This document shows, one piece after another, positions 1 to 64,000 of a DNA stretch of 64,000 nucleotides. The position numbers and the translations under genes were made by a program. Each line of letters starts with the position of its first letter. Positions within the stretch are counted from its first letter, which is position 1. The notes below the pieces were generated by a model. The model made no database searches. It had not been told where the DNA came from and worked only from the letters and a program-made list of their open reading frames with translations. The stretch spans positions 124,001 to 188,000 of IMG/VR virus record IMGVR_UViG_3300035070_002626. One strand, 5' to 3'.

Positions 1-177
1 TTGAAATGTGCGCAGACCTTTTCCTCGAATCAATGCTCCATAGTTTTTAAGGAAACGGTTGCATTTTGCTTCAGTTGAGAAGCTCCTACTGTATACGTTA
101 ACGACTTCGTCGAGCTGTGCTCCGTCGGGTGCTGTAATAGAAAGACTAAACAACAACATGAATGTAGCGGTTGACAT
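1..177 (-). CDS. Hypothetical protein, 5' part only (runs off the window edge)
   Basis: Manual translation MSTATFMLLFSLSITAPDGAQLDEV...; AGGAGG RBS and a TTGACA promoter upstream. Confidence 0.7.
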   Translation of the reverse strand, partial: MSTATFMLLFSLSITAPDGAQLDEVVNVYSRSFSTEAKCNRFLKNYGALIRGKGLRTFQ

Positions 178-209
178 GATTACCTCCTGATTATATTAAC
201 TACACCACT

Positions 210-237
210 AATATAGCATATATCAAAATATTGTCAA
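210..237 (-). promoter_or_regulatory. Sigma70-type early promoter
   Basis: TTGACA-N16-TATATT with extended TG. Confidence 0.65.
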
Positions 238-309
238 CCGAATTATGTCTTATGGATGTTACTGAAAGGTATACGATAAATAATATAATAACAATATAGG
301 AGTTTTATT

Positions 310-1104
310 TTGAGTACCCCATCGAGTATTAATGCATTGCATTGCAAACAACGTAGTTTGTTAATGGCTAAGTTGTCTCGTATTTCTTACTTTGATGTAA
401 AAACAGCAACCAAGGAAGCAAGAAAATTGGGGTTTACTACAGTAGAGTTTTACGATAAAGACGGAGCACAAGCATATCGCTTTATGAATAAAACGGACCT
501 GGTTATTGCATGCCGAGGTACACAACCCAGCGAGTTTAATGATATCAAAGCAGACTTAAAAGCAATGCCGGTTCTTGCAGAAACAGTTAGCAGGGTGCAC
601 AGAGGATTTAAAAAGGAAGTCGACGACCTTTGGCCAATGATACAAGAAGATTTGTTGCGCAAAACAAATTTAGACAAAACTCTTTGGTTCTGTGGACATA
701 GTTTGGGAGCAGCAATGGCTACTATCATGGCTAGCCGTTGTGTGCACAATATAGAACTAAATGATCCAGCCGAACTACACACATTTGGTAGCCCGCGAGT
801 AGGCTGGCGCAAGTATGTTAAGAGTCTAGGTGTAGTACATCATCGCTGGAAGAACAATAATGACATTGTCACTACTGTTCCTCTTGCTATTATGGGATAT
901 GTGCATCATGGTAATCTATATTATCTCAATGCCTACGGACGAGTGCGTACACCCACTGGATGGCAATTAATCAAAGACAAATGGCGTGGCATTTGCATGG
1001 GTCTAAAACAAGGTAAAATAGACAACTTTAGTGATCATTCGATTGATGAGTACGTCAAATACATACAACGCCATATTGAATGGTTACCAAATAAAAATGA
1101 TTAA
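310..1104 (+). CDS. Class 3 lipase (alpha/beta hydrolase)
   Basis: CRGT, VHRGF, GHSLG nucleophile elbow, TFGSPRVG, DIV, DH motifs; true start may be ATG at 364. Confidence 0.9.
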   Translation: MSTPSSINALHCKQRSLLMAKLSRISYFDVKTATKEARKLGFTTVEFYDKDGAQAYRFMNKTDLVIACRGTQPSEFNDIKADLKAMPVLAETVSRVHRGFKKEVDDLWPMIQEDLLRKTNLDKTLWFCGHSLGAAMATIMASRCVHNIELNDPAELHTFGSPRVGWRKYVKSLGVVHHRWKNNNDIVTTVPLAIMGYVHHGNLYYLNAYGRVRTPTGWQLIKDKWRGICMGLKQGKIDNFSDHSIDEYVKYIQRHIEWLPNKND

Positions 1105-1280
1105 GATTCAGCTTTAACTGCTAACTTTGCAATTCTGTAACTCAGTCTAGCAGCATTACGGCGAGCAGATCGATATTCTTCTGCAGGACGGATACCACCT
1201 TTTGACCGTGCATACCCGTGCATAAAATCTCCTACTTTAGTAAATTTATCTTTGTGAATGTGTCCAGTACCTTTGTACAT
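1101..1280 (-). CDS. Small basic hypothetical protein (59 aa)
   Basis: Manual translation MYKGTGHIHKDKFTKVGDFMHGYARSKGG...KAES; AAAGGAGA RBS; below the ORF-track cutoff. Confidence 0.7.
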   Translation of the reverse strand: MYKGTGHIHKDKFTKVGDFMHGYARSKGGIRPAEEYRSARRNAARLSYRIAKLAVKAES

Positions 1281-1302
1281 GTTAGTCTCCTTTGATTAAA
1301 TT

Positions 1303-2343
1303 TTAAGCAACTAGTTTTTCTTCGTTGTTGCTGTAATAATGTTGTAACAACATTGCGCTTGCTAGATTTTTGCACTTTGCTTCTACCATAATGTCTGCCC
1401 AGTGCCAGTGTGACAATACATAATCATTCAATGCATCATTAGGAAGGTAATCACTATGTGCTCGTAGCTTACCTCGGGCAATACCACTTTCCATCAGTGC
1501 TGCACGATCAGGGCGTGTGTGGGTATCAAGTGGCAGTAAGATTTGTTCTTGGCTTTGGCTGTAATGCATGGCTGGTCGCTCGCCACGCCAGCTGTCTACA
1601 ATGCGTTTAATACGGTCATCGTTGGCTTCAATGTACGAACCTTCACGTACCCAATGGTGATGTACATCTAGCACCAAAGCGAGATCGTTTGCAAGCTCAA
1701 GACTGTCGTCGATTCCCCATCTGTTTTCGTCGTTTTCGATTGTAATAGTGTTTCTGGCTTCCGGCGTGAAGCGTTTAATTGCGTCTTTGATACCGGCTGG
1801 ACCTTGTCGGCCTGAGATGTGTACGTTGCACTTGAAGTCTTGGAACTTCTTGCCGTAACCCATCCACCGTATGAGAGTGGCGTGATATTCAAATTCTTCT
1901 ATGCTCCGTTCTACAATTTCAGGATTATCACTTGCAAGCACAACAAATTGTCCTGGGTGCATGGATAGTCTAACATCAAGTGCTCGTGCTGTGTCACCTA
2001 CCATGCCATAGTGTTTTTCACCGTATGCAATCACATCTGGACGTTGCCAGAAGTAGCGCCATTCTGGGTGAGTAGCACAAGGAAGCTGGTTACTACCAAT
2101 TCGTACCATGCGTAACTCTGCAGGGAGGCTACCAACATACTCAACCAATCGTTTTGCTGCGGCAGCATTGTGAATCATTATATCCCACAAACGCTCTTCT
2201 GCTACTTCACGTGTTTGTCTGCCTAACCAAGTAACTGTTGTGCTGCGCTCCGTTAACGGGCGTTGCAATTCTTCAAGGATCTTTTTCTTTTGTGTTTGAT
2301 CTTCGTGCAAATACTTGCAAGCAAAGCCTATACGAGCAACCAT
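1303..2343 (-). CDS. uvsE: UV DNA damage endonuclease UvsE/UVDE
   Basis: RIGFAC, RLSMHPGQF, TIENDE, LVLDVHHHW, HYSQ, AHSDY, DIMVEAK motifs; AGGAGG RBS. Confidence 0.93.
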   Translation of the reverse strand: MVARIGFACKYLHEDQTQKKKILEELQRPLTERSTTVTWLGRQTREVAEERLWDIMIHNAAAAKRLVEYVGSLPAELRMVRIGSNQLPCATHPEWRYFWQRPDVIAYGEKHYGMVGDTARALDVRLSMHPGQFVVLASDNPEIVERSIEEFEYHATLIRWMGYGKKFQDFKCNVHISGRQGPAGIKDAIKRFTPEARNTITIENDENRWGIDDSLELANDLALVLDVHHHWVREGSYIEANDDRIKRIVDSWRGERPAMHYSQSQEQILLPLDTHTRPDRAALMESGIARGKLRAHSDYLPNDALNDYVLSHWHWADIMVEAKCKNLASAMLLQHYYSNNEEKLVA

Positions 2344-2351
2344 GGAACCTC

Positions 2352-2915
2352 CTAGGTATCTATGTCTAAGTTACCTAATAATTGTAACACATTCTCGTAA
2401 GTATCGCAAGAGATATTTTCCATATTTGCAAAAGATTTAGCCAGATCTTCTAGATGATCAATCACAACCCAGGTAGTGTCTGCGTTGTTTTTAATTACTC
2501 CGCTGGCTGCCGCCTGGTAATTCTTTTTAAGATGTCTAGCAGTTGGATCAGTGTCTGTTATTTCTTGCAAGTCAAATCCTAGCAATAGCACCAAGTCGCT
2601 TTTGCTAACAAGATGCATAGCAACAATATCTTCTTGGTTGTCGAACTCTGTTGGAAATTTCCCATCAAACACATTTACACCAGGAGGTCTTTCTAATGCT
2701 GCATAACTCTGTTGTGGTATGTAAAAGTTACATACGCCATGGAAGGCACGTTTAATTAGCTCACGTGCCTTTTCGTCATTGGCGCACAATACATTAGCAG
2801 TATTGTATAACCGCCAGGTTTTCCAGCTTCCCCAGGTGTTGCCAATGGCTTTTAGCTGCTCTGGTTTTGCTTTGTCATCTTTGTATTCTGCTGATATTAC
2901 CCAACTAACTTGCAT
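2352..2915 (-). CDS. Hypothetical protein, possibly a Maf/sialyltransferase-like fold
   Basis: TAATG coupling to the upstream gene at 2915; LVLLLGFDL motif. Confidence 0.5.
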   Translation of the reverse strand: MQVSWVISAEYKDDKAKPEQLKAIGNTWGSWKTWRLYNTANVLCANDEKARELIKRAFHGVCNFYIPQQSYAALERPPGVNVFDGKFPTEFDNQEDIVAMHLVSKSDLVLLLGFDLQEITDTDPTARHLKKNYQAAASGVIKNNADTTWVVIDHLEDLAKSFANMENISCDTYENVLQLLGNLDIDT

Positions 2916-3937
2916 TATGCTGATTTCAACTCCGTCCATCTAAATGCACCCAAACATAACCAGGCGAACGGTGCGCCTTGTTTATAGTTAGCATTAAACA
3001 CTAGATCACCTTTTGCACCTTCGTACCCAGGAGTTTCCGGCGATGTAGAAATTTTATTGCGACCAATTTGTAATTGTTTGACCCAAGTTAGTCCATCTTT
3101 GTTGATTGTTAATTGCTGTTGATTGTTGGTTACCAGGCTTAGGTTATGTGGTTTTGCTGTACCAATCTGCCCAGTATTTGCACTGTGCTTGCCTACTTCG
3201 ATGTTTACTTCGTTGTCCCATATGCTTAGTGCACTGGTGGGATTTGGAGTGTTAATACCCACTCTATGGTTCTTTACACTAAGATAAGTGTTTACTTGCA
3301 AATCATCAAGTTTGCCAACTTCGGTAATGTTGGTACGTTTAACGTGCGAACTAAGAGTGCCGTTATCAACTAGCAACTCGCCGCCGACGCTTAGTTGTTG
3401 TAAATCAATGCCATTTTGCATGCGTTCAAAAAGTGTGTCACTCATAGTTTCAACAAAATCATGTTTAAGTTTGTCTAGCGCATTTTTTTCAATAGTTTCG
3501 GCAAGTTCTACAAAACTTCTGTTGTTTACGTTGATGCGACCCTTGATTGCTAAATCGCCATCAATTGTAAGTGACCCGTGCATGTATGCATCTTGGGCAA
3601 TATCTAGTTCGCCTACGTCAATGCTGTCTGCACTTAGATGTTTTCTTACAACAACTAAACCATCTTCGACTGTGAGCTCTCCGTTAATGTCTTTAGTAAG
3701 TATACCTGCATTTTCAATAACTACTTCACGCAATACATCTTTGATGTTTTCTTGTCGAATTGTTTTGGTAATTCGATCACTCATTTCACGAGCAATGTGT
3801 GTTTGGATTTTTGCTAACCATTGTTCATCGAACAACAAGTTTTCAATAGTGTCCTCAACTAATTGTTCAACTGCTTGGTCAACAGACTGCTTGAGTTGAA
3901 CTTCAATTAAACTGTTGATTGCATTTTGGTCAATCAT
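2915..3937 (-). CDS. Putative virion/fibre-like protein
   Basis: N-terminal helical region followed by beta-rich fibre-type motifs (RVGINTPNP, LSLVTNNQQQLTI, GAKGDLVFN). Confidence 0.55.
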   Translation of the reverse strand: MIDQNAINSLIEVQLKQSVDQAVEQLVEDTIENLLFDEQWLAKIQTHIAREMSDRITKTIRQENIKDVLREVVIENAGILTKDINGELTVEDGLVVVRKHLSADSIDVGELDIAQDAYMHGSLTIDGDLAIKGRINVNNRSFVELAETIEKNALDKLKHDFVETMSDTLFERMQNGIDLQQLSVGGELLVDNGTLSSHVKRTNITEVGKLDDLQVNTYLSVKNHRVGINTPNPTSALSIWDNEVNIEVGKHSANTGQIGTAKPHNLSLVTNNQQQLTINKDGLTWVKQLQIGRNKISTSPETPGYEGAKGDLVFNANYKQGAPFAWLCLGAFRWTELKSA

Positions 3938-4850
3938 TTTCTCTCCAAGTGTCTAGTGTCACACAATGATGTCCGCCGCCTAGTGTTCTACTGTGTCGTA
4001 GGGTATGTGGTATAACTGTGAACTTGTGTTTCTCTAATGTATTTATAAGTTCAGTCTGGGCAGCATCCATTATTACGGTATCGCTATTAACGGCCAACAT
4101 GTTAAGACCAATCCACTTGCTAGCATATGGATATTCATGAAAGCTTTGTGGAACCATGTCGTTGACCCAAATAATGTCCCAATTTCTGATACTTGGTGGC
4201 AAATTATCCTTTGACTTTATGCGAGGCTGATTGCAAACCACGAGTCCTTCACGCAGCGGAACAATAGTACTGTCGATGTGTACACCAGCGTAGAAATTAA
4301 CTTTTTCAATGTTGATGTGCGAAAAGCGATCACACAACCAATCGTATGCAGATCTATTACCTGACTCGCTTTCAAGGTAAATCCAGGTATCACCTAGCCT
4401 GCATATGTTTGCAGCATCTAATGTCATGCCTTCGTTCCTTGGCATGTGAACAACAGTGTTATCACTTAGCATCGGGAGGTAACATTGTTCCTCAAGATCT
4501 CTACAAGGGTACATCATTGCTGGATCGAGTATCTTGTCTCCAGCAATTAGAAATCTATCACGTGGGCAATAATTATACATACCCCCTATTTCTTGAAAAT
4601 CAAGATCAGTTGGGCGATTAACCTTTACACTCTCGCCTTCAAGTAATTTAGTAAGAGCATCCAAATCTTCGTTTGCTTCATCAATGATCCAGCCTGGTAC
4701 TGCTCCACCAGGAACTGGAGTTTCTTTCCATAGTGTTTTTTCACTTTCGTTGGCAAACACTGGATCATCACTGGGCCAGTTAGCATGTGTAGCCACACCA
4801 ACATAGATCTCTCTTAATTGATCCCACTCATTGTAACTGTGAATTTTCAT
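3930..4850 (-). CDS. L-arginine-dependent amidinotransferase (StrB1/glycine amidinotransferase family)
   Basis: SYNEWDQL, CPRD, DAAN, HIDST, TLGGGHHCVTLD; Asp-His-Cys triad intact. Confidence 0.92.
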   Translation of the reverse strand: MKIHSYNEWDQLREIYVGVATHANWPSDDPVFANESEKTLWKETPVPGGAVPGWIIDEANEDLDALTKLLEGESVKVNRPTDLDFQEIGGMYNYCPRDRFLIAGDKILDPAMMYPCRDLEEQCYLPMLSDNTVVHMPRNEGMTLDAANICRLGDTWIYLESESGNRSAYDWLCDRFSHINIEKVNFYAGVHIDSTIVPLREGLVVCNQPRIKSKDNLPPSIRNWDIIWVNDMVPQSFHEYPYASKWIGLNMLAVNSDTVIMDAAQTELINTLEKHKFTVIPHTLRHSRTLGGGHHCVTLDTWREND

Positions 4851-5374
4851 TCTATAACTCCAGTTATTTGCAAACTGTATCTGTGCGTTTTACCAACGTT
4901 AGCAGCTAGGTGTTCAGTGTCATTTTGCCATATAAAATAATCACCAGCGTGCCATTTTGTTTGTGGTTCACCATCTATTTCAAACACGTGTCCACTTTCC
5001 CAGTCTTTCATAAAGAAGATTGCTCTATGTATAGTATCAGCATCATTGATATTGTGATACTTGATAAAACGTGCATAAGTGTCACTGTGTGTAGGGAGAC
5101 AGCAACCAGGTCCCATGCGGTATACACTCCAAGAAAAGTGTTTCCATGGTAATACAGTTTGAATTTTATCCATCCATTTGGGTGCAGGATTACGCATGTC
5201 ATACATGTCGCCTGTAAACTTGGTTTGTGTATAACCTAACTCTCTCCACTCAGCCAAGCTTACAGGATCATTGAAAGGCTCGTTGCTATAAGGCAAGTCT
5301 TCAAATGCATTTTGCCAGACTGGTGCTGTGCTGCCCTGCCACCACTTTTTACTAGGCTTGTCTTGTGTTTCCAT
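4847..5374 (-). CDS. 2OG-Fe(II) oxygenase / cupin-fold protein
   Basis: HSD (HxD) plus distal H (EHLAANVG) and RYSLQITG. Confidence 0.75.
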   Translation of the reverse strand: METQDKPSKKWWQGSTAPVWQNAFEDLPYSNEPFNDPVSLAEWRELGYTQTKFTGDMYDMRNPAPKWMDKIQTVLPWKHFSWSVYRMGPGCCLPTHSDTYARFIKYHNINDADTIHRAIFFMKDWESGHVFEIDGEPQTKWHAGDYFIWQNDTEHLAANVGKTHRYSLQITGVIE

Positions 5375-6584
5375 AATGTACTACTTCTATATCTTTCATT
5401 GTTTTAGGCAAGCGTCTCCATGGATCAACCACTGTGCTTCCACTAGGAAGCGGGCAATAGAAACTGTCGTCGCGAACATCACCGGTATAGCCGTATGTAA
5501 TGAATCTATTGTGTGCCATAAGCACTACACTTGCTTCATCAATACTTTCAACTACGTTGGTTTGATCATCAGCAAGTGGGTCTAAGTAAACCACACTATG
5601 CCCGAGTTCTTCTACATACCATCCAATTAATGTGCTGTAACTGCCAATACAAAACGGAACATCGGGTTTATAAGCTTTACCGTGAATTACAATTGGGCGA
5701 CCTTTACTGTGTTCAACTAAAAAATGTGCTAGATTTTTTGCTTGTACTTCCCTGGCACCCATGATTGTGTTAAACATATCATACCCAACATCATACTCTT
5801 CGGCCAGCCAACGCAGTGCAATATTATCACGTGGATGACATGCACCTGCATCCCCCATGCCTGCTGTCATGTATTTAGGACCCATGATACGCATTGTACT
5901 TTGTGCCAGTGCATCAGTAACAACATCAACATCAATGTTGCCAATTTTCATTGCAAAGTCTTGAATCATGTTAACCAAGCCAACTTTTGCACTAATAAAT
6001 GTGTTGTAGAAGATTTTAATTGCTTCGCACTCGTCCCATGTGCCTGTAACATATCTTGGATTATTCAGCATAAGTGGGCGATACAAATTAATAAGATCTC
6101 TCATCTCACTTGGGTCACCTGTTTCGGTGCCAATCATAACCATTTCTGGATTAGCAAAATCCCACTTAACACTACCCATTGCAATCAGATATGGATTGTA
6201 CAAGAATTGGTGGTTGCTGTCCAGCAAACTATAAAACTCACGGCGTGTTGTGCCCGGTAGTACTGTCGAAATAAGAACAACACGTTTTGGTTCTGTAGCA
6301 TGCTCGTTTACTAAACGGATAGCATCTTTAACGGCATCGTGGCCAAAGTCTTTTGGCTCCATGTGTGCACTGGGCGTACTACCATCGTACCCTTCTGCAT
6401 GTGGAGTTTGTACAGCAATAAAAATCCAATCGCTGTTGGTAATCATTTCTTCAGGGGTATTACAAACTTTTACCCTGTCGCTTGTGCGTGGGTAAATATC
6501 ATAACCACACACGTTATACTTTTCTGCCATTACTTCCGCACAATCGAGCCCAAGTTTGCCGAGCCCAATAAATCCAATATTCAT
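5352..6584 (-). CDS. ugd: UDP-glucose/GDP-mannose dehydrogenase family
   Basis: GLGKLG Rossmann motif, AVQTP, STVLPGT, IKIFYN, GACHPRD catalytic Cys, GKAYKP. Confidence 0.92.
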   Translation of the reverse strand: MNIGFIGLGKLGLDCAEVMAEKYNVCGYDIYPRTSDRVKVCNTPEEMITNSDWIFIAVQTPHAEGYDGSTPSAHMEPKDFGHDAVKDAIRLVNEHATEPKRVVLISTVLPGTTRREFYSLLDSNHQFLYNPYLIAMGSVKWDFANPEMVMIGTETGDPSEMRDLINLYRPLMLNNPRYVTGTWDECEAIKIFYNTFISAKVGLVNMIQDFAMKIGNIDVDVVTDALAQSTMRIMGPKYMTAGMGDAGACHPRDNIALRWLAEEYDVGYDMFNTIMGAREVQAKNLAHFLVEHSKGRPIVIHGKAYKPDVPFCIGSYSTLIGWYVEELGHSVVYLDPLADDQTNVVESIDEASVVLMAHNRFITYGYTGDVRDDSFYCPLPSGSTVVDPWRRLPKTMKDIEVVHYGNTRQA

Positions 6585-6603
6585 AATTAAGGTACCTTCC
6601 TAG

Positions 6604-7806
6604 ATGTCTATCCCTACTAATAATTTATACGATTTTGTCCACCAGGTGTTAGAAAGTAAGTTCTTTCTTCGCTACTTTTATCCCTGGGGAGAAAAAGATA
6701 TAGAAAATATAATCGAACACCCTAACAACAAGTTCAGTGCAGATATTGCCAAGACACTAATTGCTGCTAATTTAAATCCTGTACGGTATAGCCCAGTGAT
6801 ATTATGCCACGACCAAGAGCCGTTAGACTTTGATTTATATAGTGATCATATGCTGAAACTACTAGAGGACGACGATATACAACCATTGGTTAAGTACGGG
6901 GTTAAAGATTTGAATCTAAGATGGCGTTTTCCAAGAAGTAGTACTAATACTTGGATATTATTACATAGCGAATTAAATAGCGATCAAGTACAAAAATATA
7001 ATTATACAGGATTATTTAAATGTGCATACTGGTGGAGTCATGCGTTAATTGCCCGAGATTGGTATAGATTTGCACAGCATGACCAACAGCTCAACCAAAT
7101 CTTACCTAAAATTGCTAACTGGCTAGTTTATGCCAGGGCTACATCTGGAAAACGTGAGTACCGACAAGGTTTTCTAGAAAAGCTCAAAACTGTAAAGAAT
7201 GTGCAGTTCGGCAGTATCGACACAAGTAAAGTAGTTAGTAGTAATAGCAGTGCCGAGTACGAATGGAAAGACTATACACAAACAAATTGCAGTATTATAT
7301 TGGAAACTGTGTACGACGATCGCATACACTTAACCGAAAAGACACTGCGGCCAATTGCTTGCGGGCACCCTTTTATGATTCTTAGCGGTCCAGGGACATT
7401 AGCGTATTTGCGCAAGATGGGATTTAATACGTTTAGCCCACTTATTGACGAAAGTTACGATCTCGAAACAGATCCAGCTAAACGTATGCAAATGGTACTA
7501 GAAGAAATGCATAGGATCAACAACCTAAGCGACAGGTATCAACGATATATCTGGAAAGAATGTCAGGCAATAACCACATACAACAAGAATTATTTCTTTA
7601 GTAAAAAGTTTCAACAGAAGGTGGTTGCCGAACTAACAGACAATGTAAAGGCTGTTGGCATGCCAGCAGTTGACTGGAAACTTGTACAAAAATATCATCT
7701 AATGAGGGATACTAAAGAACGGCGTACTGCACCTGATAGAGTACCAACTATAAAATTGATAAAGCATTTACGCAGTGGCGGCACGATTGACAATTTTGTT
7801 ATATAA
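6604..7806 (+). CDS. Glycosyltransferase-like protein (GT10/GT-B-type C-terminus)
   Basis: ILET...LTEKTLRPI..GHPF...LRKMGFNTF..IDESYD motif typical of phage GT10-like proteins. Confidence 0.6.
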   Translation: MSIPTNNLYDFVHQVLESKFFLRYFYPWGEKDIENIIEHPNNKFSADIAKTLIAANLNPVRYSPVILCHDQEPLDFDLYSDHMLKLLEDDDIQPLVKYGVKDLNLRWRFPRSSTNTWILLHSELNSDQVQKYNYTGLFKCAYWWSHALIARDWYRFAQHDQQLNQILPKIANWLVYARATSGKREYRQGFLEKLKTVKNVQFGSIDTSKVVSSNSSAEYEWKDYTQTNCSIILETVYDDRIHLTEKTLRPIACGHPFMILSGPGTLAYLRKMGFNTFSPLIDESYDLETDPAKRMQMVLEEMHRINNLSDRYQRYIWKECQAITTYNKNYFFSKKFQQKVVAELTDNVKAVGMPAVDWKLVQKYHLMRDTKERRTAPDRVPTIKLIKHLRSGGTIDNFVI

Positions 7807-8394
7807 TTTTACATCCTTGGCAAGATAGTTATGAATCCATGCTTCGTTTTTAGTAAACCAGGCGTTATACTGTTCAGTAAACTCATCTGTGTACTTGGTG
7901 CGATTTTCGTGCATCCAAGGCAGATCAACTCTGCTGATTGTACTAAGATGTCGATGTAGGTCTCGCATTTGCCCAGTATGATAGTAATGATCAACTTTAA
8001 CTGGTGCTCTTTTAATAAACACATGTTGAGGTACAAAATGAGTTAATAGCTCTTCGTGCCGCTTAACTGGATTTTGTTTTATCAACAATTCTCCTATACT
8101 ATCAACAGTGTGTTCATAATGGAAGCGTTGTCCTAGGCCGTACGCAAACGCACTTTTTAATCTGCCGTATGGGTCACGTAATACTGTAAACTTAAAAGGG
8201 TCTTGTATGCGATAACTTTGTTCTTGTGTTTTAATTTTTCGTGCCCAATGAAGAACTGTAGTACTAACATTTTTAGGAATATTAACAAAATAAAAGTTTT
8301 CAACTCTGGGATATTCAGGCCAGCAGTAATAATCTATCACTGTGGGTTGCCAGAATTTATCCTTAATAAATAGTTTTTTTATGCCACTGAACAT
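7768..8394 (-). CDS. Sulfotransferase family 2 protein
   Basis: FVNIPKNVSTT (5'-PSB), VLRDPYGRLKSAF (3'-PB), HFVPQ. Confidence 0.8.
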   Translation of the reverse strand: MFSGIKKLFIKDKFWQPTVIDYYCWPEYPRVENFYFVNIPKNVSTTVLHWARKIKTQEQSYRIQDPFKFTVLRDPYGRLKSAFAYGLGQRFHYEHTVDSIGELLIKQNPVKRHEELLTHFVPQHVFIKRAPVKVDHYYHTGQMRDLHRHLSTISRVDLPWMHENRTKYTDEFTEQYNAWFTKNEAWIHNYLAKDVKLYNKIVNRAATA

Positions 8395-8720
8395 TACTTT
8401 TTGCTAGTGCCAGTATACAACCCAAACCATGCAGCACCTGCGCCAACAACAATACTAATTAAACCTGATTGTTCCATACTTGGATCTGCTAGGTTCATGT
8501 ACCAAATAACACATTTGTATAGTAGAATAATATAAACAGTTAAGAACAAACGTGGGAAAATTCTCCAAGCATCAACTGCTTTTGCTAAATGAATAAGTTT
8601 GGCATATGGATTAGGGCCCATATCTCTTACACTTGTATCTACTTCTAAATCTAATCTGACTTTGCGTGTTGTGCTGTCTTCTGTAGCAACAACAGTATCA
8701 TTATATTCTTCCATTGGCAT
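8394..8720 (-). CDS. Small two-TM membrane protein, holin-like
   Basis: DAWRIFPR followed by two hydrophobic segments; GGAG RBS. Confidence 0.55.
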   Translation of the reverse strand: MPMEEYNDTVVATEDSTTRKVRLDLEVDTSVRDMGPNPYAKLIHLAKAVDAWRIFPRLFLTVYIILLYKCVIWYMNLADPSMEQSGLISIVVGAGAAWFGLYTGTSKK

Positions 8721-8779
8721 TCTCCTATAATAATATTTAGTTTATTAACGTACTAAATACTACCGTAAAGGGGCACACA

Positions 8780-9061
8780 ATGGATAGCATGTTTAAATTA
8801 ATACAAGATGTAGGCTTTCCGATTGCAGCGGCGGGCGCATCTGGGTACTTGGTTTTCCTTACAATTAAATTCATTCTCGACGGAGTTACTGGTAGTGTAC
8901 AAACATTAGCAAACATTATTAAGCAATTAGACAACCGTGTGCAAACAATGAACAACGATCTTGTCAAGATCGACGCACTGATGAGTCATACATTAGGAGT
9001 AAGACCTAATGTTGATAGAATTGCTGCCAACGAAGGTAAAGAAGATGCACGAAGGGATTAA
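8780..9061 (+). CDS. YvrJ-like TM/coiled-coil protein, paralog 1
   Basis: VGFPIAAA motif, TM segment and coiled coil. Confidence 0.65.
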   Translation: MDSMFKLIQDVGFPIAAAGASGYLVFLTIKFILDGVTGSVQTLANIIKQLDNRVQTMNNDLVKIDALMSHTLGVRPNVDRIAANEGKEDARRD

Positions 9062-9063
9062 TA

Positions 9064-9381
9064 ATGAACAATTTTGCTGATTGGGTCAACCAATATGGTT
9101 TTCCAATTGTTGCCGCAGTCGGGCTAGGCTATTTTATCTATTATATATGGGTGTGGGCAACCACAAAAGTTAAACCTGTAATAAGTGCAGCTATGGGAGA
9201 TTTGATTGCATTAGTTGATAGAATTAGAATGTTAGACAACGATATGATACGATTAAACAGCAAGTTGTCAATGGTGCTAGAACATCAAAGTAAAATAGAC
9301 AAAAAGCGTAGAGAAGAACTAGAAGAAATAGTAGCAAGATACCAGAGTAAAAGCGAATCATTTAACAGCACTGGCAAATAA
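9064..9381 (+). CDS. YvrJ-like TM/coiled-coil protein, paralog 2
   Basis: YGFPIVAA motif; aligns with the preceding ORF (DNRVQTMNNDLVKI vs VDRIRMLDNDMIRL). Confidence 0.65.
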   Translation: MNNFADWVNQYGFPIVAAVGLGYFIYYIWVWATTKVKPVISAAMGDLIALVDRIRMLDNDMIRLNSKLSMVLEHQSKIDKKRREELEEIVARYQSKSESFNSTGK

Positions 9382-9386
9382 TATAC

Positions 9387-9674
9387 ATGAGGTACTATTT
9401 AGGACAATGTGAATATAAATGGACTCATTCATTTACTCACATGGAAGAATACTGGATACGCAGTAAACTAGGTGACGAACTTTACGAAATTATAGAATTA
9501 AATAATTGGAAGTGGAGTTTAATACATTCAAGTAGTACACATCTACCTGGTGATACATATTGTCGTTGTGATATATATGTTGTCAGCGATGATGATGAAC
9601 GAGATACGTATTTTTTGTTAAGATATCCTGATGTAATATCAACACCACAAGAAGACTTTTTAATTAAAATCTAA
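9387..9674 (+). CDS. Hypothetical protein
   Basis: 95-aa ORF packed directly behind the YvrJ-like pair. Confidence 0.6.
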   Translation: MRYYLGQCEYKWTHSFTHMEEYWIRSKLGDELYEIIELNNWKWSLIHSSSTHLPGDTYCRCDIYVVSDDDERDTYFLLRYPDVISTPQEDFLIKI

Positions 9675-9680
9675 ACTGTG

Positions 9681-11720
9681 TTACTTTGTCTGTGCTATGA
9701 AAACGCCATTCCAGTCTGAAGGAAGGTCTTGTGTTTTCATATACTCGCATCTTTCAATCCACATGTCGTAATATTTTTCCATTTGATGATCAAAGTGGTC
9801 ATGTAACAAGCGACATTTATCAATAGCATCATCGAATCTCTGCGCACGATAATCTTCGTGCATTTGTATGTGTTTCTTCTGCGCATTACGCCATGCCGGG
9901 GCAGTATTGTCGAGAACTGTGTAGATAGTTAATCCAACTGATTTACCTTTTACTTGTAAATCATCTACTTTAAGATAGAAGAAGTCATCCTTTGTTGCTG
10001 CGTATGTTGTTTCGCCTACAAGTAACAGGCATCCGTATTCTTTACACTTGCTTTCTACTCTTGCTGCGGTGCTCACAGCGTCTCCAAGGACATCATATGA
10101 ATGACGTTTAGTACTTCCCATCTCACCAAGGTATCCCAACCCCGTGTTGATGCCAGCGCCCATACCAACAGCAGGACGGCCATCAGGTATAATAACTTCT
10201 TCATTAAACTTCTCCACTGCACGAAGCATGTCTAAGCCACACTGTACGGCGGTCTTAGCATGTTTAGCGTCATCTATAGGCGCATTATGTATGTGCATAC
10301 TAGCATCGCCGATGTATTTAATTATCATTCCGTCCGCATCAAGCACAGGTTGTGTAATGCTGTCCATGTAGCCGTTCATAATAGTTGTCAGACCTTTTAC
10401 ATCATCACCAAAACTTTCACCCAATGGAGTAAAGCCACGCAAGTCACTAAACACAATAGAGACTTCTTTCTTTTGCCCGTCTTTAATTAGACTTGGATTT
10501 TCTTGTAGCAGTTTAACCACTGTAGGCGATGCGTATCCAGCAAACTGTTTCTTGATTGCTTGTTTCTCTAAAAACTCTTGTACAAACTTAATGCCATATA
10601 CTTGCAATGCTATTATAATAAACACTATAACAGGTGCTGTAACGTCTAAAAGAAACTTATCAGTTGCGTATGCGTATATGCTGTAAGGTATAACTCCGAC
10701 TATCATTGTAACAGTTGTAGCAAGCCCAACCCACATCCAACGACTTAATAATATAAGCAATAATCCGCCTACTACTAGTGCAACAAGCTCTGCTGTTGGT
10801 GCCCAATTGGGACGTTGTATGTTTGTACCAGCAAACATAGTGCCTAGTACTGCGGCTTGTGTAGTGCCTGCATACTGCGCTCCCAGTGCCGTGGGAACAG
10901 GGTTAGCAATGCCTGCGGCAGTAACGTCTACAATAACTACTGCACCTCCTAGATCATTAGGTAAGTCTGCAACACTTACATTCTTGCTACGTTGACTCCA
11001 ATCAATCCACACTCTACCCTCGCTGTCTGTAGGAATAACACCAAACTTTGGTATGCGCATTTTTTCTATACCAAACTGATTTAGTTTAATTTGAAAGTTG
11101 GGATCACCTGCAATGACTCGTAATGTCTCGAGCGCCAAGCTTGGATATAATGTGCCGTTTACAACAGCAACAGTTGGCATACGACGAACCACACCATCTA
11201 TCTCTGGTTCAGTGCTTACAATACCTGCACCCACTGAATTGTTTTCAAGTTCTGATATATTAGCAATAATACCACCATATGGCAAGATACGATCTAAGTA
11301 CTGAGGTTGGATAATTGCTGCGCCCGGATTAATTGGTTCGTTTACAGTTTTGTTACTAGGACGGCTAGCAAGTATAACCGGATAGTCTAACATAGTATCA
11401 GCTAGGTATGCATCTCCACCTAGTCTATCCTCTTCAGGCATCATTACATTCCACACAACCAATCCAGCACCTCTGTCGTACAAGTCTACAATAATGTCTG
11501 CGTATATGTCTCGGGGGAAAGGATACTGTCCGTACAGTTCTAGTGCTGCTTCGTCTATCTCTGCAACATAGATATTATTCTCTACTGCTGGTTGATTTAC
11601 AATAAGCTGATCAAAATAATTTAATTTAATACTTTGTATAAAGTTATTAGGTACTGCAAATGCATACACTAATGCAGCCAGTGTAATCAATGCCCACCAA
11701 GGAGATAATAATCGTTTCAT
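9681..11720 (-). CDS. CHASE2-domain class III adenylate cyclase
   Basis: N-terminal TM; CHASE2 (EIDE..L..YGQYPFPR, DGVVRR, PSLAL); 3 TMs; cyclase motifs FSDLRGFT, KYIGDA, GINTG, YDVLGDAVSTAARVES, VKGK. Confidence 0.95.
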   Translation of the reverse strand: MKRLLSPWWALITLAALVYAFAVPNNFIQSIKLNYFDQLIVNQPAVENNIYVAEIDEAALELYGQYPFPRDIYADIIVDLYDRGAGLVVWNVMMPEEDRLGGDAYLADTMLDYPVILASRPSNKTVNEPINPGAAIIQPQYLDRILPYGGIIANISELENNSVGAGIVSTEPEIDGVVRRMPTVAVVNGTLYPSLALETLRVIAGDPNFQIKLNQFGIEKMRIPKFGVIPTDSEGRVWIDWSQRSKNVSVADLPNDLGGAVVIVDVTAAGIANPVPTALGAQYAGTTQAAVLGTMFAGTNIQRPNWAPTAELVALVVGGLLLILLSRWMWVGLATTVTMIVGVIPYSIYAYATDKFLLDVTAPVIVFIIIALQVYGIKFVQEFLEKQAIKKQFAGYASPTVVKLLQENPSLIKDGQKKEVSIVFSDLRGFTPLGESFGDDVKGLTTIMNGYMDSITQPVLDADGMIIKYIGDASMHIHNAPIDDAKHAKTAVQCGLDMLRAVEKFNEEVIIPDGRPAVGMGAGINTGLGYLGEMGSTKRHSYDVLGDAVSTAARVESKCKEYGCLLLVGETTYAATKDDFFYLKVDDLQVKGKSVGLTIYTVLDNTAPAWRNAQKKHIQMHEDYRAQRFDDAIDKCRLLHDHFDHQMEKYYDMWIERCEYMKTQDLPSDWNGVFIAQTK

Positions 11721-12064
11721 GTTTTCTTTCCCATTAGTTTTGCTCGCATTGCATCTAGCTCTGCATTTCGCTGTTGTTCTTCTACGCTGGTTTGATTGGA
11801 CGAGATTTGTACTCTGGGTTTGGTACGCCTGGTTTGTACTGTACTACTGGATTGTACTTTATTTTTTGTTTGTTGTTGAACCCGCGATGGCGATGAATTT
11901 CCAATTTCTTGTCGAAGTTGTTCAATTCGGTATTTGATGTCTTGGGTTGCACTTCCGTCATACTTTTTACTTGCTGAATTTCTAAGTTGCTGATCAACTA
12001 ATTGGTTGATATTCTTACTAAAGTATTTATTTAGGACCCATTTAATCATAGTGGTATTTAACAC
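11717..12064 (-). CDS. Hypothetical basic protein within the curli/cyclase operon
   Basis: Stop overlaps the cyclase start (ATGA); Q/K-rich. Confidence 0.6.
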   Translation of the reverse strand: MLNTTMIKWVLNKYFSKNINQLVDQQLRNSASKKYDGSATQDIKYRIEQLRQEIGNSSPSRVQQQTKNKVQSSSTVQTRRTKPRVQISSNQTSVEEQQRNAELDAMRAKLMGKKT

Positions 12065-12086
12065 TATTGTGACCTAATAGTGTATT

Positions 12087-13268
12087 TTAGTATTGCGATA
12101 CACTCATGCTGCATCCGCCTGGATTAACACATGTACTTGTTATTGAGTATGACTTTGCTGTACCACTGTATTGTTCTAAACTAAAGTTGTATGCTGGTCC
12201 GTTCACACTAGATAAATTTACAGTTGCACTGTGTCCGCCACTGCCATGTTGTAGTATATCAACCAAGTTACTGTCGCCTGTTAAGTCAAGGTCAAGGCTT
12301 ACAGTGTCACTGTTTCCTAGTTGCGCTGCTTCAACATTGTTATAGTCTCCGTCTACGTCAACATTCATTGTATGAGCACCGTTTTTACGTTGTGACAATT
12401 CTACATCATTATAGTCACCTTCAATGCTTGTGGTCATTTCATGTGATGCCCAACAACAGTTCTCGGCTTGGTCAGTTTGTGCTGAATGGTATGTGTTATT
12501 GTTGCCGGTAATAGTTACATATGCGTCGTGGTCACCGGCTTCTGTTGTATCAGTATAACCATCTAATTGTTTACCTTGCCATACTTTTATATTGTTGTCA
12601 TCACCGATTAATATTAGTCTACTGAAGTTGCTTTCGCCGTTGCCACCTTGATAACTATCCACTGTGTTGTCATTGCCCGTGATTGCTGCTTCTGTTTGTT
12701 CGTATTGTGATCCATTTTGTGTTACTGTGACTGTATTCCTGTCGCCAGTGATGGGTGTATCATTGTAGCCATACACCATATGATTATTACCGTCTTGATC
12801 TACAGTTATAGAGTTGCCATCACCGTCTGCTTTGACGTATGCTAGGTTGTTATCACCGTCTTGTGTAATGGTTGCAGTTTGATCAGTATCACCACCATCT
12901 CCTAGTCCTGCGTAGGCTAAATTAGAGTCGCCAGTTTGTGTAATATCAATTCTGCAGTTGCTACCATAACAATGTGAATACGCTTCGTTATCATCGCCTG
13001 TTTGTGTTGTGTTGTTTATTCCATTATCTGCGCTCATGTACACACCTATTAGATTGATATCTCCTGTTTGAGTGTATGTAGTGCTTGCATTGTTGCCACT
13101 AATAGTCGCTTTGCCATTGGTAGGCCATCCATCACTAACAACATTGTCAGTGCCATCTTGTGTAATAGTTAAGTCAGTGTTGTTGCCAACTTGGTTGATA
13201 TAGATTTCATTTGCATAACAGATTTGGCTAAAAAAACAAGTTATTATTGTTGCAATTATTAATTTCAT
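12087..13268 (-). CDS. Long curlin-repeat protein (CsgA/CsgB-like)
   Basis: Signal peptide, then about 15 repeats of N-x-A/x-x-I-x-Q-x-G-x-x-N. Confidence 0.88.
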   Translation of the reverse strand: MKLIIATIITCFFSQICYANEIYINQVGNNTDLTITQDGTDNVVSDGWPTNGKATISGNNASTTYTQTGDINLIGVYMSADNGINNTTQTGDDNEAYSHCYGSNCRIDITQTGDSNLAYAGLGDGGDTDQTATITQDGDNNLAYVKADGDGNSITVDQDGNNHMVYGYNDTPITGDRNTVTVTQNGSQYEQTEAAITGNDNTVDSYQGGNGESNFSRLILIGDDNNIKVWQGKQLDGYTDTTEAGDHDAYVTITGNNNTYHSAQTDQAENCCWASHEMTTSIEGDYNDVELSQRKNGAHTMNVDVDGDYNNVEAAQLGNSDTVSLDLDLTGDSNLVDILQHGSGGHSATVNLSSVNGPAYNFSLEQYSGTAKSYSITSTCVNPGGCSMSVSQY

Positions 13269-14395
13269 TATTGCCTCTGATTTATATCTATAGTGTTGTT
13301 ACCAGCACCTAATAGGTAATCATATACCACTTCGTCACCTTGTTGAATATTAATACGATACCCATATTCTTGCGATAACGTCAATCTCAAATAATTATTT
13401 ACATCTACACTGGTTCTTTGTACAACCCAATCATCATTTCCTATTTGTAGCGAGATTCGTGTTGTTTCGTCGTATCCGCCGAGCTGTTGTTCAAAAAACT
13501 GCGAGTTTTGTGTTTTAAGTTCGTCTCTAAACAATGCTGCAAGAGCTAAATTTAATTGATCTATCATGTCGACTAGTAGTTCACCTAAGTAATAGTCCAC
13601 ATTATGATCTAAATCTGTTATCCAAATATCTTTAATGCTTTCTACTAACACATCTTCGTCGAGTTCATCAAACTCTAGTGCATCGATGTCAAGAAACTCA
13701 AACATTTTTCGTGTACGTTTGCGTATTTGATCTTCTTCATCTGCTATAACTGTTCGCTTGCGTAGTATTAACAAGTTGTTGATTTGGTCTTCGTTTACAC
13801 TAATAATTACCGGCTTGCTTGGAAGTTTTCCACTGTGTGAAACTTGTGTTGCTTGAAATGCTTGATTCATTACAACAAAACCTTCGTCTGTTTCTACTTT
13901 GATTTCGCCTGTTACACAATAACCTGCACTATCACAGCTAGGCAATAGAGTAACCATTGAGCCACCAATTTCATCTACAACCATAATAAAGTCTGTACCA
14001 CGCACAGAGATAGTTGCACTTGGTGTGCGCACTCTTACGTTTTGTCTTGAGTTTTTAGCAATTTGTCCACTGGCATAACGAACAGTTCCTAAGGCAGCTC
14101 GCATGTCCAAACTGCCTTTGCCTGTGTTAGGGTCGTATACAAAGTCGTCAATTACTAGTATACTATTGTCAATAACATCTACTCTGGTATCGTCAATAAA
14201 ATCTAAACGCATTTTACCACGTTTGGTTCTGGCAGTATCCATTGATTCCAGCAGAGTGCCTTTTTCGCTGCCGACTACATTGCTCTCACGCACAATTTCG
14301 CCAGACCCATCAAGTTCAGTCACTGTGCCAATACTAGCACTCGTTTGCGAGACTGTAACTAAGAGGCTGATAATTGCAAAAGCGAATATTTTCAT
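13268..14395 (-). CDS. FecR-domain periplasmic protein
   Basis: Signal peptide; IGTVTELDG, IDDFVYDP, VRTPSATISVRGTDF, GEIKV motifs. Confidence 0.9.
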   Translation of the reverse strand: MKIFAFAIISLLVTVSQTSASIGTVTELDGSGEIVRESNVVGSEKGTLLESMDTARTKRGKMRLDFIDDTRVDVIDNSILVIDDFVYDPNTGKGSLDMRAALGTVRYASGQIAKNSRQNVRVRTPSATISVRGTDFIMVVDEIGGSMVTLLPSCDSAGYCVTGEIKVETDEGFVVMNQAFQATQVSHSGKLPSKPVIISVNEDQINNLLILRKRTVIADEEDQIRKRTRKMFEFLDIDALEFDELDEDVLVESIKDIWITDLDHNVDYYLGELLVDMIDQLNLALAALFRDELKTQNSQFFEQQLGGYDETTRISLQIGNDDWVVQRTSVDVNNYLRLTLSQEYGYRINIQQGDEVVYDYLLGAGNNTIDINQRQ

Positions 14396-14396
14396 A

Positions 14397-15116
14397 TTAA
14401 TCGCTTTGCGTTATATCTACGTCTTGACTGTCGCCGTTAAATGTTGCATCAATTGTGCTACCGTCCACACCACTTTGTGTGATGTTGTACGTGCTGCCGC
14501 CTCCGGTGATGTTCAAATTAACAGTATGCCCATCCAAGCTTGCACCGCCGCTGGTATTGATAGTAATTGCATTGCCTTCGTCGCTAGCAGCACTTGTAGT
14601 TGCCAATGACGATGAATTATCTGCGACTATCGAAATTCTACTGTCAACCCCGTTTACTGTTAAGTTAGTAATATTGTTATCACCGTCCATATCAAAAGTA
14701 ATAATGCCGCCGCTTGCGTCTGCTGATTCACCAATATTAAATGTATATGTGTTATCGTCGCCGTCACCATCAATATCTAATTTTACAGTTTCACAGTTAC
14801 CTGCACCTGCTGTTCCTAAACTAGCACAATTTAGTGTTACATCATTCGAGTCTCCAAAAAAGTCCCAAGTACCTGTGTAATTTGCTCCGTTGATTATAGC
14901 ATCAATGGTGTTAGTGTTACCTGTTTGGGTAATACTAAACGTCATATCGTCGCCGTTGATTGTAAAATTGGTCGCCTGTTGGCCAATTTCGTTGTCAGTG
15001 CCATCTTGTACCAAGTCTAGATCTAAGTTATCCCCAACTTGGGTAATGTAAATATCATTTGCCAGTGAGGTACTGGATATAAACAACAAAGATAATACAT
15101 ATAAAAGTTTTTTCAT
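14397..15116 (-). CDS. Curlin-repeat protein (CsgB/CsgA-like)
   Basis: Signal peptide (SLA-N), NDIYITQVG, repeated I-x-Q-x-G-x-x-N strands. Confidence 0.85.
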   Translation of the reverse strand: MKKLLYVLSLLFISSTSLANDIYITQVGDNLDLDLVQDGTDNEIGQQATNFTINGDDMTFSITQTGNTNTIDAIINGANYTGTWDFFGDSNDVTLNCASLGTAGAGNCETVKLDIDGDGDDNTYTFNIGESADASGGIITFDMDGDNNITNLTVNGVDSRISIVADNSSSLATTSAASDEGNAITINTSGGASLDGHTVNLNITGGGSTYNITQSGVDGSTIDATFNGDSQDVDITQSD

Positions 15117-15151
15117 GTTCTGTTTGCTCCTAAGGCTTTACGCCTTTATTT

Positions 15152-15967
15152 TTATTTTTTAAATTTCCACATATTGCGCTTCTTACCCTCGAAAACCATT
15201 TCAATCACACCTTGCTCTATTGCTGCTCTTACTGCATAGTTAACTGGCTCATTAACACTATAACCAGTTTCGGCTTCTACAAGTTTTGTTCCTAAGTCGA
15301 AAAACTTAAAAATATCTGCACCCGATCTATAGCTTGCAATAGTCTTCTCAGTTGCTATGCTCATTAATACTTTACCAGTGCTAACGCTAACTAAACGCAT
15401 TACAACAGTTACAGTGTCTACTCTGTATTCTGTTTGCACACCGATACCTAAGTATCTTGCTCCTGCGCCTCCTACTGCTGTGTTGCTGTCATACCCAACA
15501 ATTCCCCCTTCAAGTATAAGCCCTGCAAACAACATTGGCTTCAACGGTGTAGGGCCGTTTGGAAGTTCTTTTTCGTACACTTCCCTCGTACTACGAATAA
15601 GTTGACGTTCTTTAATCAAATTATCCATACCTACACGCTCTACCACTTCAAACCAAACGCCATTACCTACATCTTGGAGTGCTTTAATAACCCATACTTC
15701 TGATCCTTGGGTTACTGCGCTCGACAAGTTGGCGATATTATCCGCCGGCTTACGCTGTCCTGTTGCATCTCTGAAACCGTAAACAGCGATTGTAATCTTT
15801 GGTCCATCTATTGCGGGGACCGCCGCAAGCCTATCTTCAATTGGACTAACTTGTACTATAGGAGATGTTTTACTATCTTCTAGAACTTGAAGGCTTTTGT
15901 TAGTTGCGCAGCCTTGTAATATTAGTACACTAAATCCAATTAGTAAAAACGTTTTTATCAGTTTCAT
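15152..15967 (-). CDS. csgG: Curli secretion channel CsgG
   Basis: Lipobox LQGC; AVYGFRDATGQRKP, SSAVTQG, WFEVVER, LIKERQLIR, EGGIVGYDSN, GARYLGIG, NEPVNYAVRAAIE. Confidence 0.96.
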   Translation of the reverse strand: MKLIKTFLLIGFSVLILQGCATNKSLQVLEDSKTSPIVQVSPIEDRLAAVPAIDGPKITIAVYGFRDATGQRKPADNIANLSSAVTQGSEVWVIKALQDVGNGVWFEVVERVGMDNLIKERQLIRSTREVYEKELPNGPTPLKPMLFAGLILEGGIVGYDSNTAVGGAGARYLGIGVQTEYRVDTVTVVMRLVSVSTGKVLMSIATEKTIASYRSGADIFKFFDLGTKLVEAETGYSVNEPVNYAVRAAIEQGVIEMVFEGKKRNMWKFKK

Positions 15968-16425
15968 TAGAAGTTAAACTCCCCGCCGCCGGGTATGCTA
16001 ATTTCTGTAGTTGTACCATCGTCGTCGACAATTGTTAACGTGATAGTTCCTGTTGTTGCGTCTTTAACCCAGGTTATATTTGCTCCTTCAATATCTGCTG
16101 TGCCTGTATTTGCACATGAGTCTCCGCAATTAGCAAACATAGCGTCTACCATTTGCTTACTTAGGTTAGCGTAGATTCTTGATTCCACGTTTCTAAGAAA
16201 CTTGTTTAGTGTTGTATTTTCAAGCTCGCGCTCTAAACGTGATGCCTCTGCCTCTGCCTTCTTTCGCAAGTCTTCACTGCGATTATGTTGTAACTGTTCT
16301 ACACTTAATACATGCGTAGAATATCCGTTTCCAAAATGAAACGCTGGAGATTTAAACCCCCAAACAAGATCAGCATTTGCTGACCCTGCAATTAACAGTA
16401 ATAAAACAGTGTATAAATTTTTCAT
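15967..16425 (-). CDS. csgF: Curli assembly protein CsgF
   Basis: Signal peptide, DLVWGFKSPAF..GNG N-terminus, C-terminal ITLTIVD..GTTTEISIP; directly upstream of csgG. Confidence 0.88.
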   Translation of the reverse strand: MKNLYTVLLLLIAGSANADLVWGFKSPAFHFGNGYSTHVLSVEQLQHNRSEDLRKKAEAEASRLERELENTTLNKFLRNVESRIYANLSKQMVDAMFANCGDSCANTGTADIEGANITWVKDATTGTITLTIVDDDGTTTEISIPGGGEFNF

Positions 16426-16442
16426 GGTCACCCTCTTATATG

Positions 16443-16450
16443 TATTTATA
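16443..16450 (-). promoter_or_regulatory. T4-type late promoter for the csg operon
   Basis: Exact TATAAATA just upstream of csgF. Confidence 0.6.
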
Positions 16451-16499
16451 GGACCATTTAAAATCTTTAACTGTGTTACTAATTTATTTATTATGCCTA

Positions 16500-16517
16500 G
16501 TGTAAATATTTTTACAC
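16500..16517. promoter_or_regulatory. Palindromic operator between csgF and the Fis-like gene
   Basis: GTGTAAA-TATT-TTTACAC (TGT-N10-ACA). Confidence 0.55.
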
Positions 16518-16541
16518 CTATATAATAAAATAAATATTATT

Positions 16542-16769
16542 ATGACCGAGCAAGACGTATTTTTTAACACATTTGATGAGATGTGGACCGAGAAGGAAAT
16601 ACAACATGTTTATGCAGAAAATCTCAACGAACAGTTGGAAACTCTTGAACTAAATTGTATTGAAACTGCACTGCAAGCACACAACGGTAATCGCACAAAA
16701 GCGGCCCAGTTGTTAAACATAGGCCGCACTTGTCTGCTTGCTAAAATGAAAAAATATAATCTAGTCTAA
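16542..16769 (+). CDS. Fis-family helix-turn-helix protein (stand-alone HTH_8)
   Basis: LETLELNCIETALQAHNGNRTKAAQLLNIGRTCLLAKMKKY. Confidence 0.9.
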   Translation: MTEQDVFFNTFDEMWTEKEIQHVYAENLNEQLETLELNCIETALQAHNGNRTKAAQLLNIGRTCLLAKMKKYNLV

Positions 16770-17288
16770 ATGTTTCATTAATTCGTCAATGTTAACTGGT
16801 GTATAGTCAGTATGTTCTACGCACACACACCTATATGGCCCTTCCGGGCTTGGATTACTATGAATATGCCCGTGTATATTAAGTATAGACTGTTTGCTAA
16901 ATCTACTCTTTTGGGCTATTGTATCAGGATGCTGCGAAGTGTGCGATAGTAACAACTTAGGAAAGTTTACTTCCCACATCATAATATGTTCAAAATACGG
17001 TAAAAGAGTTTTAGGGTTGTCTCGATTGCCAATGACTAGACGTTTCTTTCCAGGTAACTTAGCAAAGTTAGCAGCTAGCCATTCAGACTGATTTTCGCCG
17101 CACACTACATCTCCCAGGTGGTATACAATGTCGTCGACTTTGACAGTATCGGCCCAGTTGTCCAACATTGCTTCGTTCATCTGCTTTACTGAATCAAAAG
17201 ACCTTATCAACGAACCAGAGGCATCAAAAAATCCTAGAAGAGGTTCGTCGTTAAAATGTGTATCACTGATTACCCATGTATCGGACAT
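16761..17288 (-). CDS. Calcineurin-like metallophosphoesterase
   Basis: SDTHF, HLGD, GNRD (canonical GNHD), SH, HGHIH. Confidence 0.88.
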   Translation of the reverse strand: MSDTWVISDTHFNDEPLLGFFDASGSLIRSFDSVKQMNEAMLDNWADTVKVDDIVYHLGDVVCGENQSEWLAANFAKLPGKKRLVIGNRDNPKTLLPYFEHIMMWEVNFPKLLLSHTSQHPDTIAQKSRFSKQSILNIHGHIHSNPSPEGPYRCVCVEHTDYTPVNIDELMKHLD

Positions 17289-17307
17289 ATAGCTTACTTT
17301 TCTAATT

Positions 17308-17391
17308 TGGTACTCGCACCCGGACTCGAACCGGGACGCCCTACGGCCACAGATTTTAAGTCTGTTATGTCTACCATTCCATCATGCGAGC
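17308..17391 (-). tRNA. tRNA-Leu (TAA)
   Basis: GCTCGCA/TGCGAGT acceptor stem, ACAGA-CTTAAAA-TCTGT anticodon arm, long variable arm, GGTTCGAGTCC, encoded CCA. Confidence 0.95.
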
Positions 17392-17393
17392 GT

Positions 17394-17470
17394 TGGTGCT
17401 CCCGGTAGGACTCGAACCTACGACCGACCCGTTATGAGCGGGGCGCTCTAACCAACTGAGCTACAGGAGC
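17394..17470 (-). tRNA. tRNA with CAT anticodon, probably tRNA-Ile2 (lysidine) rather than Met
   Basis: GCTCCTG..TAGCTCAGTTGGTTAGAGC..CCCG-CTCATAA-CGGG..GGTTCGAGTCC..ACCA; lacks the initiator C1:A72 mismatch and GGG:CCC anticodon stem. Confidence 0.9.
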
Positions 17471-17481
17471 GGTAATGTTTT

Positions 17482-17616
17482 TTATCGATAATCTTTGATG
17501 TTGTAGGCGTCTTTATATGCACGATCCATATCTTTGCCTCCATGATTATAACCAACAATATAACCGATAATAACACCGCAGATTGCAATGCACAATGAGA
17601 TCATAATAACTTCCAT
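17482..17616 (-). CDS. Small membrane protein (44 aa)
   Basis: Manual translation MEVIMISLCIAICGVIIGYIVGYNHGG...; GGAGG RBS. Confidence 0.65.
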   Translation of the reverse strand: MEVIMISLCIAICGVIIGYIVGYNHGGKDMDRAYKDAYNIKDYR

Positions 17617-17619
17617 GGC

Positions 17620-17886
17620 TTAAGCCTCCATTCCGTCAAACATTTCGTATTCACGTTCACTTGCTGCTTCTTCGCTGCGTTGAGCAATCATGTTTCCTAC
17701 GATTTCGTCAAACGCTTCGTAAAACAATTCTTCGCTTGCAAAATCGCCACGGCATGCAGTGTACGCATCAGCATCAACAAAGTTCCAATTGATGCTGTAA
17801 TCTTCATTGAGATTTTCGGCACGATCTGCTACAGCTTCGACTACATTACGGAGTGTGATATAATTTTGCATGTTGTACACTTTCAT
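17620..17886 (-). CDS. Acidic hypothetical early protein
   Basis: ORF directly behind a sigma70 promoter. Confidence 0.75.
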   Translation of the reverse strand: MKVYNMQNYITLRNVVEAVADRAENLNEDYSINWNFVDADAYTACRGDFASEELFYEAFDEIVGNMIAQRSEEAASEREYEMFDGMEA

Positions 17887-17905
17887 TGTTGCTTTCTATA
17901 CATAC

Positions 17906-17934
17906 TTTATAGCATATACAAATATAATTGTCAA
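17906..17934 (-). promoter_or_regulatory. Sigma70-type promoter driving the small ORFs and tRNAs
   Basis: TTGACA-N17-TATAAA. Confidence 0.7.
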
Positions 17935-17957
17935 CCGGAATATGTGTTTTATTCAAT

Positions 17958-18089
17958 TTATTTTTTTGTAAGTTCTACAAATCTATCTGCAATTTCACGC
18001 ATTTGTTTTGCATTCAAGTTTGCTGTACCCATCGATTCTACAGTACGAGCAATATCGTGTAATTTAATTGCAATTTCGCTGTCCGTCAT
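17958..18089 (-). CDS. Small hypothetical protein (43 aa)
   Basis: Manual translation MTDSEIAIKLHDIARTVESMG...LTKK; abuts the upstream gene. Confidence 0.6.
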   Translation of the reverse strand: MTDSEIAIKLHDIARTVESMGTANLNAKQMREIADRFVELTKK

Positions 18090-18090
18090 G

Positions 18091-18372
18091 CTACTTTTTC
18101 TTTTCTAATTTTTTAATACGTGTTTCTAGTTCGTCTATCTTTTTAGTTACATGTGGATACTTTTTACGCCATGCATCTTCGGGTTGTTGCAACCAAGTCC
18201 ATCCCCAACGGTGCACCAAATAATTTAATGTACGATTAAACCAACTGTATGCCCATAATCCAAGACGAGTGCCTTGGAAGTATGCTAAAAATGCAGCTCC
18301 AAATAAACTCCCTGCAAGTGCAGTGTAAATCCATAGCCTGTCGCTGGCCATTCTTTCTAACATTTCCCACAT
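18091..18372 (-). CDS. Hypothetical membrane protein
   Basis: TM segment plus C-terminal coiled coil. Confidence 0.7.
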   Translation of the reverse strand: MWEMLERMASDRLWIYTALAGSLFGAAFLAYFQGTRLGLWAYSWFNRTLNYLVHRWGWTWLQQPEDAWRKKYPHVTKKIDELETRIKKLEKKK

Positions 18373-18381
18373 TATAATTTC

Positions 18382-18729
18382 CTACTTGTAAACCACAGGG
18401 TCCCAGTCAGATACATCTGTGTCTTTGTATTTAACAATTCTGTCTAACATTACATCATAAAAACTATCCAACTGTTTGCCCCATTTACCTTTAAGGTGCT
18501 CGAGTGCTTGTTCACAAAAATTAAAGTCAGGCTTTTTGTAATTTTCAACTAGTTTGGTGTGTAAATTTGTCACACGTTCTAATTCTGCAATCTCAGTAAC
18601 CGGAATGTCTTCTATTACGCAATATGCAGTTACAACTGGTGAATCGCCTATTTTCATATCGTCAAGTGGTAAAATTGTATATTTGCTTTTCATATTGGTT
18701 GCAATTTCGTCGCCGAAAATAATGTGCAT
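18382..18729 (-). CDS. Stand-alone homolog of the adenylate cyclase C-terminal region (non-catalytic)
   Basis: AAGGAGA RBS before ATG 18729; aligns by eye with the last ~115 aa of the cyclase at 9681-11720. Confidence 0.7.
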   Translation of the reverse strand: MHIIFGDEIATNMKSKYTILPLDDMKIGDSPVVTAYCVIEDIPVTEIAELERVTNLHTKLVENYKKPDFNFCEQALEHLKGKWGKQLDSFYDVMLDRIVKYKDTDVSDWDPVVYK

Positions 18730-18758
18730 TGGTGTCTCCTTGTGTAAGTAATTATGCA

Positions 18759-19553
18759 ATGAAAATACACTTTGATTTAATTTCTGATCTTCACGTAGAT
18801 ACGTGGGAAGAACCGTTTAGTTGGGAAGGCAAAGCTACTAGCTTGTATGCTGTAGTTGCCGGTGATATTAGTAGAGAGCGCAGTGACATTAGACCTGTGC
18901 TCAAAGAGCTATCATCTCATTATAAACTTGTCATATTCGTCGACGGCAATGATGAACATAGATGGGAGTTAGAAAACCTAGGACAAAGTTACGAATCTCT
19001 ACGCCATGAAGTTGCTGGCATTGGTAATGTTGTTTGGTTGCAAGATAATTCTGTAGTAGTCGATGGTGTTGCATTTGTAGGCGTTAATGGCTGGACAGGT
19101 TTTGATTTTGATTGCGACCTTTCTTATCAAGACAGTAAACGCTGGTTAGAAGAAAGATACGGTGTTAGTATGTATGCTGGGCAACAAATCGAAGCACTAT
19201 CATTAAGTGATGCTGGATTCTTATGCAAAACAGTTAGTAAACTACAGACACACCACGATGTTAGAAAAATAGTATTAATTACACATTATGTACCCAATGT
19301 GCGGTTAATCGAACACGATGTTGAGCTAGAAGGTACTCATGCATTAAACTGCACTGGTAATAGCATGTTATCTCGTTGCCTTGACGAAGACCATGAAAAT
19401 AAAGTTCATACATGGTGTTTTGGACATTATCACAGTGATGTTGATACAACCATTGATAACATAAGATATGTAAATAATTGCAGAGGAAGCAATGGCACCA
19501 ATTGGTGCAAAGCCGTGTACTATCCCAAACGCATCGAAATTGATATCAGTTAG
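18759..19553 (+). CDS. Calcineurin-like metallophosphoesterase
   Basis: SDLH, AGD, GNDE, TH, FGHYH motifs. Confidence 0.88.
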   Translation: MKIHFDLISDLHVDTWEEPFSWEGKATSLYAVVAGDISRERSDIRPVLKELSSHYKLVIFVDGNDEHRWELENLGQSYESLRHEVAGIGNVVWLQDNSVVVDGVAFVGVNGWTGFDFDCDLSYQDSKRWLEERYGVSMYAGQQIEALSLSDAGFLCKTVSKLQTHHDVRKIVLITHYVPNVRLIEHDVELEGTHALNCTGNSMLSRCLDEDHENKVHTWCFGHYHSDVDTTIDNIRYVNNCRGSNGTNWCKAVYYPKRIEIDIS

Positions 19554-19554
19554 A

Positions 19555-19860
19555 TTAACTTTCGGGCTCGATTTTAACTTGCAACGGATATCCATTAGCA
19601 CGGGCAAGTAGAGTAACTTCAATTCCTTTTTGTTCAGCCATTTCGTACGGCATAACTGCTACCACAGCTGATCCCGTTTCGTGCACGTTGAGTGTTAAAT
19701 TTTCCGCAGTTGCTTCGGTATAATTGAAAATATCAACTAGTGTGTGGATAACAAACTCATGTGAAGTTTGGTTGTCGTTAATGTAGATCAACTTAAACAA
19801 CGTTGGTTCTTTAAGAAAAATGTTTGTTTGCACTTTATTTTTTGTTTCGGTTTGGCTCAT
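19555..19860 (-). CDS. clpS: ATP-dependent Clp protease adaptor ClpS
   Basis: EP..FKLIYIND..T..EFV..L..IF, VHETGSAVV, AEQK, GYPLQVKIE. Confidence 0.92.
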   Translation of the reverse strand: MSQTETKNKVQTNIFLKEPTLFKLIYINDNQTSHEFVIHTLVDIFNYTEATAENLTLNVHETGSAVVAVMPYEMAEQKGIEVTLLARANGYPLQVKIEPES

Positions 19861-19937
19861 AACAATCCTTATTCTTTTATAGTGTATGCAGAGCAATAGC
19901 CACTCTGCATACTATTTTTATATACTTATCTTAGGAG

Positions 19938-20381
19938 TTAGGTTTCAACTGTTATGTCGATAACTTTTGGCTTCATTACTTCTGGAATAAGTCGCTCAAG
20001 GTCAATCTTGAGAATTCCATCTTTCAATGTTGCTGCTTTAACTTCTACGTAGTCTGCTAAGTTGAATGTGCGTACAAAAGGTCTAGTACTAATGCCCTTG
20101 TGCAGGAATTCACACTCATCGTCAGAATCTGTTTTTCCTGTAACTGTTAGTACCCCTTCTTTCAGCTCAACATTGATGTCCGCCATTTGAAAACCAGCTA
20201 CTGCCAGTCTGATGCGATAAGTTTCTTCTCCTGTGCGAAGAATATCATATGGGGGATAATTTTGCACAGCACCATTGGCTGTTGCTCTGTCAATGTTGTT
20301 AGTGATACGATCAAAAAGTTGATCAAATCCAACTGCGTTGCGATAAAATGGGGTGAGGTCTAGTGAGGTAAGTCTTGTCAT
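19938..20381 (-). CDS. Small heat shock protein Hsp20 (IbpA-like)
   Basis: VGFDQLFD, NYPPYDI, LAVAGF, FLHKGIS.R.F.R.F.L, GILKIDL, PE..KP..I. Confidence 0.95.
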   Translation of the reverse strand: MTRLTSLDLTPFYRNAVGFDQLFDRITNNIDRATANGAVQNYPPYDILRTGEETYRIRLAVAGFQMADINVELKEGVLTVTGKTDSDDECEFLHKGISTRPFVRTFNLADYVEVKAATLKDGILKIDLERLIPEVMKPKVIDITVET

Positions 20382-20442
20382 TTTGTTTCTCCTTTATAAA
20401 AGCAAGATTTAAAATTGTAGGTCCTGTTTAGCAACCTACAAT
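20382..20442 (-). ncRNA. ROSE-like RNA thermometer in the hsp20 5'UTR
   Basis: AUCUUGCU-UUUAUA-AAGGAGA hairpin occludes the SD; preceded by an AUUGUAGGU/ACCUACAAU hairpin. Confidence 0.7.
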
Positions 20443-20444
20443 AT

Positions 20445-20475
20445 TATTTATACACGATACAACCAACAATGTCAA
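20445..20475 (-). promoter_or_regulatory. Composite early/late promoter of hsp20
   Basis: TTGACA-N17-TATAAA in which the -10 box is also TATAAATA. Confidence 0.7.
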
Positions 20476-20484
20476 TATATCAAT

Positions 20485-22872
20485 TTACCATTTAATGCTA
20501 TATGATACTTCGGCTACGTTATTGCCTGTTTGGCTCATTGCTGCACCTAGTGTTATGTCGCCATTGTTGTATGCAGTAGTGTATTCAATTCTAGCATATG
20601 CATTTATATCTGATGGCATACCAAATTGTTGCTGTGTGTACTGTGTTGTTCCGTTGCTGTCAATACTAGTAGGAATACTTGTGCTAACGTTACCGCTGAG
20701 TGCAACTGGGTGTATACCTGCAAACGCTTGTAACCCACCGTCAGTATAGCTTGCTTCGGCCCACACTCCTGTTTGTGTCGAAACATTTGTAACCAATCCA
20801 GGTGTGATGTCTGTGCTCACATGCATTACGCTACCTGTGAATGCAAACTTGTCTTTAGCATAACTTGCAACGTTGTCGATAACTGTGCTACTCTTAACAT
20901 CGCCCCAAACCCCATTAAAATCTAACCAAGGATTGTTTTTCATATTTGTTGCATAGACACTGTAATCAAAGTTACCTACACTATACATACTATGCCCAAG
21001 TGATATTTCATTGGAATCAAGATTGAATCTAATTGTTGTATCGCTGTTTCCAAACGATACACTGCCATTATTTTGTAATGTGTTGTACATTGTGGTATTA
21101 CTGTTTACTGTAGATTGACTTAGATCAACTGTATAGCCTCGACCAATGGTGTCAGTTGCTACGCCGGATACTTCGCCAATGTTTAGTCCAGTGATGTTGC
21201 CACTTAGTGACGATCCGTTTAGTGACAATCCTCCCAATGGATTAAATGCCGATTTGATGTCGATGATATTGCCGCCTGCATATGTTGTGCCACTGGCTAT
21301 TAGTGCTTGTGTTGCATCGGCATCACTTAAATAATTCCACTCATCTTGCAACATGCTTTTAGCTGTGCCTGCTGCAATGGTTGATCCATCTATTTGGCTC
21401 ATAAACACAGCCATTTGTCTATCTGATCCGTTCATAAATGGTATGTATGTTACAAGATAATCATTACCATCGTCGCCTTTAAACACATTAACTGTGTTAC
21501 CACTACTGTTAGCACTACCACCATATGTATTTGTTGAATCAGTGATAAAATTTGTTAATGTGTTCTGATGTGCAGCAACATATTTGTTGTCTGATGTTTT
21601 AATCAAGAACTGATGGCTGTCATTAGCTCCACCAAAGTCTCCGCCAGACACTAGAATATCTTCTTTTCCGTCGCCATTAATATCGAAAAATTTGGGCTGG
21701 TATGTACTGTGACTGTTAGTGTTATATCCACTTAGAATGCTACTCGTAACATCGCTAAAGTCCCCAGTGCCGTTGTTTTGTAAAAACTGTATGTCACTAA
21801 ATTCTCGGAACACATCTGATGAACGAGCAAACACCATAACATCGTCGATGTTATCTTCGTTGAAATCGTAGTTAACTACACGCACCTGGTGATCAGTTCC
21901 AGTTACATTTGAACTTGCTGGCAAGTCTTTAACAAATGTGTATTCTACAACAGCTTCACCCTCTCGCGCATCCCAACCTTGCGGATTAGTAAAATCTACA
22001 CTGTACATCTTGGTTAAATTAGCACTGCTACATCCAGCTACGTTAAGATACGACAATGGGCAAGAAGCATCAGTTATAATGATTTCGTTGTTGCCGCCAT
22101 CTCCTAAGAAATTACCAATAGTTACACCTGAACCACCACTGCGAAGATGTCCGCTGTTATTCCATGGATCTATATATGTAGTAAACCCATCAATTGTATT
22201 GTTAAGAGCAATTGTTGTGTTTGGTCCATAATCTGTCATGATAATATCATCGTATGTGTCGTTGTTCAAGTCGCCGACATCACTATCATGTGACCATATA
22301 CCTACAGTGGGAATTGAAATTTTGGCAAAATTACTACCGTCATTACGAAATACATTTGCTGGACCATACACAACATTGTTATCGGTGCTGTGGCTTACAA
22401 ACATGTCATTTCGGCCTGTCTTAAAAAAGTCTGTAAACTCAATATCAGGCTCAGTGCCTAAGATTATATTATCATCACCGGAAAACCATTGAGATGTTTT
22501 ATCAACCAAACTGCCGTTTTCAAAACTCATTATGTTTATTCGACTGCTCACCCAATTGTTATAATCATTTGTTGCTGTCTGTCTACCAGCAAACACAATA
22601 TCGTCACTAGCTCCGTCTCCATCCAAATCGCTGATGTAGGAGTCGTATACAGAATATACACTAGTAGCACCGCCTGCTAGTGGATCAATGGTTCCTTGGT
22701 ATGTTGGAAGAGCATACAACCAAGCAATTGGACTAGGCGAAGGACTGCCCGGATTACTAGGAGTTGCCCCTGCTTGTGTTGCAGGCTGTCCGCCTCCACC
22801 TCCACCACCACATGCACTAAGAGCAGTGGTTGCTAGCAGGGCTGCTACAAGTTTAGGTCTTGCGTGTTGCAT
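20485..22872 (-). CDS. Lipoprotein with FG-GAP/VCBS repeats and a probable C-terminal beta-barrel (autotransporter-like)
   Basis: Lipobox LSAC followed by poly-G; DLDGDG..DIV, GDLNND..DII, DFNED..DVM, DINGDG.EDILV repeats; ends VSYSIKW. Confidence 0.75.
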   Translation of the reverse strand: MQHARPKLVAALLATTALSACGGGGGGGQPATQAGATPSNPGSPSPSPIAWLYALPTYQGTIDPLAGGATSVYSVYDSYISDLDGDGASDDIVFAGRQTATNDYNNWVSSRINIMSFENGSLVDKTSQWFSGDDNIILGTEPDIEFTDFFKTGRNDMFVSHSTDNNVVYGPANVFRNDGSNFAKISIPTVGIWSHDSDVGDLNNDTYDDIIMTDYGPNTTIALNNTIDGFTTYIDPWNNSGHLRSGGSGVTIGNFLGDGGNNEIIITDASCPLSYLNVAGCSSANLTKMYSVDFTNPQGWDAREGEAVVEYTFVKDLPASSNVTGTDHQVRVVNYDFNEDNIDDVMVFARSSDVFREFSDIQFLQNNGTGDFSDVTSSILSGYNTNSHSTYQPKFFDINGDGKEDILVSGGDFGGANDSHQFLIKTSDNKYVAAHQNTLTNFITDSTNTYGGSANSSGNTVNVFKGDDGNDYLVTYIPFMNGSDRQMAVFMSQIDGSTIAAGTAKSMLQDEWNYLSDADATQALIASGTTYAGGNIIDIKSAFNPLGGLSLNGSSLSGNITGLNIGEVSGVATDTIGRGYTVDLSQSTVNSNTTMYNTLQNNGSVSFGNSDTTIRFNLDSNEISLGHSMYSVGNFDYSVYATNMKNNPWLDFNGVWGDVKSSTVIDNVASYAKDKFAFTGSVMHVSTDITPGLVTNVSTQTGVWAEASYTDGGLQAFAGIHPVALSGNVSTSIPTSIDSNGTTQYTQQQFGMPSDINAYARIEYTTAYNNGDITLGAAMSQTGNNVAEVSYSIKW

Positions 22873-22899
22873 TAATGTCTCTCCTTAACTATTACATTA

Positions 22900-22927
22900 A
22901 GTATAACATCTCGTGCAGCAAAGTCAA
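22900..22927 (-). promoter_or_regulatory. Sigma70-type promoter of the lipoprotein gene
   Basis: TTGACT-N16-TATACT with extended TG. Confidence 0.65.
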
Positions 22928-22940
22928 CCGTTTTCTAGTG

Positions 22941-24152
22941 TTAGGCTGCTATTTTTTGTGGATTGTTTACTAACTCGGGTGTAATTTCAACTTGAGTTAT
23001 TTTACTGTTAGCATACTCTTTAAGACTGTACATATGCGGCATTAGAATTCTTTCCAATTCAGCTTGCAAACTACGTGCACCTGTTTTGCGTTTATGTGCA
23101 TGTTGTGCAATCTCACGCAATGCATCTACACTAAATGTTAATGCAACACCATCAGTTTCAAACAAGTATGTGTATTGTGCTACTAAACTGTTGCGTATCT
23201 CTGTGAGTACATATACTAGCTGATCTTCGGTTAATTGCTCAAGAGCTACATTGGTCGGAAAACGTCCTACAAATTCCGGAATTAATCCAAATTTTACCAG
23301 ATCGTCGGGCTCAATATCTCCTAGGCTACCAGGTGTGTTGTCTTTGATTGTAACACCAAAGCCGATACCCGAGTCAGACGATGCTCTACGTTTTACTACA
23401 TCTTCGAGTCCAACAAACGCTCCGCCTGCAATAAACAATATATTTTTAGTGTCTATTTCGATCATTTCCGCTTGTGGGTTTTTCCTACCGACATTGCCAG
23501 CTGGTACACGACAAATTGTGCCTTCTACTAGTTTAAGCAATGCTTGCTGCACACCTTCGCCACTAACATCGCGAGTGATCGACGAACTTTCACTTTTACG
23601 TGATATCTTGTCAACTTCGTCTAAAAACACAATACCTCTTTGTGCTTTTTCAACATCCCCGTCTGCTGAGTTTAGCAACTTACCGATTAATGTTTCGACA
23701 TCGTCCCCAACATACCCAGCTTCGGTAATAGAAGTTGCATCCGCAATTGCAAATGGCACATCTAAAAATCGTGCTACACTTTTTGCTAACAATGTCTTAC
23801 CGCAGCCCGTTGGCCCAAGCAATAGTATATTGGCTTTGTCTAATTCTATCTCTGTTGATGTATTATTAATTCTTTTGTAATGATTAGCAACTGCTACCGA
23901 AAGCACAACTTTTGCCATTTCTTGACCAATCACGTATTTGTCAAGGAATTCTTTTAGCTCGACAGGGTCTATGTCATTGACATTATTTGCATGTACTGTA
24001 TTACTTGCTAGCTCTTGTAGTAAGTCTCCACATAGATCCACACATTCATTGCAGATAGCAACATTGTCGCCAACTATGAGCTTTGTTACACTGTTTTTAT
24101 CCTTATTACAAAAATTACATTTTTCGTATGCTAACATGGTATCCTCGGTCAT
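22941..24152 (-). CDS. clpX: ATP-dependent Clp protease ATP-binding subunit ClpX
   Basis: CNFC...CNEC zinc finger, GPTGCGKT, AGYVG, FLDEVDK, RDVSGEGVQQALLK, IGF loop, TGARSL. Confidence 0.96.
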   Translation of the reverse strand: MTEDTMLAYEKCNFCNKDKNSVTKLIVGDNVAICNECVDLCGDLLQELASNTVHANNVNDIDPVELKEFLDKYVIGQEMAKVVLSVAVANHYKRINNTSTEIELDKANILLLGPTGCGKTLLAKSVARFLDVPFAIADATSITEAGYVGDDVETLIGKLLNSADGDVEKAQRGIVFLDEVDKISRKSESSSITRDVSGEGVQQALLKLVEGTICRVPAGNVGRKNPQAEMIEIDTKNILFIAGGAFVGLEDVVKRRASSDSGIGFGVTIKDNTPGSLGDIEPDDLVKFGLIPEFVGRFPTNVALEQLTEDQLVYVLTEIRNSLVAQYTYLFETDGVALTFSVDALREIAQHAHKRKTGARSLQAELERILMPHMYSLKEYANSKITQVEITPELVNNPQKIAA

Positions 24153-26939
24153 TTAAATTCCCTGGTCTCTAAGTTGCTGTTCAAGTTGACTGCGTTCTAC
24201 GTCATTTAATAATTCTGGATCATATTCGCCAGAACCAAGTTTTTCAATCAAGTGCTTAATATATTCATCATTGTATGCGTATGTGTCTGAATTGTTTTTG
24301 TCAATTTCAATCCAGGTAGTGCCGTTCCATTTAAATACTTTAGTCGGGAGATAGTCAACCCTAATGTAAATATCGCCCTTGACTGCTCTGTCAGGAAACA
24401 CTGTACCAAATTCCACTGTGGTGTAGTTTGTTTCAATTTCATTGTCACTTAGTTCTAAGTACTGTGCCCAAGGTAATACGTCTATTTGTTTCTGAGAAAA
24501 TTTTTGTTCTTGCTCTTTAAGTGTTAAATCTGGATTAAGTCGTTTCCAGATACGTTTAGCCTGTTTTTCATCGTCATCGCCCTCAACTACTATAATGTCA
24601 TCAGTTCTTTCATCCTCATAGTCGGCTGCTTTATATCCTGCTATAGCCTCGTCTGGCAGAGGAGGTGGAGTGGGTAGTTCAAATTCTATTGTAGGCGGAA
24701 CATTATCAGCAACCAATTGGGCTCTTGCTGCTTCATAATCTTTGCGTTCTTCTTCTGCTAATTCGTCTGCGCTCACATCTTCAAATTTAAGTTCAACTTC
24801 TTCTTCCTTGTACTCAGGAAAAACAATGCGCTCAACGTGAACTGCTATTTTTTTAGGAGATTGATCAAGCGAATCACCTTCGTCTCTATTCTCTCCAGTC
24901 TCTCCTCTAACTGATTCAATTTGTACTGCAGAGTTGCCGCTGTGGGAGGTTTCTTTTGTATCTTTTTGCGATTCATCTTTTCTTTGAATTTTGATACTAT
25001 CTTCTGGCACGGTATTAGCCGTTTGTATTTCTTCATTTGCGGTGTTTTCCTTGGGTATTTCGTTGACAACTGGCAATGCAGTCAACCTGTCTTTTTGTCT
25101 CCAGCTAAAAGTTTCTGTTGCAGCTAACAACATCATAATTGCAAGTGGATCGAATACAAAAACAATTAAGATAATAACCCATCTAACAGCAGATTCTAAC
25201 ACATTACTATTAGTGTCCTCGCCGTAGATTAATTGTGCAATATACTTGATTGGTCCTACTTCTGCTTCTAGTTTGCGAACTTCAGATTCAAGTGCAAACT
25301 TGTTTTCAATTATAAAATCAATTTCACTGTTTGCAACTCTAATACGTTCTTGTTGTTCATCAATTAATGTGTCAAGATCAACATCATCGCCTACTTGTAT
25401 TTGCGCTCTTAAACGTTCAATAACAGCTTGGCTGTTTGCAATCTCTTCTTCTGCTACTGCACGTATTCTAGAAATCTCTGCTCTGGCAATTTCAATTCTA
25501 GGGTCTTCTTTATTGCGCAGTTCAGTGATGGTGTCCTGTGCTGTTTTACGTGCTACTCGATTGTCGGGAATCTCCACATTCAACACATTGTCAATTTTTT
25601 CTTGAATACTACTACGTTGAGATTCTAATCCAGCAACTGCATCTGTCCGTATACGGTCAATGGTGTCTAGCAATGCTTGCTTGCGCTGTTGTACGCTTTC
25701 GATTTGTGAGCCACGTATGTTGTTTACTAATTTAGTTAAACGATCACGTTCTGCTTCTACATTTGCCTGAGCAGCATTGCGTATTTCACTTGATTGTTCT
25801 TGCAAATTGTTGATAAGCTCGCTTAAACGTTCACGCTCTGTTGCTACTACTGTCTGTGCTTGCTCTTTGAAAGATGTTTCTTGTCCTTGAAGTTCGGCAA
25901 TACGAGAACGTTGAGACTCTACCCAAGATGCTAACGCTCTGCGTGTGTTACCGCCAAACAAGCCGTCACTGGTTACGCCGATAACTGCCTGACCTTCTTG
26001 TATTTTAGCACGTTCTGTACTTTGTAATTTGTTTGTAACTAATATTATTTGTTGTTCAACTGCGCTAATTTGTTCTTGCAGTGTATTTACAGCACTATAG
26101 TCAGGTGTCAGTTCAGCAATGCGAGTTTCTAATACAGAAATTTGTTCTTTTAAAGTTGATAATGCACTCAAATCTGGTACTAGTTTACCGATACGTGCTT
26201 CATAGTCTACTACTTGGTTGTTAAGTGTTGCTAAGTCTACATCTAGTTGTGTAATTTGCTCTAGGTAAGGTTGTATTTGTTGTTCAACACTTGCAACACT
26301 AGCACCTTCCAGTGAATTTCTAAAGTTACTAACTACATTGTTTAGTCGTGATAGTTCTGTATCTAAACTAATAATTTCATCTTCGTATACTGCTACACGA
26401 TTTAATAGTGTGTTTTCCTGTGCTGTAATAATAGCTTGTTGTTCGTCAATACTAGGTTGACGTCTAGTATATGCGCTGTTAATACGTTCCTGTTCTCTAT
26501 CAATCTTAGATTGAATGCCTAAATCTTGTTTGTCAGCATCAGTTTCGCCTTTGGCAATACGTGCTTCTGCTCTGGCAATAATGTCTTGTTGACGAATTAT
26601 TTCTTCGTCCATACGCACAAGTTGTGCCGCCTGTTCTTCTGCTGCACTGGTTTGTTCGATGTGTGCTTTGCTTAAAAAACCAAAAATGCCCATGCTTGTA
26701 ATAAACATAAGAACAAGGACAGCAGGTACCATATAAAATTTCATTATATAGCTAGCACGTTGCCAATTCTGGTGTAACCATACCGTAACTGTAAGTTTTG
26801 CAACCTCTAACACACTTCCCATCACAACAATAGGAATAATAGCAGATGCAAAGATTGCAGCCAAGCCGACGATACTGTAATAAGCAGCAATAGCACTTAA
26901 ACTAAGTGCAACGAAGAGAACTAAGAGAGCCATAAACAT
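24153..26939 (-). CDS. Membrane-anchored long coiled-coil protein with a central peptidoglycan-binding motif
   Basis: 3 N-terminal TMs, ~480 aa coiled coil, GVTSDGLFGGNTRRAL, EVGPIKYIA, TM ending VFDPLA, acidic tail. Confidence 0.75.
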   Translation of the reverse strand: MFMALLVLFVALSLSAIAAYYSIVGLAAIFASAIIPIVVMGSVLEVAKLTVTVWLHQNWQRASYIMKFYMVPAVLVLMFITSMGIFGFLSKAHIEQTSAAEEQAAQLVRMDEEIIRQQDIIARAEARIAKGETDADKQDLGIQSKIDREQERINSAYTRRQPSIDEQQAIITAQENTLLNRVAVYEDEIISLDTELSRLNNVVSNFRNSLEGASVASVEQQIQPYLEQITQLDVDLATLNNQVVDYEARIGKLVPDLSALSTLKEQISVLETRIAELTPDYSAVNTLQEQISAVEQQIILVTNKLQSTERAKIQEGQAVIGVTSDGLFGGNTRRALASWVESQRSRIAELQGQETSFKEQAQTVVATERERLSELINNLQEQSSEIRNAAQANVEAERDRLTKLVNNIRGSQIESVQQRKQALLDTIDRIRTDAVAGLESQRSSIQEKIDNVLNVEIPDNRVARKTAQDTITELRNKEDPRIEIARAEISRIRAVAEEEIANSQAVIERLRAQIQVGDDVDLDTLIDEQQERIRVANSEIDFIIENKFALESEVRKLEAEVGPIKYIAQLIYGEDTNSNVLESAVRWVIILIVFVFDPLAIMMLLAATETFSWRQKDRLTALPVVNEIPKENTANEEIQTANTVPEDSIKIQRKDESQKDTKETSHSGNSAVQIESVRGETGENRDEGDSLDQSPKKIAVHVERIVFPEYKEEEVELKFEDVSADELAEEERKDYEAARAQLVADNVPPTIEFELPTPPPLPDEAIAGYKAADYEDERTDDIIVVEGDDDEKQAKRIWKRLNPDLTLKEQEQKFSQKQIDVLPWAQYLELSDNEIETNYTTVEFGTVFPDRAVKGDIYIRVDYLPTKVFKWNGTTWIEIDKNNSDTYAYNDEYIKHLIEKLGSGEYDPELLNDVERSQLEQQLRDQGI

Positions 26940-26980
26940 AACGTATTACTTATACTTTTGTGCGAATGATATTGTATTTA

Positions 26981-27262
26981 CTATGTCTTTGTAAAGTATC
27001 GTTGATATATGTTTTCCAATCCTGCTTTATCTGGGTGTTTTCTTATCCACATACCAGTTGCTGGATCAAAATGTTTTTTAAAAAAGTTGTCCATTTTACG
27101 ATTGCCTGTGGCCACGCTGGTATCAACTGCATAAGACATTTCGTCAAACAACGCATCAGACATAATCGAATCATTCTTGTACTCGTATGCATACGCTGCA
27201 ACTGATAATCTTATGCGCCGTCTAATCTCAGCTTCTACTGTAGATCGATCAATCTGTTGCAT
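26981..27262 (-). CDS. Stand-alone NAD-dependent DNA ligase domain Ia-like protein
   Basis: AYAYEYKNDSIMSDALFD matches Y..Y....P.iSD..YD of LigA domain Ia. Confidence 0.65.
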   Translation of the reverse strand: MQQIDRSTVEAEIRRRIRLSVAAYAYEYKNDSIMSDALFDEMSYAVDTSVATGNRKMDNFFKKHFDPATGMWIRKHPDKAGLENIYQRYFTKT

Positions 27263-27389
27263 CGGCAACATTTGTAGCAATAGTATGTACTACGTGCTGA
27301 CTTGTATCTACTATATCTGTTATTGACGCACCTGTGTATAAACTATACCCAATAATGCCGCATACAACAAAAATTGCTGGTTTAATCAT
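27249..27389 (-). CDS. Small membrane protein
   Basis: MIKPAIFVVCGIIGYSLY...; sits behind a promoter and AAGGA RBS. Confidence 0.6.
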   Translation of the reverse strand: MIKPAIFVVCGIIGYSLYTGASITDIVDTSQHVVHTIATNVADATD

Positions 27390-27416
27390 AGTGATGATCC
27401 TTTTAAAACACAATAC

Positions 27417-27445
27417 AATATAACATTTATGTGTATTAATGTCAA
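27417..27445 (-). promoter_or_regulatory. Sigma70-type promoter
   Basis: TTGACA-N17-TATATT. Confidence 0.65.
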
Positions 27446-27448
27446 CCA

Positions 27449-29545
27449 CTATTTTACAATTATAGCACTTGCTTCGGCTTCGGTATATTGTGACGAACTG
27501 AGTGCACCCGGATTAGGCGGAGGTGTTAGATCTAGTGCGCCGTCTTGTTGCAAATGTGCCGCATCTAAGTTGTCGGTGTTGCGTGATTCTCTCATTGCTG
27601 CAATTGCAGCTTGCCCGCCAAGTGAATCAATGTTCATTATTCTTTCGAGGTACTCACTTGCGCCGCCGCTGGATGTATCTAATGCATACACTGGCAGACT
27701 GCTACTTAATGATATAGCATTGTTTTCACTTGGCACCAACGCCGAAACTGTCATATCCATTTTTGCACGAATTAACTTTTCTCGTGCTAATTGTTCTTGT
27801 ACACGCTTGAAATTTGCTTGTACCGTTTGTGCTGTTGTATTACCAGAATAAACACTTTGCATAAGTGACACAGCGGCAGTAATAACGGCTGTGTATGCAT
27901 CAGCAAATGAACTATACGTTCCAGCGCCATATACTCCTACTGGTATAACCCAATTTGGTCCACTAACATATGTGCCGTCTATTAAGTATTCAAGAACAAC
28001 CAACACTCCGGTAGTAGCACTGCTTGAACCATCGTCCTTGTAAAATACATCAAGATCACCGTTGGCGTTCATTGTGGTTAATAAGTCGTAATTTTGTTGC
28101 AACGGTGCTGCGCTATTATAACCCGCAGCATACCCAATACAGTCAGCAATTGTAAAATTAGCACTTGGCCCGGTTGCAAGTTGTATATTGCTTTGCACTC
28201 CGTAGTAGTCTTGCCAATACCCAGCAACACCTGCTGGCACATAAGTTGTTAAATTTTGTATGTCAGGTAAATCTTTCATAGTTTCAAGATTACTAGCAGC
28301 ATTAGTAAATGTAGCAATGCCTGATGCTTCAATGCCTTTAATCTGTCCTAGGCTCAACGACAATGCACCATTGGCAACTGCTATGTTGTCTGGAACCATT
28401 CCGCTCAACCTAGCGCCTAAATCATTAAACATAGGATTAACACTTCCGCCACTATCTACATAGATGGCCCTGGTACCAAGTTTGCCTGTGCGTACCGGTG
28501 CTGTTAATGTCTGAAAACTTGTTGGAAACAGTTTTGTAGGATCAAACAAATCACTACCAGCGACAACAGATGCTTGGGTGCATTGTAGGATAGCTTTAAC
28601 TTGAGATACATCAGCTATTGACAATGTTGCAAATGCTATATAGATTTGCTCTTGAATACCCTGTGGTAAGCCTGCACCAACTCTAGCAAGATTGTTTAAA
28701 TCAAGTCCAAGACTGCCTAACAATATGTTTGTTGTTGGAACTGGGCTTGCACCTAGTGTTGCAGCAAGCCTTGGGTTTAGTACTACTTTAGATAACTGTG
28801 CGTACATAGGTCCTAATGTACCTGCGTCCAGCATGTTGCTCAACATCTGCCCTGGGCTTCCCAAGTTTGGCAATGCTGCAAAGTTAATAACTGTACCAAG
28901 CAATGCACAATCAGCACCAAATGCTGTGCCAGCTAAATTGACTCCGCTTAGTGCACCACTTGCAACATTGTCCATTCCGGCAAACGTGCCGCCTGTAAAA
29001 GCATTTGCACTATTGTTAGCAGCATTAATGTATTGGTTGCTGTTTTGCACAAAAGAAATTGAACCAGTTAATGCTGTGGCAAACTTTCTAGCATCGCCTT
29101 CGATTTCACTGCCGTTGATTGCACCGCCTAGTACACTAGCACTTTCGGTGCGACCAAATGTTAACACACTATCAACACTATCGTCGGTGTGCATTACTGT
29201 ATACGCATTGCCGGAGTATAAATCAAAAGGTGCTGAAAACACGTTGTCGCCGAGGCCATTGGTCATACTACTAAATTCGTTTATATATGTATTGGCTAGG
29301 TTTGCCACCTTGGCTGTTACATCATACAATACGCTCTGAATGCTTTGTATTTGTACAGTGTAGTAATTCATACTATACAAAGTTGGATTGCCAGTTAAAC
29401 CTGTTGTACTATCAACTAAGTTTAACGTTACCCCGGCGTTACTAGCTATCGGCTTAGCACCAATAGTTGGATCACTGCCGTTAGCAAGCATACTCGCACC
29501 TGCTGTTAATGTCATTGAGGTAACTGTCATATCACATTGCGCCAA
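27449..29545 (-). CDS. Putative virion structural protein (baseplate/tail associated)
   Basis: 698 aa, A/G/S/T/N-rich, overlaps the PAAR gene. Confidence 0.6.
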   Translation of the reverse strand: MAQCDMTVTSMTLTAGASMLANGSDPTIGAKPIASNAGVTLNLVDSTTGLTGNPTLYSMNYYTVQIQSIQSVLYDVTAKVANLANTYINEFSSMTNGLGDNVFSAPFDLYSGNAYTVMHTDDSVDSVLTFGRTESASVLGGAINGSEIEGDARKFATALTGSISFVQNSNQYINAANNSANAFTGGTFAGMDNVASGALSGVNLAGTAFGADCALLGTVINFAALPNLGSPGQMLSNMLDAGTLGPMYAQLSKVVLNPRLAATLGASPVPTTNILLGSLGLDLNNLARVGAGLPQGIQEQIYIAFATLSIADVSQVKAILQCTQASVVAGSDLFDPTKLFPTSFQTLTAPVRTGKLGTRAIYVDSGGSVNPMFNDLGARLSGMVPDNIAVANGALSLSLGQIKGIEASGIATFTNAASNLETMKDLPDIQNLTTYVPAGVAGYWQDYYGVQSNIQLATGPSANFTIADCIGYAAGYNSAAPLQQNYDLLTTMNANGDLDVFYKDDGSSSATTGVLVVLEYLIDGTYVSGPNWVIPVGVYGAGTYSSFADAYTAVITAAVSLMQSVYSGNTTAQTVQANFKRVQEQLAREKLIRAKMDMTVSALVPSENNAISLSSSLPVYALDTSSGGASEYLERIMNIDSLGGQAAIAAMRESRNTDNLDAAHLQQDGALDLTPPPNPGALSSSQYTEAEASAIIVK

Positions 29546-29825
29546 TTATTACATCTGGACTACCCTGTGTACGAATATCAAAACACGTATCGATATTGCC
29601 AACAAAATTAATTGTTTGAAATTCTGCTAAAACACTGGGTGAGCCTAGTGAGGTTTTTGCAACACAATGTTTAGCACAAGGGCCAGGACCGCAGCATGGA
29701 TGCGGACTAACTGGTGTAAATTCAAGACACGCTGGTTGACCATTGATTAGTACACTCAGTGCACCTGGTCCTGTTGCAATGCCTCCCATGCTGTTTGCGT
29801 CACCTATTCTTACTGCCTGTGGCAT
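29532..29825 (-). CDS. PAAR-type spike tip protein (T4 gp5.4-like)
   Basis: QAVRIGD, SVLINGQPA, H..C, GSPSV, GSPDVIIG. Confidence 0.85.
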   Translation of the reverse strand: MPQAVRIGDANSMGGIATGPGALSVLINGQPACLEFTPVSPHPCCGPGPCAKHCVAKTSLGSPSVLAEFQTINFVGNIDTCFDIRTQGSPDVIIGAM

Positions 29826-29864
29826 ATTCATCCTCACTATTACAACAGTATTTATGGTGACTTT

Positions 29865-30155
29865 TTAGGCTGGTACAATACCCGAAGTGGTTGCCAAATA
29901 TTGTTTAGCAATATCTGCTTCTGTTTTTGCAACACAACTCACAGCATGTGCTTGCAATATAAACTTTCCTTCAGGATTTACGCCGAACATAAACGGTGCT
30001 AGTCCCAATCCTTGCTGTTGCGCAATCAAGCACATTGGCTTTTTTAAAGTGTAAGATGTAGCACTTTCGGCATCTAACCGTGCTACTAATTCTTCACCTG
30101 ATGATAACTTAAAAGAAACTGTGTCTCCAGTTTTATACGGTGTTTCGATGATCAT
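29865..30155 (-). CDS. Conserved phage protein, Sm-like fold suspected
   Basis: VSFKLSSGEELVARL...Y...TSGI pattern. Confidence 0.65.
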   Translation of the reverse strand: MIIETPYKTGDTVSFKLSSGEELVARLDAESATSYTLKKPMCLIAQQQGLGLAPFMFGVNPEGKFILQAHAVSCVAKTEADIAKQYLATTSGIVPA

Positions 30156-30241
30156 TTTTTTCTCGTTTTTCCAATTTTAGTTGCTTTTTTTGCAGCGGCT
30201 TTCATTTTAGTTTTAGTTGCTCGTGGTTTGCGTAATGCCAT
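30152..30241 (-). CDS. 29-aa highly basic peptide
   Basis: MALRKPRATKTKMKAAAKKATKIGKTRKK; TAATG overlap with grx and ATGA overlap with the next gene. Confidence 0.7.
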   Translation of the reverse strand: MALRKPRATKTKMKAAAKKATKIGKTRKK

Positions 30242-30495
30242 TATAACGAATGTTCTCCTGTGCCAGTATAATTTGTTTCTTCCAAATATTGCGGGAAGTC
30301 CGACCATCCGCCAATCTTTGTTCCGTTTACTTTAATTTGCGGAAAGGTGCGAGCTCCTGGAAACTTTTCGAGTACCTCGTCACGAGTAAAGTCTATATCT
30401 AGTTGATAGTACTTGTACTCAAGTTGTCGTTGTTCGCACAATGCCTTTGCTCTATCACAAAACGGGCATTGTGCTTTACCATATATTTCGATCAT
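30241..30495 (-). CDS. Glutaredoxin
   Basis: CPFC active site, TFPQI, IGG. Confidence 0.95.
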   Translation of the reverse strand: MIEIYGKAQCPFCDRAKALCEQRQLEYKYYQLDIDFTRDEVLEKFPGARTFPQIKVNGTKIGGWSDFPQYLEETNYTGTGEHSL

Positions 30496-31622
30496 AACGA
30501 GAACCCCTTAAAAGTGTCTGTACCAACGTCTTGTTTTGTACCGCCGCTTACATAACTTGTAATTTCAGTTTCTTGCGGTGCCACTTGTACTTCAGCACCG
30601 CTGATCCATTTTTGTGTCCACGGCAATGGATTTGCTTGTGGTGTTTGATATGGACTTTTTAGATTTACATTGGTCATTCGACGTGCACAAATCCATTCAA
30701 TGTATTCACCTAGTAGCTGTGCGTTAAGACCAATCATTGATCCATCTTTAAATAGATAATCAGCCCAAGCTTTTTCCTGATCCACAGCGTCAACAAACAT
30801 TTGAATACATGCTTCTTCTGTTTCTTCGGCAATTTTTACGTAATCAGGATCGTCTTTTTTGAGAATCTTTAGCAACATTTGTGTGCTTGCTAAATGCAAG
30901 TTTTCATCCCGTGCAATTAACTTGATAATCTTTGCATTGCCTTCCATTTGCTTCATTTCTGCAAATGCCCAGCTACATGCAAAGCTCACGTAGAAACGCA
31001 CACCTTCGAGGATGTTAACACTCATCAATGTAAGCCACAGTAGCTTCTTTAGTTCATAAAGATCAACTGTAATCTTCTTACCATTGACTGTATGCGTACC
31101 TTCGCCGAGCAACTTGTACCAACGTGTAGTTTCAATAAGGCCATCATAGTACTTAGAGATATCCCCAGCACAGTCTGCAATCTCTTCGATGTCCATCATC
31201 TCATCAAAGATTTTGCTAGGATTATTGTATACATTCCGAATAATATGTGTATAGCTGCGACTGTGGATAGTTTCACTGAATGTCCACGTTTGAATCCAGT
31301 TTTCAATCTCAGGTAAACTTACAATAGGAGCAAATGCTTCTACCGGAGCACGACCTTGTACACTGTCTAGTAGGATCTGACGCTTCAAGTTTGATGTAAA
31401 GATATGACGTTCGTGTTCACTAAGAGCTTTAAAGTCTTTGCTGTCTTTGGTTACATCAACTTCTTCAGGACGCCAAAAGAATCCTAATTGTTTGTCCGTA
31501 AGTCCATCAAAACTTTTGTACTTTAGCGTATCATAACGCTGAATCGTAGGCCCGCCTGTTGGATCTAGAAATGCTAATACTTTTGTATGGTCTGCTTTGT
31601 TCTCAGTGTTAAAAACGCTCAT
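30492..31622 (-). CDS. nrdB: Ribonucleotide reductase class Ia beta subunit
   Basis: FFWRPEEV, QILLDSVQ, ETIHSRSY, EGVRFYVSF, RDENLH, VAPQETE. Confidence 0.97.
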   Translation of the reverse strand: MSVFNTENKADHTKVLAFLDPTGGPTIQRYDTLKYKSFDGLTDKQLGFFWRPEEVDVTKDSKDFKALSEHERHIFTSNLKRQILLDSVQGRAPVEAFAPIVSLPEIENWIQTWTFSETIHSRSYTHIIRNVYNNPSKIFDEMMDIEEIADCAGDISKYYDGLIETTRWYKLLGEGTHTVNGKKITVDLYELKKLLWLTLMSVNILEGVRFYVSFACSWAFAEMKQMEGNAKIIKLIARDENLHLASTQMLLKILKKDDPDYVKIAEETEEACIQMFVDAVDQEKAWADYLFKDGSMIGLNAQLLGEYIEWICARRMTNVNLKSPYQTPQANPLPWTQKWISGAEVQVAPQETEITSYVSGGTKQDVGTDTFKGFSL

Positions 31623-31655
31623 ATAATTTTTACCTATTCATCGTGTGTGTGTATT

Positions 31656-31684
31656 AATATAACATGCTACAGATAGCATGTCAA
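31656..31684 (-). promoter_or_regulatory. Sigma70-type promoter of nrdB with a palindrome spanning the spacer
   Basis: TTGACA-N17-TATATT; ACATGCT-N6-AGCATGT. Confidence 0.65.
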
Positions 31685-31692
31685 GTATTAGA

Positions 31693-33990
31693 TTAGATGG
31701 TGCAGCTTTCGCAATCTTCGTCATCAACTTCTGCAATTGCAAGTTCGCCCATCATTTTGTCAACATCAACTTCGCCCTGTCCGTCATTGGTGTTAAAATA
31801 ATACAATTGCTTGCCACCATATTTGTAAAACATTAATAGATGCTGCAACATCAAGCTCATTGGGATCTTTTCGTCTTCAAAGTGCACAGGATTATAACTT
31901 GTGTTTACGCTAATGCCCTGGTCAATGTACTTCTGTAGTACTGCCATAATCTTTAGGTAACCTTCGGGTGACTGTTGATCCCAAAGCAAATCATATTTGT
32001 TTTTCAAACGCTTGAACTCTGGTACAACTTGCTTGAGAACGCCGTGCTTTGATTGCTTCACACTAATCAATGAGCGTGGAGGTTCAATCCCGTTAGTTGC
32101 GTTTGCAATCTGCGCACTTGTTTCACTTGGCATAAGTGCCATTAGTGTGCTGTTACGGATGCCTGTTGCTTTAAGTTGCTCACGCAGTCCTGTCCAGTCC
32201 ATACGCTCAACATGTGGTACTAGTTCATCTAAGTCCTTCTTGTATGTTTGGTTAGGCGTAATACCGTGTCCATACTTTGTTTCCATGTTGCCACTTGGTG
32301 CGCCGAACTCTGTTGCTAGATCAGCACTTGCTTTGATTAAGTAGTAGGACCAGGCTTCTGCCCATTCATCTACAAGTGCAAGTCCTTCCGGTGTAATGTT
32401 TTGGTATGATAAGTCATTCTTAGCCAACCAATATGCAAAGTTAATAATGCCAACGCCTAGTGGACGGCGCTTCTCTGTGCTCAACTGTGCAGCTAGAATA
32501 GGATAGTTTTGGTAGCTTAGTAGTGCATCTAGTCCACGTACTGCTAGACGACACACACGCTCAAAGTCTGCTGGAGTACGAATGTTGCCCCAGTTAATTG
32601 CACTGAGTGTACATAAGCTGATTTCACCTTCTGGATCGTTTAGATCTTTGAGCGGCTTAGTTGGTAGATCAATCTCTGCACACAGGTTGCTCTGTTTGAT
32701 AGGCGCAACGTCAGGAAGAAATGCACCATGCTCGTTGGCGTTGTCTACATTCTGCAAGTAAATACGTCCTGTGTTCTTGCGCTCTTCCATAAACGAACCA
32801 AACAACTCGCTTGCTGGCAAAGTTTTCTTGCGCAGTCTTGTATTGCGCTCAGCACGTTCATATAGGTCGCGAAACTTGGCTTGATCTGCAAAGAAAGCAT
32901 CATACAATCCTGGCACATCTGCAGGCGAGAACAAAGTTATGTTGCCGCCAGTGATTAATCGCTCGTACATCAATTTATTAAACTGTACACCATAGTCCAT
33001 GTGGCGCACACGGTTTTCTTCTGTGCCTTTGTTGTTCTTCAGCACCAACATTTCTTCTGCTTCTAGATGCCAAATTGGATAATAGATAGTTGCTGCTCCG
33101 CCACGCACACCACCTTGACTACAACTCTTTACTGCACTTTGAAAATGCTTGTAAAAAGGAATAATGCCTGTGTGATAAGCGTCACCTTTGCGGATTGGGG
33201 AACCAATTGCACGGATACTTCCTCCACCAATACCAATACCTGCTTTTTGACTTACATATTTAACCACACTAGCGGCGGTAGCGTTAATGCTATCCAAACT
33301 ATCGTCAGTCTCAATAAGAACGCAGCTTGAGAACTGTCTTTGCGGAGTTCGTACGCCAGCCATAACAGGAGTAGGCAAACTAATATCGTGTAAACTAATG
33401 GCATCATAGTACTCCTTTACCCATCTTAGTCGTGTGTCAGTAGGGTAGTCTTGGAATAAACTTGCTGCAATAAGAATATAACACATTTGTGGAGTTTCAA
33501 ATATTTCTCCAGTTACTCTGTTTTGACATAGATACTTGCCACGCAACTGTTCCATAGCAACATATGTTAGGTTTTCGTCACGTTCGTGCCTGATAAACGT
33601 GTTGATTTTATCCCAATCGTCATCGGTATACTTAGTAATAAGTTCTGAATCGTAAAACCCTGCTTGTGTATTTTTGATTACCAATTCTTTTACATGACAT
33701 GGATCAAATCCCCCATACACTTCTTTGCGTAGTGCATAGTTTACAAGTCTGCCGCCAACATATTGATAGTTAGGAGTCTGCTCATTGATGAGATCTGCTG
33801 CGGCCTTGATAAGTGTTTCTTGAATTTCTTTACTAGTAATACCATTATAAAATTGTATTTGGCTTTTAAGTTCTACCTCGCTAGGACTAACTCCGGTGAT
33901 ATCTTCACATGCATAAAACACAACCTTGTGTAGTTTATCAATGTCTAGAAATTCTTTAGTACCGTCACGTTTTAAAACTTGAATGCTCAT
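31693..33990 (-). CDS. nrdA: Ribonucleotide reductase class Ia alpha subunit
   Basis: ATP cone VLKRDG, QFSSCVL, SNLCAEI, MPSETS, LYY, C-terminal CESC. Confidence 0.97.
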   Translation of the reverse strand: MSIQVLKRDGTKEFLDIDKLHKVVFYACEDITGVSPSEVELKSQIQFYNGITSKEIQETLIKAAADLINEQTPNYQYVGGRLVNYALRKEVYGGFDPCHVKELVIKNTQAGFYDSELITKYTDDDWDKINTFIRHERDENLTYVAMEQLRGKYLCQNRVTGEIFETPQMCYILIAASLFQDYPTDTRLRWVKEYYDAISLHDISLPTPVMAGVRTPQRQFSSCVLIETDDSLDSINATAASVVKYVSQKAGIGIGGGSIRAIGSPIRKGDAYHTGIIPFYKHFQSAVKSCSQGGVRGGAATIYYPIWHLEAEEMLVLKNNKGTEENRVRHMDYGVQFNKLMYERLITGGNITLFSPADVPGLYDAFFADQAKFRDLYERAERNTRLRKKTLPASELFGSFMEERKNTGRIYLQNVDNANEHGAFLPDVAPIKQSNLCAEIDLPTKPLKDLNDPEGEISLCTLSAINWGNIRTPADFERVCRLAVRGLDALLSYQNYPILAAQLSTEKRRPLGVGIINFAYWLAKNDLSYQNITPEGLALVDEWAEAWSYYLIKASADLATEFGAPSGNMETKYGHGITPNQTYKKDLDELVPHVERMDWTGLREQLKATGIRNSTLMALMPSETSAQIANATNGIEPPRSLISVKQSKHGVLKQVVPEFKRLKNKYDLLWDQQSPEGYLKIMAVLQKYIDQGISVNTSYNPVHFEDEKIPMSLMLQHLLMFYKYGGKQLYYFNTNDGQGEVDVDKMMGELAIAEVDDEDCESCTI

Positions 33991-34003
33991 ATTAAATTTT
34001 TCC

Positions 34004-34438
34004 TTATCGTATGTTGTGTGCAAACATGGCAGAATCCATGCTACTGTGTATATTCGTTTGTTCTACTGAACTGATATTTAACACTCGAGACACATCCCAA
34101 TTCAATATATATTTCCCTTGGTTGACCGACACTATATAAGAACCATCTGTTGTTTCTTGTATGCACAAGTCATTGATATTCTTGTTGTCTAGCATTAGGA
34201 TAGTGTAACTGATGCCTAGACATTTTGCAAGTTCGCAGTATATATCATCAGCAAGCAAGTCCCAAGGATTTGGCCATTCTTGCGGCAATGTCCAATGTAA
34301 GTATCGTAATTTAGTTGGGCATTTCTGCCACCAAGTATGTATTAAAGAAATCACTATGTCGAGATTTTCTTCGTGTTTGCATTGTTCGCGGAGGAGATTC
34401 CATGCGATTAGTTGCTGCTCAGGACGGTGTTCCCACAT
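34004..34438 (-). CDS. Hypothetical protein (weak transglutaminase-like resemblance)
   Basis: WPNPWDLL....YC pattern; between the tailspike gene and nrdA. Confidence 0.6.
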   Translation of the reverse strand: MWEHRPEQQLIAWNLLREQCKHEENLDIVISLIHTWWQKCPTKLRYLHWTLPQEWPNPWDLLADDIYCELAKCLGISYTILMLDNKNINDLCIQETTDGSYIVSVNQGKYILNWDVSRVLNISSVEQTNIHSSMDSAMFAHNIR

Positions 34439-34443
34439 GTATT

Positions 34444-36024
34444 TTAAGTGCCAAGATGCTCGAGTGAATATTTAAATGTGCCAGAGGCAGTTGATGTGTA
34501 GCGTACACTAATTGTACTACCACTTTGTATTACGTCAAGCACAATCGCACTTGGATTGTCTTCGGTGTATTCGTCAACGTAACTTAGTGTGCCTGCGCTA
34601 TCGTCACTGTCTTGTGCTACAACTCTAAGAGAGCCAAAACGTATAACATTAGTCAGCGGGTCTTTGAATTGGTACATACAATCAAACGCAGCGGCATCTT
34701 CTGTGGTAACAGTAAAGATTACAGTTGGCGATCCTTGTACAGTAAGTTCTGTACTCACTCCGGCAAGCTTATGATATGTACCAAATTCAATCTCTTCGCC
34801 ATTAACAAGAGCATAACATGCTTTATTGTTTAAATCAATTCTTGCTTGTGTTAGTGCATCAGCATCACTGCGATCAAACATGTCACCGACACTAACGTTG
34901 TTATCACCATTGATATCAATAACAGTTGATGCTGGATTTCCTGCACCTAAAAAATCGTTAGCAACATCAAGAAAAATATTGTACGCACTAACGTTTTGAG
35001 ATACTGCACCAATGATAATACCTTCTTTAGCAACATCATCAAACAAGTTTTGCACAATTCGTACACCTTGCGGGCCACCATTTACTGGGGTACCGTCGCC
35101 AAGCAATACTCCTTGGTACAATGTGTTAAACCGCGAGTTTTGCACAGTTACACCTTGGATATTTTCGTCAGTGTTAAGCCCGTAAGTTAGCCCAGTGAAC
35201 TTACAATTGTTAAACTCGATTTGTTTTGTTGTATTTGCAACTGTGCCGTCGAAGCGCACGGCAGCAATGTTAGCACTTGCATTAGTTAATGTTGCTTGTA
35301 CCAATGGGCCAATAAAATTAACATTATTAAATGAAACTTGCTCTGCACGATCAACTAAAACTAGATCAACACTATCAACGCTCTTGAATGTCATTCCTGA
35401 AATTTCAATGTTACTCGGTGGTGTAGCACCGTTGTTGCCAATATTAACTCCAGTTTGTTGCAAACTATCAGCTGTGCGCATAACATAAGTGCTGCCGCCG
35501 TTCATCTCAATTGTTGAACTGTTGCTGCCTTCGCCGTACAATTGTGCAAATGGCGGAACATTAATTGTAGAGGTTACTTTGTAAGTGCCTGCTGGAAAAA
35601 ACAAACTGCGGCGCACTGTTGTGTTTGTTTCTCTACAAAACAATTGATATAACGCCCTATTAATAGCAGCGGTATCATCAGTTACACCGTCTCCAGTTGC
35701 ACCAAAGTCAAGCACACTTGCATAGTTGTCCAGTTTTGCTTGTATAGTTTGTGTTACTGCATCATCCGCACTGGCACCAGTTTGCACTGTGTATCCTGCA
35801 TGCTGACCTTTGTACACGTAGCTAGTTGCAAGGTTTAAAATATCACTGTACTGTGTGAGAATTTCAGTGTTACCGACTGTAGGAGCACCTTCAGCAACAG
35901 TGCCATTGCCAATATAAAGCTGGCGGCTATCAATTACCCAGCCAAACTCTGCGCCTGCTAATTGAGGTAAATTTTCACTAAGACCTTTACGGTTTGTAAT
36001 GCGTGATACTTGAACTATTGCCAT
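34444..36024 (-). CDS. Tailspike/fibre protein with a pectate-lyase-3-type beta-helix
   Basis: N-terminal LPQLAGAEFG..D..QLYIGNG adaptor; SVLDFGATGDGVTDDTAAI, FFPAGTY. Confidence 0.85.
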   Translation of the reverse strand: MAIVQVSRITNRKGLSENLPQLAGAEFGWVIDSRQLYIGNGTVAEGAPTVGNTEILTQYSDILNLATSYVYKGQHAGYTVQTGASADDAVTQTIQAKLDNYASVLDFGATGDGVTDDTAAINRALYQLFCRETNTTVRRSLFFPAGTYKVTSTINVPPFAQLYGEGSNSSTIEMNGGSTYVMRTADSLQQTGVNIGNNGATPPSNIEISGMTFKSVDSVDLVLVDRAEQVSFNNVNFIGPLVQATLTNASANIAAVRFDGTVANTTKQIEFNNCKFTGLTYGLNTDENIQGVTVQNSRFNTLYQGVLLGDGTPVNGGPQGVRIVQNLFDDVAKEGIIIGAVSQNVSAYNIFLDVANDFLGAGNPASTVIDINGDNNVSVGDMFDRSDADALTQARIDLNNKACYALVNGEEIEFGTYHKLAGVSTELTVQGSPTVIFTVTTEDAAAFDCMYQFKDPLTNVIRFGSLRVVAQDSDDSAGTLSYVDEYTEDNPSAIVLDVIQSGSTISVRYTSTASGTFKYSLEHLGT

Positions 36025-36063
36025 ATTGTGTTAAACTCCGGAATCTAAGTGTATTTACCTATA

Positions 36064-36768
36064 CTATGCATGTTTCTCGTAATATGCATATACCCTGTTG
36101 TACCATTCGTTGCGCCATTCATCATATTCATCTGGCCATACATCAAATTGCTGATATGTTTCGCCGCCTAAGATCATGCCGTCATCACCGCGACTACACA
36201 TAAAGATATGCCCTTCGCGAATGTTTGTGCCGTAAATTTCGTTGTGTGCTTCTGCGTATGCTACTAGCTGTAAGAAGTAGTTCTGTACATACTCTAGCTT
36301 TTTAGGTTTGTTGGTCTGTTTAAAGTCCATAATGCACGGCTGTCCTTTGTACTGGCCTACTAGGTCAGTTGTGCCTGCGTACATCTGCGGAACATAAAGT
36401 GCAACCTCGCTACCCCAAATTTCATCAACATCTACCAGAGCATTGTCACGTACTTGTGTTGCCATTGCATGTGCTTTTTTAGCAAACGGATTACTACCCG
36501 GAGTAGGCCATTCGCCAAACTCAACATAGTCCTCAAGATACTTGTGCATACGTGTGCCAACGCCAGCAGCTTCAGTTACAACTTCCTGTGCTTTCTTCTC
36601 GCCCACACGTTTTCGCCAGGCAACAAGACCAGACTTATCGCTTGTAGCATCAAGAATAGTCGTAACACTTGCAACAGCACCGCCATCAGGTGTCATGTAC
36701 TTGCGTTTACCATCTATCTGTTTACGGGAAATGGGTGTATAATCGTACTTGGGTTTAATTAATGTCAT
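36064..36768 (-). CDS. PD-(D/E)xK exonuclease
   Basis: SVTTIL, GTRMHKYLE, SE, AGTTD, DFKQ, QLVAYA. Confidence 0.9.
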   Translation of the reverse strand: MTLIKPKYDYTPISRKQIDGKRKYMTPDGGAVASVTTILDATSDKSGLVAWRKRVGEKKAQEVVTEAAGVGTRMHKYLEDYVEFGEWPTPGSNPFAKKAHAMATQVRDNALVDVDEIWGSEVALYVPQMYAGTTDLVGQYKGQPCIMDFKQTNKPKKLEYVQNYFLQLVAYAEAHNEIYGTNIREGHIFMCSRGDDGMILGGETYQQFDVWPDEYDEWRNEWYNRVYAYYEKHA

Positions 36769-36774
36769 ACTACT

Positions 36775-36803
36775 AATGTAGCATACTATTAATTGCTTGT
36801 CAA
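36775..36803 (-). promoter_or_regulatory. Sigma70-type promoter (leaderless transcript)
   Basis: TTGACA-N17-TACATT, 6 nt before ATG. Confidence 0.6.
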
Positions 36804-37144
36804 GTTAAATCGTTGGCCGAATCAGCCATATCTGCAACTGTGTCTCTTGCTTGATCAACTGTCATAGTATCGTCAACTTCTATGTTAGCACCGCCGCTGA
36901 GTATAACTTCATCGTCAGTTACATTAACGATAACATTTTTCAACGGATCATGCCCTGCCAAGTTGCGAAGTTGTTTATCGGTTATGGCTACACCCATGTT
37001 GTGTGCCATGCTTAAAAAAGCATCAATGGGCACTGCTTTTTCACTGTCAGCGTCATCAGTTCGTCCCAGCAAGTATTCAGCAAGTGCCATAAGTTCCTGG
37101 GGCGATGGGTGGTCAACTGATTCTCTGAACTCGCGAAATCGCAT
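36800..37144 (-). CDS. Hypothetical protein, putative internal head protein
   Basis: N-terminus MRFREFRES resembles T4 capsid-targeting sequences. Confidence 0.65.
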   Translation of the reverse strand: MRFREFRESVDHPSPQELMALAEYLLGRTDDADSEKAVPIDAFLSMAHNMGVAITDKQLRNLAGHDPLKNVIVNVTDDEVILSGGANIEVDDTMTVDQARDTVADMADSANDLT

Positions 37145-37145
37145 A

Positions 37146-38198
37146 TTATCTACGAGCTCTTCCTAGACTGCCCATTTCTGGTTCTTCAACATCAACGTCT
37201 ATGTCTACATCAACATCGTCAACTTCAGCATCTACATCCATATCTGCATCAAAGCCAACTTCTTCTTCGGCACCGGGGACTACTGGTTCTTGACCAGTAA
37301 GTGTGCCTTGTGCACTTTCAACACCAAGTTTAGCAGCTTGTACTGCATCAACTAGTGCAGCTAGTGCTGCACTGGCTTCGTTGTTAAATGCTTGTGCTTC
37401 ATTTGTACCAACTGTGCTTGCAATACTAGTGCTCAACGCAGGCAAATCTTTAAATTGCATAGCAGTCACATCTTCTAGCATGCTTTGCATTCTGTCGACC
37501 ATATCCTGTGCAGCTAAAACAACTTGAGCTTGCTGTACTTCGTCTTCAGTTAAGTAACGACCATCCATTGTTACTGTGGTTCCTTCGTTGCGTAGCTTGT
37601 TTAGCACGGCGCCAGCAACACGCTGTCCTGCTGCTTTTGATCCATACTTCTTAGCAGCATTTTTAGCAATTTTAGCAAAATTCTTACCTGGTTTACCAAT
37701 GTCTTTGCCAGCGGCTGCCTTTTTAGCAGAGTAGTCATCTTTGGCTTCGGTTGTAGCAAGCATGCCCGCTAGCTGATCAGCTACTGCCTTGTCTGGACCA
37801 GCAACGGCTGTGCCTGCTAGTGCTTTTGTTAGCGATTGAGGATTTGTATTAAGTTTTTTAGCAAGTGCATTTTGTTCTGCTGGACTGATTGTTTGTTGAC
37901 TTTTGATTTTATCTAAGCTTTGCTTGACCATTGGATCTGCCATAGTGTTTTCGTCCATTGACAATCTGGCACTAAGTCCACGTTCCATGACCAGTAGTTT
38001 TAAGTACCCGGCATCTTTTTCACTAGTGTGCAACTTGCTGGTATTACGGTGCTCGCTCATTAAACTGCGAACTTTTTTCAGCATGCCTTTGGCTTTTTCT
38101 GGAGCCAATGTAGTGAAGTCAACTTTGTTGTGAAAATAACTTTCCATAACTTTTTGTGACTGTTTAGTTTGTGACGATTCCAGGTCAAATAGTTTCAT
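37146..38198 (-). CDS. Putative prohead core/internal head protein
   Basis: Several L/hydrophobic-x-E sites, basic K/A-rich insert, acidic tail ending LGRARR. Confidence 0.6.
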   Translation of the reverse strand: MKLFDLESSQTKQSQKVMESYFHNKVDFTTLAPEKAKGMLKKVRSLMSEHRNTSKLHTSEKDAGYLKLLVMERGLSARLSMDENTMADPMVKQSLDKIKSQQTISPAEQNALAKKLNTNPQSLTKALAGTAVAGPDKAVADQLAGMLATTEAKDDYSAKKAAAGKDIGKPGKNFAKIAKNAAKKYGSKAAGQRVAGAVLNKLRNEGTTVTMDGRYLTEDEVQQAQVVLAAQDMVDRMQSMLEDVTAMQFKDLPALSTSIASTVGTNEAQAFNNEASAALAALVDAVQAAKLGVESAQGTLTGQEPVVPGAEEEVGFDADMDVDAEVDDVDVDIDVDVEEPEMGSLGRARR

Positions 38199-38679
38199 TA
38201 TCAAATCCTTTTTGCTGACAGTATTTAGCAATGTTTATATATTTATCAATGTATTTCTGTAATATGTGATAACGATTCTTAGTATCATCTAACCTGTCAA
38301 TTGTGATATTTCTTTGTGTTTCGGTGATTTTACTACTGTTGATAAAACAGCGATAGTGCATCATTTCGCTTTGACGTCTAACTAATTCGTTTTCATGTTT
38401 AATTAATTGCTGCGCATCTGTTAATTTGCAATTTTTATCGTAAATGCACCAGGCAAGTGCAATTCTACTCGAGCTCACTGTTGTGATCAATTGGTTCTTT
38501 TTATAAATGTTGTATGAATGATTTTCTGTTTTAACAATTTGATAGTACTTGAATGCAGAAATACTATCACCACTTCTGGTAATAGCATTGTTGTTTTCTA
38601 ATAAATTTTCTTTTAAAATATCTGTTAATTTATTAACAGCTTTAGTTATGTACCGATGACGTATGTTATCAATAACCAT
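38185..38679 (-). CDS. Hypothetical protein
   Basis: ORF in a tightly packed operon; start uncertain. Confidence 0.6.
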   Translation of the reverse strand: MVIDNIRHRYITKAVNKLTDILKENLLENNNAITRSGDSISAFKYYQIVKTENHSYNIYKKNQLITTVSSSRIALAWCIYDKNCKLTDAQQLIKHENELVRRQSEMMHYRCFINSSKITETQRNITIDRLDDTKNRYHILQKYIDKYINIAKYCQQKGFDNETI

Positions 38680-38912
38680 CCGACTACTCCAATGAGAGTT
38701 GCAATTATACCAGCTCCCCAGCTGATTAGTTGGTCATTGCGGCGTTGGGTCATCGCTGCTACCATATCGTGCACTTCCTTGATCAACATCTCGAGTTGAT
38801 CAACTTTACTATTTACCGAAATGATCTGATGAGACATTAATTTATATCTCTCAGCACATAAGTCGACGTGCGCTTCTAAGCTTTTCTTTTCAATGGGAGT
38901 AGTGTCATTCAT
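38646..38912 (-). CDS. Coiled-coil protein with C-terminal TM
   Basis: LEAHVDLCAERY, coiled coil, C-terminal hydrophobic helix. Confidence 0.7.
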   Translation of the reverse strand: MNDTTPIEKKSLEAHVDLCAERYKLMSHQIISVNSKVDQLEMLIKEVHDMVAAMTQRRNDQLISWGAGIIATLIGVVGWLLITYVIGT

Positions 38913-38957
38913 AGTAGCCTCTAATATATTTTGTTGTAAATATTTATCAATTACAAG

Positions 38958-39407
38958 TTATTTTAAAGTTACCACTTTGAATTTAATATTAGATTTAGCG
39001 CCGTGTGTAATCAAGTAAGGAAATAAAAATCCTTCTTTATAGTGTTCTGTAAGCCCTACTATCATTGGAACACCGTGCATGTCGTTTTTTAGTAAGCCAA
39101 GTTCATCTTCACCGTCGTCGAATATACCAAGTTGTTCAACACAAAACGAAAGTTTCCAGTATTTGCTTTTCCCTAGAGTGGTACAAACTGGATATGTGAT
39201 GTCAATTGCTTGTGTTTTTAGTCCAACACACTGCAATATGGTTTCCCAATTGCGTTGTTGATTTCTACTGAAATTCCACTCATCAATTGTACTAATAGAT
39301 GTACCGACTTTGTTTATAATAGGTGTATCTTGTAGTTTTCGATGACTTGTTGTGCCGGTGCAAGTGCAGTCAAATACTGTTACTATTTCAATTAATTGCA
39401 TGTCCAA
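38958..39407 (-). CDS. Hypothetical protein
   Basis: 149-aa ORF, RNQQRNWET motif. Confidence 0.7.
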   Translation of the reverse strand: MDMQLIEIVTVFDCTCTGTTSHRKLQDTPIINKVGTSISTIDEWNFSRNQQRNWETILQCVGLKTQAIDITYPVCTTLGKSKYWKLSFCVEQLGIFDDGEDELGLLKNDMHGVPMIVGLTEHYKEGFLFPYLITHGAKSNIKFKVVTLK

Positions 39408-39444
39408 AGTCCAATACTACAAGCTGGTAATATTACTTAGCCAC

Positions 39445-39476
39445 AAAAAAACCCTAGTTACAAAAACCAGGGTTTT
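39445..39476 (-). terminator. Rho-independent terminator
   Basis: AAAACCCT/AGGGTTTT stem with T-tract after the 39501 gene. Confidence 0.6.
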
Positions 39477-39500
39477 AATGAATAAACTTAAATTAAGTTA

Positions 39501-39758
39501 TTATGCAGATGGGTTAGCGAATGTTGCTACTAGTGAGATACCAGTGACTGCTTCTGCGCCACCCGGGCCGCCTTGTACAGCAACGTGGTTGCCGTCTGCA
39601 ACACCTTCAACAGCGGCAATTGTGCCACCATATGTTGTTGTGATTGCTGTGCAAGCGGCTGCTACTGTGATATCTCCAGTTGCTACTGCATAGATGTAAG
39701 TTGTTGGACCAAGACCTTGGCCTTGCTTAACTGTTGCGTTTGTTGAAATTTCAGCCAT
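39501..39758 (-). CDS. Small A/G/T-rich protein, possibly a capsid decoration protein
   Basis: AGGAGA RBS, TAAATA upstream, own terminator. Confidence 0.65.
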   Translation of the reverse strand: MAEISTNATVKQGQGLGPTTYIYAVATGDITVAAACTAITTTYGGTIAAVEGVADGNHVAVQGGPGGAEAVTGISLVATFANPSA

Positions 39759-39815
39759 TTTATTTCTCCTAAATAATGGTTGGAACAATACTGTCCCTAC
39801 TTTTATTTAGCACGT

Positions 39816-40748
39816 TTACGAGATATCGAGTGTTCTCAGTCTTTCATAGCTTTCGTTCTGAAATCCACGTTCACGCATTTGTAGCATGAGTCGATCTACA
39901 ATAACTTTCCTGTCCTGCGGCTTTGTACGATCCCAATTTCCAATTTGTCTACGCATTTGTATCAGTGGAGCTGGTAGATAATCTTGCATTTCTCGTTGTA
40001 ACATCAACATCAAATAATTATAATCGCCAGCATTATATTTGTTTTTTGCTATTGCTCTTAGATTACGCTTTAACCGCAACTCTGGCACACTCACTTGCAC
40101 ATCTTGTACAATTTGATCGTCGAAGCGGTCTGGGTCAACCATAATAGTTAACACATTGTAAAGGTCTGGCTGGCTGGTACGAAACCCATCAAAGTTTTGT
40201 AATCTCATAATTTGTGCAGCTTGTTGTGCTGCATAAGTAGGGTCGCTTTGTGCAAAAATCTGCAATGCCAATAACTGTTCGAACATCAGTTCAGCAACCT
40301 TGCTCATTTTAAGACCAGTTAGTTGCTTCATTTGTCGCCACATGCGACTTTCACTGAGCTCGTGAAATATGCTTGTCTGCTCAACTGCAAATTCTTTGTT
40401 AGGAGTCTTGAAATCTTTTTTACGCATCACAGTTTTAGCAATCAAATCTAGTTCTTGGTTTGCACTATCCCACACAAGTGCAAACGGCACATTAATATCC
40501 GATGATAAATCTTTCAGCACCGCTTGTGCATCTGGTCCTAGTTGTGCAATCGGCTTGGCATACTTTTGAAATTCTTTTTTAAATAGTATTGCCAGCTCTT
40601 GTATTGTGATTTGCCGCACGTTGCGTTCATCATTTACACGATCTAGAAAGTGTCTTGTAAACTCAACATCGATTCCTACTTGGGCAAACACTTTATCAAG
40701 TGCTTTTTCTAGTGCATCAAGTTGTATTTGTGTTACTGGCTGATCCAT
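39816..40748 (-). CDS. Two-domain protein with an N-terminal RegB/RelE(BECR)-like RNase domain
   Basis: VEFTRHFLDRVND resembles T4 RegB LKYSQHLLDRAI; KTVMRK at the domain end; LSE linker. Confidence 0.5.
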   Translation of the reverse strand: MDQPVTQIQLDALEKALDKVFAQVGIDVEFTRHFLDRVNDERNVRQITIQELAILFKKEFQKYAKPIAQLGPDAQAVLKDLSSDINVPFALVWDSANQELDLIAKTVMRKKDFKTPNKEFAVEQTSIFHELSESRMWRQMKQLTGLKMSKVAELMFEQLLALQIFAQSDPTYAAQQAAQIMRLQNFDGFRTSQPDLYNVLTIMVDPDRFDDQIVQDVQVSVPELRLKRNLRAIAKNKYNAGDYNYLMLMLQREMQDYLPAPLIQMRRQIGNWDRTKPQDRKVIVDRLMLQMRERGFQNESYERLRTLDIS

Positions 40749-42628
40749 TAGTTTTGCCCTGGATTATTTTGTGCAAAGTTAGCTTGCGAAAATCTCATAC
40801 GATCCACAAACTTCATTCCTGCCCCTACATATCCTTCATGACCGGGTTCGCCTGCAATGTCGGCTTTTACATCTTGGTCTTGTGCATCCAACTGTCGTAC
40901 CAAGTCATTTTTAAGTTGACTGATATTTAAAAATCCACTGAACAATGCCGCAACTGCGCTTTTATTTTGATTCATCCAGTCAATGATACGAGCTGCCTTG
41001 GTCGGCTGTTTTTGTTCAATCCAGGGACCAAAGTCTTTGATCATGTTTTTATAATTGCCGCTGCGCACTTTACTGTTGATATATTGCTTTATTAATGCTG
41101 GTGTGTTTGTTATCTTTCTGCTGCGCAGCTCACCTGGGGCAAAAAATGCATCAATTTCGGGTGCATAGTTGTTGTAAATATTTTCCACTTGTGCAATTAA
41201 ATCTGCATTTAATTCAATTTTACTACCAGTGTCTTTCATAGTTGGGTCGAGTATGAGAACACCCGGTGCTTTGTTTAATACTGCACTGGTAATAGGAGTT
41301 GCAGGACCGCCAGGGCCGTCAATTGATGTGTGTACTGCAACACCTGCTTCACTATTACCAACTGCCTTTCCAATTGGTGTGTTTGCACCAACACGATATG
41401 TAACAGTGTTAGGAGTAAAAACATACATACCATCTTCCAGTGGAGGAGTATCGCTGTACAACAAATCACCTTGCACATATCCGCGGAAGTCTTTGGGCAC
41501 TGTGCGACTTAGCAACGGAAACAATTTAGCATACACTGCAATTAGATCTGTTCTATCACCTTTGCGCATACTCATAATACGTTCAATATCTTTTGGAGAC
41601 TTGGCTAGGCCGTTGTAGCCTTTTGCAAGGAACCCTGACTTATCAGTAAGCACAAAGTCTCCTGTGCTGTCTCTACCAAATATAACTGCTGGCTTACCGT
41701 CCCATTTAATAGTGTTTGTTTTAGCAGGTTCTGCGGCAGCACGTTTGAGACCTGCAAGTGCTTGTGTAAGACCTTTACTACCGTAATCAAAGATTAAGTC
41801 TTCAGGGTGTTCAATTCGCACACCTTCGGTTAGTTTGTAAGGTGTGTATGGATTTTCAGTGATGACTTCCATGCCCTGATATACAATTCTATCACGCAAC
41901 CGTGCAAGCCAAGCAGTTCCAGATTCGTTTACTTCTTCAAAAGTAAACCCTTCTCGTTCAGCGTAGCCGCGGAAATCATCTAGTTTAGCATCACGTTGCT
42001 TGTCTGATTTAAGTTGAGCCATAATAGATTCTACACTAGCTAGGTCATCTCTGTTTGCATTTTTATTTAATAACAGTGTGGCAATTTTATCTGGGTCATC
42101 AGTTATAAATGCATTGTCTTCCCTGCGGTACAATCCCGAATTTTGATTAAGTTTAAGCCCTGCCGCTTTTGCAATACTATTAATGAGTACATTTCGTGTT
42201 GCACCCTTGTATTCACTGTTGGGATCACTGCGCAGTATAAACTTGCTAAACGCTGGCTTTTGCACAAACATAAAGTCAGTTTGCACATATCCGCGGTCTT
42301 CTCGTCCTGTGATAGGTGTTTTAAAATGCACACTAATGCCGCTTTTCTTTGTCCACTCTATTGGATCAAAACCGTGACTGGTTGCCCATTGTGTTAACCT
42401 GTTACTGAGTTCTTCTTTGCTCATAACTGTGCTGTCAACTGCAAGGTCTAAATCACCAGACGTTGGTTTTTGTCCTGTGCTTCCCAGCATGTTGTCCATG
42501 AGGGGCAGGCCAGTTAGTTGTTCAAGCCAGGCCACAGTTGACTTAACATCAGTTTGGTTAATGCGCTGTGTAGCACTTGCACCATCAGAATCTTTAAAAA
42601 CGTTGCCGCCTTCTTTGAGAAGTTTCAT
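40748..42628 (-). CDS. Fusion of a Pol-beta-type nucleotidyltransferase and an RNA-ligase-like domain (DUF6267-like)
   Basis: LGSTG.K..SGDLDL and VQTD; then IEHPED, KWDG, QGDL, EGYV, MKFVDR ligase-type motifs. Confidence 0.7.
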   Translation of the reverse strand: MKLLKEGGNVFKDSDGASATQRINQTDVKSTVAWLEQLTGLPLMDNMLGSTGQKPTSGDLDLAVDSTVMSKEELSNRLTQWATSHGFDPIEWTKKSGISVHFKTPITGREDRGYVQTDFMFVQKPAFSKFILRSDPNSEYKGATRNVLINSIAKAAGLKLNQNSGLYRREDNAFITDDPDKIATLLLNKNANRDDLASVESIMAQLKSDKQRDAKLDDFRGYAEREGFTFEEVNESGTAWLARLRDRIVYQGMEVITENPYTPYKLTEGVRIEHPEDLIFDYGSKGLTQALAGLKRAAAEPAKTNTIKWDGKPAVIFGRDSTGDFVLTDKSGFLAKGYNGLAKSPKDIERIMSMRKGDRTDLIAVYAKLFPLLSRTVPKDFRGYVQGDLLYSDTPPLEDGMYVFTPNTVTYRVGANTPIGKAVGNSEAGVAVHTSIDGPGGPATPITSAVLNKAPGVLILDPTMKDTGSKIELNADLIAQVENIYNNYAPEIDAFFAPGELRSRKITNTPALIKQYINSKVRSGNYKNMIKDFGPWIEQKQPTKAARIIDWMNQNKSAVAALFSGFLNISQLKNDLVRQLDAQDQDVKADIAGEPGHEGYVGAGMKFVDRMRFSQANFAQNNPGQN

Positions 42629-42637
42629 GCTTTTACC

Positions 42638-43180
42638 TTATTTGTTTTTTTCAGCCGCAGCAACTTTTGCTGCCAGTGCCGGATATCTCGGATCGGTTGG
42701 TAGTATTCCACCAATTGCAGGAAGCTTGGATTGCTTGGTTGCTTTGGCTTTTTGTCCCGGTACCGGTGTCGGGGCAACTGGTGTTGACTTTGCAATTCCT
42801 GTAGCAATGCTGCTAGGGCGTTTTTTCTTTTGTCTAGCAATGCTTTTTGCAATAGCAGCTTTTTCAACTTTTTCTTGGCGTGCTTTTTCTAACTTTTCTG
42901 GGTCCATGCCTTGTTTTTTCATTAGCTGCGATTTACGTGCTGCCTGTTCTATTTCTTTTTGGTTAGCATCCCATGTTGCTTGAGGATCAGCTGCTGATTT
43001 CTTTACACTAGGCTTAGATGGATCATAGTCTTGTATTTTTTTGCCAAGATTACTAAGTTTATCTAAACCTGTAGCAACACCAGAAACAGCTTTCCCGGCT
43101 TTTTTAAAAAATTCAATTTCAGATACTTTTTCAAGTTCTGCTAATAGATTTTCTTGTATTAGTTGTGCTTTACTTTTCAT
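42638..43180 (-). CDS. Lys/Ala-rich hypothetical protein, putative internal head protein
   Basis: LIQE/LLAE/VSE sites; low-complexity basic body. Confidence 0.6.
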   Translation of the reverse strand: MKSKAQLIQENLLAELEKVSEIEFFKKAGKAVSGVATGLDKLSNLGKKIQDYDPSKPSVKKSAADPQATWDANQKEIEQAARKSQLMKKQGMDPEKLEKARQEKVEKAAIAKSIARQKKKRPSSIATGIAKSTPVAPTPVPGQKAKATKQSKLPAIGGILPTDPRYPALAAKVAAAEKNK

Positions 43181-43430
43181 TTGTACGCCTTACCGATCTA
43201 GAAAACTTGCCAGGATCTCGTGCTCGGATGGCATTTAACAATTTGCGTTGTAAATTTTCAGCTTGCTCAGCAGTGTATAATTCTTCAATTTGTTCCATCA
43301 GGCGCACTGCGCTAGCAATAACATTACTAGCACGACTCTCGACAACATATTCACGTTCTTCGAGTTGTTTATAACGCTCATTGTAAATGCCATCTAGCTC
43401 TTCAAAGATGCTGCGAGTCTTTTTTTGCAT
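43170..43430 (-). CDS. Hypothetical protein
   Basis: AAGGA RBS, TAAATA upstream; first gene of a late operon. Confidence 0.7.
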   Translation of the reverse strand: MQKKTRSIFEELDGIYNERYKQLEEREYVVESRASNVIASAVRLMEQIEELYTAEQAENLQRKLLNAIRARDPGKFSRSVRRTNEK

Positions 43431-43454
43431 GACTTTGTTTGTCCTTTTTAGTAT

Positions 43455-44045
43455 TTATGTATATTTAAAAAGTTGTTGGTTTTCTGTTTCCCAGACTGCT
43501 TCGCTAAACCTTTTTAGTGTCCACATATTTTTTTCATACAGGTAACTGTTTTTTTCTTTCCAGATTTCCCATTGAGCATTATTTGTATCAAATAATTCGT
43601 GATCGCCTTCGATTAAATCAATTAATTCTATACTTTTGCACCCTGAGCGGGCTTTAATTATTTTTGGTATAGCATATGTTTTTGCTAATTCTCTTATTTT
43701 ATCTATCGATTCTGGTGTAGTATCTTCCGTCCAATTTGGATGTAGAAACTTATAACATCTTAAAAATATTATATACCGACTGTAGATGTTCTCTGTAGTA
43801 ATGATTAATTTTTCGTCAAAAAGATCAAGTGGCACGTCTTCGATGTGTGTATGATACCAAACGCCTGGTTTGGTTGTACGGTAGCCTTCGTGAAAAAGTT
43901 CAATGGTTTTAAGGTCTTGGTGCTCATAACTATCTACACTGCCGTCCAGTCTGGGGTTCCATTTGATTTGCTGATTGTTTAAAATAGTAGTAACAATTCC
44001 GCCGCATGCAAAATCAGTGGCTATTAAAATATTTGGTAATTTCAT
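43455..44045 (-). CDS. Hypothetical protein
   Basis: 196-aa ORF; N-terminal ACGG motif similar to 53500-54162. Confidence 0.65.
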   Translation of the reverse strand: MKLPNILIATDFACGGIVTTILNNQQIKWNPRLDGSVDSYEHQDLKTIELFHEGYRTTKPGVWYHTHIEDVPLDLFDEKLIITTENIYSRYIIFLRCYKFLHPNWTEDTTPESIDKIRELAKTYAIPKIIKARSGCKSIELIDLIEGDHELFDTNNAQWEIWKEKNSYLYEKNMWTLKRFSEAVWETENQQLFKYT

Positions 44046-45090
44046 GGAAGGTTGTATCCCATTGCAGATTTCGCCATTTGTCTAATGTGTTTGCCCAATT
44101 AATTGCTGATTCGTGCTCAGTATACGGATACTGACTTAACATGATGGATATTTCATGCTCACTTCCGTACCTTTCTTTTATCTTTTTTCGCAGTGCAGTT
44201 GGTGTTTTTTCAATTCCTATAGTACCGTGGCACGGGTGTATATTAAAATCACTAGGATCACCAAATCTATTTGTCGGCATTGTATCCCTGTGCCACTCTT
44301 TTATTTTATCATAGTAAAAGACGTTGAAAGGATTTAACGTATGTTCTATGCCAAACATAACATTTCCCGGACATTCCGCTACGGCTTTACTAACCAGCTT
44401 TTCAACTGTTGAAAATTTTGCTGGCCAACGCAAATATTCAAATTGTTTGCCTACTCCGTCGATACTACCAATCCATTTAACTAATTTAAAACGTTGCCAC
44501 TGTGCTAGTGTTTTATCCGAAGGATACAATGTGTAATTGCTGGTATACTGTATTGTGATGTCTTGTGGGTTGTTAACAAGTTCTAGTATTCGTAAATGAG
44601 TATTATTCATTAATGGTTCGCCGCCACCAAACTTGATATACCTAAGGTTTGTAGTATCCAGTGTTTCGAACCAACTTACTAGTTTGTCGTCGGTGTTTGT
44701 GCCTTTTCGATCCAACACTTTAATGTTCTCTACGCCATTTCGAACGTTTTCGTCTTGCCAGAAACTGCTACTATTGCTATCACAACTAGCACAAGCAAGA
44801 TTGCATTGCTTGGTAACTGCGATAGTGAGCATCTGCAACCCATCATTGTCTGTCATTAAATCAAAACCAGCTTGCCTGTAGCTGATTTGTTTTTGTTGTT
44901 CTTGATGTATGCAAAGACTGCAAGTTTTTGTTAAATCACCCGAGTTCCACTTTTCTCTCAACTGAGGCAAGGTTGAAAGATCGTGTACACTCTCATTGTG
45001 CGAGAAATAACAACACGGACTGACAGTAAAATCTCCGCCAAGGTTGTTGATTGCAAGTGCACTGCTCAGATGTCTACAAAATTGGGTCAT
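44014..45090 (-). CDS. Radical SAM protein with an N-terminal SPASM/twitch-like domain
   Basis: CNLACASC, GGEP, SIDG; N-terminal C..PCC..C..C. Confidence 0.9.
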   Translation of the reverse strand: MTQFCRHLSSALAINNLGGDFTVSPCCYFSHNESVHDLSTLPQLREKWNSGDLTKTCSLCIHQEQQKQISYRQAGFDLMTDNDGLQMLTIAVTKQCNLACASCDSNSSSFWQDENVRNGVENIKVLDRKGTNTDDKLVSWFETLDTTNLRYIKFGGGEPLMNNTHLRILELVNNPQDITIQYTSNYTLYPSDKTLAQWQRFKLVKWIGSIDGVGKQFEYLRWPAKFSTVEKLVSKAVAECPGNVMFGIEHTLNPFNVFYYDKIKEWHRDTMPTNRFGDPSDFNIHPCHGTIGIEKTPTALRKKIKERYGSEHEISIMLSQYPYTEHESAINWANTLDKWRNLQWDTTFHEITKYFNSH

Positions 45091-46493
45091 CCGTTTTGTT
45101 TAATTCCTGCCAGCATTTGTTTGAGCTTGCTGCTCTGTACATCGGCTACTACCTTGGGAGCATCCTGCGGCATGCTGTCAGTTACATCTTTTTGTACCAT
45201 TTGACTTTTAGCTTTAATGCCTGCTAATATAGTGCTGCCTTGTGTTCCTGCACCTGATGCTGCTTCATCATCATCCAATCCAGTGATCCTCAGACTTTCC
45301 ATGTCAAACTCCAAGTCAATCTTTTGCCCAACACCACTACTGCTTCTAGTTTTCATTGCTTGTATTTGATAGCGCCCACGTTCTTTCATTGCTCTACTTG
45401 TAAAAATACCAAACACATTGTCTGCTGTGTTAATCTTACTAATACCACCCGAAATATGCGAATGATCAAATTCAATTTCCTCAACAGCACTTCTGTTCAA
45501 CTGACTTGCTGTAACAAATAATATGTTTAATTCACGTGCCAAGTTGCGCAGTTCTTCACTTACATACTTGTCTTTCACAAACAAATCATTTGGACTAACT
45601 TTTGCACTCACTGGCATAAGCAAGTCCAGGTAGTCAACCAACATAAAGTCAATATCTTTGCCTTGTTTAATACTAAGTTCTTTTACAAATGCACGAATAT
45701 CGTTAACAGTGCTTTGTGCTGGCATGTATTTAATCTGCAGATTACCTGCTTTTTTGCCTGCCATCTTGACTTTCATTTCAACAGTGTCAATATCTTTAAA
45801 CAACTGTTTGCTGGGTGTTCCAGTTAACATACTATCAAGTCGCATGGCTGTCAAGCCCTCACTAAGCTCCAATGTAATGTAAGTCCCATTGAGCCCAGCT
45901 TCCATCCAATTAACTGCCAAGTTTTGCATAAACAAACTCTTGCCCGATCCTGATCCGCCTGCAAAAATTTGTAGTTCGCCTCTATTAAAGCCGCCATACA
46001 ACAGCTTGTCCAAGTTTTTCCAGCCTGTGCTGTTCTGTCCATTGTTGTCTTTAAGTGCCGACAGCCTGGCTTTGGGATCTTCAAAGTAATTTGTTCCCAA
46101 GTCTTTTGTTAAACTTATCTGCACAGCATCTTTGATTAGTTTTTCAACAGGCGAGTACTCGCCTTTTTCCAACAAGTCTGCACTTTGTAAAATTGCACGT
46201 TCAAGTTCTTGCCTGCGAGTAAAGCTTTCAAACTCGCCTAAAAACCAATCAGTGTGCCCACTGTTGAGATCGGGTATCTCCTGTAAATCAACACCGGTAA
46301 CTGCCTTTACTTGCATACGGTCCGGAAGTGTTTTGTGCTCATTTGCATGGTCATAGATAAACTCAGCAGCTTCACGCAGATCTTTATCAAAATTTTCTTT
46401 GTTGAAAATGTTTTGTACACGCAAGTAACTTTGTGCATCTTGCATTGCCATTTCTAAGAATAATTTTTGTACTTCATATGTATATTCAGTCAT
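45087..46493 (-). CDS. Replicative DNA helicase (T4 gp41/DnaB-like)
   Basis: GGSGSGKS, TLELSE, VDYLDL, TASQLNR, KTRSS. Confidence 0.93.
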   Translation of the reverse strand: MTEYTYEVQKLFLEMAMQDAQSYLRVQNIFNKENFDKDLREAAEFIYDHANEHKTLPDRMQVKAVTGVDLQEIPDLNSGHTDWFLGEFESFTRRQELERAILQSADLLEKGEYSPVEKLIKDAVQISLTKDLGTNYFEDPKARLSALKDNNGQNSTGWKNLDKLLYGGFNRGELQIFAGGSGSGKSLFMQNLAVNWMEAGLNGTYITLELSEGLTAMRLDSMLTGTPSKQLFKDIDTVEMKVKMAGKKAGNLQIKYMPAQSTVNDIRAFVKELSIKQGKDIDFMLVDYLDLLMPVSAKVSPNDLFVKDKYVSEELRNLARELNILFVTASQLNRSAVEEIEFDHSHISGGISKINTADNVFGIFTSRAMKERGRYQIQAMKTRSSSGVGQKIDLEFDMESLRITGLDDDEAASGAGTQGSTILAGIKAKSQMVQKDVTDSMPQDAPKVVADVQSSKLKQMLAGIKQNG

Positions 46494-47155
46494 ACTTTTA
46501 ATTTATTCCTTATTTGGTCAGCTACGTGTTTATGTGTTAGCGGCCCTGGATGTGATCCGTCCTCGGCTACGTCAAGTTTGTTTTTGTACATGCTATCCCA
46601 AGGATCGATCCACAAATCCCAATCTACCAATTCCATGTTGTTTTGCATTTGTTCAACAAATCTATCATGGTCACTGCTAGCATCCTGCACTAGTTTATTC
46701 ATCCAGTCTATGCTGTCGCTCCAGCTAATCAATCCGTTAACAAACAACAGTTTTACATTGTGACTGCTTGCTTGATCTTGTAATATACGGCAAAAGTCTA
46801 TTAGTTGCATTATATTACCATAATCGTGATTGAGCAACTGATATTGGACAATAAACTTGTCATTAGTTGATATTGCATCTTGAGTCGATCCAAAATAGAT
46901 ACCTCGGTCTGGTGCTGGGTAAACCCAATGCCGATGGACAGAACTCCATTGTACAATATATATATCAGCTAAGTTGTCAACAATTGCTTTGCTTGTGTGT
47001 AAAAATATTTTCAAGTTACTTGCGCCACCGCTAGCATCATTGATATGATCAGTTGCAATCAAGTTAGGATATATTCTAGCATCGGCTTTTTCGTTTGTAA
47101 AGCCAGCACCTTGGGTGATACTACATCCATTAAAATAGAACTTCATACTAGCCAT
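46490..47155 (-). CDS. SGNH/GDSL-like hydrolase
   Basis: FNGCSIT, GASN, VQWS..R, DGSHPG. Confidence 0.7.
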   Translation of the reverse strand: MASMKFYFNGCSITQGAGFTNEKADARIYPNLIATDHINDASGGASNLKIFLHTSKAIVDNLADIYIVQWSSVHRHWVYPAPDRGIYFGSTQDAISTNDKFIVQYQLLNHDYGNIMQLIDFCRILQDQASSHNVKLLFVNGLISWSDSIDWMNKLVQDASSDHDRFVEQMQNNMELVDWDLWIDPWDSMYKNKLDVAEDGSHPGPLTHKHVADQIRNKLKV

Positions 47156-47838
47156 CCTAGTTTTTGCATTGTAGGTTTTGCTGTAATATTAAAATAATGC
47201 TTGTTGCCAGCAGCACCATGATGCCCAAACCAGCCATATGTATCATAATCTACTGGTTCATTTATATGTAAGTTTACACTGTAGTATGTGTTTTTGCAAG
47301 TCTGAAATTGCGGTTTTTTTGTCTTTTTGATCAGAGTTTTTATTGTAGGCCAACTTGACTTTTCCATAAAAGGAGTAGACATAACACAAAACATAACTTT
47401 ATCTAATAGAACATCCAATAACAATAATTCTTTTAACGCAGTAGCTTCGGCCCAACTATTGTCCCATCTGTCGATATTTTCTTTTTCAGTTTGGTGCGTT
47501 GGTATTTGCAACAAGCCTGTGTGACACAACTCGGGCTGTGTGTACTGTTGTTGCATAGCATGATTGTAAACTGTATAATGCTGCATCTTACCGGCTTCTC
47601 CTGCAAAGTGTGTAATTCGTCCCATTGGTGGCACTGCAACAATAATAAAATCATCACGGCTGATATCAGTATGTAGAATTGTATGAGAAATACTTTCAAT
47701 GTTATTTCCGGGCCAACTATGGTTGTGTATTTCATCAACTGGCAACAACCCTGCGCAAAGAGCCCACCAACTATCTTGTGGATCAACACAAAAGTTGGGT
47801 GTAGTGTAGCTGTCACCAAACACATAAAGCTTACTCAT
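47143..47838 (-). CDS. SGNH/GDSL-like hydrolase
   Basis: VFGDSYT, PGNN, C-terminal GHHG. Confidence 0.65.
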   Translation of the reverse strand: MSKLYVFGDSYTTPNFCVDPQDSWWALCAGLLPVDEIHNHSWPGNNIESISHTILHTDISRDDFIIVAVPPMGRITHFAGEAGKMQHYTVYNHAMQQQYTQPELCHTGLLQIPTHQTEKENIDRWDNSWAEATALKELLLLDVLLDKVMFCVMSTPFMEKSSWPTIKTLIKKTKKPQFQTCKNTYYSVNLHINEPVDYDTYGWFGHHGAAGNKHYFNITAKPTMQKLGWLV

Positions 47839-48808
47839 TTAGTTTCCTTTGCAGTCTTTTCTTAAACATTTCAATTTTAATCTTGCTCGATTCGGCATGT
47901 TTGTGTATTTGTAGTAGTGTATTTACTACTCCATATTTCACAACTGCATCATTTACGTCTTTAACATCATCTGGCCATTCGGGTATGCTTACTTCAAACT
48001 TGTATTCAACTGCTGCGTCTATAATACTTAATCCTGCTTTGTCTTGGTCAGGAACAACAATGATCCTACGCTTCAGCTGTTTTAGTAATTGTGCTTGCTG
48101 TGGGCTAATAGTATCATGCATGACTGCCAAGCCACTAATGCTTAATGCATCAAAAATCCCTTCAGTGACAATTGCACTAGTCCAGTCTGCTTTTTGCAAG
48201 TCATACCCAAACACATACCCGGGTTGCTGGCTGTTAATAAACTTAGGTGTACGATTGTCCAAGTACCTCGAAGTATGTCCAACGATTCTATTTTTGTATG
48301 TGTATGGAACCACTATCCTATCTCGTATTCCACGTTTCTTGTCAACTAAAAACGGGTATTCTAACACTATTCTCCGACTTGCTAGATAGTCTGAATATCG
48401 TTGATGATCTGCATTGCCGGGATCAATTACTTCAACACCGTCCGGTACTTCAGTTTCATTGAACGCCACGTCTACATGGCGTATTTGATTGCGCTCTGCT
48501 GTTAAGTCTAGCAGACTCTTGCGTTTAAGACTTTCTAAATTAAGACGTTCAACATCAACACTGTCCACACCAAGCCATTCTAGAAAGCGTCTAGCTTTAT
48601 AACTCACCGGCCTACCTGGAGTAAAGCTAGCAGTAAATCCGCAATTAAAGCAATGATAACTCCATTCATCGTCCTGTTGCCGTAGCCCGCCACGACTTCG
48701 TCGATCCGTTGATTCACCGTTGTGAATGCAACACGGAGCATTAAAACTAATCCATCCAGAACTAGTTACTTTATGCTTTGTAGGCAGATAGCTGAGTATG
48801 TCTAACAT
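47831..48808 (-). CDS. DNA primase (T4 gp61-like, zinc finger plus TOPRIM)
   Basis: PCC...YHCFNCG, RIVVP, TEGIFDAL, PDQD, KDVND. Confidence 0.9.
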   Translation of the reverse strand: MLDILSYLPTKHKVTSSGWISFNAPCCIHNGESTDRRSRGGLRQQDDEWSYHCFNCGFTASFTPGRPVSYKARRFLEWLGVDSVDVERLNLESLKRKSLLDLTAERNQIRHVDVAFNETEVPDGVEVIDPGNADHQRYSDYLASRRIVLEYPFLVDKKRGIRDRIVVPYTYKNRIVGHTSRYLDNRTPKFINSQQPGYVFGYDLQKADWTSAIVTEGIFDALSISGLAVMHDTISPQQAQLLKQLKRRIIVVPDQDKAGLSIIDAAVEYKFEVSIPEWPDDVKDVNDAVVKYGVVNTLLQIHKHAESSKIKIEMFKKRLQRKLNE

Positions 48809-49551
48809 TATGCTATTATATTAGCATACTTTATGTGTTCGATCAAGTGTTTTGATATAATTTCATGCCCTTTTTCATTCGGGTGCCCTTTTGCAGCAAA
48901 AAGTCCAACTGATAATTCTTTCTGTTTAGATTGAAGGATCCCCCGCCAATTCATTCCAGGATAAAGTAACGTAGATGATTGTGTTTTCCAATTATTTTCC
49001 AGCACACTAAACTGTAATAATTTTGCACCAGATTTGTTAGCAAAATGATCAAACAAATTAATTGTTTGACGAAAATTGTATTCGCTCCAGCTTCGATGAT
49101 AGCTCATTCCTAGCCATAATTTTTGTAGCTTAAACCAGTTATCATCAATATCAGGATTGGGTTGTGTTAACCAAGTTCCGTGCATGTGACGATTCCATGG
49201 AGGATCTTTACTGCTCACTTCGTGCAACGGATTAAACCAACTTTGTCTGCTACTATCAGTTAATCCTACTAGCCACAACGAATCCTGTAGATCTTGGTTG
49301 TTATTATTTAACAACCAATCCACTGTCCAACGCATGCTTTCGAGGCTGCTACCAGGAAATGCTAGGTTTTCTAATTTAACACCGTAATGATTAGCAACAA
49401 GCCCGGCGTAACAATGATCTAACCGATATTTTGTATTTTCAGTATAATGATCAAGTATTCCTTTATCTGGATGTGCACTGAATTGCGGATCCAATAGTTC
49501 GTCACCATAAGTCCAGCTATCGCCAAATGCTATAATTCGTTTAATAGCCAT
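48808..49551 (-). CDS. SGNH/GDSL-like hydrolase
   Basis: AFGDSWTYG, PGSS, GHPNEKGH. Confidence 0.75.
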   Translation of the reverse strand: MAIKRIIAFGDSWTYGDELLDPQFSAHPDKGILDHYTENTKYRLDHCYAGLVANHYGVKLENLAFPGSSLESMRWTVDWLLNNNNQDLQDSLWLVGLTDSSRQSWFNPLHEVSSKDPPWNRHMHGTWLTQPNPDIDDNWFKLQKLWLGMSYHRSWSEYNFRQTINLFDHFANKSGAKLLQFSVLENNWKTQSSTLLYPGMNWRGILQSKQKELSVGLFAAKGHPNEKGHEIISKHLIEHIKYANIIA

Positions 49552-49561
49552 GTAGTACCTT

Positions 49562-50557
49562 TTATCTATAGAGAATTTGAGTAATTTTTCCGCTGTTTAA
49601 TTTTACTTCTGGTACTGTTATATATCCTTGCCCGGTGGTAACCAACGAAATACTTGATACTGCATTAGCTGCAACTGTAGCTGTAGCTGTTGCGCCTGTT
49701 CCTCGGCCACCTTCGATGTCAACATTAGGATTACCAGTACCATACCATTCAACACCGCCGCCATTTAATGAAATGTTACTAACACGCCCGTCAGCAACTT
49801 CTGCAACTGCACTTGCACTATACCCATATTGGTTAATTTCAAAACGCACCCAATTGTGTGTGCCATCAACGTTGATGTAATCACGTGTGTCTTGATTGCT
49901 GTACACTGTTTGTGATCCGATATCATACCACGGCCCGAGTTGCGAATCACTGCCTTGTGCTTTTACATTACCAGTAAAGTTGTCAAAGTCAAGTTGAAAA
50001 GTTGTCAATGTATTGTCTGCTGTGTATGCTATACTGCTATAATTTCTATCATTGTTTGCTGCTGGTGTATTTTGCTTCAATGGTGAAGGTACTTCGAGTA
50101 TTGCACTCTCTACATAGTTTGGATAAACACTGTCAACAATATCCACTTGTCCTCTACCACTAGAATACGCATCAGTAAAGACTGCTTCAAACAATTCGCC
50201 ACTTGCTCTTTCCAAACTCCAGCTAGCAGTCTGAGCTTCAATACTACTCAACAATTCGTGTGATAAAACCACTTTGGCACGACCATATGCTGCTGACAAT
50301 ATGTCCAAGTCCTTAACAGCCAGTAATTCCTCGCCGTCGGTGCTCATCATTCTGAATGTGATCGTGCTACCTGAAATGTTTACAGGCTTTTGATCTTGGT
50401 TGATAAATTCAAAAAGAATAACATTATCAACTCCTAGGTTCACTTTAAGTTTCTTTGCATACACCGGTTGCCATCTCCTTTGAAAATACGCACCACTGGT
50501 GTCGACTAATAACACCTGTTGCTTTTGTTGATATAAATACACAGTGGTAGAATACAT
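49562..50557 (-). CDS. Putative virion structural protein (BppU-like N-terminus)
   Basis: GVDN.I.FEF.NQDQKPVNI; GGRGTGATATATV...G.GY...P repeat seen in myovirus virion proteins. Confidence 0.65.
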   Translation of the reverse strand: MYSTTVYLYQQKQQVLLVDTSGAYFQRRWQPVYAKKLKVNLGVDNVILFEFINQDQKPVNISGSTITFRMMSTDGEELLAVKDLDILSAAYGRAKVVLSHELLSSIEAQTASWSLERASGELFEAVFTDAYSSGRGQVDIVDSVYPNYVESAILEVPSPLKQNTPAANNDRNYSSIAYTADNTLTTFQLDFDNFTGNVKAQGSDSQLGPWYDIGSQTVYSNQDTRDYINVDGTHNWVRFEINQYGYSASAVAEVADGRVSNISLNGGGVEWYGTGNPNVDIEGGRGTGATATATVAANAVSSISLVTTGQGYITVPEVKLNSGKITQILYR

Positions 50558-50584
50558 TAATTATAACTCCAATACAAGGTATTT

Positions 50585-50962
50585 ATGGGCGTAGAACTCT
50601 TCCAAAAGATCGCTGAGCGATATCCATTTATTACGTTTTGTACATATGCAAAGAACGAATATGTCGGCGTGGTTCAAAATCGAGATGATCAAGTTACAAC
50701 TATATACGATTTTGGTAGCATAGTAAACGATCAACAAAAACGAGATTTTATCGAACTAGCATCGCAGTGGTGGTGGGAAAGTAATCGCAGTATACCTATC
50801 AACATTTTTCTCAAAAATGATTGGGATCAATTTAGGCCTTATCTCAGAACATTTATCAACAAGGACTTGGATATATTGCTTGGGCCTGCAACAAGTTTAG
50901 CAGAACTGTCACGTAAGAAAATTAAACGCCGTAGTATTACTCTTGTTCGCAGAGTAGATTAA
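50585..50962 (+). CDS. Hypothetical protein
   Basis: 125-aa ORF, WWWESNRSIPINIFL. Confidence 0.75.
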   Translation: MGVELFQKIAERYPFITFCTYAKNEYVGVVQNRDDQVTTIYDFGSIVNDQQKRDFIELASQWWWESNRSIPINIFLKNDWDQFRPYLRTFINKDLDILLGPATSLAELSRKKIKRRSITLVRRVD

Positions 50963-51500
50963 GATGCAATGCTACTAGTGTTGCATAGCTAACAGCATGT
51001 GATTTCTTAAACACAAACCCATCACTACTATCACCATCCCACACACTAGCAAACACTTCATCCCATGGCTTGTTTTTCAGGTGTGCTTTACCGGGTCGAA
51101 TAATAGATATAAATGCAGCCATACGCTGTATGTTGTCTGGGCGCATTTCATTGAGTAGTTGTGTATAGTTACCTACATGCACTAGCTTTTGTGCAAGCTC
51201 GTTGTTAGTCCACATCAAGTCCCATTGGGGTTCTTTTGCTAACAATTCGTCATAGTGCTGCTGATCTCGTATTGATGTGTACACACTCATGTTAAGAAAG
51301 TCTAGTTTAAAGTATCCACGACTTTCAGCTTCGTCGTATGTTATACTAGCACAATTGTTTTTTGCATCATACGGAACAGGCGTAACATATACACCGGAGT
51401 TATGACGTCGACCTTGTTCGTTTTGCCTAGCAGAAGTACATTGAATTAAATCAATGATTGCTTGCCTGTCAGCAAAGTCAATGTCGACGTCTGCACTCAT
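50937..51500 (-). CDS. Minimal DNA polymerase III alpha (DnaE)-like catalytic core, 187 aa
   Basis: DVDIDF, HNSGVYV, GYFKLDFL, SIIRPG, FKKSHAVSYA in DnaE order; ATGA coupling at 51497-51500. Confidence 0.85.
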   Translation of the reverse strand: MSADVDIDFADRQAIIDLIQCTSARQNEQGRRHNSGVYVTPVPYDAKNNCASITYDEAESRGYFKLDFLNMSVYTSIRDQQHYDELLAKEPQWDLMWTNNELAQKLVHVGNYTQLLNEMRPDNIQRMAAFISIIRPGKAHLKNKPWDEVFASVWDGDSSDGFVFKKSHAVSYATLVALHLNLLCEQE

Positions 51501-51751
51501 ACTAAGTCGCGAATAAACGAAGTAATATTTGCCACCAAAAACAACCCTGCTGCATATGTAAACCATTGCCCAAGATTAACTGCTGGCAGCTCTGCAACAT
51601 AAATTGCTTCGCCGAGCACAACACCGCCGTTGTACAGTGCATAACATGCACCTAGATATGCAGCTACTTTTATTACACTAAGATAAAACTTTTTGTCTTT
51701 ATGCTTAGGTTTTACTTGAACTTGTGAAATCTTTGGTCGAGTTAGTCCCAT
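51497..51751 (-). CDS. Small two-TM membrane protein
   Basis: AAGGAGA RBS, promoter upstream. Confidence 0.7.
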   Translation of the reverse strand: MGLTRPKISQVQVKPKHKDKKFYLSVIKVAAYLGACYALYNGGVVLGEAIYVAELPAVNLGQWFTYAAGLFLVANITSFIRDLV

Positions 51752-51774
51752 TGGTATCTCCTTTTGTTGCTTTA

Positions 51775-51803
51775 CTTATAACACATGTAATACAACTTGT
51801 CAA
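51775..51803 (-). promoter_or_regulatory. Sigma70-type promoter
   Basis: TTGACA-N17-TATAAG. Confidence 0.65.
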
Positions 51804-51806
51804 CCT

Positions 51807-52508
51807 TTACCAGCCTGCTTTTTTAAGTATTTCTTCTGCATACGCTTTGTCATCTGGATAATCTTTAAACTTTTTCTGCCAGAAGTCTGGATCAATCCAA
51901 GGCCACACTATCTTAATCTGATCACCGTTCATGTTTTCAAGATAGTCTTGCCCAGACTTGCTGTTAAACAATAACCACGGACTAATGCGCCCAGTTGATA
52001 TTGCAAATGCTACAGTGTTTTCGTTTCCATATCGTAAAAAGTCGTGTGCTGGATTGCCAGTTTTGTCACTCCATTTCATGCTGTACTTGATACCACGCTC
52101 AAGTGCATCTTGAAGTGCTTCACGTTTTATATATTGTTGCAAGTATTCATCATACAATGCTTCTTTACACCAGTGATCTATCTTTTTATTATTTGAAAGC
52201 AACCAGTTTAAAAACTTGGGCACATTTATAGCATTAATGGCTTGGCAATATCTTCCCCATGTTACAAACGCTTTGTAGTACGGACTTTTAGCAAAATCTG
52301 CAAATGTTTTTATTTTAGCACTGCCTTGTGTTGTTTCATAGAAACGCAAATAGGCTTGTAAACCTATTTGTACACCTACTTCTTTTTCTTCTTGAAATCT
52401 CTTTTTTGGTTCACACAGATGAACAGACAAACTGTTTTCACGTTTGAACTCACGCTTGCAATATTTGCAAACATAGACTTCACTTTTTGTCTGCGGTGCC
52501 GCTGTCAC
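51807..52508 (-). CDS. Hypothetical protein with an N-terminal C2H2/C2HC zinc finger
   Basis: YVCKYCKREFKRENSLSVHLC. Confidence 0.75.
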   Translation of the reverse strand: MTAAPQTKSEVYVCKYCKREFKRENSLSVHLCEPKKRFQEEKEVGVQIGLQAYLRFYETTQGSAKIKTFADFAKSPYYKAFVTWGRYCQAINAINVPKFLNWLLSNNKKIDHWCKEALYDEYLQQYIKREALQDALERGIKYSMKWSDKTGNPAHDFLRYGNENTVAFAISTGRISPWLLFNSKSGQDYLENMNGDQIKIVWPWIDPDFWQKKFKDYPDDKAYAEEILKKAGW

Positions 52509-52929
52509 GCATGAATTCCTTTAGCTCTTTGTTGGTTATTAACTTACTTAGTAAGTCAATTTCATCTGCTTTCATTGCTGGATACAACTCCATCAGCGTT
52601 TTCTTTGCTATGTTGTTGCCTTTGTCTTTTTTCTTAGGTGCAATCCACTGATGCCTGTGATTTCCCATACCCGGACTAACACTTGTTGCACACAACCATT
52701 GTAGTTTTGGATGCTTGTTGATATCAAAGAAATGCTTGTTAAAACGCTCGTTGCAGGATATCAAATAATATTCTTGTAGTTCGCTGCTTCCTTGCACACT
52801 GCTTCCCCAGCGTATCATAAGATAGTTTGAAAACTTTTTACGCTCTTCGTCAGTGAGACTGTCATAAAAGTCTCGATCTTTACTATCAAAGCAACGCATT
52901 TCGTTTGCTATGTTAAGCTTGTCACTCAT
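52480..52929 (-). CDS. Putative clamp-loader small subunit (gp62-like)
   Basis: KFSNYLMIRW.S, N, HPKLQW, W..PKKK pattern; replication context. Confidence 0.5.
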   Translation of the reverse strand: MSDKLNIANEMRCFDSKDRDFYDSLTDEERKKFSNYLMIRWGSSVQGSSELQEYYLISCNERFNKHFFDINKHPKLQWLCATSVSPGMGNHRHQWIAPKKKDKGNNIAKKTLMELYPAMKADEIDLLSKLITNKELKEFMRDSGTADKK

Positions 52930-53429
52930 TAAAATGCCTGCGTGATGTCAACAATTTCACAGTTCCTAGAGATATCTTTAACAAAGTATACACAACGGGG
53001 ATTAGGGCTGTCGTCAATTGGCACTGCCAACATCTGTCCGTTCTTCAACTTTGGCACATACCAAGTTACATCTTGATACACATCAACAATCTCAATGTTT
53101 AGGTAAGTAGGAGCAAAACTAGTCAACGGATTAAATTCAAAGACCTTGAATCCCCTGTCGTTGATACTAGTAAGTGCTAACATTTCTAAGTCGCCCACAT
53201 CTGGCTCTCCAATCAACACTTGCCAGTCAATGGGCATTTTCATAGTAGTGTTACCAATTTTAAGCACTAGTGCTGGACTATTAAACGTTTCTAGGAAAAT
53301 CAACGGAATGTAAAAATGATCTGCGTTTGCTGGATCGCTGTTATCAAAGATTGCAAAACGCATATCGTCGATTTCTTCTGGCAATGCATCCAACTCGAAT
53401 ACAGTATTATCTAGTGTTAATATTTTCAT
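52929..53429 (-). CDS. Hypothetical beta-rich protein
   Basis: 166-aa ORF, TAATG-coupled to the next gene. Confidence 0.7.
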   Translation of the reverse strand: MKILTLDNTVFELDALPEEIDDMRFAIFDNSDPANADHFYIPLIFLETFNSPALVLKIGNTTMKMPIDWQVLIGEPDVGDLEMLALTSINDRGFKVFEFNPLTSFAPTYLNIEIVDVYQDVTWYVPKLKNGQMLAVPIDDSPNPRCVYFVKDISRNCEIVDITQAF

Positions 53430-53474
53430 AGTTTTTTACATTCTCTATTATTGGTATTTAAATTTTATGTTACT

Positions 53475-53503
53475 AGTATACACGGTGTTATTAACATTGT
53501 CAA
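53475..53503 (-). promoter_or_regulatory. Sigma70-type promoter
   Basis: TTGACA-N17-TATACT. Confidence 0.7.
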
Positions 53504-54162
53504 TCATCCCGGATGAATCCTAGTAGTTTTTTAAAAGAGTCCAAGTCCTTGTACTCAAGTGTTGTTTGCTTCCATTGTCCGTATAATGTCTTTATTGCAT
53601 TCAGTTCATCTATGCTCGGTGTACGGCCAATTATAGTGCATGTTTTTATGAATTCTACTTTAAAATCTTTCCAATCTCCTAAAAAGTTTTTTAATTGAAT
53701 TTTATGCACATCGGTGTTACGAAGCATTTCTTGCCCGTTTTGAAACCAGTTTGCCTGTAGCGAACTATCTTTGTATAGTGCATTCATATACGCCCATTCA
53801 AAGTGATCGCCTGTGTCTATGTAAAAATTGTAGACTTCATCATCTTTCCCTGCCAAATCGTATAGGTTTGTGTGCGAATGACTATTAGTTACAGGATGCC
53901 CAAATACAATGTATACAGCATCAGACAGCAAGGTAGGGTCATGCACTACACGATCTACAGAAAATTCAAAGTCGCACCAGTTTCGGGTATTAAAAGATTT
54001 ATTAATCACAGATGTATAATCTAAAATTTTAAGCTTGTTGCTAGCTGTTAACTCAATATCATCGGGCATTGAATAACAATGTGCATTATCTAATAGGTTC
54101 AAGCATCTAGAAAAAAAATTACCACAAGCCCCAGGCAAAAATGCTATCGACACATATTTCAT
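53500..54162 (-). CDS. Hypothetical protein (possible sulfotransferase/P-loop-like fold)
   Basis: N-terminal FLPGACGNFF motif. Confidence 0.6.
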   Translation of the reverse strand: MKYVSIAFLPGACGNFFSRCLNLLDNAHCYSMPDDIELTASNKLKILDYTSVINKSFNTRNWCDFEFSVDRVVHDPTLLSDAVYIVFGHPVTNSHSHTNLYDLAGKDDEVYNFYIDTGDHFEWAYMNALYKDSSLQANWFQNGQEMLRNTDVHKIQLKNFLGDWKDFKVEFIKTCTIIGRTPSIDELNAIKTLYGQWKQTTLEYKDLDSFKKLLGFIRDD

Positions 54163-54168
54163 TTGGCT

Positions 54169-55632
54169 TCACTCATTCCACTTTAACTTTTCTACAGTAA
54201 ATGGATAGTTTGCTTCTTTGTAAAATTGTTTACGTTTAGTTAAATGCCTTTTGGCAAATCTACAAGTTGACGTTATATCCCAAATTTGCACATGGTCTTT
54301 GTCTTCTGCTTTTCGAATACCACGGCCAATACTTTGTATAACCCTTACAAAACTTTTACCTGGCTCTAGTAGTACAAGATTAAAAATACGTGGTAAATTA
54401 ATACCCACAGCCGCAACACCGTATGTTGCAATAATAATTTTACCAGTTGATGTGGCTATTTCATCATACTCGTCTTGGCGTTCTTTGGATTTGGTTGCAC
54501 CACTTACAAATACAGCGTTGTCTCCTAGTCTGCTTAACAGTTCTTGTCCTGCTGATATTCTGTCTACTAGCACAAGAGTATTACCGGTTTTGTTTACTTC
54601 CAAAACTACTCCGGAGATTGTGTCTAGTCTGCCCTTGTCTTCAAACAGATATTTTAGTTCACTTTGATAGTTTGTAAACTCAGCATTGTCTACTAGCTGC
54701 ACCACATTCACGTGGCAGTTTGCAAGTACACCTTTTTCCTGTAGCTCACTGGCTGCAAGTTGATTGATCACTGGGCCCAGCCCAACGTGCAGTGCTTGAA
54801 ATTCAAATTGTTCTTTGGGCACTGTGCCTGTTAGTCCCCAGCGCAGCGGTATCTGGCTCATTACGCCGGTTAGCAGTGTTTTTAGTGCATCTGCTTTTGC
54901 CATGTGCACTTCGTCAACAATAACAGCCACAACGTCCTCTAAGAACTCGTGTATTGTAATATCTACTTTATGATTCTTGGTATTCTTTAGCAACACGTTT
55001 AAACTTTGCCATGTGCAAATTGTGTGCTTGTGTCCAAATTCTTTTCTGTCACCATAAAACACACCTACATCTAATTGCATGTTTATGTAATCTGCTTCAG
55101 TCTGTGTTACCAGACTTTTGTTTGGAACAATAATAATACTACGCCCGTAATTTTCAACACGTTCGCTCAGTGCCGCAGTCATGATAGTCTTGCCTGCACC
55201 TGTTGCAATTTCTTGTATGCACTGAGGATTTTCTAAAAATCGATTTACAATTTCAACTTGATAGTCACGCAGTTTAACTGACTGCCCAACTGCTGGATGA
55301 TTCTTTGGCCAAAGTATATCAGCATACGATTCTTCAGTTACTGGCTCGAACTTGAATGTGGTTTGATATTCTCTATTGTCTTGGACTTCGATGTCGTAGT
55401 TAAAGTCTTCGAGTATAGGAATAATGTCAGGTAGCAGGTTTAAATATGTACTGCCGCCCATTTGAAAGTATGCAACTTTGCCGTCCCAGCGGCCTAACCG
55501 AACTGCTGGCAAGTATCTTGCATGTGGCACATCATACTTAAAAGTATTAACCAGCTTCTTGCGAACATCCAGTTCTAAGCCAGTGATTTTTAAGTTAACT
55601 TCATCATTTATTACTAGTGTTGCTGTTCTCAT
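54169..55632 (-). CDS. uvsW: SF2 DNA helicase, UvsW-like
   Basis: WDGK, LRDYQ, ATGAGKT, DEVH, GLTGT, QSIGRGIR. Confidence 0.92.
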   Translation of the reverse strand: MRTATLVINDEVNLKITGLELDVRKKLVNTFKYDVPHARYLPAVRLGRWDGKVAYFQMGGSTYLNLLPDIIPILEDFNYDIEVQDNREYQTTFKFEPVTEESYADILWPKNHPAVGQSVKLRDYQVEIVNRFLENPQCIQEIATGAGKTIMTAALSERVENYGRSIIIVPNKSLVTQTEADYINMQLDVGVFYGDRKEFGHKHTICTWQSLNVLLKNTKNHKVDITIHEFLEDVVAVIVDEVHMAKADALKTLLTGVMSQIPLRWGLTGTVPKEQFEFQALHVGLGPVINQLAASELQEKGVLANCHVNVVQLVDNAEFTNYQSELKYLFEDKGRLDTISGVVLEVNKTGNTLVLVDRISAGQELLSRLGDNAVFVSGATKSKERQDEYDEIATSTGKIIIATYGVAAVGINLPRIFNLVLLEPGKSFVRVIQSIGRGIRKAEDKDHVQIWDITSTCRFAKRHLTKRKQFYKEANYPFTVEKLKWNE

Positions 55633-55637
55633 AATGT

Positions 55638-55666
55638 ATTATACCACATTTTTTCCATATAGTCAA
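55638..55666 (-). promoter_or_regulatory. Sigma70-type promoter (leaderless uvsW transcript)
   Basis: TTGACT-N17-TATAAT, 5 nt before ATG. Confidence 0.7.
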
Positions 55667-55676
55667 GATATATCGG

Positions 55677-56549
55677 TTAATAAACAAATACTGATTGTAT
55701 GTTGTTGTAGTTTTTTAAGTTGTCTAAAACTAATTGTTTGTCGTCATACCTTAACTGTGCTATTTTAATATGCCCAGTGGTTAGCTCAGGGTCGCCCCAA
55801 CGGTAGCCCTTATCATTGAAGTACGCTGCATTAGCATCATAAAATTCTTTACATTTATGAATAAAAAAGTTGTCAGTGTTATCATAAAAACCAACTTGAA
55901 AGTCTACGCTGTAGTGCAAATTTGGAACAAAATCATGATGGTGGTCGTCGTCATCAATTGCTAGTGCGTCCAAAGGCTTACCGACATCGGCATACAGAGT
56001 GTACATCCCGCCGAAGTCAACAGTGTTTACAAATAACTTATAATCCTCTTCAGTAAAACGTTCAGTCTTTGGCAAATCAAAGTACACCACTCTAAGTTTT
56101 GGATCAAGCCGTGCATGCCCTTCGCAACGATGTACAGTTTGATTGATGTGGCTGAGGCACTGTCGTAATTGATTTCCCTGTTCAGTCTGAAAAATAGGAT
56201 TAGTTTGCCAAGTATCTAATTGTCCATGATGCAACTCAAATACACTGTGCAGGTAATTCAAGGTATCTTGATCGTTAATGTCAGAAATATTTCTAGTAAA
56301 CATACCCGGGTGTATATTATTACAGGTGTTGATATTTTGATTTAAAAAATCAACTGTATACTGTGCATTCCATTGATCATTGAGATTGTACAATGCCCAA
56401 GGTTCACTGATGTTATCCTGGCGTTGTTGTGCATGTAAGAATCTATCAATCCATTTTGACAGAAAACTACTAGAGATTAAATCAAAGTTCAGATCATAAG
56501 TATCTTGATGATTGTCTTTTTTACTAAGTCTAACAGTTATGTTCTTCAT
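55677..56549 (-). CDS. Hypothetical protein
   Basis: QDTLNYLH..FE, IN..VHRCE, Y..VGK motifs. Confidence 0.7.
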   Translation of the reverse strand: MKNITVRLSKKDNHQDTYDLNFDLISSSFLSKWIDRFLHAQQRQDNISEPWALYNLNDQWNAQYTVDFLNQNINTCNNIHPGMFTRNISDINDQDTLNYLHSVFELHHGQLDTWQTNPIFQTEQGNQLRQCLSHINQTVHRCEGHARLDPKLRVVYFDLPKTERFTEEDYKLFVNTVDFGGMYTLYADVGKPLDALAIDDDDHHHDFVPNLHYSVDFQVGFYDNTDNFFIHKCKEFYDANAAYFNDKGYRWGDPELTTGHIKIAQLRYDDKQLVLDNLKNYNNIQSVFVY

Positions 56550-56567
56550 ATAATCTCGTTTTTCTTT

Positions 56568-56603
56568 TAAAAGGGCGGGCAGTGCATGATGCAACTGCCC
56601 GCC
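56568..56603 (-). terminator. Rho-independent terminator after the AAA ATPase gene
   Basis: GGCGGGCAG/CTGCCCGCC stem followed by TTTT on the minus strand. Confidence 0.7.
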
Positions 56604-56609
56604 AAGTGC

Positions 56610-56643
56610 TAGATCGCCTAGGAGCTAGATATCTGGCGATCTA
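56610..56643 (-). promoter_or_regulatory. 3'UTR hairpin whose loop is complementary to the RBS of the same gene
   Basis: TAGATCGCC/GGCGATCTA stem; loop UCUAGCUCCU pairs with AGGAGCUAGA at 57463-57472. Confidence 0.6.
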
Positions 56644-56645
56644 CT

Positions 56646-57461
56646 TCACCTACGGCGCATAACAGTGTTCTCTGCAAGTTCTTTCCAATTCGGAGATACC
56701 TTTGTAAGATCAGCTATTTTGAGTGCCATACGTAAACTCATTTCACGTAATGTTTCTTTTTTGTCGTTCATAAAGCCAAGTATTGCGTTTTCTTGTTCTT
56801 TAGATATATCGTACCCATTAAACAGTTCGCCTGTGTTGCAAATTTGTTTGATGCGCAGATATTTGTCACGCATTGTATCTAGTGTAAGATCTAGATAGTG
56901 GCAACGGCTTTGCAATGCTTCGAGGTGATCCTGCATTTTTTTGCTGCGAATGTTTTCAAACTTAACGTTGGTAATAAAAATAACACCGCCTTTGAATTCA
57001 AACTTGTTTGGAATACCTTCTGCACGAAGTTTTGCACTATCTGCATTCCAATGCAGTACACGCTTCTTACCACTGTCCAGTGCAGCTTTTAGGATGTTGA
57101 GACTGAGCTCATCCATTAGCACACTGTCACAGTCATCAAATACCAGCACATGATTCTTGTCTGCGTGTTCATATAATTTGGCATACAATCCTAGTGCAGT
57201 CATTGCACCTTTAACTACTTCATATTTGATACTGCGCCCAGCAATAGCATCCATCATCGAACTTTTGTCTAGTTCTTTTTCAACACCGTATGATTTACCC
57301 ACACCCGGAGGTCCAGTTACAATCATTGCACGAACATCGCCTGCGATAACCGCTTTGGTCATATCGTGTAAGATATCAAATCGAGTTTCGATGCGTTTCA
57401 TTACTGCATCATCAGATTCAAATTTAATTGTTTCTGCTTGTTTTTGCTTTAGTTTAGGCAT
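56646..57461 (-). CDS. AAA+ family ATPase (large-phage type)
   Basis: GPPGVGKS Walker A, LVFDDCD Walker B, FITN, ALQSR. Confidence 0.88.
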   Translation of the reverse strand: MPKLKQKQAETIKFESDDAVMKRIETRFDILHDMTKAVIAGDVRAMIVTGPPGVGKSYGVEKELDKSSMMDAIAGRSIKYEVVKGAMTALGLYAKLYEHADKNHVLVFDDCDSVLMDELSLNILKAALDSGKKRVLHWNADSAKLRAEGIPNKFEFKGGVIFITNVKFENIRSKKMQDHLEALQSRCHYLDLTLDTMRDKYLRIKQICNTGELFNGYDISKEQENAILGFMNDKKETLREMSLRMALKIADLTKVSPNWKELAENTVMRRR

Positions 57462-57504
57462 TTCTAGCTCCTTACAGTGTTTGCTTTTTTAGCTTATGTA
57501 TAAC

Positions 57505-57533
57505 ATTATAAGATAGTTTTATTGTGCTGTCAA
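57505..57533 (-). promoter_or_regulatory. Consensus sigma70 promoter of the AAA ATPase gene
   Basis: TTGACA-N17-TATAAT. Confidence 0.8.
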
Positions 57534-57537
57534 CCTT

Positions 57538-57633
57538 TTAGTTAACAATATAGCAAATAATTCCAACAAGTGCAATTAAAGACATAACATCGGAAGTAAA
57601 TTGAATTGCTAAATTTTTAAATAAACTCGTCAT
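57538..57633 (-). CDS. Small hydrophobic peptide (31 aa)
   Basis: MTSLFKNLAIQFTSDVMSLIALVGIICYIVN; ATGA coupling. Confidence 0.5.
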   Translation of the reverse strand: MTSLFKNLAIQFTSDVMSLIALVGIICYIVN

Positions 57634-57800
57634 TTTTTACCTTTAGGGCCAGGATTTGCTTTTGGCCGACCTCGCTTGCGTTGCCACGGATTTATCAAAA
57701 GTTCTTCAGTGCGAGCATTGGGTTCACACACTGTGATTTCGTTGCCCTTGGCTAGCCATTCGTCAATGACCTCTTGCGGAGTGGGTTCATGATTTGACAA
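57630..57800 (-). CDS. Small protein (56 aa) with a SutA-like motif and an AT-hook
   Basis: TTG start with AAAGGA RBS; IDEWLAKGNEITVC and RKRGRPK. Confidence 0.65.
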   Translation of the reverse strand: MSNHEPTPQEVIDEWLAKGNEITVCEPNARTEELLINPWQRKRGRPKANPGPKGKK

Positions 57801-57824
57801 TATATTTTCCTTTCTTTTTTTATC

Positions 57825-57917
57825 TTATACAATAATCATTGCTATTGCAATTATAGGAATTACAATAAATGCAACAGTTAGCGATATGTGTATGATTTGC
57901 CATATAACTTTATTCAT
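57825..57917 (-). CDS. Small hydrophobic peptide (30 aa)
   Basis: MNKVIWQIIHISLTVAFIVIPIIAIAMIIV. Confidence 0.45.
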   Translation of the reverse strand: MNKVIWQIIHISLTVAFIVIPIIAIAMIIV

Positions 57918-57922
57918 CTGTG

Positions 57923-58153
57923 TTAACTCTTTTTGCATTTCATAATCATGTCATGTGCATCAGTGTATGTACTCATATCATTGACTAGTGCATCAATACT
58001 GTCAAGTATAACCAACTCAACTAGTACAGCAACTTCGTCCCTTTGCTTAGGTGGTAATGTAACAACCCAATCAAGTAGATCGCTTTCTTTATCTACAGAC
58101 CAAATTTTATCTAGTAGATTTTTTTGATATTGTGATAATCCATCATTTAGCAT
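57923..58153 (-). CDS. Hypothetical protein
   Basis: MLNDGLSQYQKNLLDKIW...; AAGGA RBS. Confidence 0.7.
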   Translation of the reverse strand: MLNDGLSQYQKNLLDKIWSVDKESDLLDWVVTLPPKQRDEVAVLVELVILDSIDALVNDMSTYTDAHDMIMKCKKS

Positions 58154-58310
58154 TATTGCGTTCCTTGAACATACGCTTGAGTACATATTTGTGTTTGTTA
58201 AAGTAATAGGTGTCGTCGTAACAAACTAACTCGTTGGTCCAGTTGTAAATTTCATCTTTGTGTTCAAACCACTTGTCTTGACAAAATTTCCTAAACTTTG
58301 AAATTTGCAT
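58143..58310 (-). CDS. Small hypothetical protein (55 aa)
   Basis: MQISKFRKFCQDKWFEHKDE...; AGGAG RBS, promoter upstream. Confidence 0.7.
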   Translation of the reverse strand: MQISKFRKFCQDKWFEHKDEIYNWTNELVCYDDTYYFNKHKYVLKRMFKERNNAK

Positions 58311-58338
58311 ATTTGTACACTCCTGCGTTTATAGTAGT

Positions 58339-58367
58339 ATACTAGCACAGTGCAACAGCAATGTCAA
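58339..58367 (-). promoter_or_regulatory. Sigma70-type promoter
   Basis: TTGACA-N17-TAGTAT. Confidence 0.55.
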
Positions 58368-58368
58368 G

Positions 58369-58394
58369 AAAAAAGCACCCGCAAAGGTGCTTTT
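58369..58394. terminator. Bidirectional intrinsic terminator
   Basis: AAAAGCACC-CGCAAA-GGTGCTTTT. Confidence 0.75.
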
Positions 58395-58416
58395 AACTTA
58401 GTTTATGTGTTATTCT

Positions 58417-59004
58417 TTACCAAGCGGACCATTTTGCTGGGCATCTGGCTGAGCACGTAAATACATCGCCTGCTTCTAGCCCAAAGAACCAACCAAGGTA
58501 TGTTGGAGCATCGCTAGGTCCTGTTGGTATATACCCTTCTGCAATCACTGGGGCAGATCCATTAATTAAAATGTTGCTTCTATCTGCAAAGTAATCATTT
58601 GGATCATCATCAGAAGTAAGTGTAGCATAACCCGGCCATGGATACGGTTTTAAAAACCCTGCGCCTACTAGATTAAAGCTCTCAGTGATACCTTTACTGC
58701 CTAATGATGCATCTTCGCTGTTTACTCCATCTGTGCTAAACCACAATGATCCGAGATTTAACGAACCCGAATTAACTGTTACACTTAATGTGTGTTCATG
58801 TAACGCACCGTCATCGTCATCTTCAAATGTCCAGGTTCCGATTAACTCGAAGCCTTCCTCATCATCTGGGCCCGGGCCAGCCCATACGCCATCTCTGGTA
58901 ACCGGAGTCACTGCACCTGTTTGCACTTCTGCGCCGTCCCAGAGGATGGTTAAATCTGCTGTTGATACACTTGTACCTAACAATTTTACTGTTCTTAATG
59001 CCAT
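58417..59004 (-). CDS. Acidic beta-rich hypothetical protein (monocistronic late gene)
   Basis: AGGA RBS, own terminator, structured leader. Confidence 0.7.
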   Translation of the reverse strand: MALRTVKLLGTSVSTADLTILWDGAEVQTGAVTPVTRDGVWAGPGPDDEEGFELIGTWTFEDDDDGALHEHTLSVTVNSGSLNLGSLWFSTDGVNSEDASLGSKGITESFNLVGAGFLKPYPWPGYATLTSDDDPNDYFADRSNILINGSAPVIAEGYIPTGPSDAPTYLGWFFGLEAGDVFTCSARCPAKWSAW

Positions 59005-59024
59005 ATTTATTTCCTAAACTTGTT

Positions 59025-59117
59025 TTACCTAGCCCGCAGTATTAGGCAGGCCGCTGTAGTGCGTAGCCTTGCCCGGTAATTGTACTAACACTACCCAACT
59101 GCGGCCGTTGTAGTGTT
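59025..59117 (-). ncRNA. Candidate structured RNA leader with a pseudoknot
   Basis: GC-rich intergenic region; two stem-loops; CCGCAGT/ACTGCGG long-range complement; 13-nt near-direct repeat. Confidence 0.5.
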
Positions 59118-59136
59118 TGTGTTATTATAATTGTAT

Positions 59137-59892
59137 TTAGCACCAATGTTGAGATATTATATTATCTTTAACTTCATGCGGTTTTGGATTTCCGTGAAAT
59201 ATTAGCACACTTGCTTCTGGCGGCACAACACTTGCAGCACCAGGGTCCTTATGTTTTCTATATCGAAAATCATATCCACCTTGCATTACTTGCCATCGAT
59301 AACTGAGAATCTGATCAGAATTATAAAACGCAACATTGTTTTTTACTTTTTCAAAAATGTAGTCTTGGTCTCCGTGCCACGGGCATCTTGGATTATTAAT
59401 AATCGAGTTTGGATCGAATTCATTGTATACATGTGCATAGTCCTTTGGATCAAACCACATTACACTACTGTTGATTGCCCATTTGCTACTTTTCATAAGA
59501 TATTTAAAATCTCGTGCGGCCCAAAATTTATCTTTGTTAACTTGCCACAACCAATCGATATTCCCTACAATGACAGTATCAAGATCAAAGTACAGCATTT
59601 TTCCTTGATCTTTTAAACAGTTTTGTGTGTTAAAGAGTTGTATCTTGTACCACCAACTGCGCTTAGGCCCCCTAACACCATCCCATTCTTCTAGTGCATG
59701 CTTGATGTAAGGTGCAGGTACGTGACGTGTACTTTCTGTGTACACATGCATTCTAACACTGGGTGTTAGGTTGCGGCATAGACTATTATAAAGTCTATCT
59801 ACATATGTCCAGTCATACAGTGTGTCATGTATTAAACATGCACAATCTATCACATCATCCACTCCAGTGAGTCGCTTAATCTTTTTAGCCAT
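59137..59892 (-). CDS. GT-A glycosyltransferase (GT8-like)
   Basis: WWYKIQLF, YFDLD, NSSVM, GDQDYI, FHGNPKPH. Confidence 0.85.
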   Translation of the reverse strand: MAKKIKRLTGVDDVIDCACLIHDTLYDWTYVDRLYNSLCRNLTPSVRMHVYTESTRHVPAPYIKHALEEWDGVRGPKRSWWYKIQLFNTQNCLKDQGKMLYFDLDTVIVGNIDWLWQVNKDKFWAARDFKYLMKSSKWAINSSVMWFDPKDYAHVYNEFDPNSIINNPRCPWHGDQDYIFEKVKNNVAFYNSDQILSYRWQVMQGGYDFRYRKHKDPGAASVVPPEASVLIFHGNPKPHEVKDNIISQHWC

Positions 59893-60725
59893 AATCCTTG
59901 TTCTATTTCTGGCACAGTGTATTCAGTGTGGCATATTTCTACAAACCATTGTTCTCTGTCCACTGGCTTAGGGTGTTCAATATTCTCCAAGTGTGTACTA
60001 ACTGGATGTGCAAGACTGCTCGAATTGGTTAGCACATTTGCGCCAGCAATTGCTGCACTAATGCCAGGGCCGCTACAGTGATTTACTACTGCATGATATC
60101 CGTAGTCAATGTTGTATTTGTCATAAGTGTCGTCCACTCGTATAGGTTGTTCCATTGTGCAGTTAGCAAAGTTTTCCAACATAAATCGATGTGGGGGGAT
60201 AAATGCAGGACTGCGTGGATGCGGCCTAACTACTATTGGCCGGTCTGTATACTTGCGTAGATGGGCAATAGTCTCTCTAGTCCAAGTTGGAAGATCGGGC
60301 ATGTTTTCCCATTGCAAACTTTTACGATGCTGCAATGCTATCAAAATACCATCACTTTGTTGTGATAACTTGCTTAGTTTTAATCCCAGGGCAGCTGGCC
60401 TATCCCAGTCTAAATTTTGTTGATGTCCGTAATAGCCAGTGGCATTGATATTGTTAATTGCTATCTTCCATGTTACCTCACGATCGAGTGCCCCAACATC
60501 AATCACAATAACTGGTTTGTTTTGGCTGCGATAATGGTCGTATACTTGTTTGTTCTTTGCCATACGCCCATTCCACAGTACACTCCATATTACAACAGCA
60601 TCACAATCTAAACTATTTTCAACTGGCGTTATACCTGCTGCTCTACAACTACTGAGAAATGCTTCCAGCACTGTAGAGCTGTTCAGTGCACACTGTTCTG
60701 GATAATATGCTATGTTAATGATCAT
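59850..60725 (-). CDS. Capsule-biosynthesis-like (KpsC/KpsS-type) GT-B protein
   Basis: ILIALQ, RPIVVRPHP, S...I.A.I.G, Y...EI..G. Confidence 0.65.
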   Translation of the reverse strand: MIINIAYYPEQCALNSSTVLEAFLSSCRAAGITPVENSLDCDAVVIWSVLWNGRMAKNKQVYDHYRSQNKPVIVIDVGALDREVTWKIAINNINATGYYGHQQNLDWDRPAALGLKLSKLSQQSDGILIALQHRKSLQWENMPDLPTWTRETIAHLRKYTDRPIVVRPHPRSPAFIPPHRFMLENFANCTMEQPIRVDDTYDKYNIDYGYHAVVNHCSGPGISAAIAGANVLTNSSSLAHPVSTHLENIEHPKPVDREQWFVEICHTEYTVPEIEQGLWLKRLSDSLEWMM

Positions 60726-60741
60726 GGTTATAAATACTCGT

Positions 60742-61572
60742 ATGAAACGTTATACAGTAGTTACCACATTTCATCAGGAGGGCTTGGAATTGTACGGCCA
60801 GCGGATGATTGATTCATTTGAGCAGCATTGGCCCGACAGTGTCGATATGATTGTTTACACAGAAAATTGCACTCCAAGAATAACCAAGAAAAATATACGT
60901 TGTGTTGATCTACTTAGTGTTAGCAGCGAGTGCAAAAGTTTTGTTGAAAGACACAAAAACAACCCGGAAGCACACGGTGGATTAGGTCCTCACAATCAAG
61001 GGGAATGGAGTGAACGCAAGCACTTTAAATGGCAAGGTGTGAGATTTTGTTACAAAGTATTTGCAGTACACCACGCAGTAAACACGGTTGACAGCGATTG
61101 GATTATTTGGTTAGACGCAGACAGTCACACCCATAGCCCATTAAGTGTTGAATTTTTAGACAGCATTAGCCCAGATGATTTTATTGCAACCCACCTGGGA
61201 CGGACTGATAGATACCACAGCGAATGCGGATGGGTAGGGTACAATCGTCAACACCCATTGGGCATTGAGTTTGTTAATGACTTTGCCGGAATGTACATCA
61301 ACGACACCATGTTCAATGAACGTGAATGGCATGATAGTTACTTGTTTGATGTGCAGAGAAAACATTATCGAGATAGCAAAGGTGTAAGCTTTTATGATCT
61401 CAATCCCGAACCTGATACCAAGGGACTAGCAGGGCACCCGTTTATTAACAGCAAGCTAGGAATGTATTTGGATCACATGAAAGGTGATCGCAAACAACGT
61501 GGACACAGTAAAGCAAAAGAAGTTAGACTGCACAGCGACCACCCGTACTGGAAGAAGATTTTAAATGTATGA
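60742..61572 (+). CDS. GT-A glycosyltransferase
   Basis: RFCYKVFA, WLDAD, ECG, EWHDS, DHMKG.RK. Confidence 0.8.
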   Translation: MKRYTVVTTFHQEGLELYGQRMIDSFEQHWPDSVDMIVYTENCTPRITKKNIRCVDLLSVSSECKSFVERHKNNPEAHGGLGPHNQGEWSERKHFKWQGVRFCYKVFAVHHAVNTVDSDWIIWLDADSHTHSPLSVEFLDSISPDDFIATHLGRTDRYHSECGWVGYNRQHPLGIEFVNDFAGMYINDTMFNEREWHDSYLFDVQRKHYRDSKGVSFYDLNPEPDTKGLAGHPFINSKLGMYLDHMKGDRKQRGHSKAKEVRLHSDHPYWKKILNV

Positions 61573-62215
61573 AAAACACAGCTGGTGGTTTCCAGACCAA
61601 GATACACACTTTGTAGAAATGCTGGATAAGAATATACACAAAGGTTTTGAGCCAGTGTATCAAGAACCTGTGCGCAATAAAAGTTTACGATATGTAAAGC
61701 AAAAAAGTGTTGCACTTGATATTGGGGCAAACATTGGCTTGTGGAGTAGGGACCTTGCACTGCATTTTACAAAAGTTATTGCATTTGAACCAGTAAGCGA
61801 CTTTCGTGATTGTTTGATTAAAAATGTTGTTAACGGCAATATAGACATTCGACCTTATGCACTAGGGCCAGAAGACACAACCATTGACATGGTTGTTACC
61901 GAAGGTAACACTGGCCACAGTCATGTTGACAACAATACAATTGGCAGCGGATCCATTGACATGCGCAAGTTGGATAGTTTGAAATTTGATGCTGTTGATT
62001 ATATTAAAATTGACTGTGAAGGATATGAGCTATCCATACTACAAGGTGCAGAGCAAACTATTAAACATCATCAACCTGTGATTGTAGTTGAACAAAAACT
62101 ACACAAAGATACCGGCATAACCAAAGAAACACAATATGGCAGTGTTGAATTACTAAAAAGTTGGGGCATGATTGAACTGGCCAGAGTGAGAAACGACTGT
62201 ATACTAGGCTGGTAA
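61565..62215 (+). CDS. FkbM-family methyltransferase
   Basis: LDIGANIGLWS, AFEP, LDS, IKIDCEGYE. Confidence 0.92.
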   Translation: MYEKHSWWFPDQDTHFVEMLDKNIHKGFEPVYQEPVRNKSLRYVKQKSVALDIGANIGLWSRDLALHFTKVIAFEPVSDFRDCLIKNVVNGNIDIRPYALGPEDTTIDMVVTEGNTGHSHVDNNTIGSGSIDMRKLDSLKFDAVDYIKIDCEGYELSILQGAEQTIKHHQPVIVVEQKLHKDTGITKETQYGSVELLKSWGMIELARVRNDCILGW

Positions 62216-63139
62216 GTGCGGTTCAAAGTGTCGATATATTTCACCATTTTGACTTTGTGCAATAGTCCAATGTGCTTGACATAAATTATTCAACCACTGT
62301 TCTCTGTCCGGCATTTGAGGATTGTTAATATTTCTAGTATTATGATTTGCAACGTCCCAAGTAACTGCACTTTCTTCATTGATAAATGTTGGTACACCTT
62401 CCAATACACTCAATACACTGCTCGAGCTGTTGTAAAATACCGCAGCCCTGGCGCCCTTAACATCTTGTTGAAGTGTGCGCTTGGTACTATCAACAATGTC
62501 AACGTGTTGTTGTCGGCCGATTAATTCTGCCCATGGTTTGTCCATAGTACCTGGATGTGGGCGTATTTTAATAACAGTGCCAACTTGACTGCGTATAATT
62601 TTTAATGTTTTTTGTAGCCAAGCTATTTGGTCAAATCCTTTAGCATTCCAGCCGTTATCACGCTGCAAGCATAATAAAATATGATCACCATAATTTTTCC
62701 ACGGCTTTAATTCAAGTCCTAATGTATCACGCACCATATGCCAGTGATTATGATTGCTGTTACTGTTAGCATATTCACCTTCGTTGTAAAACACACTGTC
62801 AAGGCTGTAACGCAACCACATGTTTTCGTGCTCATTGTGAAACTTAAAGCAACTTCCATCAATGCTCATAACTCTGCCGCCAATTGCCTTTTGATGATTA
62901 ATAATAGCTTCTCTATGATAAATGTGCGGACCACTATAGCTCATACCGACCCACCCAATGATTACTGCTAGTTTTGCACGATGTAATTGCCGATCACGCA
63001 AATTTTCATCAACCAACACACGGGCACCACATTGTCTTGCGCCGTCTGCAAATGCTCGCATGATCTGTACTTTAATATTATGATTGCGAATCTTCGGAAG
63101 ACTGCTCAAGTACACAACAACATCATAATCCCACGTCAT
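62204..63139 (-). CDS. Capsule-biosynthesis-like GT-B protein
   Basis: HILLCLQ, IKIRPHP, YNSS..V..VLEGVP, DREQW, W...Q..G. Confidence 0.65.
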   Translation of the reverse strand: MTWDYDVVVYLSSLPKIRNHNIKVQIMRAFADGARQCGARVLVDENLRDRQLHRAKLAVIIGWVGMSYSGPHIYHREAIINHQKAIGGRVMSIDGSCFKFHNEHENMWLRYSLDSVFYNEGEYANSNSNHNHWHMVRDTLGLELKPWKNYGDHILLCLQRDNGWNAKGFDQIAWLQKTLKIIRSQVGTVIKIRPHPGTMDKPWAELIGRQQHVDIVDSTKRTLQQDVKGARAAVFYNSSSSVLSVLEGVPTFINEESAVTWDVANHNTRNINNPQMPDREQWLNNLCQAHWTIAQSQNGEIYRHFEPHLPA

Positions 63140-63990
63140 CTGCTGTAGTTCTCCTGCAAAATATGCCAGGCGGTGCCTTCCTGCATTTCTTTAGGTGTAA
63201 ATTGATTGTATGCTAAATTGCAACAAAGATTTCTAACTTCGGGTATAGACGGCATGTAAGGAGTTGCAATTTTCTTTAAGTCTGTGTTAGCCAATGGCTG
63301 CGCTGCATTTGGTCCCATTGTGAACACAGGCTTTCCAAATATCAATGCTTCTACCGCAGCAATACTGTTGTAAGTTACCAAACAGTGCACATCTTGAGAT
63401 AGTGCCATTTCCATTGTGTCCACATTAACACGAGCATGTCGGCTTTGTTTTTCCCTGACTACAATAGGCCTGTCAGTGTGCTGTTTAATTTCGTTGATTG
63501 TTGTTTCTACCCATTCTGTTAAATCTACACCCCAATAAGACAGTGCTTTTTGACTAGGAGGACACAGCAAGATATTTCTCCCTGGAAGATGTCTGTTAAT
63601 TGTAACACCTGTTTTGAGAAATCTATCATCTTGGCACTGTTGGTATAATGGTGCACTATATTGCAATGCATTTTTAGTAATTCGGTGATATTTTTTATGC
63701 TTGCCGTTGCCAAAATAGCCAGTGTCAATGTAATAAAAATCTCGCTTTTCTTCTAAGCATCTATGTATTACTTTCTTTTTAGCAATACCTCTTACTACAA
63801 CCGGCACTGACAAATCAGTTAATTCTACGTGCTTGCTTGCTCCAAACACTCCGTTGGACCCTAATAAAAAACTCTCTACTATTACATCCAACTTTGATTC
63901 TCCTTTTGGTTGAGTAACGCCAGCATCAACAATGCCCATACAGCCCGGGGTATTATGAGATTGTATTATACGTTCAATGATGTTGTCCAT
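63136..63990 (-). CDS. Capsule-biosynthesis-like GT-B protein
   Basis: YIDTGY, ILLCPPS, RPIVVREK, TYNSIAAVEA..GKP, NQF...EM..G; start may lie at or beyond the window edge. Confidence 0.65.
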   Translation of the reverse strand: MDNIIERIIQSHNTPGCMGIVDAGVTQPKGESKLDVIVESFLLGSNGVFGASKHVELTDLSVPVVVRGIAKKKVIHRCLEEKRDFYYIDTGYFGNGKHKKYHRITKNALQYSAPLYQQCQDDRFLKTGVTINRHLPGRNILLCPPSQKALSYWGVDLTEWVETTINEIKQHTDRPIVVREKQSRHARVNVDTMEMALSQDVHCLVTYNSIAAVEALIFGKPVFTMGPNAAQPLANTDLKKIATPYMPSIPEVRNLCCNLAYNQFTPKEMQEGTAWHILQENYSR

Positions 63991-64000
63991 ACTGTCTTCG

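What the first reader, a model, noticed from the sequence alone, without database searches (positions are those of the whole stretch)
39816..42628. NTase-RNA-ligase-like fusion coupled to a RegB-like RNase: candidate injected RNA cut-and-repair module
Seen: the 626-aa protein has a Pol-beta NTase signature (GSTG..SGDLD..D) and covalent nucleotidyltransferase motifs I/III/IV/V (KWDG, QGDL, EGYV, MK), separated by LTE-G, and it begins MKLLKE-G. The coupled downstream gene has FTRHFLDR (T4 RegB has YSQHLLDR) and an LSE linker. Established: T4 gp21 cleaves head proteins after (L/I)-x-E. Inference: polyproteins are packaged in the head, cut into separate enzymes and injected to repair tRNA/rRNA broken by host anticodon nucleases, or to remodel host RNA or make a nucleotide signal.
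Basis: partly seen in the sequence, partly recalled or inferred. Interest (0 to 1): 0.74.

Follow-up and report, generated by a model that had tools for sequence, protein, structure and literature searches.

The report
Capsid-targeted polymerase–ligase polyprotein of a phage
A 300-kb T4-like marine phage encodes a two-enzyme protein (a minimal polymerase-beta-type enzyme joined to a previously unnamed ligase-type enzyme), followed by a RegB-like RNA-cutting protein. Each module is bounded by conserved T4 head-protease cut sites, so the enzymes are probably loaded into the capsid, cut apart and delivered with the DNA to mend broken nucleic acid.

Summary

**Protein A** (626 aa; model pLDDT 92.8) has three parts:
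- a disordered linker;
- DUF6267, which has the ATP-dependent ligase nucleotidyltransferase fold. KxDG, EG and K are near-invariant, and there is no OB domain.

**Cut sites.** Across roughly 100 representatives at 30-69% identity, [LIV]xE lies directly before the polymerase module in 42 of 43 and within 12 residues of the ligase module in 66 of 76. The phage encodes a gp21-type protease, and a T4 late-promoter motif heads the operon. Packaging, cleavage and injection remain inferences.

**Open or negative points.**
- The substrate is unresolved. I lean towards DNA gap-fill and nick-seal: six of seven DUF6267 phages lack a canonical DNA ligase. RNA repair is the main rival.
- B has no targeting peptide.
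- B's RNase module is not constantly linked to A.

The parts
43452..43459 (-). CATAAATA, a T4-type late-promoter-like motif 28 nt upstream of the first gene of the operon
   Evidence: ATAAATA occurs 55 times in the 300-kb genome. 34 of these lie within 60 nt upstream of an ORF on the coding strand, against about 2 expected, mostly before large structural-type genes. Sequence read.
43170..43430 (-). p86, an 86-aa protein that starts MQKKTRSIFE|E (CTS-like). It is a conserved upstream partner of A.
   Evidence: phrog_11854 'virion structural protein', E 7.5e-14. Homologues lie directly upstream of the A homologues in L008 and L009.
42638..43180 (-). p180, a 180-aa Lys/Ala-rich protein that starts MKSKAQLIQE|N (CTS-like). 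No family match.
42611..42628 (-). Protein A residues 1-6, MKLLKE: predicted propeptide ending in a gp21-type L-x-E site
   Evidence: [LIV]xE lies directly before GGN[VI]FK in 42 of 43 representatives. Two homologues start MGG, exactly at the predicted mature end. For comparison, T4 Alt loses a 7-residue propeptide (PMC9026906).
41879..42610 (-). Protein A residues 7-250: minimal family-X polymerase-like module (palm plus thumb). Carboxylate triad D59, D61, D118; GS(x8)GDLDL; thumb motif GLKLN..GL.
41825..41878 (-). Protein A residues 251-268: disordered linker carrying two predicted protease sites, ITE258 and LTE268
   Evidence: pLDDT below 50 over residues 250-268. One or two [LIV]xE in this otherwise variable linker in 26 of 27 two-domain homologues.
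40751..41824 (-). Protein A residues 269-626: DUF6267, a ligase-type nucleotidyltransferase module. Motif I K308-W-D-G, III G-D388-L-L-Y, IV E598-G-Y-V, V K606. Helical insert at about 475-581. No OB domain.
40380..40748 (-). Protein B residues 1-123: RegB/RelE-like module (helix, strand, H33-F-L-D-R37 helix, helix, four strands). It has no N-terminal targeting peptide.
40350..40379 (-). Protein B residues 124-133: low-confidence linker ending in LSE133
   Evidence: pLDDT below 50 over residues 125-148. [LV]xE directly before SR is kept in homologues that carry different inserted modules.
39819..40349 (-). Protein B residues 134-310: helical module of unknown function
   Evidence: Low-confidence model. 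38% identical to the C-terminal part of the gene that follows the A homologue in L009. No family match.

Best explanation
Protein A is a late-expressed, capsid-targeted polyprotein.

**Proposed mechanism.** During head maturation the phage's gp21-type prohead protease cuts after LKE6 and in the linker (ITE258 and/or LTE268). This releases two enzymes: a minimal family-X polymerase-like nucleotidyltransferase and an OB-less, ATP-dependent ligase-type enzyme (DUF6267). They stay in the head and enter the cell with the genome. There the polymerase module fills or extends a 3'-OH end, and the ligase module, through a Lys308-AMP intermediate, seals the remaining nick.

**Substrate.** I commit to duplex strand-break repair, most likely on the phage's own DNA. 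This is a gap-fill and nick-seal kit, possibly using ribonucleotide patches, which would fit a ligase that looks like nick-sealing RNA ligases.

**Protein B.** B is co-transcribed. It is a RegB/RelE-type endoribonuclease module joined by a cleavable-looking linker to a helical module. It is a separate cargo or effector, not an obligatory partner of A.

**Shown:** the folds, motif conservation, conservation of the cut sites, the protease gene, the late-promoter motif and the absence of canonical ligases.

**Inferred:** packaging, cleavage, injection, catalytic activities and the substrate.
For: **Folds and motifs**
-.

**Boundary sites**
-. These include stand-alone modules that start with T4-CTS-like peptides (MRAQEF[LTE], MR[LFE]F, as against T4 MKTYQEFIAE), and two homologues that start MGG.
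- [LIV]xE also separates DUF6267 from a fused HIGH-type nucleotidyltransferase.

**Phage context**
- gp21-type protease and gp23 in the genome.
- Late-promoter motif, and no minus-strand terminator in the operon.
- Neighbours with PHROG 'virion structural protein' hits.

**Partial check of the targeting-peptide logic in cyanophages**
- The cytidylyltransferase beside DUF6267 in P-RSM6 starts MITFHVF[ITE].
- Cytidylyltransferases so annotated were found in virions of two other cyanophages by mass spectrometry: S-SM1 (PMC3037559) and S-CREM2 (PMC10665884). Their equivalence to the P-RSM6 gene is assumed from synteny and annotation, and their N-termini were not read here.
- The cyanophage DUF6267 starts at the mature end, with no propeptide.
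- I did not identify DUF6267 among the proteins listed for the S-CREM2 virion. I did not map it to an ORF number.

**DNA leaning**
- PolX-specific thumb.
- The genome has no PF01068, PF01653 or PF09414.
- Five of six complete DUF6267-bearing Kyanoviridae lack both canonical DNA ligase families, while T4 and phiM12 have gp30-type ligase and no DUF6267.
- gp30 is listed as a non-cyanophage core gene (PMC5349666).
- DUF6267 sits in the UvsX-gp41-primase neighbourhood.
- Fusion partners include NT5C-type HAD phosphatases.
Against: - There is no proteomic or biochemical evidence for this phage.
- Genome-wide enrichment of N-terminal [LI]xE is weak: 35 against 26 expected, P about 0.06.
- The conserved [LIV]xE-GGN could be part of the fold rather than a cut site.
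- The nearest structures to the ligase module are RNA ligases, not DNA ligases. It lacks the OB domain that, to my knowledge, all characterised DNA ligases have.
- No sequence-profile link to Rnl1, Rnl2, gp30 or any PDB chain.
- S-CRM01 carries both DUF6267 and a small PF01068 ligase, so the two are not strictly exclusive.
- Phages that lack a ligase are usually assumed to use the host's LigA.
- B lacks a targeting peptide.
- phiM12 gp159, which ends in the same RNase module, is not annotated as a virion protein.
Confidence: 0.4

Rival explanations
1. The released enzymes repair RNA: the Pol-beta-type module restores nucleotides lost from cleaved tRNA or rRNA ends, and the ligase reseals them. 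This would counter host anticodon nucleases immediately on entry, in the way RlaP works with an RNA ligase.
For: - The best structural matches of the ligase module are RNA ligases (NgrRnl, REL1, Trl1, T4 Rnl2), and there is no OB domain.
- Pol-beta NTases that work beside RNA ligases are an established phage theme (RlaP: PMC7824862; bioRxiv 10.64898/2025.12.29.696909).
- HAD phosphatase fusions recall the phosphatase of T4 Pnkp.
- The RegB-like RNase module is fused to the PolX-like module in P0389 and adjacent here.
Against: - No Pfam RlaP hit.
- No polynucleotide kinase module among the fusions scanned.
- Kyanoviridae keep DUF6267 among replication genes and mostly lack a DNA ligase.
Confidence: 0.3
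2. The proteins are not packaged at all. The PolX-ligase protein acts inside the infected cell in replication or recombination (Okazaki-fragment or gap sealing). The conserved [LIV]xE elements would then be structural, or serve some other processing.
For: - Position next to DnaB helicase and primase.
- Cyanophage DUF6267 has no propeptide, and I did not identify it among the proteins listed for the S-CREM2 virion.
- The genome lacks any other ligase.
Against: - The [LIV]xE sites sit in a disordered, otherwise variable linker. They precede modules whatever lies upstream, between 0 and 436 residues.
- Stand-alone modules carry CTS-like leaders.
- A late-promoter motif heads the operon.
- The neighbours match virion proteins.
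Confidence: 0.15
3. The modules are unrelated cargo strung together, as in polyvalent effector proteins, with no shared pathway. For example, the NTase could modify host RNA or make a signal while the ligase-fold enzyme AMPylates a protein.
For: - Modules recombine freely with amidoligase, DUF5661, HAD and HIGH-NTase domains, in varying order.
- Polyvalent virion proteins are known (PMC5512222).
Against: - The PolX-like, DUF6267 and HIGH-NTase modules recur together in different orders, for example P0258 and P0279. That argues for functional linkage.
- All ligase and polymerase catalytic residues are conserved.
Confidence: 0.1

Closest known systems
African swine fever virus Pol X, which works with the viral ligase
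   Different: Here the two enzymes are one polyprotein with protease-site boundaries, in a T4-like phage. The ligase has no OB domain and no detectable sequence similarity to DNA ligases.
RlaP with Rnl RNA-repair pairs of phages and bacteria
   Same: A Pol-beta-superfamily nucleotidyltransferase physically linked to an ATP-dependent ligase, proposed to restore lost nucleotides before sealing (PMC7824862; bioRxiv 10.64898/2025.12.29.696909).
   Different: No PF10127 match. The N-module is PolX-like and has a thumb. The ligase is DUF6267, not Rnl1 or Rnl2. Predicted capsid targeting is not described for RlaP.
T4 internal proteins and Alt (capsid targeting sequence, gp21 processing)
   Same: Short N-terminal leaders ending in (L/I)xE. 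A gp21-family protease is present. The cargo is enzymes thought to be injected with the DNA (PMC9026906).
   Different: The cargo here is a multi-enzyme polyprotein with internal cut sites between catalytic modules. These enzyme types are not known among T4 head proteins.
T4 RegB and the RelE/YoeB toxins
   Same: Same fold order, including RegB's extra first helix. His and Arg occur in the same H-x-x-D-R helix as RegB His48 (PMC3014915).
   Different: No counterpart of RegB's second catalytic His68. No Pfam or profile match. Late operon and fused helical domain, whereas RegB is an early stand-alone protein.
Polyvalent virion proteins (Iyer et al. 2017)
   Same: Modular multi-enzyme proteins that phages are predicted to package. 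They include RelE-fold RNases (PMC5512222).
   Different: In the passages I searched, that survey did not find its 2H domains associated with RNA ligases, and I found no mention of ligase or PolX modules in polyvalent proteins. Release here would be by the T4-type head protease at [LIV]xE, rather than by embedded metallopeptidase domains.

Membership tests
Family X DNA polymerases | Palm plus thumb fold | tested here: met
Family X DNA polymerases | hGS(x8-13)GDhDh motif plus a third Asp (carboxylate triad) | tested here: met
   G49, S50, D59, D61 and D118 are present and 89-98% conserved.
Family X DNA polymerases | Sequence-profile match to a curated model | tested here: not met
   Only DNA_pol_B_thumb at E 0.14, below cut-off. 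No PDB profile hit.
Family X DNA polymerases | Fingers and 8-kDa lyase domains | tested here: not met
   The module is about 245 residues, and the alignments cover palm and thumb only. ASFV PolX has the same minimal layout.
Family X DNA polymerases | Templated dNTP or rNTP addition | not testable with these tools
   Needs an enzyme assay.
ATP-dependent ligases (covalent nucleotidyltransferases) | Nucleotidyltransferase fold | tested here: met
ATP-dependent ligases (covalent nucleotidyltransferases) | Motif I KxDG with the adenylylated lysine | tested here: met
   K308 83/87, D310 83/84, G311 82/85. Invariant in the stand-alone set.
ATP-dependent ligases (covalent nucleotidyltransferases) | Motifs III, IV and V in order on beta strands | tested here: met
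   G-D388-L-L-Y on strand 383-391; E598-G-Y-V on 599-602; K606 on 605-607. E598 and G599 are 78/78, K606 is 77/78. Residue-level superposition was not available.
ATP-dependent ligases (covalent nucleotidyltransferases) | C-terminal OB domain (DNA ligases and capping enzymes) | tested here: not met
   The chain ends 20 residues after motif V. A helical insert lies at 475-581 instead.
ATP-dependent ligases (covalent nucleotidyltransferases) | Profile similarity to Rnl1, Rnl2 or gp30 | tested here: not met
   hhalign probability below 1% for all three. No Pfam ligase family matched.
RlaP (PF10127) | Match to the family model | tested here: not met
   No hit at E up to 1 on residues 1-268.
T4 RegB endoribonuclease | Fold: extra helix, two helices, four-stranded sheet | tested here: met
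T4 RegB endoribonuclease | Catalytic His48 and His68 | tested here: inconclusive
   H33 is invariant in the matching H-x-x-D-R motif, but there is no second invariant His.
T4 RegB endoribonuclease | Pfam or profile match | tested here: not met
   No Pfam hit. BLASTP E 0.61. hhalign probability 0.7%.
T4-type capsid-targeted, gp21-processed head proteins | gp21-family protease in the same genome | tested here: met
   PF03420, 91 bits, at G000 245293-245730.
T4-type capsid-targeted, gp21-processed head proteins | Short N-terminal leader ending in (L/I)xE | tested here: met
   Protein A has MKLLKE|G, conserved in 42 of 43 representatives. Protein B has none.
T4-type capsid-targeted, gp21-processed head proteins | Presence of processed forms in virions | not testable with these tools
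   Indirect evidence only. Cytidylyltransferases so annotated were detected in S-SM1 and S-CREM2 virions (PMC3037559, PMC10665884). The CTS-like start was read only in the P-RSM6 homologue.

The most novel reading that the evidence does not exclude
DUF6267 is the 'missing' DNA ligase of marine T4-like phages (Kyanoviridae and their jumbo relatives). It would be an OB-less ligase that replaced gp30. In some lineages it is fused to a minimal PolX and shipped ready-made inside the capsid, so that the incoming genome can be gap-filled and sealed before any phage gene is expressed.
Probability: 0.3. Interest if true: 0.8.

Novelty: new variant of a known kind. Interest (0 to 1): 0.62.

Why it matters
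- It would give a function to DUF6267. This family is present in nearly 300 sequenced phages, mostly cyanophages, and in over a thousand metagenomic cluster representatives.
- It would offer a candidate for the ligase that marine T4-like phages appear to lack.
- It points to a large, apparently undescribed set of enzyme modules (PolX-like, ligase, HIGH-type nucleotidyltransferase, HAD phosphatase, RegB-like RNase). These appear to be swapped between T4-like phages as cassettes bounded by head-protease sites.
- If confirmed, capsid delivery of a polymerase and a ligase would be a new kind of phage cargo. I know of no bacterial-virus precedent for it; ASFV, which from my own recollection carries repair enzymes in its virions, would be the nearest parallel.

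Tried and rejected
- Megablast of the locus against 50,697 phage records found no match.
- phmmer and profile searches of A, and of alignments A1 and A3, against PDB sequences found nothing meaningful.
- BLASTP and hhalign of B against T4 RegB were not significant.
- hhalign of the DUF6267 profile against T4 Rnl1, Rnl2 and gp30 was not significant. Only the EGYV motif lined up, with Rnl1.
- NCBIfam gave nothing for A or B. The ESM Atlas feature search for B's N-domain returned only unnamed viral clusters.
- A full-text search for 'DUF6267' found no paper.
- The supplementary files of Sullivan 2010 held no searchable entry for T4-GC190 or T4-GC15. I therefore could not tell whether DUF6267 is the second virion-detected core protein.
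- I planned a 2x2 presence/absence test on IMG/VR contigs and dropped it, because almost all 80 loci lie on fragments under 60 kb. I used six complete isolate genomes instead.
- Genome-wide enrichment of N-terminal [LI]xE is only marginal, so it is not used as evidence.
- No paralogues of any of the four modules exist in the genome.
- B's C-terminal domain could not be assigned: the model is low-confidence and it matches only generic helical bundles.
- No complex prediction was run, because no binding claim is made.
Full report
**Setting**

The window is bases 124,001-188,000 of a 299,910-bp IMG/VR virus record, estimated 86% complete. The genome encodes a T4 gp23-type major capsid protein (PF07068, E 2.8e-100) and a gp21-type prohead protease (PF03420, 91 bits). 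It is therefore a T4-like jumbo phage. Close homologues of both proteins are abundant in marine metagenomes, on contigs of up to 539 kb.

**The observation**

- ORF A is 40748-42628(-), 626 aa. ORF B is 39816-40748(-), 310 aa. They overlap as TAATG.
- T4 RegB does contain YSQHLLDR, which includes its catalytic His48 (PMC3014915).
- The number of (L/I)xE triplets in A and B is at or below chance. The count itself is no evidence.

**Protein A**

Pfam sees only DUF6267 on residues 272-620 (E 2.2e-48), and PHROGs sees only an unnamed family. An AlphaFold2 model built on 103 diverse homologues has mean pLDDT 92.8. It shows two domains joined by a disordered stretch, residues 250-268.

*N-terminal domain.*
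- G49, S50, D59, D61 and D118 are 89-98% conserved.
- It is a minimal PolX-like enzyme, not a generic NTase. It is not a Pfam RlaP.

*C-terminal domain.*
- It matches ten structures among the top fifty, and all ten are ATP-dependent ligases: NgrRnl 7.0, REL1 5.9, Trl1 5.7, T4 Rnl2 5.6, Rnl3 5.4, LigIV 5.2, LigIII 5.0.
- K308, D310 and G311 (motif I), D388 (III), E598 and G599 (IV) and K606 (V) are near-invariant, and they lie on strands in the canonical order.
- There is no OB domain. A helical insert lies between motifs IIIa and IV.
- Profile comparisons with T4 Rnl1, Rnl2 and gp30, and with all PDB sequences, find nothing.
- DUF6267 is therefore a ligase-fold family that sequence methods have not connected to known ligases. 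No paper in the library mentions it.

**Protein B**

- Residues 1-123 are modelled with pLDDT about 94. The rest is poorly modelled.
- The topology reproduces that described for RegB: an extra first helix, two helices and four strands (PMC3014915).
- H33 and R37 are invariant in a helix that corresponds in order to RegB's His48-containing helix. B has no second invariant histidine to match RegB His68.
- Pfam, BLASTP and hhalign give no support.
- I read this as 'works like a RegB/RelE-type RNase'. Membership of the RegB family is not established.

**Cut sites**

This is the strongest new result.
- In representatives sharing only 30-69% identity, the PolX-like module is directly preceded by [LIV]xE in 42 of 43 cases. 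This holds whatever lies upstream, from nothing to 436 residues. Two homologues begin MGG, exactly at the predicted mature end.
- DUF6267 is preceded by [LIV]xE within 12 residues in 66 of 76 cases. Two-domain proteins often carry two such sites in an otherwise variable, disordered linker.
- Stand-alone modules begin with leaders such as MRAQEF[LTE] or MR[LFE]F, which resemble the T4 capsid targeting sequence MKTYQEFIAE.
- The same motif separates DUF6267 from a fused HIGH-type nucleotidyltransferase. It also precedes B's C-terminal module.
- T4 gp21 removes leaders of 7-65 residues after Glu, and the first 10 residues of IPIII suffice for head targeting (PMC9026906).

*Partial check from published virion proteomes.*
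- The P-RSM6 cytidylyltransferase encoded next to DUF6267 starts MITFHVF[ITE].
- Cytidylyltransferases so annotated were detected in virions of two other cyanophages, S-SM1 and S-CREM2 (PMC3037559, PMC10665884). I did not read their N-termini, and their equivalence rests on synteny and annotation.
- The cyanophage DUF6267 starts at the mature end.
- I did not identify DUF6267 among the proteins listed for the S-CREM2 virion. I did not map it to an ORF number.

**Expression context**

- ATAAATA, the core of the T4 late promoter, occurs 55 times in the genome. 34 of these lie within 60 nt upstream of ORFs, against about 2 expected.
- One occurrence (CATAAATA, 43452-43459) lies 28 nt before p86. 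p86 heads the tightly packed minus-strand run p86-p180-A-B.
- No minus-strand terminator-like site interrupts that run.
- p86 and a nearby 350-aa protein match PHROG 'virion structural protein' families, and several neighbours have CTS-like starts.

- B has no leader peptide.
- In L008 no B homologue follows the A homologue. In L009 the following gene shares only B's C-terminal module.
- The RegB-like module is mobile. It is stand-alone with an M[KR][LI]xE leader, fused to other domains, or, in P0389, fused upstream of the PolX-like module.
- In phiM12 it ends a 602-aa protein that is not annotated as a virion protein.

**RNA or DNA?**

*For RNA.* The ligase resembles RNA ligases most and lacks an OB domain. 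The RlaP-Rnl precedent exists (PMC7824862; bioRxiv 10.64898/2025.12.29.696909). An RNase module is associated.

*For DNA.*
- The N-module is specifically PolX-like and has a thumb.
- DUF6267 sits in the UvsX-gp41-primase region in Kyanoviridae and here.
- This genome has no PF01068, PF01653 or PF09414.
- Five of six complete DUF6267-bearing isolates lack both canonical DNA ligase families, whereas T4 and phiM12 have a gp30-type ligase and no DUF6267.
- None of the genera that dominate the 2,645 gp30 hits appears among the named DUF6267-bearing genera, apart from one Vibrio record.
- gp30 is listed among 'non-cyanophage core' genes (PMC5349666).
- Recurrent fusion partners are NT5C-type HAD phosphatases and a HIGH-type nucleotidyltransferase.

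S-CRM01 has both DUF6267 and a small PF01068 ligase, so exclusivity is not strict.

A reading that reconciles both lines is a fill-in with ribonucleotides, sealed by a ligase that prefers a 3'-ribo nick. This is proposed for LigD and Rnl5-type enzymes (my own knowledge, not tested here).

**Verdict**

- The sequence observation is confirmed.
- The fold assignments are supported.
- The polyprotein and head-protease idea is well supported by comparative evidence but unproven.
- The specific RNA-repair function, and the functional coupling to the RNase, are open.
- The system is a new variant of known themes: T4 capsid-targeted cargo, phage nucleic-acid repair enzymes and polyvalent virion proteins.
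- It comes with a testable side hypothesis about the missing ligase of marine T4-like phages.

Noticed in passing
whole genome G000; in the window e.g. 43452-43459(-), 16443-16450(-), 20445-20452(-): NATAAATA behaves as this phage's late promoter. 34 of 55 ATAAATA sites lie within 60 nt upstream of ORFs, mostly 24-35 nt before large structural-type genes.
   Followed up: partly
window 36800-37144(-), 37146-38198(-), 42638-43180(-), 43170-43430(-); G000 120479-122017(+), 207145-207522(-), 210182-210790(-), 219505-219882(-): About ten ORFs start with T4 capsid-targeting-like leaders, for example MRAEEFITE, MRAIEFLQE, MKSFASYLTE and MREYLDIITE|G. This suggests a sizeable set of internal head proteins.
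   Followed up: partly
window 43170-43430(-): p86 gives a very weak hit to the YefM antitoxin of YoeB-YefM, far below cut-off (NCBIfam E 0.044). It is probably chance, because p86 also precedes A homologues that have no RegB-like neighbour. It is still curious beside a RelE/YoeB-fold RNase.
   Followed up: no
G000 68817-70244(-), outside the window: A 475-aa HIGH-type nucleotidyltransferase starts MLKKLVVIPGGFHPFHAGH. Its HIGH motif resembles that of the module fused to DUF6267 elsewhere (FIPGGFKPPHKGH). tblastn with the P-RSM6 virion-type 'cytidylyltransferase' found no match in this genome at E up to 0.01. Here it is stand-alone and has no leader peptide.
   Followed up: partly
whole record G000: No canonical ATP- or NAD-dependent DNA ligase and no Rnl2-type RNA ligase was found in 300 kb, at 86% estimated completeness.
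   Followed up: yes
L009 21-299 and 289-2136: In a 49%-identical relative, the A homologue starts MGG with no leader, and its start overlaps the end of the p86 homologue by 11 nt. I did not examine whether the two are joined by frameshifting or simply coupled.
   Followed up: no
window 44014-45090(-): A radical-SAM protein sits between the DnaB-like helicase and the p86-A operon. The same position is conserved in L008.
   Followed up: no
window 39501-39788(-): A Gly/Ala/Thr-rich ORF of about 85-95 aa lies directly downstream of B and has no family match. A 127-aa ORF occupies the same position in L009; its relatedness was not tested.
   Followed up: no
NC_015569.1 (S-CRM01) 142801-143331: This freshwater cyanophage carries both DUF6267 and a small (301-aa ORF) PF01068 ligase. 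It is the one exception to the complementary pattern among the six complete DUF6267-bearing genomes tested.
   Followed up: no
G000 273839-287359(+), outside the window: A single ORF of 4,506 aa.
   Followed up: no

What the first reader, a model, noticed from the sequence alone, without database searches (positions are those of the whole stretch)
50937..51500. A 187-aa minimal DnaE retaining all three catalytic aspartates
Seen: five DnaE motifs in order - DVDIDF (E. coli PDFDVDF, D401/D403), HNSGVYV (HAGGVVI), GYFKLDFL (GLVKFDFL, D555), SIIRPG (ALFRPG), FKKSHAVSYA (FNKSHSAAYA). The intervening thumb and finger segments are deleted, and PHP, HhH, OB and clamp-binding regions are absent. The ORF is intact and translationally coupled, so it looks streamlined rather than decayed. 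Inference: a miniature C-family polymerase/nucleotidyltransferase, or the catalytic subunit of a split enzyme whose other parts may be the neighbouring zinc-finger (51807-52508) or 50585-50962 proteins.
Basis: partly seen in the sequence, partly recalled or inferred. Interest (0 to 1): 0.8.

Follow-up and report, generated by a model that had tools for sequence, protein, structure and literature searches.

The report
Half of a split mini-DnaE polymerase
This 187-residue jumbo-phage protein is the metal-binding half of a tiny two-piece relative of the bacterial replicative polymerase DnaE; the family was described by computation in 2021 but has not, as far as I could find, been tested at the bench.

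Summary
Window 50940-51500 (-) encodes a 187-aa protein with the DnaE motifs in order. It has the D-x-D-x-D strand (E. coli D401/D403), the third catalytic Asp (D555), and the RPG and KKSH finger motifs. It lacks the PHP, thumb, distal-finger, clamp-binding and OB regions. Sequence profiles and an AlphaFold model (pLDDT 95) match only Pol III alpha structures. The Asp triad is kept in at least 99 of 101 diverse homologues, lengths are 179-219 aa, and dN/dS is 0.05-0.14, so the gene is not decayed.

It is the C-terminal (Mg2+/template-binding) unit of the split minimal Pol III alpha that Iyer et al. (2021, PMC7824862) described in group 2.2 jumbo phages. This is PHROG 11778, already labelled "DNA polymerase" in RefSeq.

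The missing N-terminal unit is 160 aa, hits Pfam PF07733 and carries an invariant GVGRGSS motif. It lies on the same 299,910-bp contig, on the same strand, 86 kb away and outside the window, next to the clamp loader. The break falls in the loop equivalent to E. coli residues 394-400.

Verdict: a real, intact gene and a new member of a known, biochemically untested family. Interest is moderate to low.

The parts
50940..51500 (-). CDS of the C-terminal (Mg2+/template-binding) unit of the split minimal Pol III alpha, 187 aa; stop codon at 50937-50939
   Evidence: PHROG 11778 'DNA polymerase', E=6.9e-56, full length. Profile against the PDB hits only Pol III alpha. AF2 plus Foldseek. 5541 homologues in metagenomes.
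51474..51491 (-). DVDIDF: strand with the first two catalytic Asp (D4 and D6, equivalent to E. coli D401 and D403) plus D8
   Evidence: BLASTP. D4 and D6 are kept in 100/101 sequences and D8 in 99/101.
51384..51404 (-). HNSGVYV, equivalent to E. coli HAGGVVI (512-518); palm strand that follows the deleted thumb
   Evidence: H33 and G36 are kept in 99/101 sequences.
51294..51317 (-). GYFKLDFL: third catalytic Asp (D67, equivalent to E. coli D555)
   Evidence: D67 is invariant in 101/101 sequences.
51090..51107 (-). SIIRPG finger motif (E. coli ALFRPG, 636-641)
   Evidence: R135 and P136 are invariant.
50982..51011 (-). FKKSHAVSYA finger motif (E. coli FNKSHSAAYA, about 756-765)
   Evidence: K165 is kept in 95/101 and H168 in 99/101 sequences.
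51497..51751 (-). Upstream 84-aa ORF that looks hydrophobic by eye (not tested); its TGA overlaps the ATG of the C-unit (ATGA)
   Evidence: Weakly conserved in relatives (41% identity in L056).
51807..52508 (-). Conserved neighbour: phage-specific protein with an N-terminal C2H2-like zinc finger (PHROG 11058); no DnaE similarity
   Evidence: Syntenic in phage Paride (34% identity).
52480..52929 (-). Conserved neighbour, 149 aa, PHROG 11758, function unknown
52929..53429 (-). Conserved neighbour, 166 aa, PHROG 11279, function unknown
50585..50962 (+). Convergent 125-aa ORF (PHROG 11637) that overlaps the 3' end of the C-unit gene by 26 bp; the arrangement is conserved in Paride and L056
54169..55632 (-). 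UvsW-type helicase that opens the conserved replication block
47831..48808 (-). DnaG-like (Toprim) primase downstream of the C-unit
45087..46493 (-). DnaB-like replicative helicase

Best explanation
The ORF is the C-terminal unit of a two-polypeptide, PHP-less, thumb-less minimal version of DNA polymerase III alpha. This enzyme is typical of 'group 2.2' (RaK2/121Q/GAP32/PA5oct-like) jumbo phages.

Shown:
- This unit carries the strand with D4/D6 (equivalent to E. coli D401/D403), the strand with D67 (equivalent to D555), and a shortened finger module (RPG, KKSH).
- A separate 160-aa N-terminal unit (Pfam PF07733, invariant GVGRGSS) corresponds to E. coli residues about 321-393.
- That unit is encoded 86 kb downstream on the same strand of the same 299,910-bp phage contig, just upstream of the clamp-loader gene.
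- The break maps to the loop equivalent to E. coli 394-400.

Inferred:
- The two proteins associate non-covalently to rebuild one Pol-beta-like nucleotidyltransferase active site. The N-unit would hold the triphosphate of the incoming dNTP. The C-unit would bind the two Mg2+ ions and contact the template and nascent base pair.
- With no thumb, clamp-binding, OB or proofreading parts of its own, the enzyme is probably a distributive, auxiliary DNA polymerase. It may do gap filling, primer extension or repair beside the phage's main replicase, and any extra contacts would come from other replisome proteins.
For: - Family identity: PHROG 11778, E=6.9e-56. About 40% identity to 'DNA polymerase / DnaE-like Pol III alpha' ORFs in 97 jumbo-phage records.
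- DnaE homology. AF2 model pLDDT 95, with the top 12 PDB fold hits all Pol III alpha.
- Active-site conservation and purifying selection.
- N-unit family: PF07733 proteins of 160-185 aa with invariant GVGRGSS. hhalign to E. coli 321-393 gives probability 94.8%. The top 15 fold hits are all DnaE-type.
- Same genome: the N-unit is on Ga0374950_000001 at 88,449-88,928 and the C-unit at 174,940-175,500, both on the minus strand. A related 316-kb contig has the same arrangement, 91 kb apart.
- Co-occurrence in isolates: the C-unit is in 97 records and the N-unit in 92, with the same host genera, 31-44 kb apart.
- One natural N-C fusion, P0220 (375 aa), has a DnaE-like linker.
- Published description of exactly this split enzyme: PMC7824862.
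Against: - No biochemical data were found in the held literature; searches returned only the 2021 computational paper.
- Physical association of the two units was not modelled. The tool folds single chains, and MAFFT could not build a usable block alignment for the fused protein.
- The fusion protein is a singleton on one 2.4-kb metagenome contig.
- Loss of the thumb and most of the fingers leaves templated synthesis unproven.
- The presence of a family B polymerase in this genome was not checked.
Confidence: 0.8

Rival explanations
1. The 187-aa protein is a stand-alone miniature polymerase or nucleotidyltransferase that needs no other DnaE-derived part.
For: All three catalytic Asp and two finger motifs lie in one polypeptide. 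tblastn found the C-unit in 97 phage records and the N-unit in 92, so a few genomes might carry only the C-unit.
Against: The protein begins at the D-x-D strand and lacks the helix and G-S motif half of the Pol-beta fold. The N-unit supplies that half, with invariant GVGRGSS. Both units are present in this genome and in relatives. A natural fusion exists in the expected N-to-C order. The 97 versus 92 gap may reflect search sensitivity or partial records.
Confidence: 0.06
2. The missing parts of the enzyme are supplied by neighbouring gene products: the zinc-finger protein 51807-52508, ORF 50585-50962, and the 166-aa and 149-aa proteins.
For: The block of 166-aa, 149-aa, 233-aa zinc-finger, C-unit and convergent 125-aa genes keeps its order from this aquatic phage to Pseudomonas phage Paride, at 34-46% identity. 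The C-unit is translationally coupled to the ORF upstream.
Against: None of these proteins matches DnaE, PF07733 or the N-unit profile. hmmsearch found nothing and hhalign gave at most 3% probability. Atlas searches give only phage families of unknown function. A bona fide missing half exists elsewhere in the genome. These proteins could still be accessory factors; that was not tested.
Confidence: 0.05
3. The two-piece enzyme is not a templated DNA polymerase. It could instead be a template-independent nucleotidyltransferase, for example one that adds tails or makes a nucleotide signal, built on the DnaE palm.
For: The thumb, most of the fingers, and the clamp-binding and OB regions are absent. 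Pol-beta-fold enzymes include many non-templated transferases (general knowledge).
Against: The retained finger motifs (RPG, KKSH) are the ones conserved with replicative DnaE. Both genes sit in replication modules: UvsW, primase and DnaB for the C-unit, and the clamp loader for the N-unit.
Confidence: 0.08
4. The ORF is a decaying remnant of a full-length dnaE.
For: The protein is far shorter than DnaE, and the Pfam finger domain scores only below threshold (12.7 versus 22 bits).
Against: There are 5541 homologues. The 101 aligned full-length homologues span 179-219 aa and keep the catalytic Asp in at least 99 of 101 sequences. dN/dS is 0.05-0.14. The predicted fold is very confident.
Confidence: 0.01

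Closest known systems
Split minimal DNA polymerase III alpha of group 2.2 jumbo phages (Iyer, Anantharaman, Krishnan, Burroughs & Aravind 2021, Viruses 13:63); C-terminal unit = PHROG 11778, e.g. Paride_0017 and the matching ORFs of PA5oct, RaK2, 121Q, GAP32 and CBB
   Same: Same length class, motifs and full-length profile match. Same gene neighbourhood (UvsW, three small ORFs, C-unit, convergent ORF, primase, DnaB). A separate N-terminal unit lies far away on the same strand, next to the clamp loader.
   Different: Only about 40% identical to the isolate proteins. The host phage is an uncultivated aquatic jumbo phage (299.9-kb contig). The two units are 86 kb apart rather than 31-44 kb, because an accessory-gene island is inserted between them.
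Bacterial DnaE (Pol III alpha; PDB 2HNH, 2HPI, 5FKV, 7PU7)
   Same: Pol-beta-like palm strands with the D401/D403/D555 equivalents. Finger motifs RPG and KSH. Only these structures are hit by the profile and fold searches.
   Different: No PHP domain, no thumb, about 100 finger residues deleted, and nothing beyond about residue 775 (no clamp-binding, HhH, OB or tau-binding regions). The N-terminal palm half is a separate polypeptide.
566-aa contiguous PHP-less DnaE-like protein in related contigs (e.g. L056:15349-17049, minus strand)
   Same: DnaE palm plus fingers without PHP. Encoded 5-7 kb from the C-unit gene in relatives of this phage.
   Different: A single polypeptide that passes the Pfam thresholds (PF07733 E=3e-41, PF17657 E=1e-16), retains sequence in the thumb position and has a C-terminal extension. 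It lies on the opposite strand and is absent from the window.

Membership tests
Split minimal Pol III alpha, C-terminal unit (PHROG 11778; Iyer et al. 2021) | Full-length match to the family profile, length about 180-220 aa | tested here: met
   E=6.9e-56, residues 24-208 of the 209-aa ORF against profile positions 6-194 of 197. The 101 aligned full-length homologues span 179-219 aa.
Split minimal Pol III alpha, C-terminal unit (PHROG 11778; Iyer et al. 2021) | Mg2+-binding acidic triad equivalent to E. coli D401, D403 and D555 | tested here: met
   D4, D6 and D67 align with E. coli D401, D403 and D555. They are kept in 100, 100 and 101 of 101 homologues.
Split minimal Pol III alpha, C-terminal unit (PHROG 11778; Iyer et al. 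2021) | Template-binding finger remnant (RPG and K-S-H motifs) | tested here: met
Split minimal Pol III alpha, C-terminal unit (PHROG 11778; Iyer et al. 2021) | Separate N-terminal NTP-binding unit encoded by a distant gene in the same genome | tested here: met
   A 160-aa PF07733 protein lies at 88,449-88,928 of the same 299,910-bp contig, 86 kb from the C-unit. It is not in the window.
Split minimal Pol III alpha, C-terminal unit (PHROG 11778; Iyer et al. 2021) | Group 2.2-type jumbo phage background (UvsW, DnaB, DnaG-like primase, clamp loader) | tested here: met
   Window 55.6-19.5 kb is collinear with Paride 11.8-44.2 kb.
Split minimal Pol III alpha, C-terminal unit (PHROG 11778; Iyer et al. 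2021) | Accompanying family B DNA polymerase in the genome | not tested
   The ten large window ORFs scanned gave no DNA-polymerase family, and the stretches walked carry no polymerase Pfam other than PF07733. The window was not scanned exhaustively and the rest of the contig was not read.
Split minimal Pol III alpha, C-terminal unit (PHROG 11778; Iyer et al. 2021) | Physical association of the two units and polymerase activity | not testable with these tools
   No multimer prediction is available and no biochemical data were found in the literature.
Bacterial C-family replicative polymerase alpha subunit (DnaE/PolC) | Complete Pol-beta-like palm, including the G-S nucleotide-binding motif, in one polypeptide | tested here: not met
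   The ORF starts at the D-x-D strand. The GVGRGSS motif is in a different protein.
Bacterial C-family replicative polymerase alpha subunit (DnaE/PolC) | N-terminal PHP domain | tested here: not met
   No Pfam PHP hit was found, and the protein begins at the equivalent of E. coli residue 398.
Bacterial C-family replicative polymerase alpha subunit (DnaE/PolC) | Thumb domain between the D-x-D strand and the second palm segment | tested here: not met
   24 residues separate D8 and H33, against 106 in E. coli between 405 and 512.
Bacterial C-family replicative polymerase alpha subunit (DnaE/PolC) | Clamp-binding, HhH, OB and tau-binding C-terminal regions | tested here: not met
   The protein ends about 14 residues after the motif that aligns to E. 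coli about 756-765.
Pfam PF17657 DNA_pol3_finger | Score above the curated gathering threshold | tested here: not met
   12.7 bits against a cut-off of 22; only profile positions 53-82 of 166 matched.

The most novel reading that the evidence does not exclude
The pair of N-unit and C-unit (347 aa in total) is a genuine template-directed DNA polymerase, the smallest C-family polymerase core known. In this reading it works as part of a multi-subunit assembly, in which thumb-like and clamp-tethering functions are supplied in trans by the conserved, unexplained neighbours. Those are the 166-aa, 149-aa and zinc-finger proteins beside the C-unit, and the two small ORFs between the N-unit and the clamp loader.
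Probability: 0.1. Interest if true: 0.7.

Novelty: new member of a known kind. Interest (0 to 1): 0.35.

Why it matters
If the reconstituted pair is active, it would define the minimal catalytic core of C-family polymerases. It would also be a natural example of an active site assembled from two polypeptides encoded tens of kilobases apart. It bears on how the bacterial replicase evolved: Iyer et al. suggest it models the ancestral enzyme. It also raises the question of why jumbo phages, which carry a family B polymerase in this group according to Iyer et al. (not checked here), keep a second polymerase. As a discovery it is not new, because the family is published and annotated.
- the location of both halves in an uncultivated aquatic jumbo phage;
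- the exact break point relative to E. coli DnaE;
- evidence of strong purifying selection;
- a single natural fused form;
- a contiguous 566-aa relative in sister phages.

Tried and rejected
1. Looked for the N-terminal unit inside the window. A regex for G-R-G-S, tblastn with the N half of P0220, two N-unit HMMs and hhalign against all 117 ORFs of at least 90 aa (maximum probability 3%) found nothing.
2. Expected the N-unit 31-44 kb downstream, as in the isolates. Synteny with Paride breaks at window position 19.5 kb, and the N-unit lies beyond an inserted accessory island.
3. Scanned IMG/VR with an N-unit alignment. The neighbours of N-units in those loci have no homologues in the window.
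4. Tried to model the natural fusion P0220 with a block alignment of N-units and C-units. MAFFT stacked one group on the wrong half in three attempts, so the last structure job went to the N-unit alone.
5. phmmer of the single sequence against the PDB found nothing; the family profile was needed.
6. megablast of 4 kb around the gene against isolate phages found no match.
7. Atlas searches of three neighbours gave only phage families of unknown function or scores in the chance range.
8. Considered whether the 566-aa DnaE-like gene in relatives is a recent mobile insertion. Its 92.7% identity between L056 and L019 is similar to that of the UvsW and DnaB genes (about 91%), so the data give no sign of this.

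Full report
**What is there**

The finding lies on the minus strand. The mechanical ORF is 50937-51566 (209 aa from the first ATG). Close homologues are 184-192 aa and begin MSAD.../MPDIDIDF, so the real start is the ATG at 51500, giving 187 aa. That ATG overlaps the TGA of an upstream 84-aa ORF as ATGA.

| Motif | Residues | Window coordinates |
|---|---|---|
| DVDIDF | 4-9 | 51474-51491 |
| HNSGVYV | 33-39 | 51384-51404 |
| GYFKLDFL | 62-69 | 51294-51317 |
| SIIRPG | 132-137 | 51090-51107 |
| FKKSHAVSYA | 164-173 | 50982-51011 |

**Is it really DnaE-like?**

- Pairwise BLASTP against E. coli DnaE (fetched as L002) aligns the motifs collinearly. D4/D6/D8 match 401/403/405, H33 onward matches 512 onward, D67 matches D555, RPG matches 639-641, and KKSH matches about 757-760. 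The best segment has E=3e-5.
- The identification of D401, D403 and D555 as the catalytic carboxylates of E. coli Pol III alpha comes from established literature, not from a test here.
- A profile of 101 diverse family members (A1) hits nine PDB sequences at E up to 1. All are Pol III alpha or DnaE chains, and the best E is 1e-5. hhalign places residues 53-138 on E. coli 541-642.
- AlphaFold2 with this alignment gives pLDDT 95.0 and pTM 0.87. In Foldseek against the PDB, the top 12 hits are all Pol III alpha (Thermus aquaticus, M. tuberculosis, E. coli), with probability 0.91-1.00 and TM-score 0.39-0.58 normalised to the query. The next hit has E>1.
- Relative to E. coli, about 80 residues (the thumb) are missing between D8 and H33. 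About 100 finger residues are missing between RPG and KSH. Nothing beyond about residue 775 is present. No PHP domain is found.

**Intact, not decayed**

- The 90%-clustered protein collection holds 5541 homologues at E up to 0.001. The 50%-clustered library holds 338 representatives.
- In A1, lengths are 179-219 aa. D4 and D6 are kept in 100/101 sequences, D8 in 99/101, D67, R135 and P136 in 101/101, and H168 in 99/101.
- Nei-Gojobori dN/dS against nine close relatives from IMG/VR is 0.05-0.14.

**What it is**

- PHROGs places the protein in phrog_11778, 'DNA polymerase' (E=6.9e-56, full length).
- tblastn finds about 40%-identical ORFs in 97 isolate records. All listed are jumbo phages of the RaK2/121Q/GAP32/CBB/PA5oct/Phosso type. 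Annotations range from 'hypothetical' to 'DNA polymerase' and 'DnaE-like DNA polymerase III alpha'.
- Iyer et al. 2021 (PMC7824862) describe this in 'group 2.2' jumbo phages. [quoted passage not shown] They report it alongside a family B polymerase.
- The window ORF is the C-terminal unit of that enzyme. Further literature searches returned no other paper on it and no biochemistry.

**Finding the other half**

- The representative search turned up one 375-aa protein, P0220, whose residues 190-374 match the C-unit. Its N half contains ...GVGRGSSSAS...IDP..., followed by a short linker and DFDID. That is a contiguous mini-DnaE.
- Using that N half as a query gave stand-alone proteins of mostly 160-185 aa, nearly all with Pfam PF07733. 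In the alignments, G-V-G-R-G-S-S is invariant or nearly so.
- Among isolates the N-unit is found in 92 records from the same host genera as the C-unit. It lies 31-44 kb from the C-unit in the records I compared, on the same strand in those where both rows give a strand.
- P0220 itself is a singleton on one 2.4-kb contig, so I treat the fusion as supporting evidence only.

**Where the N-unit is in this genome**

- None of the 64 kb of the window encodes an N-unit.
- The window is positions 124,001-188,000 of JGI scaffold 3300035070 Ga0374950_000001, which is IMGVR_UViG_3300035070_002626, 299,910 bp.
- Window 55.6-19.5 kb is collinear with Paride 11.8-44.2 kb: UvsW, four conserved small genes around the C-unit, primase, DnaB, ribonucleotide reductase, Hsp20 and ClpS. 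Collinearity then stops.
- Walking outwards by exact-protein look-ups crossed an accessory-gene island. It reached a 160-aa PF07733 gene followed by two small ORFs and the clamp loader, the same local order as in Paride.
- A direct scan confirmed that this gene is 100% identical on the same contig at 88,449-88,928, minus strand. The C-unit is at 174,940-175,500, also minus strand, so the two are 86.0 kb apart.
- A related 316-kb contig has the two units about 91 kb apart on one strand.
- hhalign maps N-unit residues 88-160 to E. coli 321-393 (probability 94.8%). Its AF2 model (pLDDT 85.7) gives DnaE-type polymerases as the top 15 fold hits, although the E-values are weak (0.07-1.6).
- The N-unit ends at ...EFLR (E. 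coli ERFLN, 389-393). The C-unit begins three residues before D4 (E. coli D401). The break is therefore in the loop 394-400, inside the Pol-beta-like fold.

**How it most likely works**

Shown:
- The C-unit has the metal-binding triad and finger remnants.
- The N-unit has the G-S nucleotide-binding motif and the preceding helices.
- Both units are conserved, co-occur in the same genomes, and sit in replication gene clusters.

Inferred:
- The two proteins associate to rebuild one active site and catalyse Mg2+-dependent nucleotidyl transfer.
- The absence of thumb, clamp-binding, OB and PHP regions suggests a distributive, auxiliary polymerase for gap filling, primer extension or repair, as Iyer et al. 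also suggest.
- Templated synthesis itself is unproven.

The zinc-finger protein (51807-52508), the 149-aa and 166-aa proteins and the convergent 125-aa ORF keep their order and 34-46% identity between this phage and Paride. None shows any DnaE, PF07733 or N-unit similarity. They are not the missing DnaE parts. An accessory role remains open.

**Verdict**

This is a real, intact, strongly constrained gene, correctly recognised as DnaE-derived. It is half of a published split enzyme rather than a self-sufficient 187-aa polymerase. It is a new member of a known, computationally described and experimentally untested family.

Noticed in passing
L056:15349-17049 (-); also L019:17132-18823 (-) and at least 10 further full-length copies, plus partial copies at contig ends, in other C-unit loci: Relatives of this phage (C-unit 71-81% identical to the window's) carry a contiguous 566-aa PHP-less DnaE-like gene (PF07733 E=3e-41, PF17657 E=1e-16). 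It lies on the opposite strand, 5-7 kb from the C-unit, and is 84-100% conserved between contigs. These phages therefore have both a split and an unsplit mini-DnaE. The window has no trace of it: between the radical-SAM gene and 43173-43454 it has a 196-aa ORF instead.
   Followed up: partly
L004:1066-2193 (protein P0220): A single natural fusion of the N-unit and C-unit (375 aa) with a linker similar to that of E. coli DnaE. It is a singleton cluster on one 2.4-kb metagenome contig, so a rare true fusion cannot be told apart from a lost stop codon or an assembly artefact.
   Followed up: partly
window 1-19500 and about 35 kb beyond the window start (L167, L170, L171, L172): An accessory island interrupts the synteny with PA5oct-like phages. 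It carries a curlin-repeat protein (12087-13268), a CHASE2-guanylate cyclase (9681-11720), UDP-glucose dehydrogenase (5352-6584) and UvdE (1303-2343). Further out it carries SHMT, SufE, a TctA transporter, Fe-SOD, ferredoxin and a 1497-aa lipase-domain protein (precomputed Pfam hits).
   Followed up: no
window 48808-49551, 47143-47838, 46490-47155 (all -): Three ORFs of 221-247 aa flank the primase. The first two begin with GDS-type motifs (FGDSWTYG, FGDSYTTP), and the third begins FNGCSITQG at the same position. By eye they look like GDSL/SGNH-type hydrolase paralogues. They have no counterpart in Paride or L056 at these positions. No family search was run on them.
   Followed up: no
window 50940-51500 compared with its neighbours: Between the window and L056, the C-unit is among the least conserved genes of the replication block: 70.8% identity against 83-89% for UvsW, the 166-aa and 149-aa ORFs, the convergent ORF and DnaB.
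   Followed up: no
window 50937-50962: The 3' end of the C-unit gene overlaps the 3' end of the convergent ORF 50585-50962 by 26 bp. The convergent overlap is also present in Paride (17 bp) and L056.
   Followed up: no
window 44014-45090 (-): A radical-SAM protein gene sits directly downstream of dnaB. It is also present in L056 but not in L019 or Paride at this position.
   Followed up: no

What the first reader, a model, noticed from the sequence alone, without database searches (positions are those of the whole stretch)
56568..57472. 3'UTR hairpin loop complementary to the gene's own ribosome-binding site
Seen: immediately after the AAA ATPase stop, a 9-bp stem (56610-56643) displays a loop containing UCUAGCUCCU, a perfect 10-nt complement of the leader AGGAGCUAGA (57463-57472). 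The match extends to 12 of 13 nt into the AUG, and a strong terminator follows. The gene has a perfect consensus sigma70 promoter. Established: 5'-3' fold-back silencing occurs in type I toxin mRNAs such as hok. Inference: only nascent transcripts are translated, or a 3'-derived sRNA represses the gene, giving a pulse of a possibly toxic ATPase.
Basis: partly seen in the sequence, partly recalled or inferred. Interest (0 to 1): 0.72.

Follow-up and report, generated by a model that had tools for sequence, protein, structure and literature searches.

The report
3' hairpin masks own ribosome site
In a marine jumbo phage, the tail of one early mRNA carries a hairpin whose loop is complementary to that mRNA's own ribosome-binding site; dozens of related phages keep the match while both sequences change together, so it is very likely a built-in translation brake.

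Summary
The gene at 56646-57461 (- strand) encodes an AAA+ protein related to T4 NrdC.10. It has a perfect sigma70 promoter. After the stop come a 9-bp hairpin with a 16-nt loop and a terminator. The loop's UCUAGCUCCU is the exact complement of AGGAGCUAGA at the Shine-Dalgarno site (12 of 13 nt into the AUG).

One 10-mer in a 300-kb genome is not beyond chance (about 0.1-0.3 expected). Comparison with relatives carries the case:
- In about 140 related viral contigs the hairpin stem covaries (8 of 9 pairs).
- Different lineages carry different matched pairs: GGAGCCAACCA/UGGUUGGCUCC, GGGCUAGAAA/UUUCUAGCCC, AGAGAGAGAG/CUCUCUCUCU, GGGGAUGACUAA/UUAGUCAUCCCC and AGGAGCUAUA/UAUAGCUCCU.
- Own leader against own 3' region beats cross-lineage pairings (p<5e-5).
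- Where small ORFs follow the ATPase gene, the hairpin stays next to the terminator, 100-470 nt downstream, and still matches the ATPase site.

Most likely the loop pairs with the initiation region and blocks ribosomes. It could act within one mRNA, as in icaR, or from a 3' fragment, as with OppZ/CarZ; this is unresolved. Repression, a pulse of expression and toxicity are untested. T4-like cultured phages lack the element. It is a new, phage-borne variant of a known kind.

The parts
57505..57533 (-). sigma70-type promoter: TTGACA (57533-57528), 17-nt spacer, TATAAT (57510-57505)
   Evidence: 12 of 12 consensus match. A promoter is kept with the gene in relatives.
57462..57499 (-). 5' leader of about 38 nt. 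The transcription start near 57499-57497 is inferred from the -10 position and was not mapped.
   Evidence: Sequence read. The leader is A-rich and weakly folded; the target 10-mer has a mean unpaired probability of 0.62.
57460..57472 (-). Target of the loop: AGGAGCUAGA (57472-57463) is the Shine-Dalgarno site plus spacer. The match extends to 12 of 13 nt through the AU of the AUG.
   Evidence: RNAduplex gives -17.9 kcal/mol with the loop, against -11.7 for the next-best initiation region in the window.
56646..57461 (-). CDS of 271 aa: an AAA+ P-loop protein and homologue of T4 NrdC.10 (phrog_1250). It lacks the ~70-aa N-terminal domain that most family members have.
   Evidence: phrog_1250 E=2e-83. 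tblastn to T4 nrdC.10 gives 36% identity over 92% of the query. The AF2 model has pLDDT 93.7 and an AAA+ fold. N-terminal extensions are seen in relatives.
56610..56643 (-). 3' hairpin: 9-bp stem (56643-56635 with 56618-56610) and 16-nt loop (56634-56619)
   Evidence: Fold. In 15 relatives, 8 of 9 stem pairs show compensatory double changes.
56620..56629 (-). Anti-RBS sequence UCUAGCUCCU displayed in the loop
   Evidence: Exact reverse complement of 57472-57463. It is invariant or compensated in relatives.
56569..56603 (-). Intrinsic terminator: GGCGGGCAGU...ACUGCCCGCC stem, then C and UUUU
   Evidence: The simple scan did not call it because there are only 4 U. Relatives have the same stem with 5-8 U.

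Best explanation
The unit is a self-contained early transcription unit: promoter, ~38-nt leader, AAA+ gene, anti-RBS hairpin, terminator. Its last structured element before the terminator is a hairpin with an unusually large loop. That loop base-pairs with the Shine-Dalgarno/start region of the first gene on the same transcript. The duplex is 10-13 bp (about -18 kcal/mol here, -14 to -24 in relatives) and competes with 30S binding, so it shuts off translation of the ATPase. The partner is made last, about 850 nt after the RBS (up to ~1500 nt in operonic relatives). Ribosomes can therefore load while the mRNA is still being made, and the finished mRNA tends to lock itself. This would cap the protein yield per transcript. 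A stable 3' fragment (hairpin plus terminator) may add repression in trans. Shown: the complementarity, the RNA hairpin and its covariation, the co-variation of loop and RBS, and the link of the hairpin to the terminator. Inferred: that pairing happens in vivo, that it represses, and that it acts in cis.
For: (1) Exact 10-nt and 12-of-13 complement, with the loop displayed on a 9-bp stem.
(2) The stem covaries: 8 of 9 pairs have double compensatory changes while the loop core stays fixed.
(3) Independent matched pairs occur in different lineages, always at the SD/AUG region and in an unpaired loop. Examples: AGGAGCUAGAC/GUCUAGCUCCU (L006), AGGAGCUAUA/UAUAGCUCCU (L071, a G-C to U-A change), AGAGAGAGAG/CUCUCUCUCU (L022), GGAGGAGCAA/UUGCUCCUCC (L072), GGAGUGAGA (L122), GGGGAUGACUAA/UUAGUCAUCCCC (L157), GAUGACUAAC over the start codon (L160, L180), 13 bp with one bulge (L050, L169) and 18 bp in two blocks (L073).
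(4) In an operonic clade the hairpin sits 100-470 nt after the ATPase stop, directly before the terminator. It still matches the ATPase RBS: GGAGCCAACCA/UGGUUGGCUCC or GGGCUAGAAA/UUUCUAGCCC, in proteins 90% identical to each other.
(5) Permutation test: own leader against own 3' region beats cross-lineage pairs. With 17 clusters the mean run is 6.9 vs 5.4 nt, p<=5e-5. With 34 clusters it is 7.43 vs 6.29, and no permutation of 20,000 reached the observed value in any of 30 draws.
(6) G.U pairs lie inside the helices (L144, L008), and a lost pair is offset by extension of the helix (L008).
(7) The feature is unique to this gene in the genome.
(8) Experiments elsewhere show that anti-SD-like sequences hundreds of nt downstream pair with the RBS in vivo, block initiation and speed decay (PMC12697547), and that a 3'UTR anti-SD motif represses icaR (PMC3868564).
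Against: There is no expression, structure-probing or RNA-end data for this phage. The metatranscriptome contigs were uninformative. About half of the lineages lack the match: short-form clades with only a terminator, L053, L057, and T4 and other cultured T4-like phages. The element is therefore dispensable for the gene family. Some lineages show only 6-7 nt, which is little more than a generic anti-SD. Ten pairs inside a 16-nt loop closed by a stem are topologically strained. In a few loci the anti-RBS lies in a linker or directly after the stop rather than in a loop (L047, L091, L156).
Confidence: 0.7

Rival explanations
1. The element works mainly in trans. The hairpin plus terminator (~80 nt) accumulates as a stable 3'-end-derived small RNA, either by processing or as a decay remnant. 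It pairs with the RBS of newly made ATPase mRNAs. This gives delayed negative feedback and early-gene shut-off, as OppZ and CarZ do for their own operons.
For: The anatomy fits a 3'-derived sRNA: seed in a loop, an A/U-rich spacer, then an intrinsic terminator. The module stays attached to the terminator rather than to the ATPase stop when ORFs intervene. In the operonic clade an AU-rich single-stranded stretch precedes the hairpin. Own-transcript autoregulation by 3' sRNAs has a precedent (PMC7398697). No internal promoter is present, so any such RNA would come from processing.
Against: No 3' fragment has been observed (one search was uninformative). In the window the sequence upstream of the hairpin is not AU-rich. 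Nothing is known about Hfq or RNase E in the unknown host. Covariation cannot separate cis from trans.
Confidence: 0.3
2. The 5'-3' pairing is protective or activating rather than repressive. It could close the mRNA to shield it from ribonucleases, as in B. subtilis hbs. It could also hold the RBS near the stop codon so that terminating ribosomes re-initiate.
For: A 5'/3'-UTR interaction that stabilises an mRNA exists (PMC5737220). In the window clade the stem starts 2-3 nt after the stop, so a terminating ribosome would melt it.
Against: The duplex covers the SD and often the AUG itself (L160, L180, L153), which cannot coexist with 30S binding. The distance from stop to stem varies from about 0 to 39 nt across lineages, so coupling to termination is not conserved.
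Confidence: 0.08
3. The match is a DNA-level inverted repeat. Possibilities are the ends of a mobile gene cassette, a recombination site, or two copies of a protein-binding site. Under this reading it has no role in RNA.
For: The gene with its promoter and terminator behaves as a cassette. The gene downstream of the terminator differs among near-identical relatives.
Against: The promoter and terminator lie outside the repeats and travel with the gene. One repeat is always embedded in the loop of a covarying stem. The other always lies on the SD/AUG, whatever its sequence. G.U pairs and bulges are tolerated. The 10-mer is not repeated elsewhere in the genome. No ORF on the opposite strand uses the loop's AGGAG as an SD.
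Confidence: 0.03
4. The match is chance plus a generic anti-SD: a pyrimidine-rich loop that would match any strong SD.
For: One 10-mer per 300-kb genome is not improbable (about 0.1-0.3 expected). Several lineages show only a CUCC-type match of 6-7 nt.
Against: The complement extends into lineage-specific spacer and start-codon sequence, and it changes together with that sequence. Own-versus-cross permutation gives p<5e-5. The loop's next-best initiation region in the window is 6 kcal/mol weaker.
Confidence: 0.02

Closest known systems
icaR mRNA 5'-3' UTR interaction, Staphylococcus aureus (PMC3868564)
   Same: An anti-SD motif in the 3'UTR of an mRNA pairs with the SD region of the same mRNA. 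It blocks the initiation complex and so limits synthesis of the encoded protein.
   Different: icaR has a long 3'UTR (longer than 100 nt) with a UCCCCUG motif, and it creates an RNase III substrate. It was described as a singular example in one bacterial genus. Here the 3'UTR is ~75-90 nt. The anti-RBS is displayed in the large loop of a hairpin directly before the terminator. The element is phage-borne. It is found in dozens of diverged lineages with loop/RBS covariation, and it also works across intervening ORFs. RNase III involvement is unknown.
OppZ and CarZ, autoregulatory 3'UTR-derived sRNAs of Vibrio cholerae (PMC7398697)
   Same: An RNA element at the 3' end of a transcription unit, including its terminator, is complementary to a translation initiation region of the same unit. 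This gives post-transcriptional negative feedback.
   Different: OppZ and CarZ are shown to be released by RNase E, to bind Hfq and to act in trans. OppZ targets an internal cistron and triggers Rho termination. Here no processed RNA has been seen, the target is the first cistron, and a cis mode is equally possible.
hok/sok fold-back inhibition (type I toxin-antitoxin); from established knowledge, not tested against a paper here
   Same: Long-range pairing between the 5' and 3' parts of one mRNA keeps the full-length transcript translationally silent.
   Different: In hok the very 5' end pairs with the 3' end. Activation needs 3' trimming. An antisense RNA (Sok) and a small membrane toxin are part of that system. 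None of these is present here: the protein is a 271-aa AAA+ ATPase, and the pairing is loop to RBS.
Long-range anti-SD-like sequences in Bacillus subtilis mRNAs (PMC12697547)
   Same: Pyrimidine-rich anti-SD-like 8-mers several hundred nt downstream pair with the RBS in vivo, inhibit initiation and promote decay. This is the same physical mechanism.
   Different: There such sequences are artificial substitutions, and in natural genes they are depleted by selection. Here one is positively maintained, extended beyond the SD core, and structurally displayed.
B. subtilis hbs mRNA 5'/3'-UTR interaction (PMC5737220)
   Same: Base pairing between the two UTRs of one bacterial mRNA.
   Different: In hbs the interaction controls ribonuclease access and stabilises the mRNA. 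It does not mask the SD.

Membership tests
icaR-type cis 5'-3' UTR translational repression | The 3'UTR contains a sequence complementary to the SD region of the same mRNA | tested here: met
   10 of 10 and 12 of 13 nt. The match is kept or compensated in relatives.
icaR-type cis 5'-3' UTR translational repression | The pairing prevents formation of the initiation complex and lowers protein output | not testable with these tools
   Needs toeprinting or reporter assays. It is only inferred from the overlap of the duplex with the SD/AUG.
icaR-type cis 5'-3' UTR translational repression | The duplex is an RNase III substrate | not testable with these tools
   No enzymatic or RNA-end data. The 10-13 bp duplex is short for RNase III (inference).
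OppZ/CarZ-type autoregulatory 3'UTR-derived sRNA | A discrete stable sRNA is released from the 3' end of the mRNA | tested here: inconclusive
   Metatranscriptome contigs cover the region but give no ends, strand or local depth. There is no internal promoter. The anatomy (hairpin plus terminator) is compatible.
OppZ/CarZ-type autoregulatory 3'UTR-derived sRNA | The seed is complementary to an initiation region within its own transcription unit | tested here: met
   The own RBS is the only strong target in the window (-17.9 against -11.7 kcal/mol).
OppZ/CarZ-type autoregulatory 3'UTR-derived sRNA | Dependence on Hfq and RNase E | not testable with these tools
   The host is unknown and no data exist.
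hok/sok-type type I toxin-antitoxin with fold-back inhibition | Small hydrophobic toxin peptide as the regulated product | tested here: not met
   The product is a 271-aa AAA+ protein.
hok/sok-type type I toxin-antitoxin with fold-back inhibition | A cis-encoded antisense RNA with its own promoter | tested here: not met
   The only opposite-strand promoter-like hits are weak 9-of-12 matches, no more than in shuffles. There is no Rfam match.
Any curated RNA family (Rfam 15) | Covariance-model match at E<=1 | tested here: not met
   No match in 55500-58500 on either strand.
T4 NrdC.10 protein family (phrog_1250) | Significant full-length similarity to family members | tested here: met
   phrog_1250 E=2e-83. 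1308 phage records match, including T4 nrdC.10. The window protein lacks the N-terminal ~70 aa.
AAA+ ATPase fold | P-loop alpha/beta base plus helical lid; Walker A and B motifs | tested here: met
   GPPGVGKS and VFDDCD are invariant. The model has pLDDT 93.7. The best structural matches are NorQ/CbbQ, Cdc6/Orc1, clamp loader and RuvB, TM about 0.5-0.55.
Intrinsic (Rho-independent) terminator | GC-rich stem followed by a U-run | tested here: inconclusive
   A strong 10-13 bp GC stem is present, but there are only 4 U, so the simple scan does not call it. Relatives have 5-8 U.
Promoter-stem-loop shuffling cassettes of T4-type phages (recalled from memory; a lead only) | The same promoter/stem-loop motif is repeated many times in the genome | tested here: not met
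   The loop/leader 10-mer occurs only at this gene. No other gene shows the feature.

The most novel reading that the evidence does not exclude
This is a dedicated, evolutionarily maintained 'self-locking mRNA' module. A terminator-proximal hairpin is transcribed last and closes on the first cistron's ribosome-binding site. Each transcript is then translated only during a co-transcriptional window, which sets a fixed protein quota per mRNA. The module is specific to one AAA+ gene family of environmental jumbo and T4-related phages. It is portable together with its promoter and terminator. It would be the first case of 5'-3' mRNA pairing in bacteria or phages that is supported by broad phylogenetic covariation.
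Probability: 0.45. Interest if true: 0.8.

Novelty: new variant of a known kind. Interest (0 to 1): 0.72.

Why it matters
Regulation of bacterial mRNAs by pairing between their two ends is known from only a few single-species cases (icaR, hbs, hok). Those cases have little comparative support. Here the same logic is written into a phage gene family and kept through many independent sequence replacements. That gives a natural series of compensatory 'mutants' and a clear design rule: the anti-RBS sits in a large loop immediately before the terminator, even when it is 1.5 kb from its target. This makes several points directly testable: whether such locks act in cis or through 3' fragments, how loop display affects long-range pairing, and why this AAA+ protein of unknown function (the T4 NrdC.10 family) must be dosed so tightly. 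It also offers a compact, orthogonal part for capping expression in synthetic constructs. Finally, it shows that 3' ends of phage genes deserve annotation.

Tried and rejected
- DNA search of the phage collection with the 1.3-kb region found nothing.
- Rfam at a permissive threshold found nothing.
- PADLOC, NCBIfam and PDB sequence searches gave no functional name for the protein.
- Metatranscriptome evidence was uninformative. Four RNA runs hold related contigs, but contigs carry no strand, ends or local depth and may derive from DNA. There is therefore no evidence for or against a 3' fragment.
- Cultured relatives were checked so that a laboratory system could be named. T4, Cronobacter S13, Enterobacter PG7, Acinetobacter Konradin, Vibrio D481 and D507, Aeromonas 44RR2.8t and E. 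coli JNE01 have no such complement. The PA5oct/Paride group has an 8-nt match (AGUAGCAU) to the 3' arm of a small closed hairpin. This could be chance (about 0.03) and has no covariation data.
- A genome-wide search for other genes using the same trick found none within 75 nt of their stops. There was no excess within 3 kb downstream compared with an upstream control.
- The idea that a terminating ribosome must melt the hairpin was not supported. The stop-to-stem distance ranges from about 0 to 39 nt, so it is not conserved.
- The opposite-strand reading, with the loop's AGGAG serving as an SD for a + strand gene, was rejected. No start codon lies within range.
- At 70% single-linkage clustering only 9 clusters remain and the test loses power (median p = 0.08).

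Full report
**What is in the sequence.**
All features lie on the - strand.
- A perfect sigma70-type promoter, TTGACA-17-TATAAT, at 57533-57505.
- A leader of about 38 nt.
- The Shine-Dalgarno region AGGAGCUAGA at 57472-57463, followed by the AUG at 57461.
- A 271-codon ORF that ends with UGA at 56646.
- Two nt later, a hairpin with a 9-bp stem (56643-56635 paired with 56618-56610) and a 16-nt loop (56634-56619).
- Six nt further on, a GC-rich terminator stem (56603-56574) followed by UUUU.

The loop contains UCUAGCUCCU (56629-56620), the exact complement of the leader 10-mer. The match extends to 12 of 13 nt, into the AUG. The 3' region folds far better than shuffles (-42.2 kcal/mol, z = -4.5).

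**Is it more than chance in this genome?**
The window belongs to a 299,910-bp, 40% GC phage genome. This is a marine jumbo phage, distantly related to the PA5oct-like and Phosso phages.
- The 10-mer occurs only at these two places in the genome.
- Of 78 ORFs in the window and 379 in the genome, this is the only gene whose initiation region has a 10-nt complement within 75 nt after its own stop.
- The loop's best target among all initiation regions in the window is its own RBS, at -17.9 kcal/mol against -11.7 for the runner-up.

Even so, a 10-mer between a 23-nt and a 75-nt segment is expected about 0.1-0.3 times per genome. The single-genome observation is suggestive, not conclusive.

**Comparative evidence, set 1.**
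The protein is a homologue of T4 NrdC.10 (phrog_1250, E=2e-83). Two scans of viral contigs gave 106 loci at 54-100% identity.
- Within the window's clade the hairpin stem changes sequence but keeps pairing. Of 9 pairs, 8 show double compensatory changes, while the loop core UAGCUCCU is invariant.
- The gene downstream of the terminator differs among near-identical relatives. The promoter, leader, hairpin and terminator all travel with the ATPase gene.

More diverged lineages carry other matched pairs. These always lie at the SD/start region and in the unpaired loop of the first 3' hairpin:

| Locus | Leader / loop |
|---|---|
| L006 | AGGAGCUAGAC / GUCUAGCUCCU |
| L071 | AGGAGCUAUA / UAUAGCUCCU (a G-C to U-A exchange) |
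| L022 | AGAGAGAGAG / CUCUCUCUCU |
| L077 | GGAGAGAGA |
| L072 | GGAGGAGCAA / UUGCUCCUCC |
| L078 | CAGGAGCUA |
| L058, L063, L102 | GGAGCGA |
| L023 | GUGAGAG |
| L050 clade | 13 bp with one bulge |
| L073 | 18 bp in two blocks |

**Comparative evidence, set 2: the operonic clade.**
A third scan, ranked on a distant member, gave 80 more loci. New matched pairs appear:
- GGAGUGAGA in L122.
- CUAGGAGA in L162.
- GGGGAUGACUAA / UUAGUCAUCCCC in L157.
- The same loop pairing with the start codon and codons 2-3 (GAUGACUAAC) in L160 and L180.

The most telling case is a clade in which one to three small ORFs follow the ATPase gene. There the first 80 nt after the ATPase stop show nothing. Instead, 100-470 nt further on, immediately before the terminator, sits a hairpin whose loop matches the ATPase RBS. 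The pair is GGAGCCAACCA(UG)/UGGUUGGCUCC in ten listed contigs. A 9-nt version occurs where the leader differs. In three contigs the pair is GGGCUAGAAA/UUUCUAGCCC. The proteins of these two sub-types are 90% identical.

The layout in L153 was read base by base: promoter, leader, ATPase, a 49-codon hydrophobic ORF, the anti-RBS hairpin, the terminator, then the next promoter. The element therefore belongs to the 3' end of the transcript and aims at the first cistron's RBS.

**Statistics.**
The leader (-20..+3) was paired with the 3' region of its own locus or of other lineages, using one representative per protein cluster.

| Clustering | Mean longest run, own vs cross | Duplex energy, own vs cross | Permutation p |
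|---|---|---|---|
| 17 clusters below 80% identity | 6.9 vs 5.4 nt | -13.4 vs -10.6 kcal/mol | <=5e-5 (run) and <=8e-4 (energy) in every draw |
| 138 pooled loci, 480 nt downstream, 34 clusters | 7.43 vs 6.29 nt | not computed | none of 20,000 permutations reached it, in any of 30 draws |

Independent drift of the two partners from a common ancestor would degrade own and cross pairs equally. An own-over-cross excess therefore means co-variation. About half of the 68 clusters at 90% identity have a match of at least 8 nt, although a few of these are trivial A-run/U-run hits.

**RNA level or DNA level?**
Several points argue for RNA.
- The helices contain G.U pairs (L144, L008) and single-nt bulges (L050, L169).
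- In L008 a lost pair is offset by extension of the helix on the other side.
- One partner is always in the loop of a covarying stem, and the other is always on the SD/AUG.
- The promoter and terminator lie outside the 'repeats'.
- No opposite-strand gene could use the loop as an SD.

A transposon-like or protein-site reading is therefore unlikely.

**Who lacks it.**
The following have no such complement: T4, S13, PG7, Konradin, two Vibrio phages, 44RR2.8t, JNE01, several short-form clades that have only a terminator, and loci such as L053 and L057. The PA5oct/Paride group has an 8-nt match to the closed 3' arm of a small hairpin, which could be chance. The element is thus a lineage-restricted add-on found in uncultured marine and freshwater phages. 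No cultured phage with a convincing copy was found.

**The protein.**
Walker A (GPPGVGKS) and Walker B (VFDDCD) motifs are invariant. The AlphaFold model (pLDDT 93.7) has an AAA+ base-plus-lid fold. It is closest to the MoxR-type proteins NorQ/CbbQ, Cdc6/Orc1, clamp loaders and RuvB, at TM about 0.5-0.55. No function can be named. The window's protein lacks the ~70-residue N-terminal domain present in T4 NrdC.10 and most relatives. Nothing shows that it is toxic.

**Mechanism.**
- Shown: the complementarity, the structured display of the loop, the co-variation, and the terminator-proximal position.
- From established knowledge: a 10-13 bp duplex over the SD/AUG (-14 to -24 kcal/mol) out-competes the ~5-bp SD/anti-SD contact and excludes the 30S subunit. 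Anti-SD-like sequences hundreds of nt downstream do this in vivo (PMC12697547), as does the icaR 3'UTR (PMC3868564).
- Inferred: because the partner is transcribed last, ribosomes can load during transcription and the finished mRNA then locks. This would limit output per transcript. A stable hairpin-terminator fragment could also act in trans, as OppZ and CarZ do (PMC7398697).

Covariation cannot separate cis from trans, and no RNA-end data are available.

**Comparison with known systems, and novelty.**
The element works like icaR (cis) or OppZ/CarZ (trans). It is not a hok-type system: there is no small toxin, no antisense RNA and no end-to-end pairing. It matches no Rfam family. The literature searches turned up no phage example. 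The only paper that mentions nrdC.10 is a comparative genome description (PMC1524935). Four things are new:
- the phage setting;
- the loop display next to the terminator;
- action across intervening cistrons;
- the breadth of natural compensatory variation.

Noticed in passing
window 57541-57633 (- strand): A 31-codon ORF encodes a hydrophobic peptide (MTSLFKNLAIQFTSDVMSLIALVGIICYIVN). It ends just upstream of the ATPase promoter's -35 box, with no terminator in between. Read-through transcripts could therefore also carry the ATPase gene.
   Followed up: no
L153:1533-1681 and the equivalent ORFs after the ATPase gene in L165, L176 and L171: In the operonic clade the ORFs between the ATPase gene and the anti-RBS hairpin encode small hydrophobic, membrane-like peptides with a conserved LLNGW(L/F)AK motif. 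Their function is unknown.
   Followed up: partly
L153:1573-1581: A second 9-nt copy of the anti-RBS (UGGUUGGCU) lies inside the small ORF, about 110 nt upstream of the loop copy. It overlaps the codons for NGWL. It could be coincidence or a second, translation-gated anti-RBS.
   Followed up: no
L015, L041, L043 (leader -24..-15 against the terminator 5' arm): The leader's ACAACAUUGC is complementary to GCAAUGUUGU in the terminator stem (10 nt; with one G.U in L011). Sister contigs with other terminators lack this, so it may be chance or a second leader/3' contact.
   Followed up: partly
window 56646-57461, compared with L022, L023 and T4 nrdC.10 (L027:391-1368): The window's ATPase and its closest relatives are a short form. 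They lack the ~70-residue N-terminal domain (consensus M..[IV]L[IV]KNG.YRN...FVTVDG) present in most of the family.
   Followed up: partly
immediately downstream of the terminator: window about 56568; L001, L002, L003: Contigs with 99-100% identical ATPase genes carry three different genes right after the terminator. The terminator end therefore looks like a recombination junction, and the unit behaves as a shufflable cassette.
   Followed up: partly
whole genome G000 (window = 124001-188000): There are about 52 sigma70-like promoters with at least 11 of 12 consensus matches, 7 of them perfect, and most are on the - strand. This jumbo phage therefore appears to rely heavily on host sigma70 RNA polymerase. 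The 'perfect promoter' of this gene is typical for the phage.
   Followed up: partly
window 17308-17470 (- strand): Adjacent tRNA-Leu(UAA) and tRNA-Met(CAU) genes.
   Followed up: no
L161: 3' region at +0 and +71 after the stop: Two copies of the anti-RBS UGCCCUC(G), complementary to the leader's CGAGGGCA. One lies directly after the stop and one about 70 nt later.
   Followed up: no
L028 (Pseudomonas phage Paride, PA5oct group): 232-239 against 1440-1447: The leader's AGUAGCAU, between the SD and the AUG, equals the 5' arm and complements the 3' arm of the small hairpin after the stop. This is the only cultured-phage candidate for a related arrangement. No covariation data are available.
   Followed up: partly
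window 55677-56549 (- strand): The 290-aa protein encoded just downstream has no Pfam, PHROG or PADLOC match. It is replaced by other genes in close relatives.
   Followed up: no
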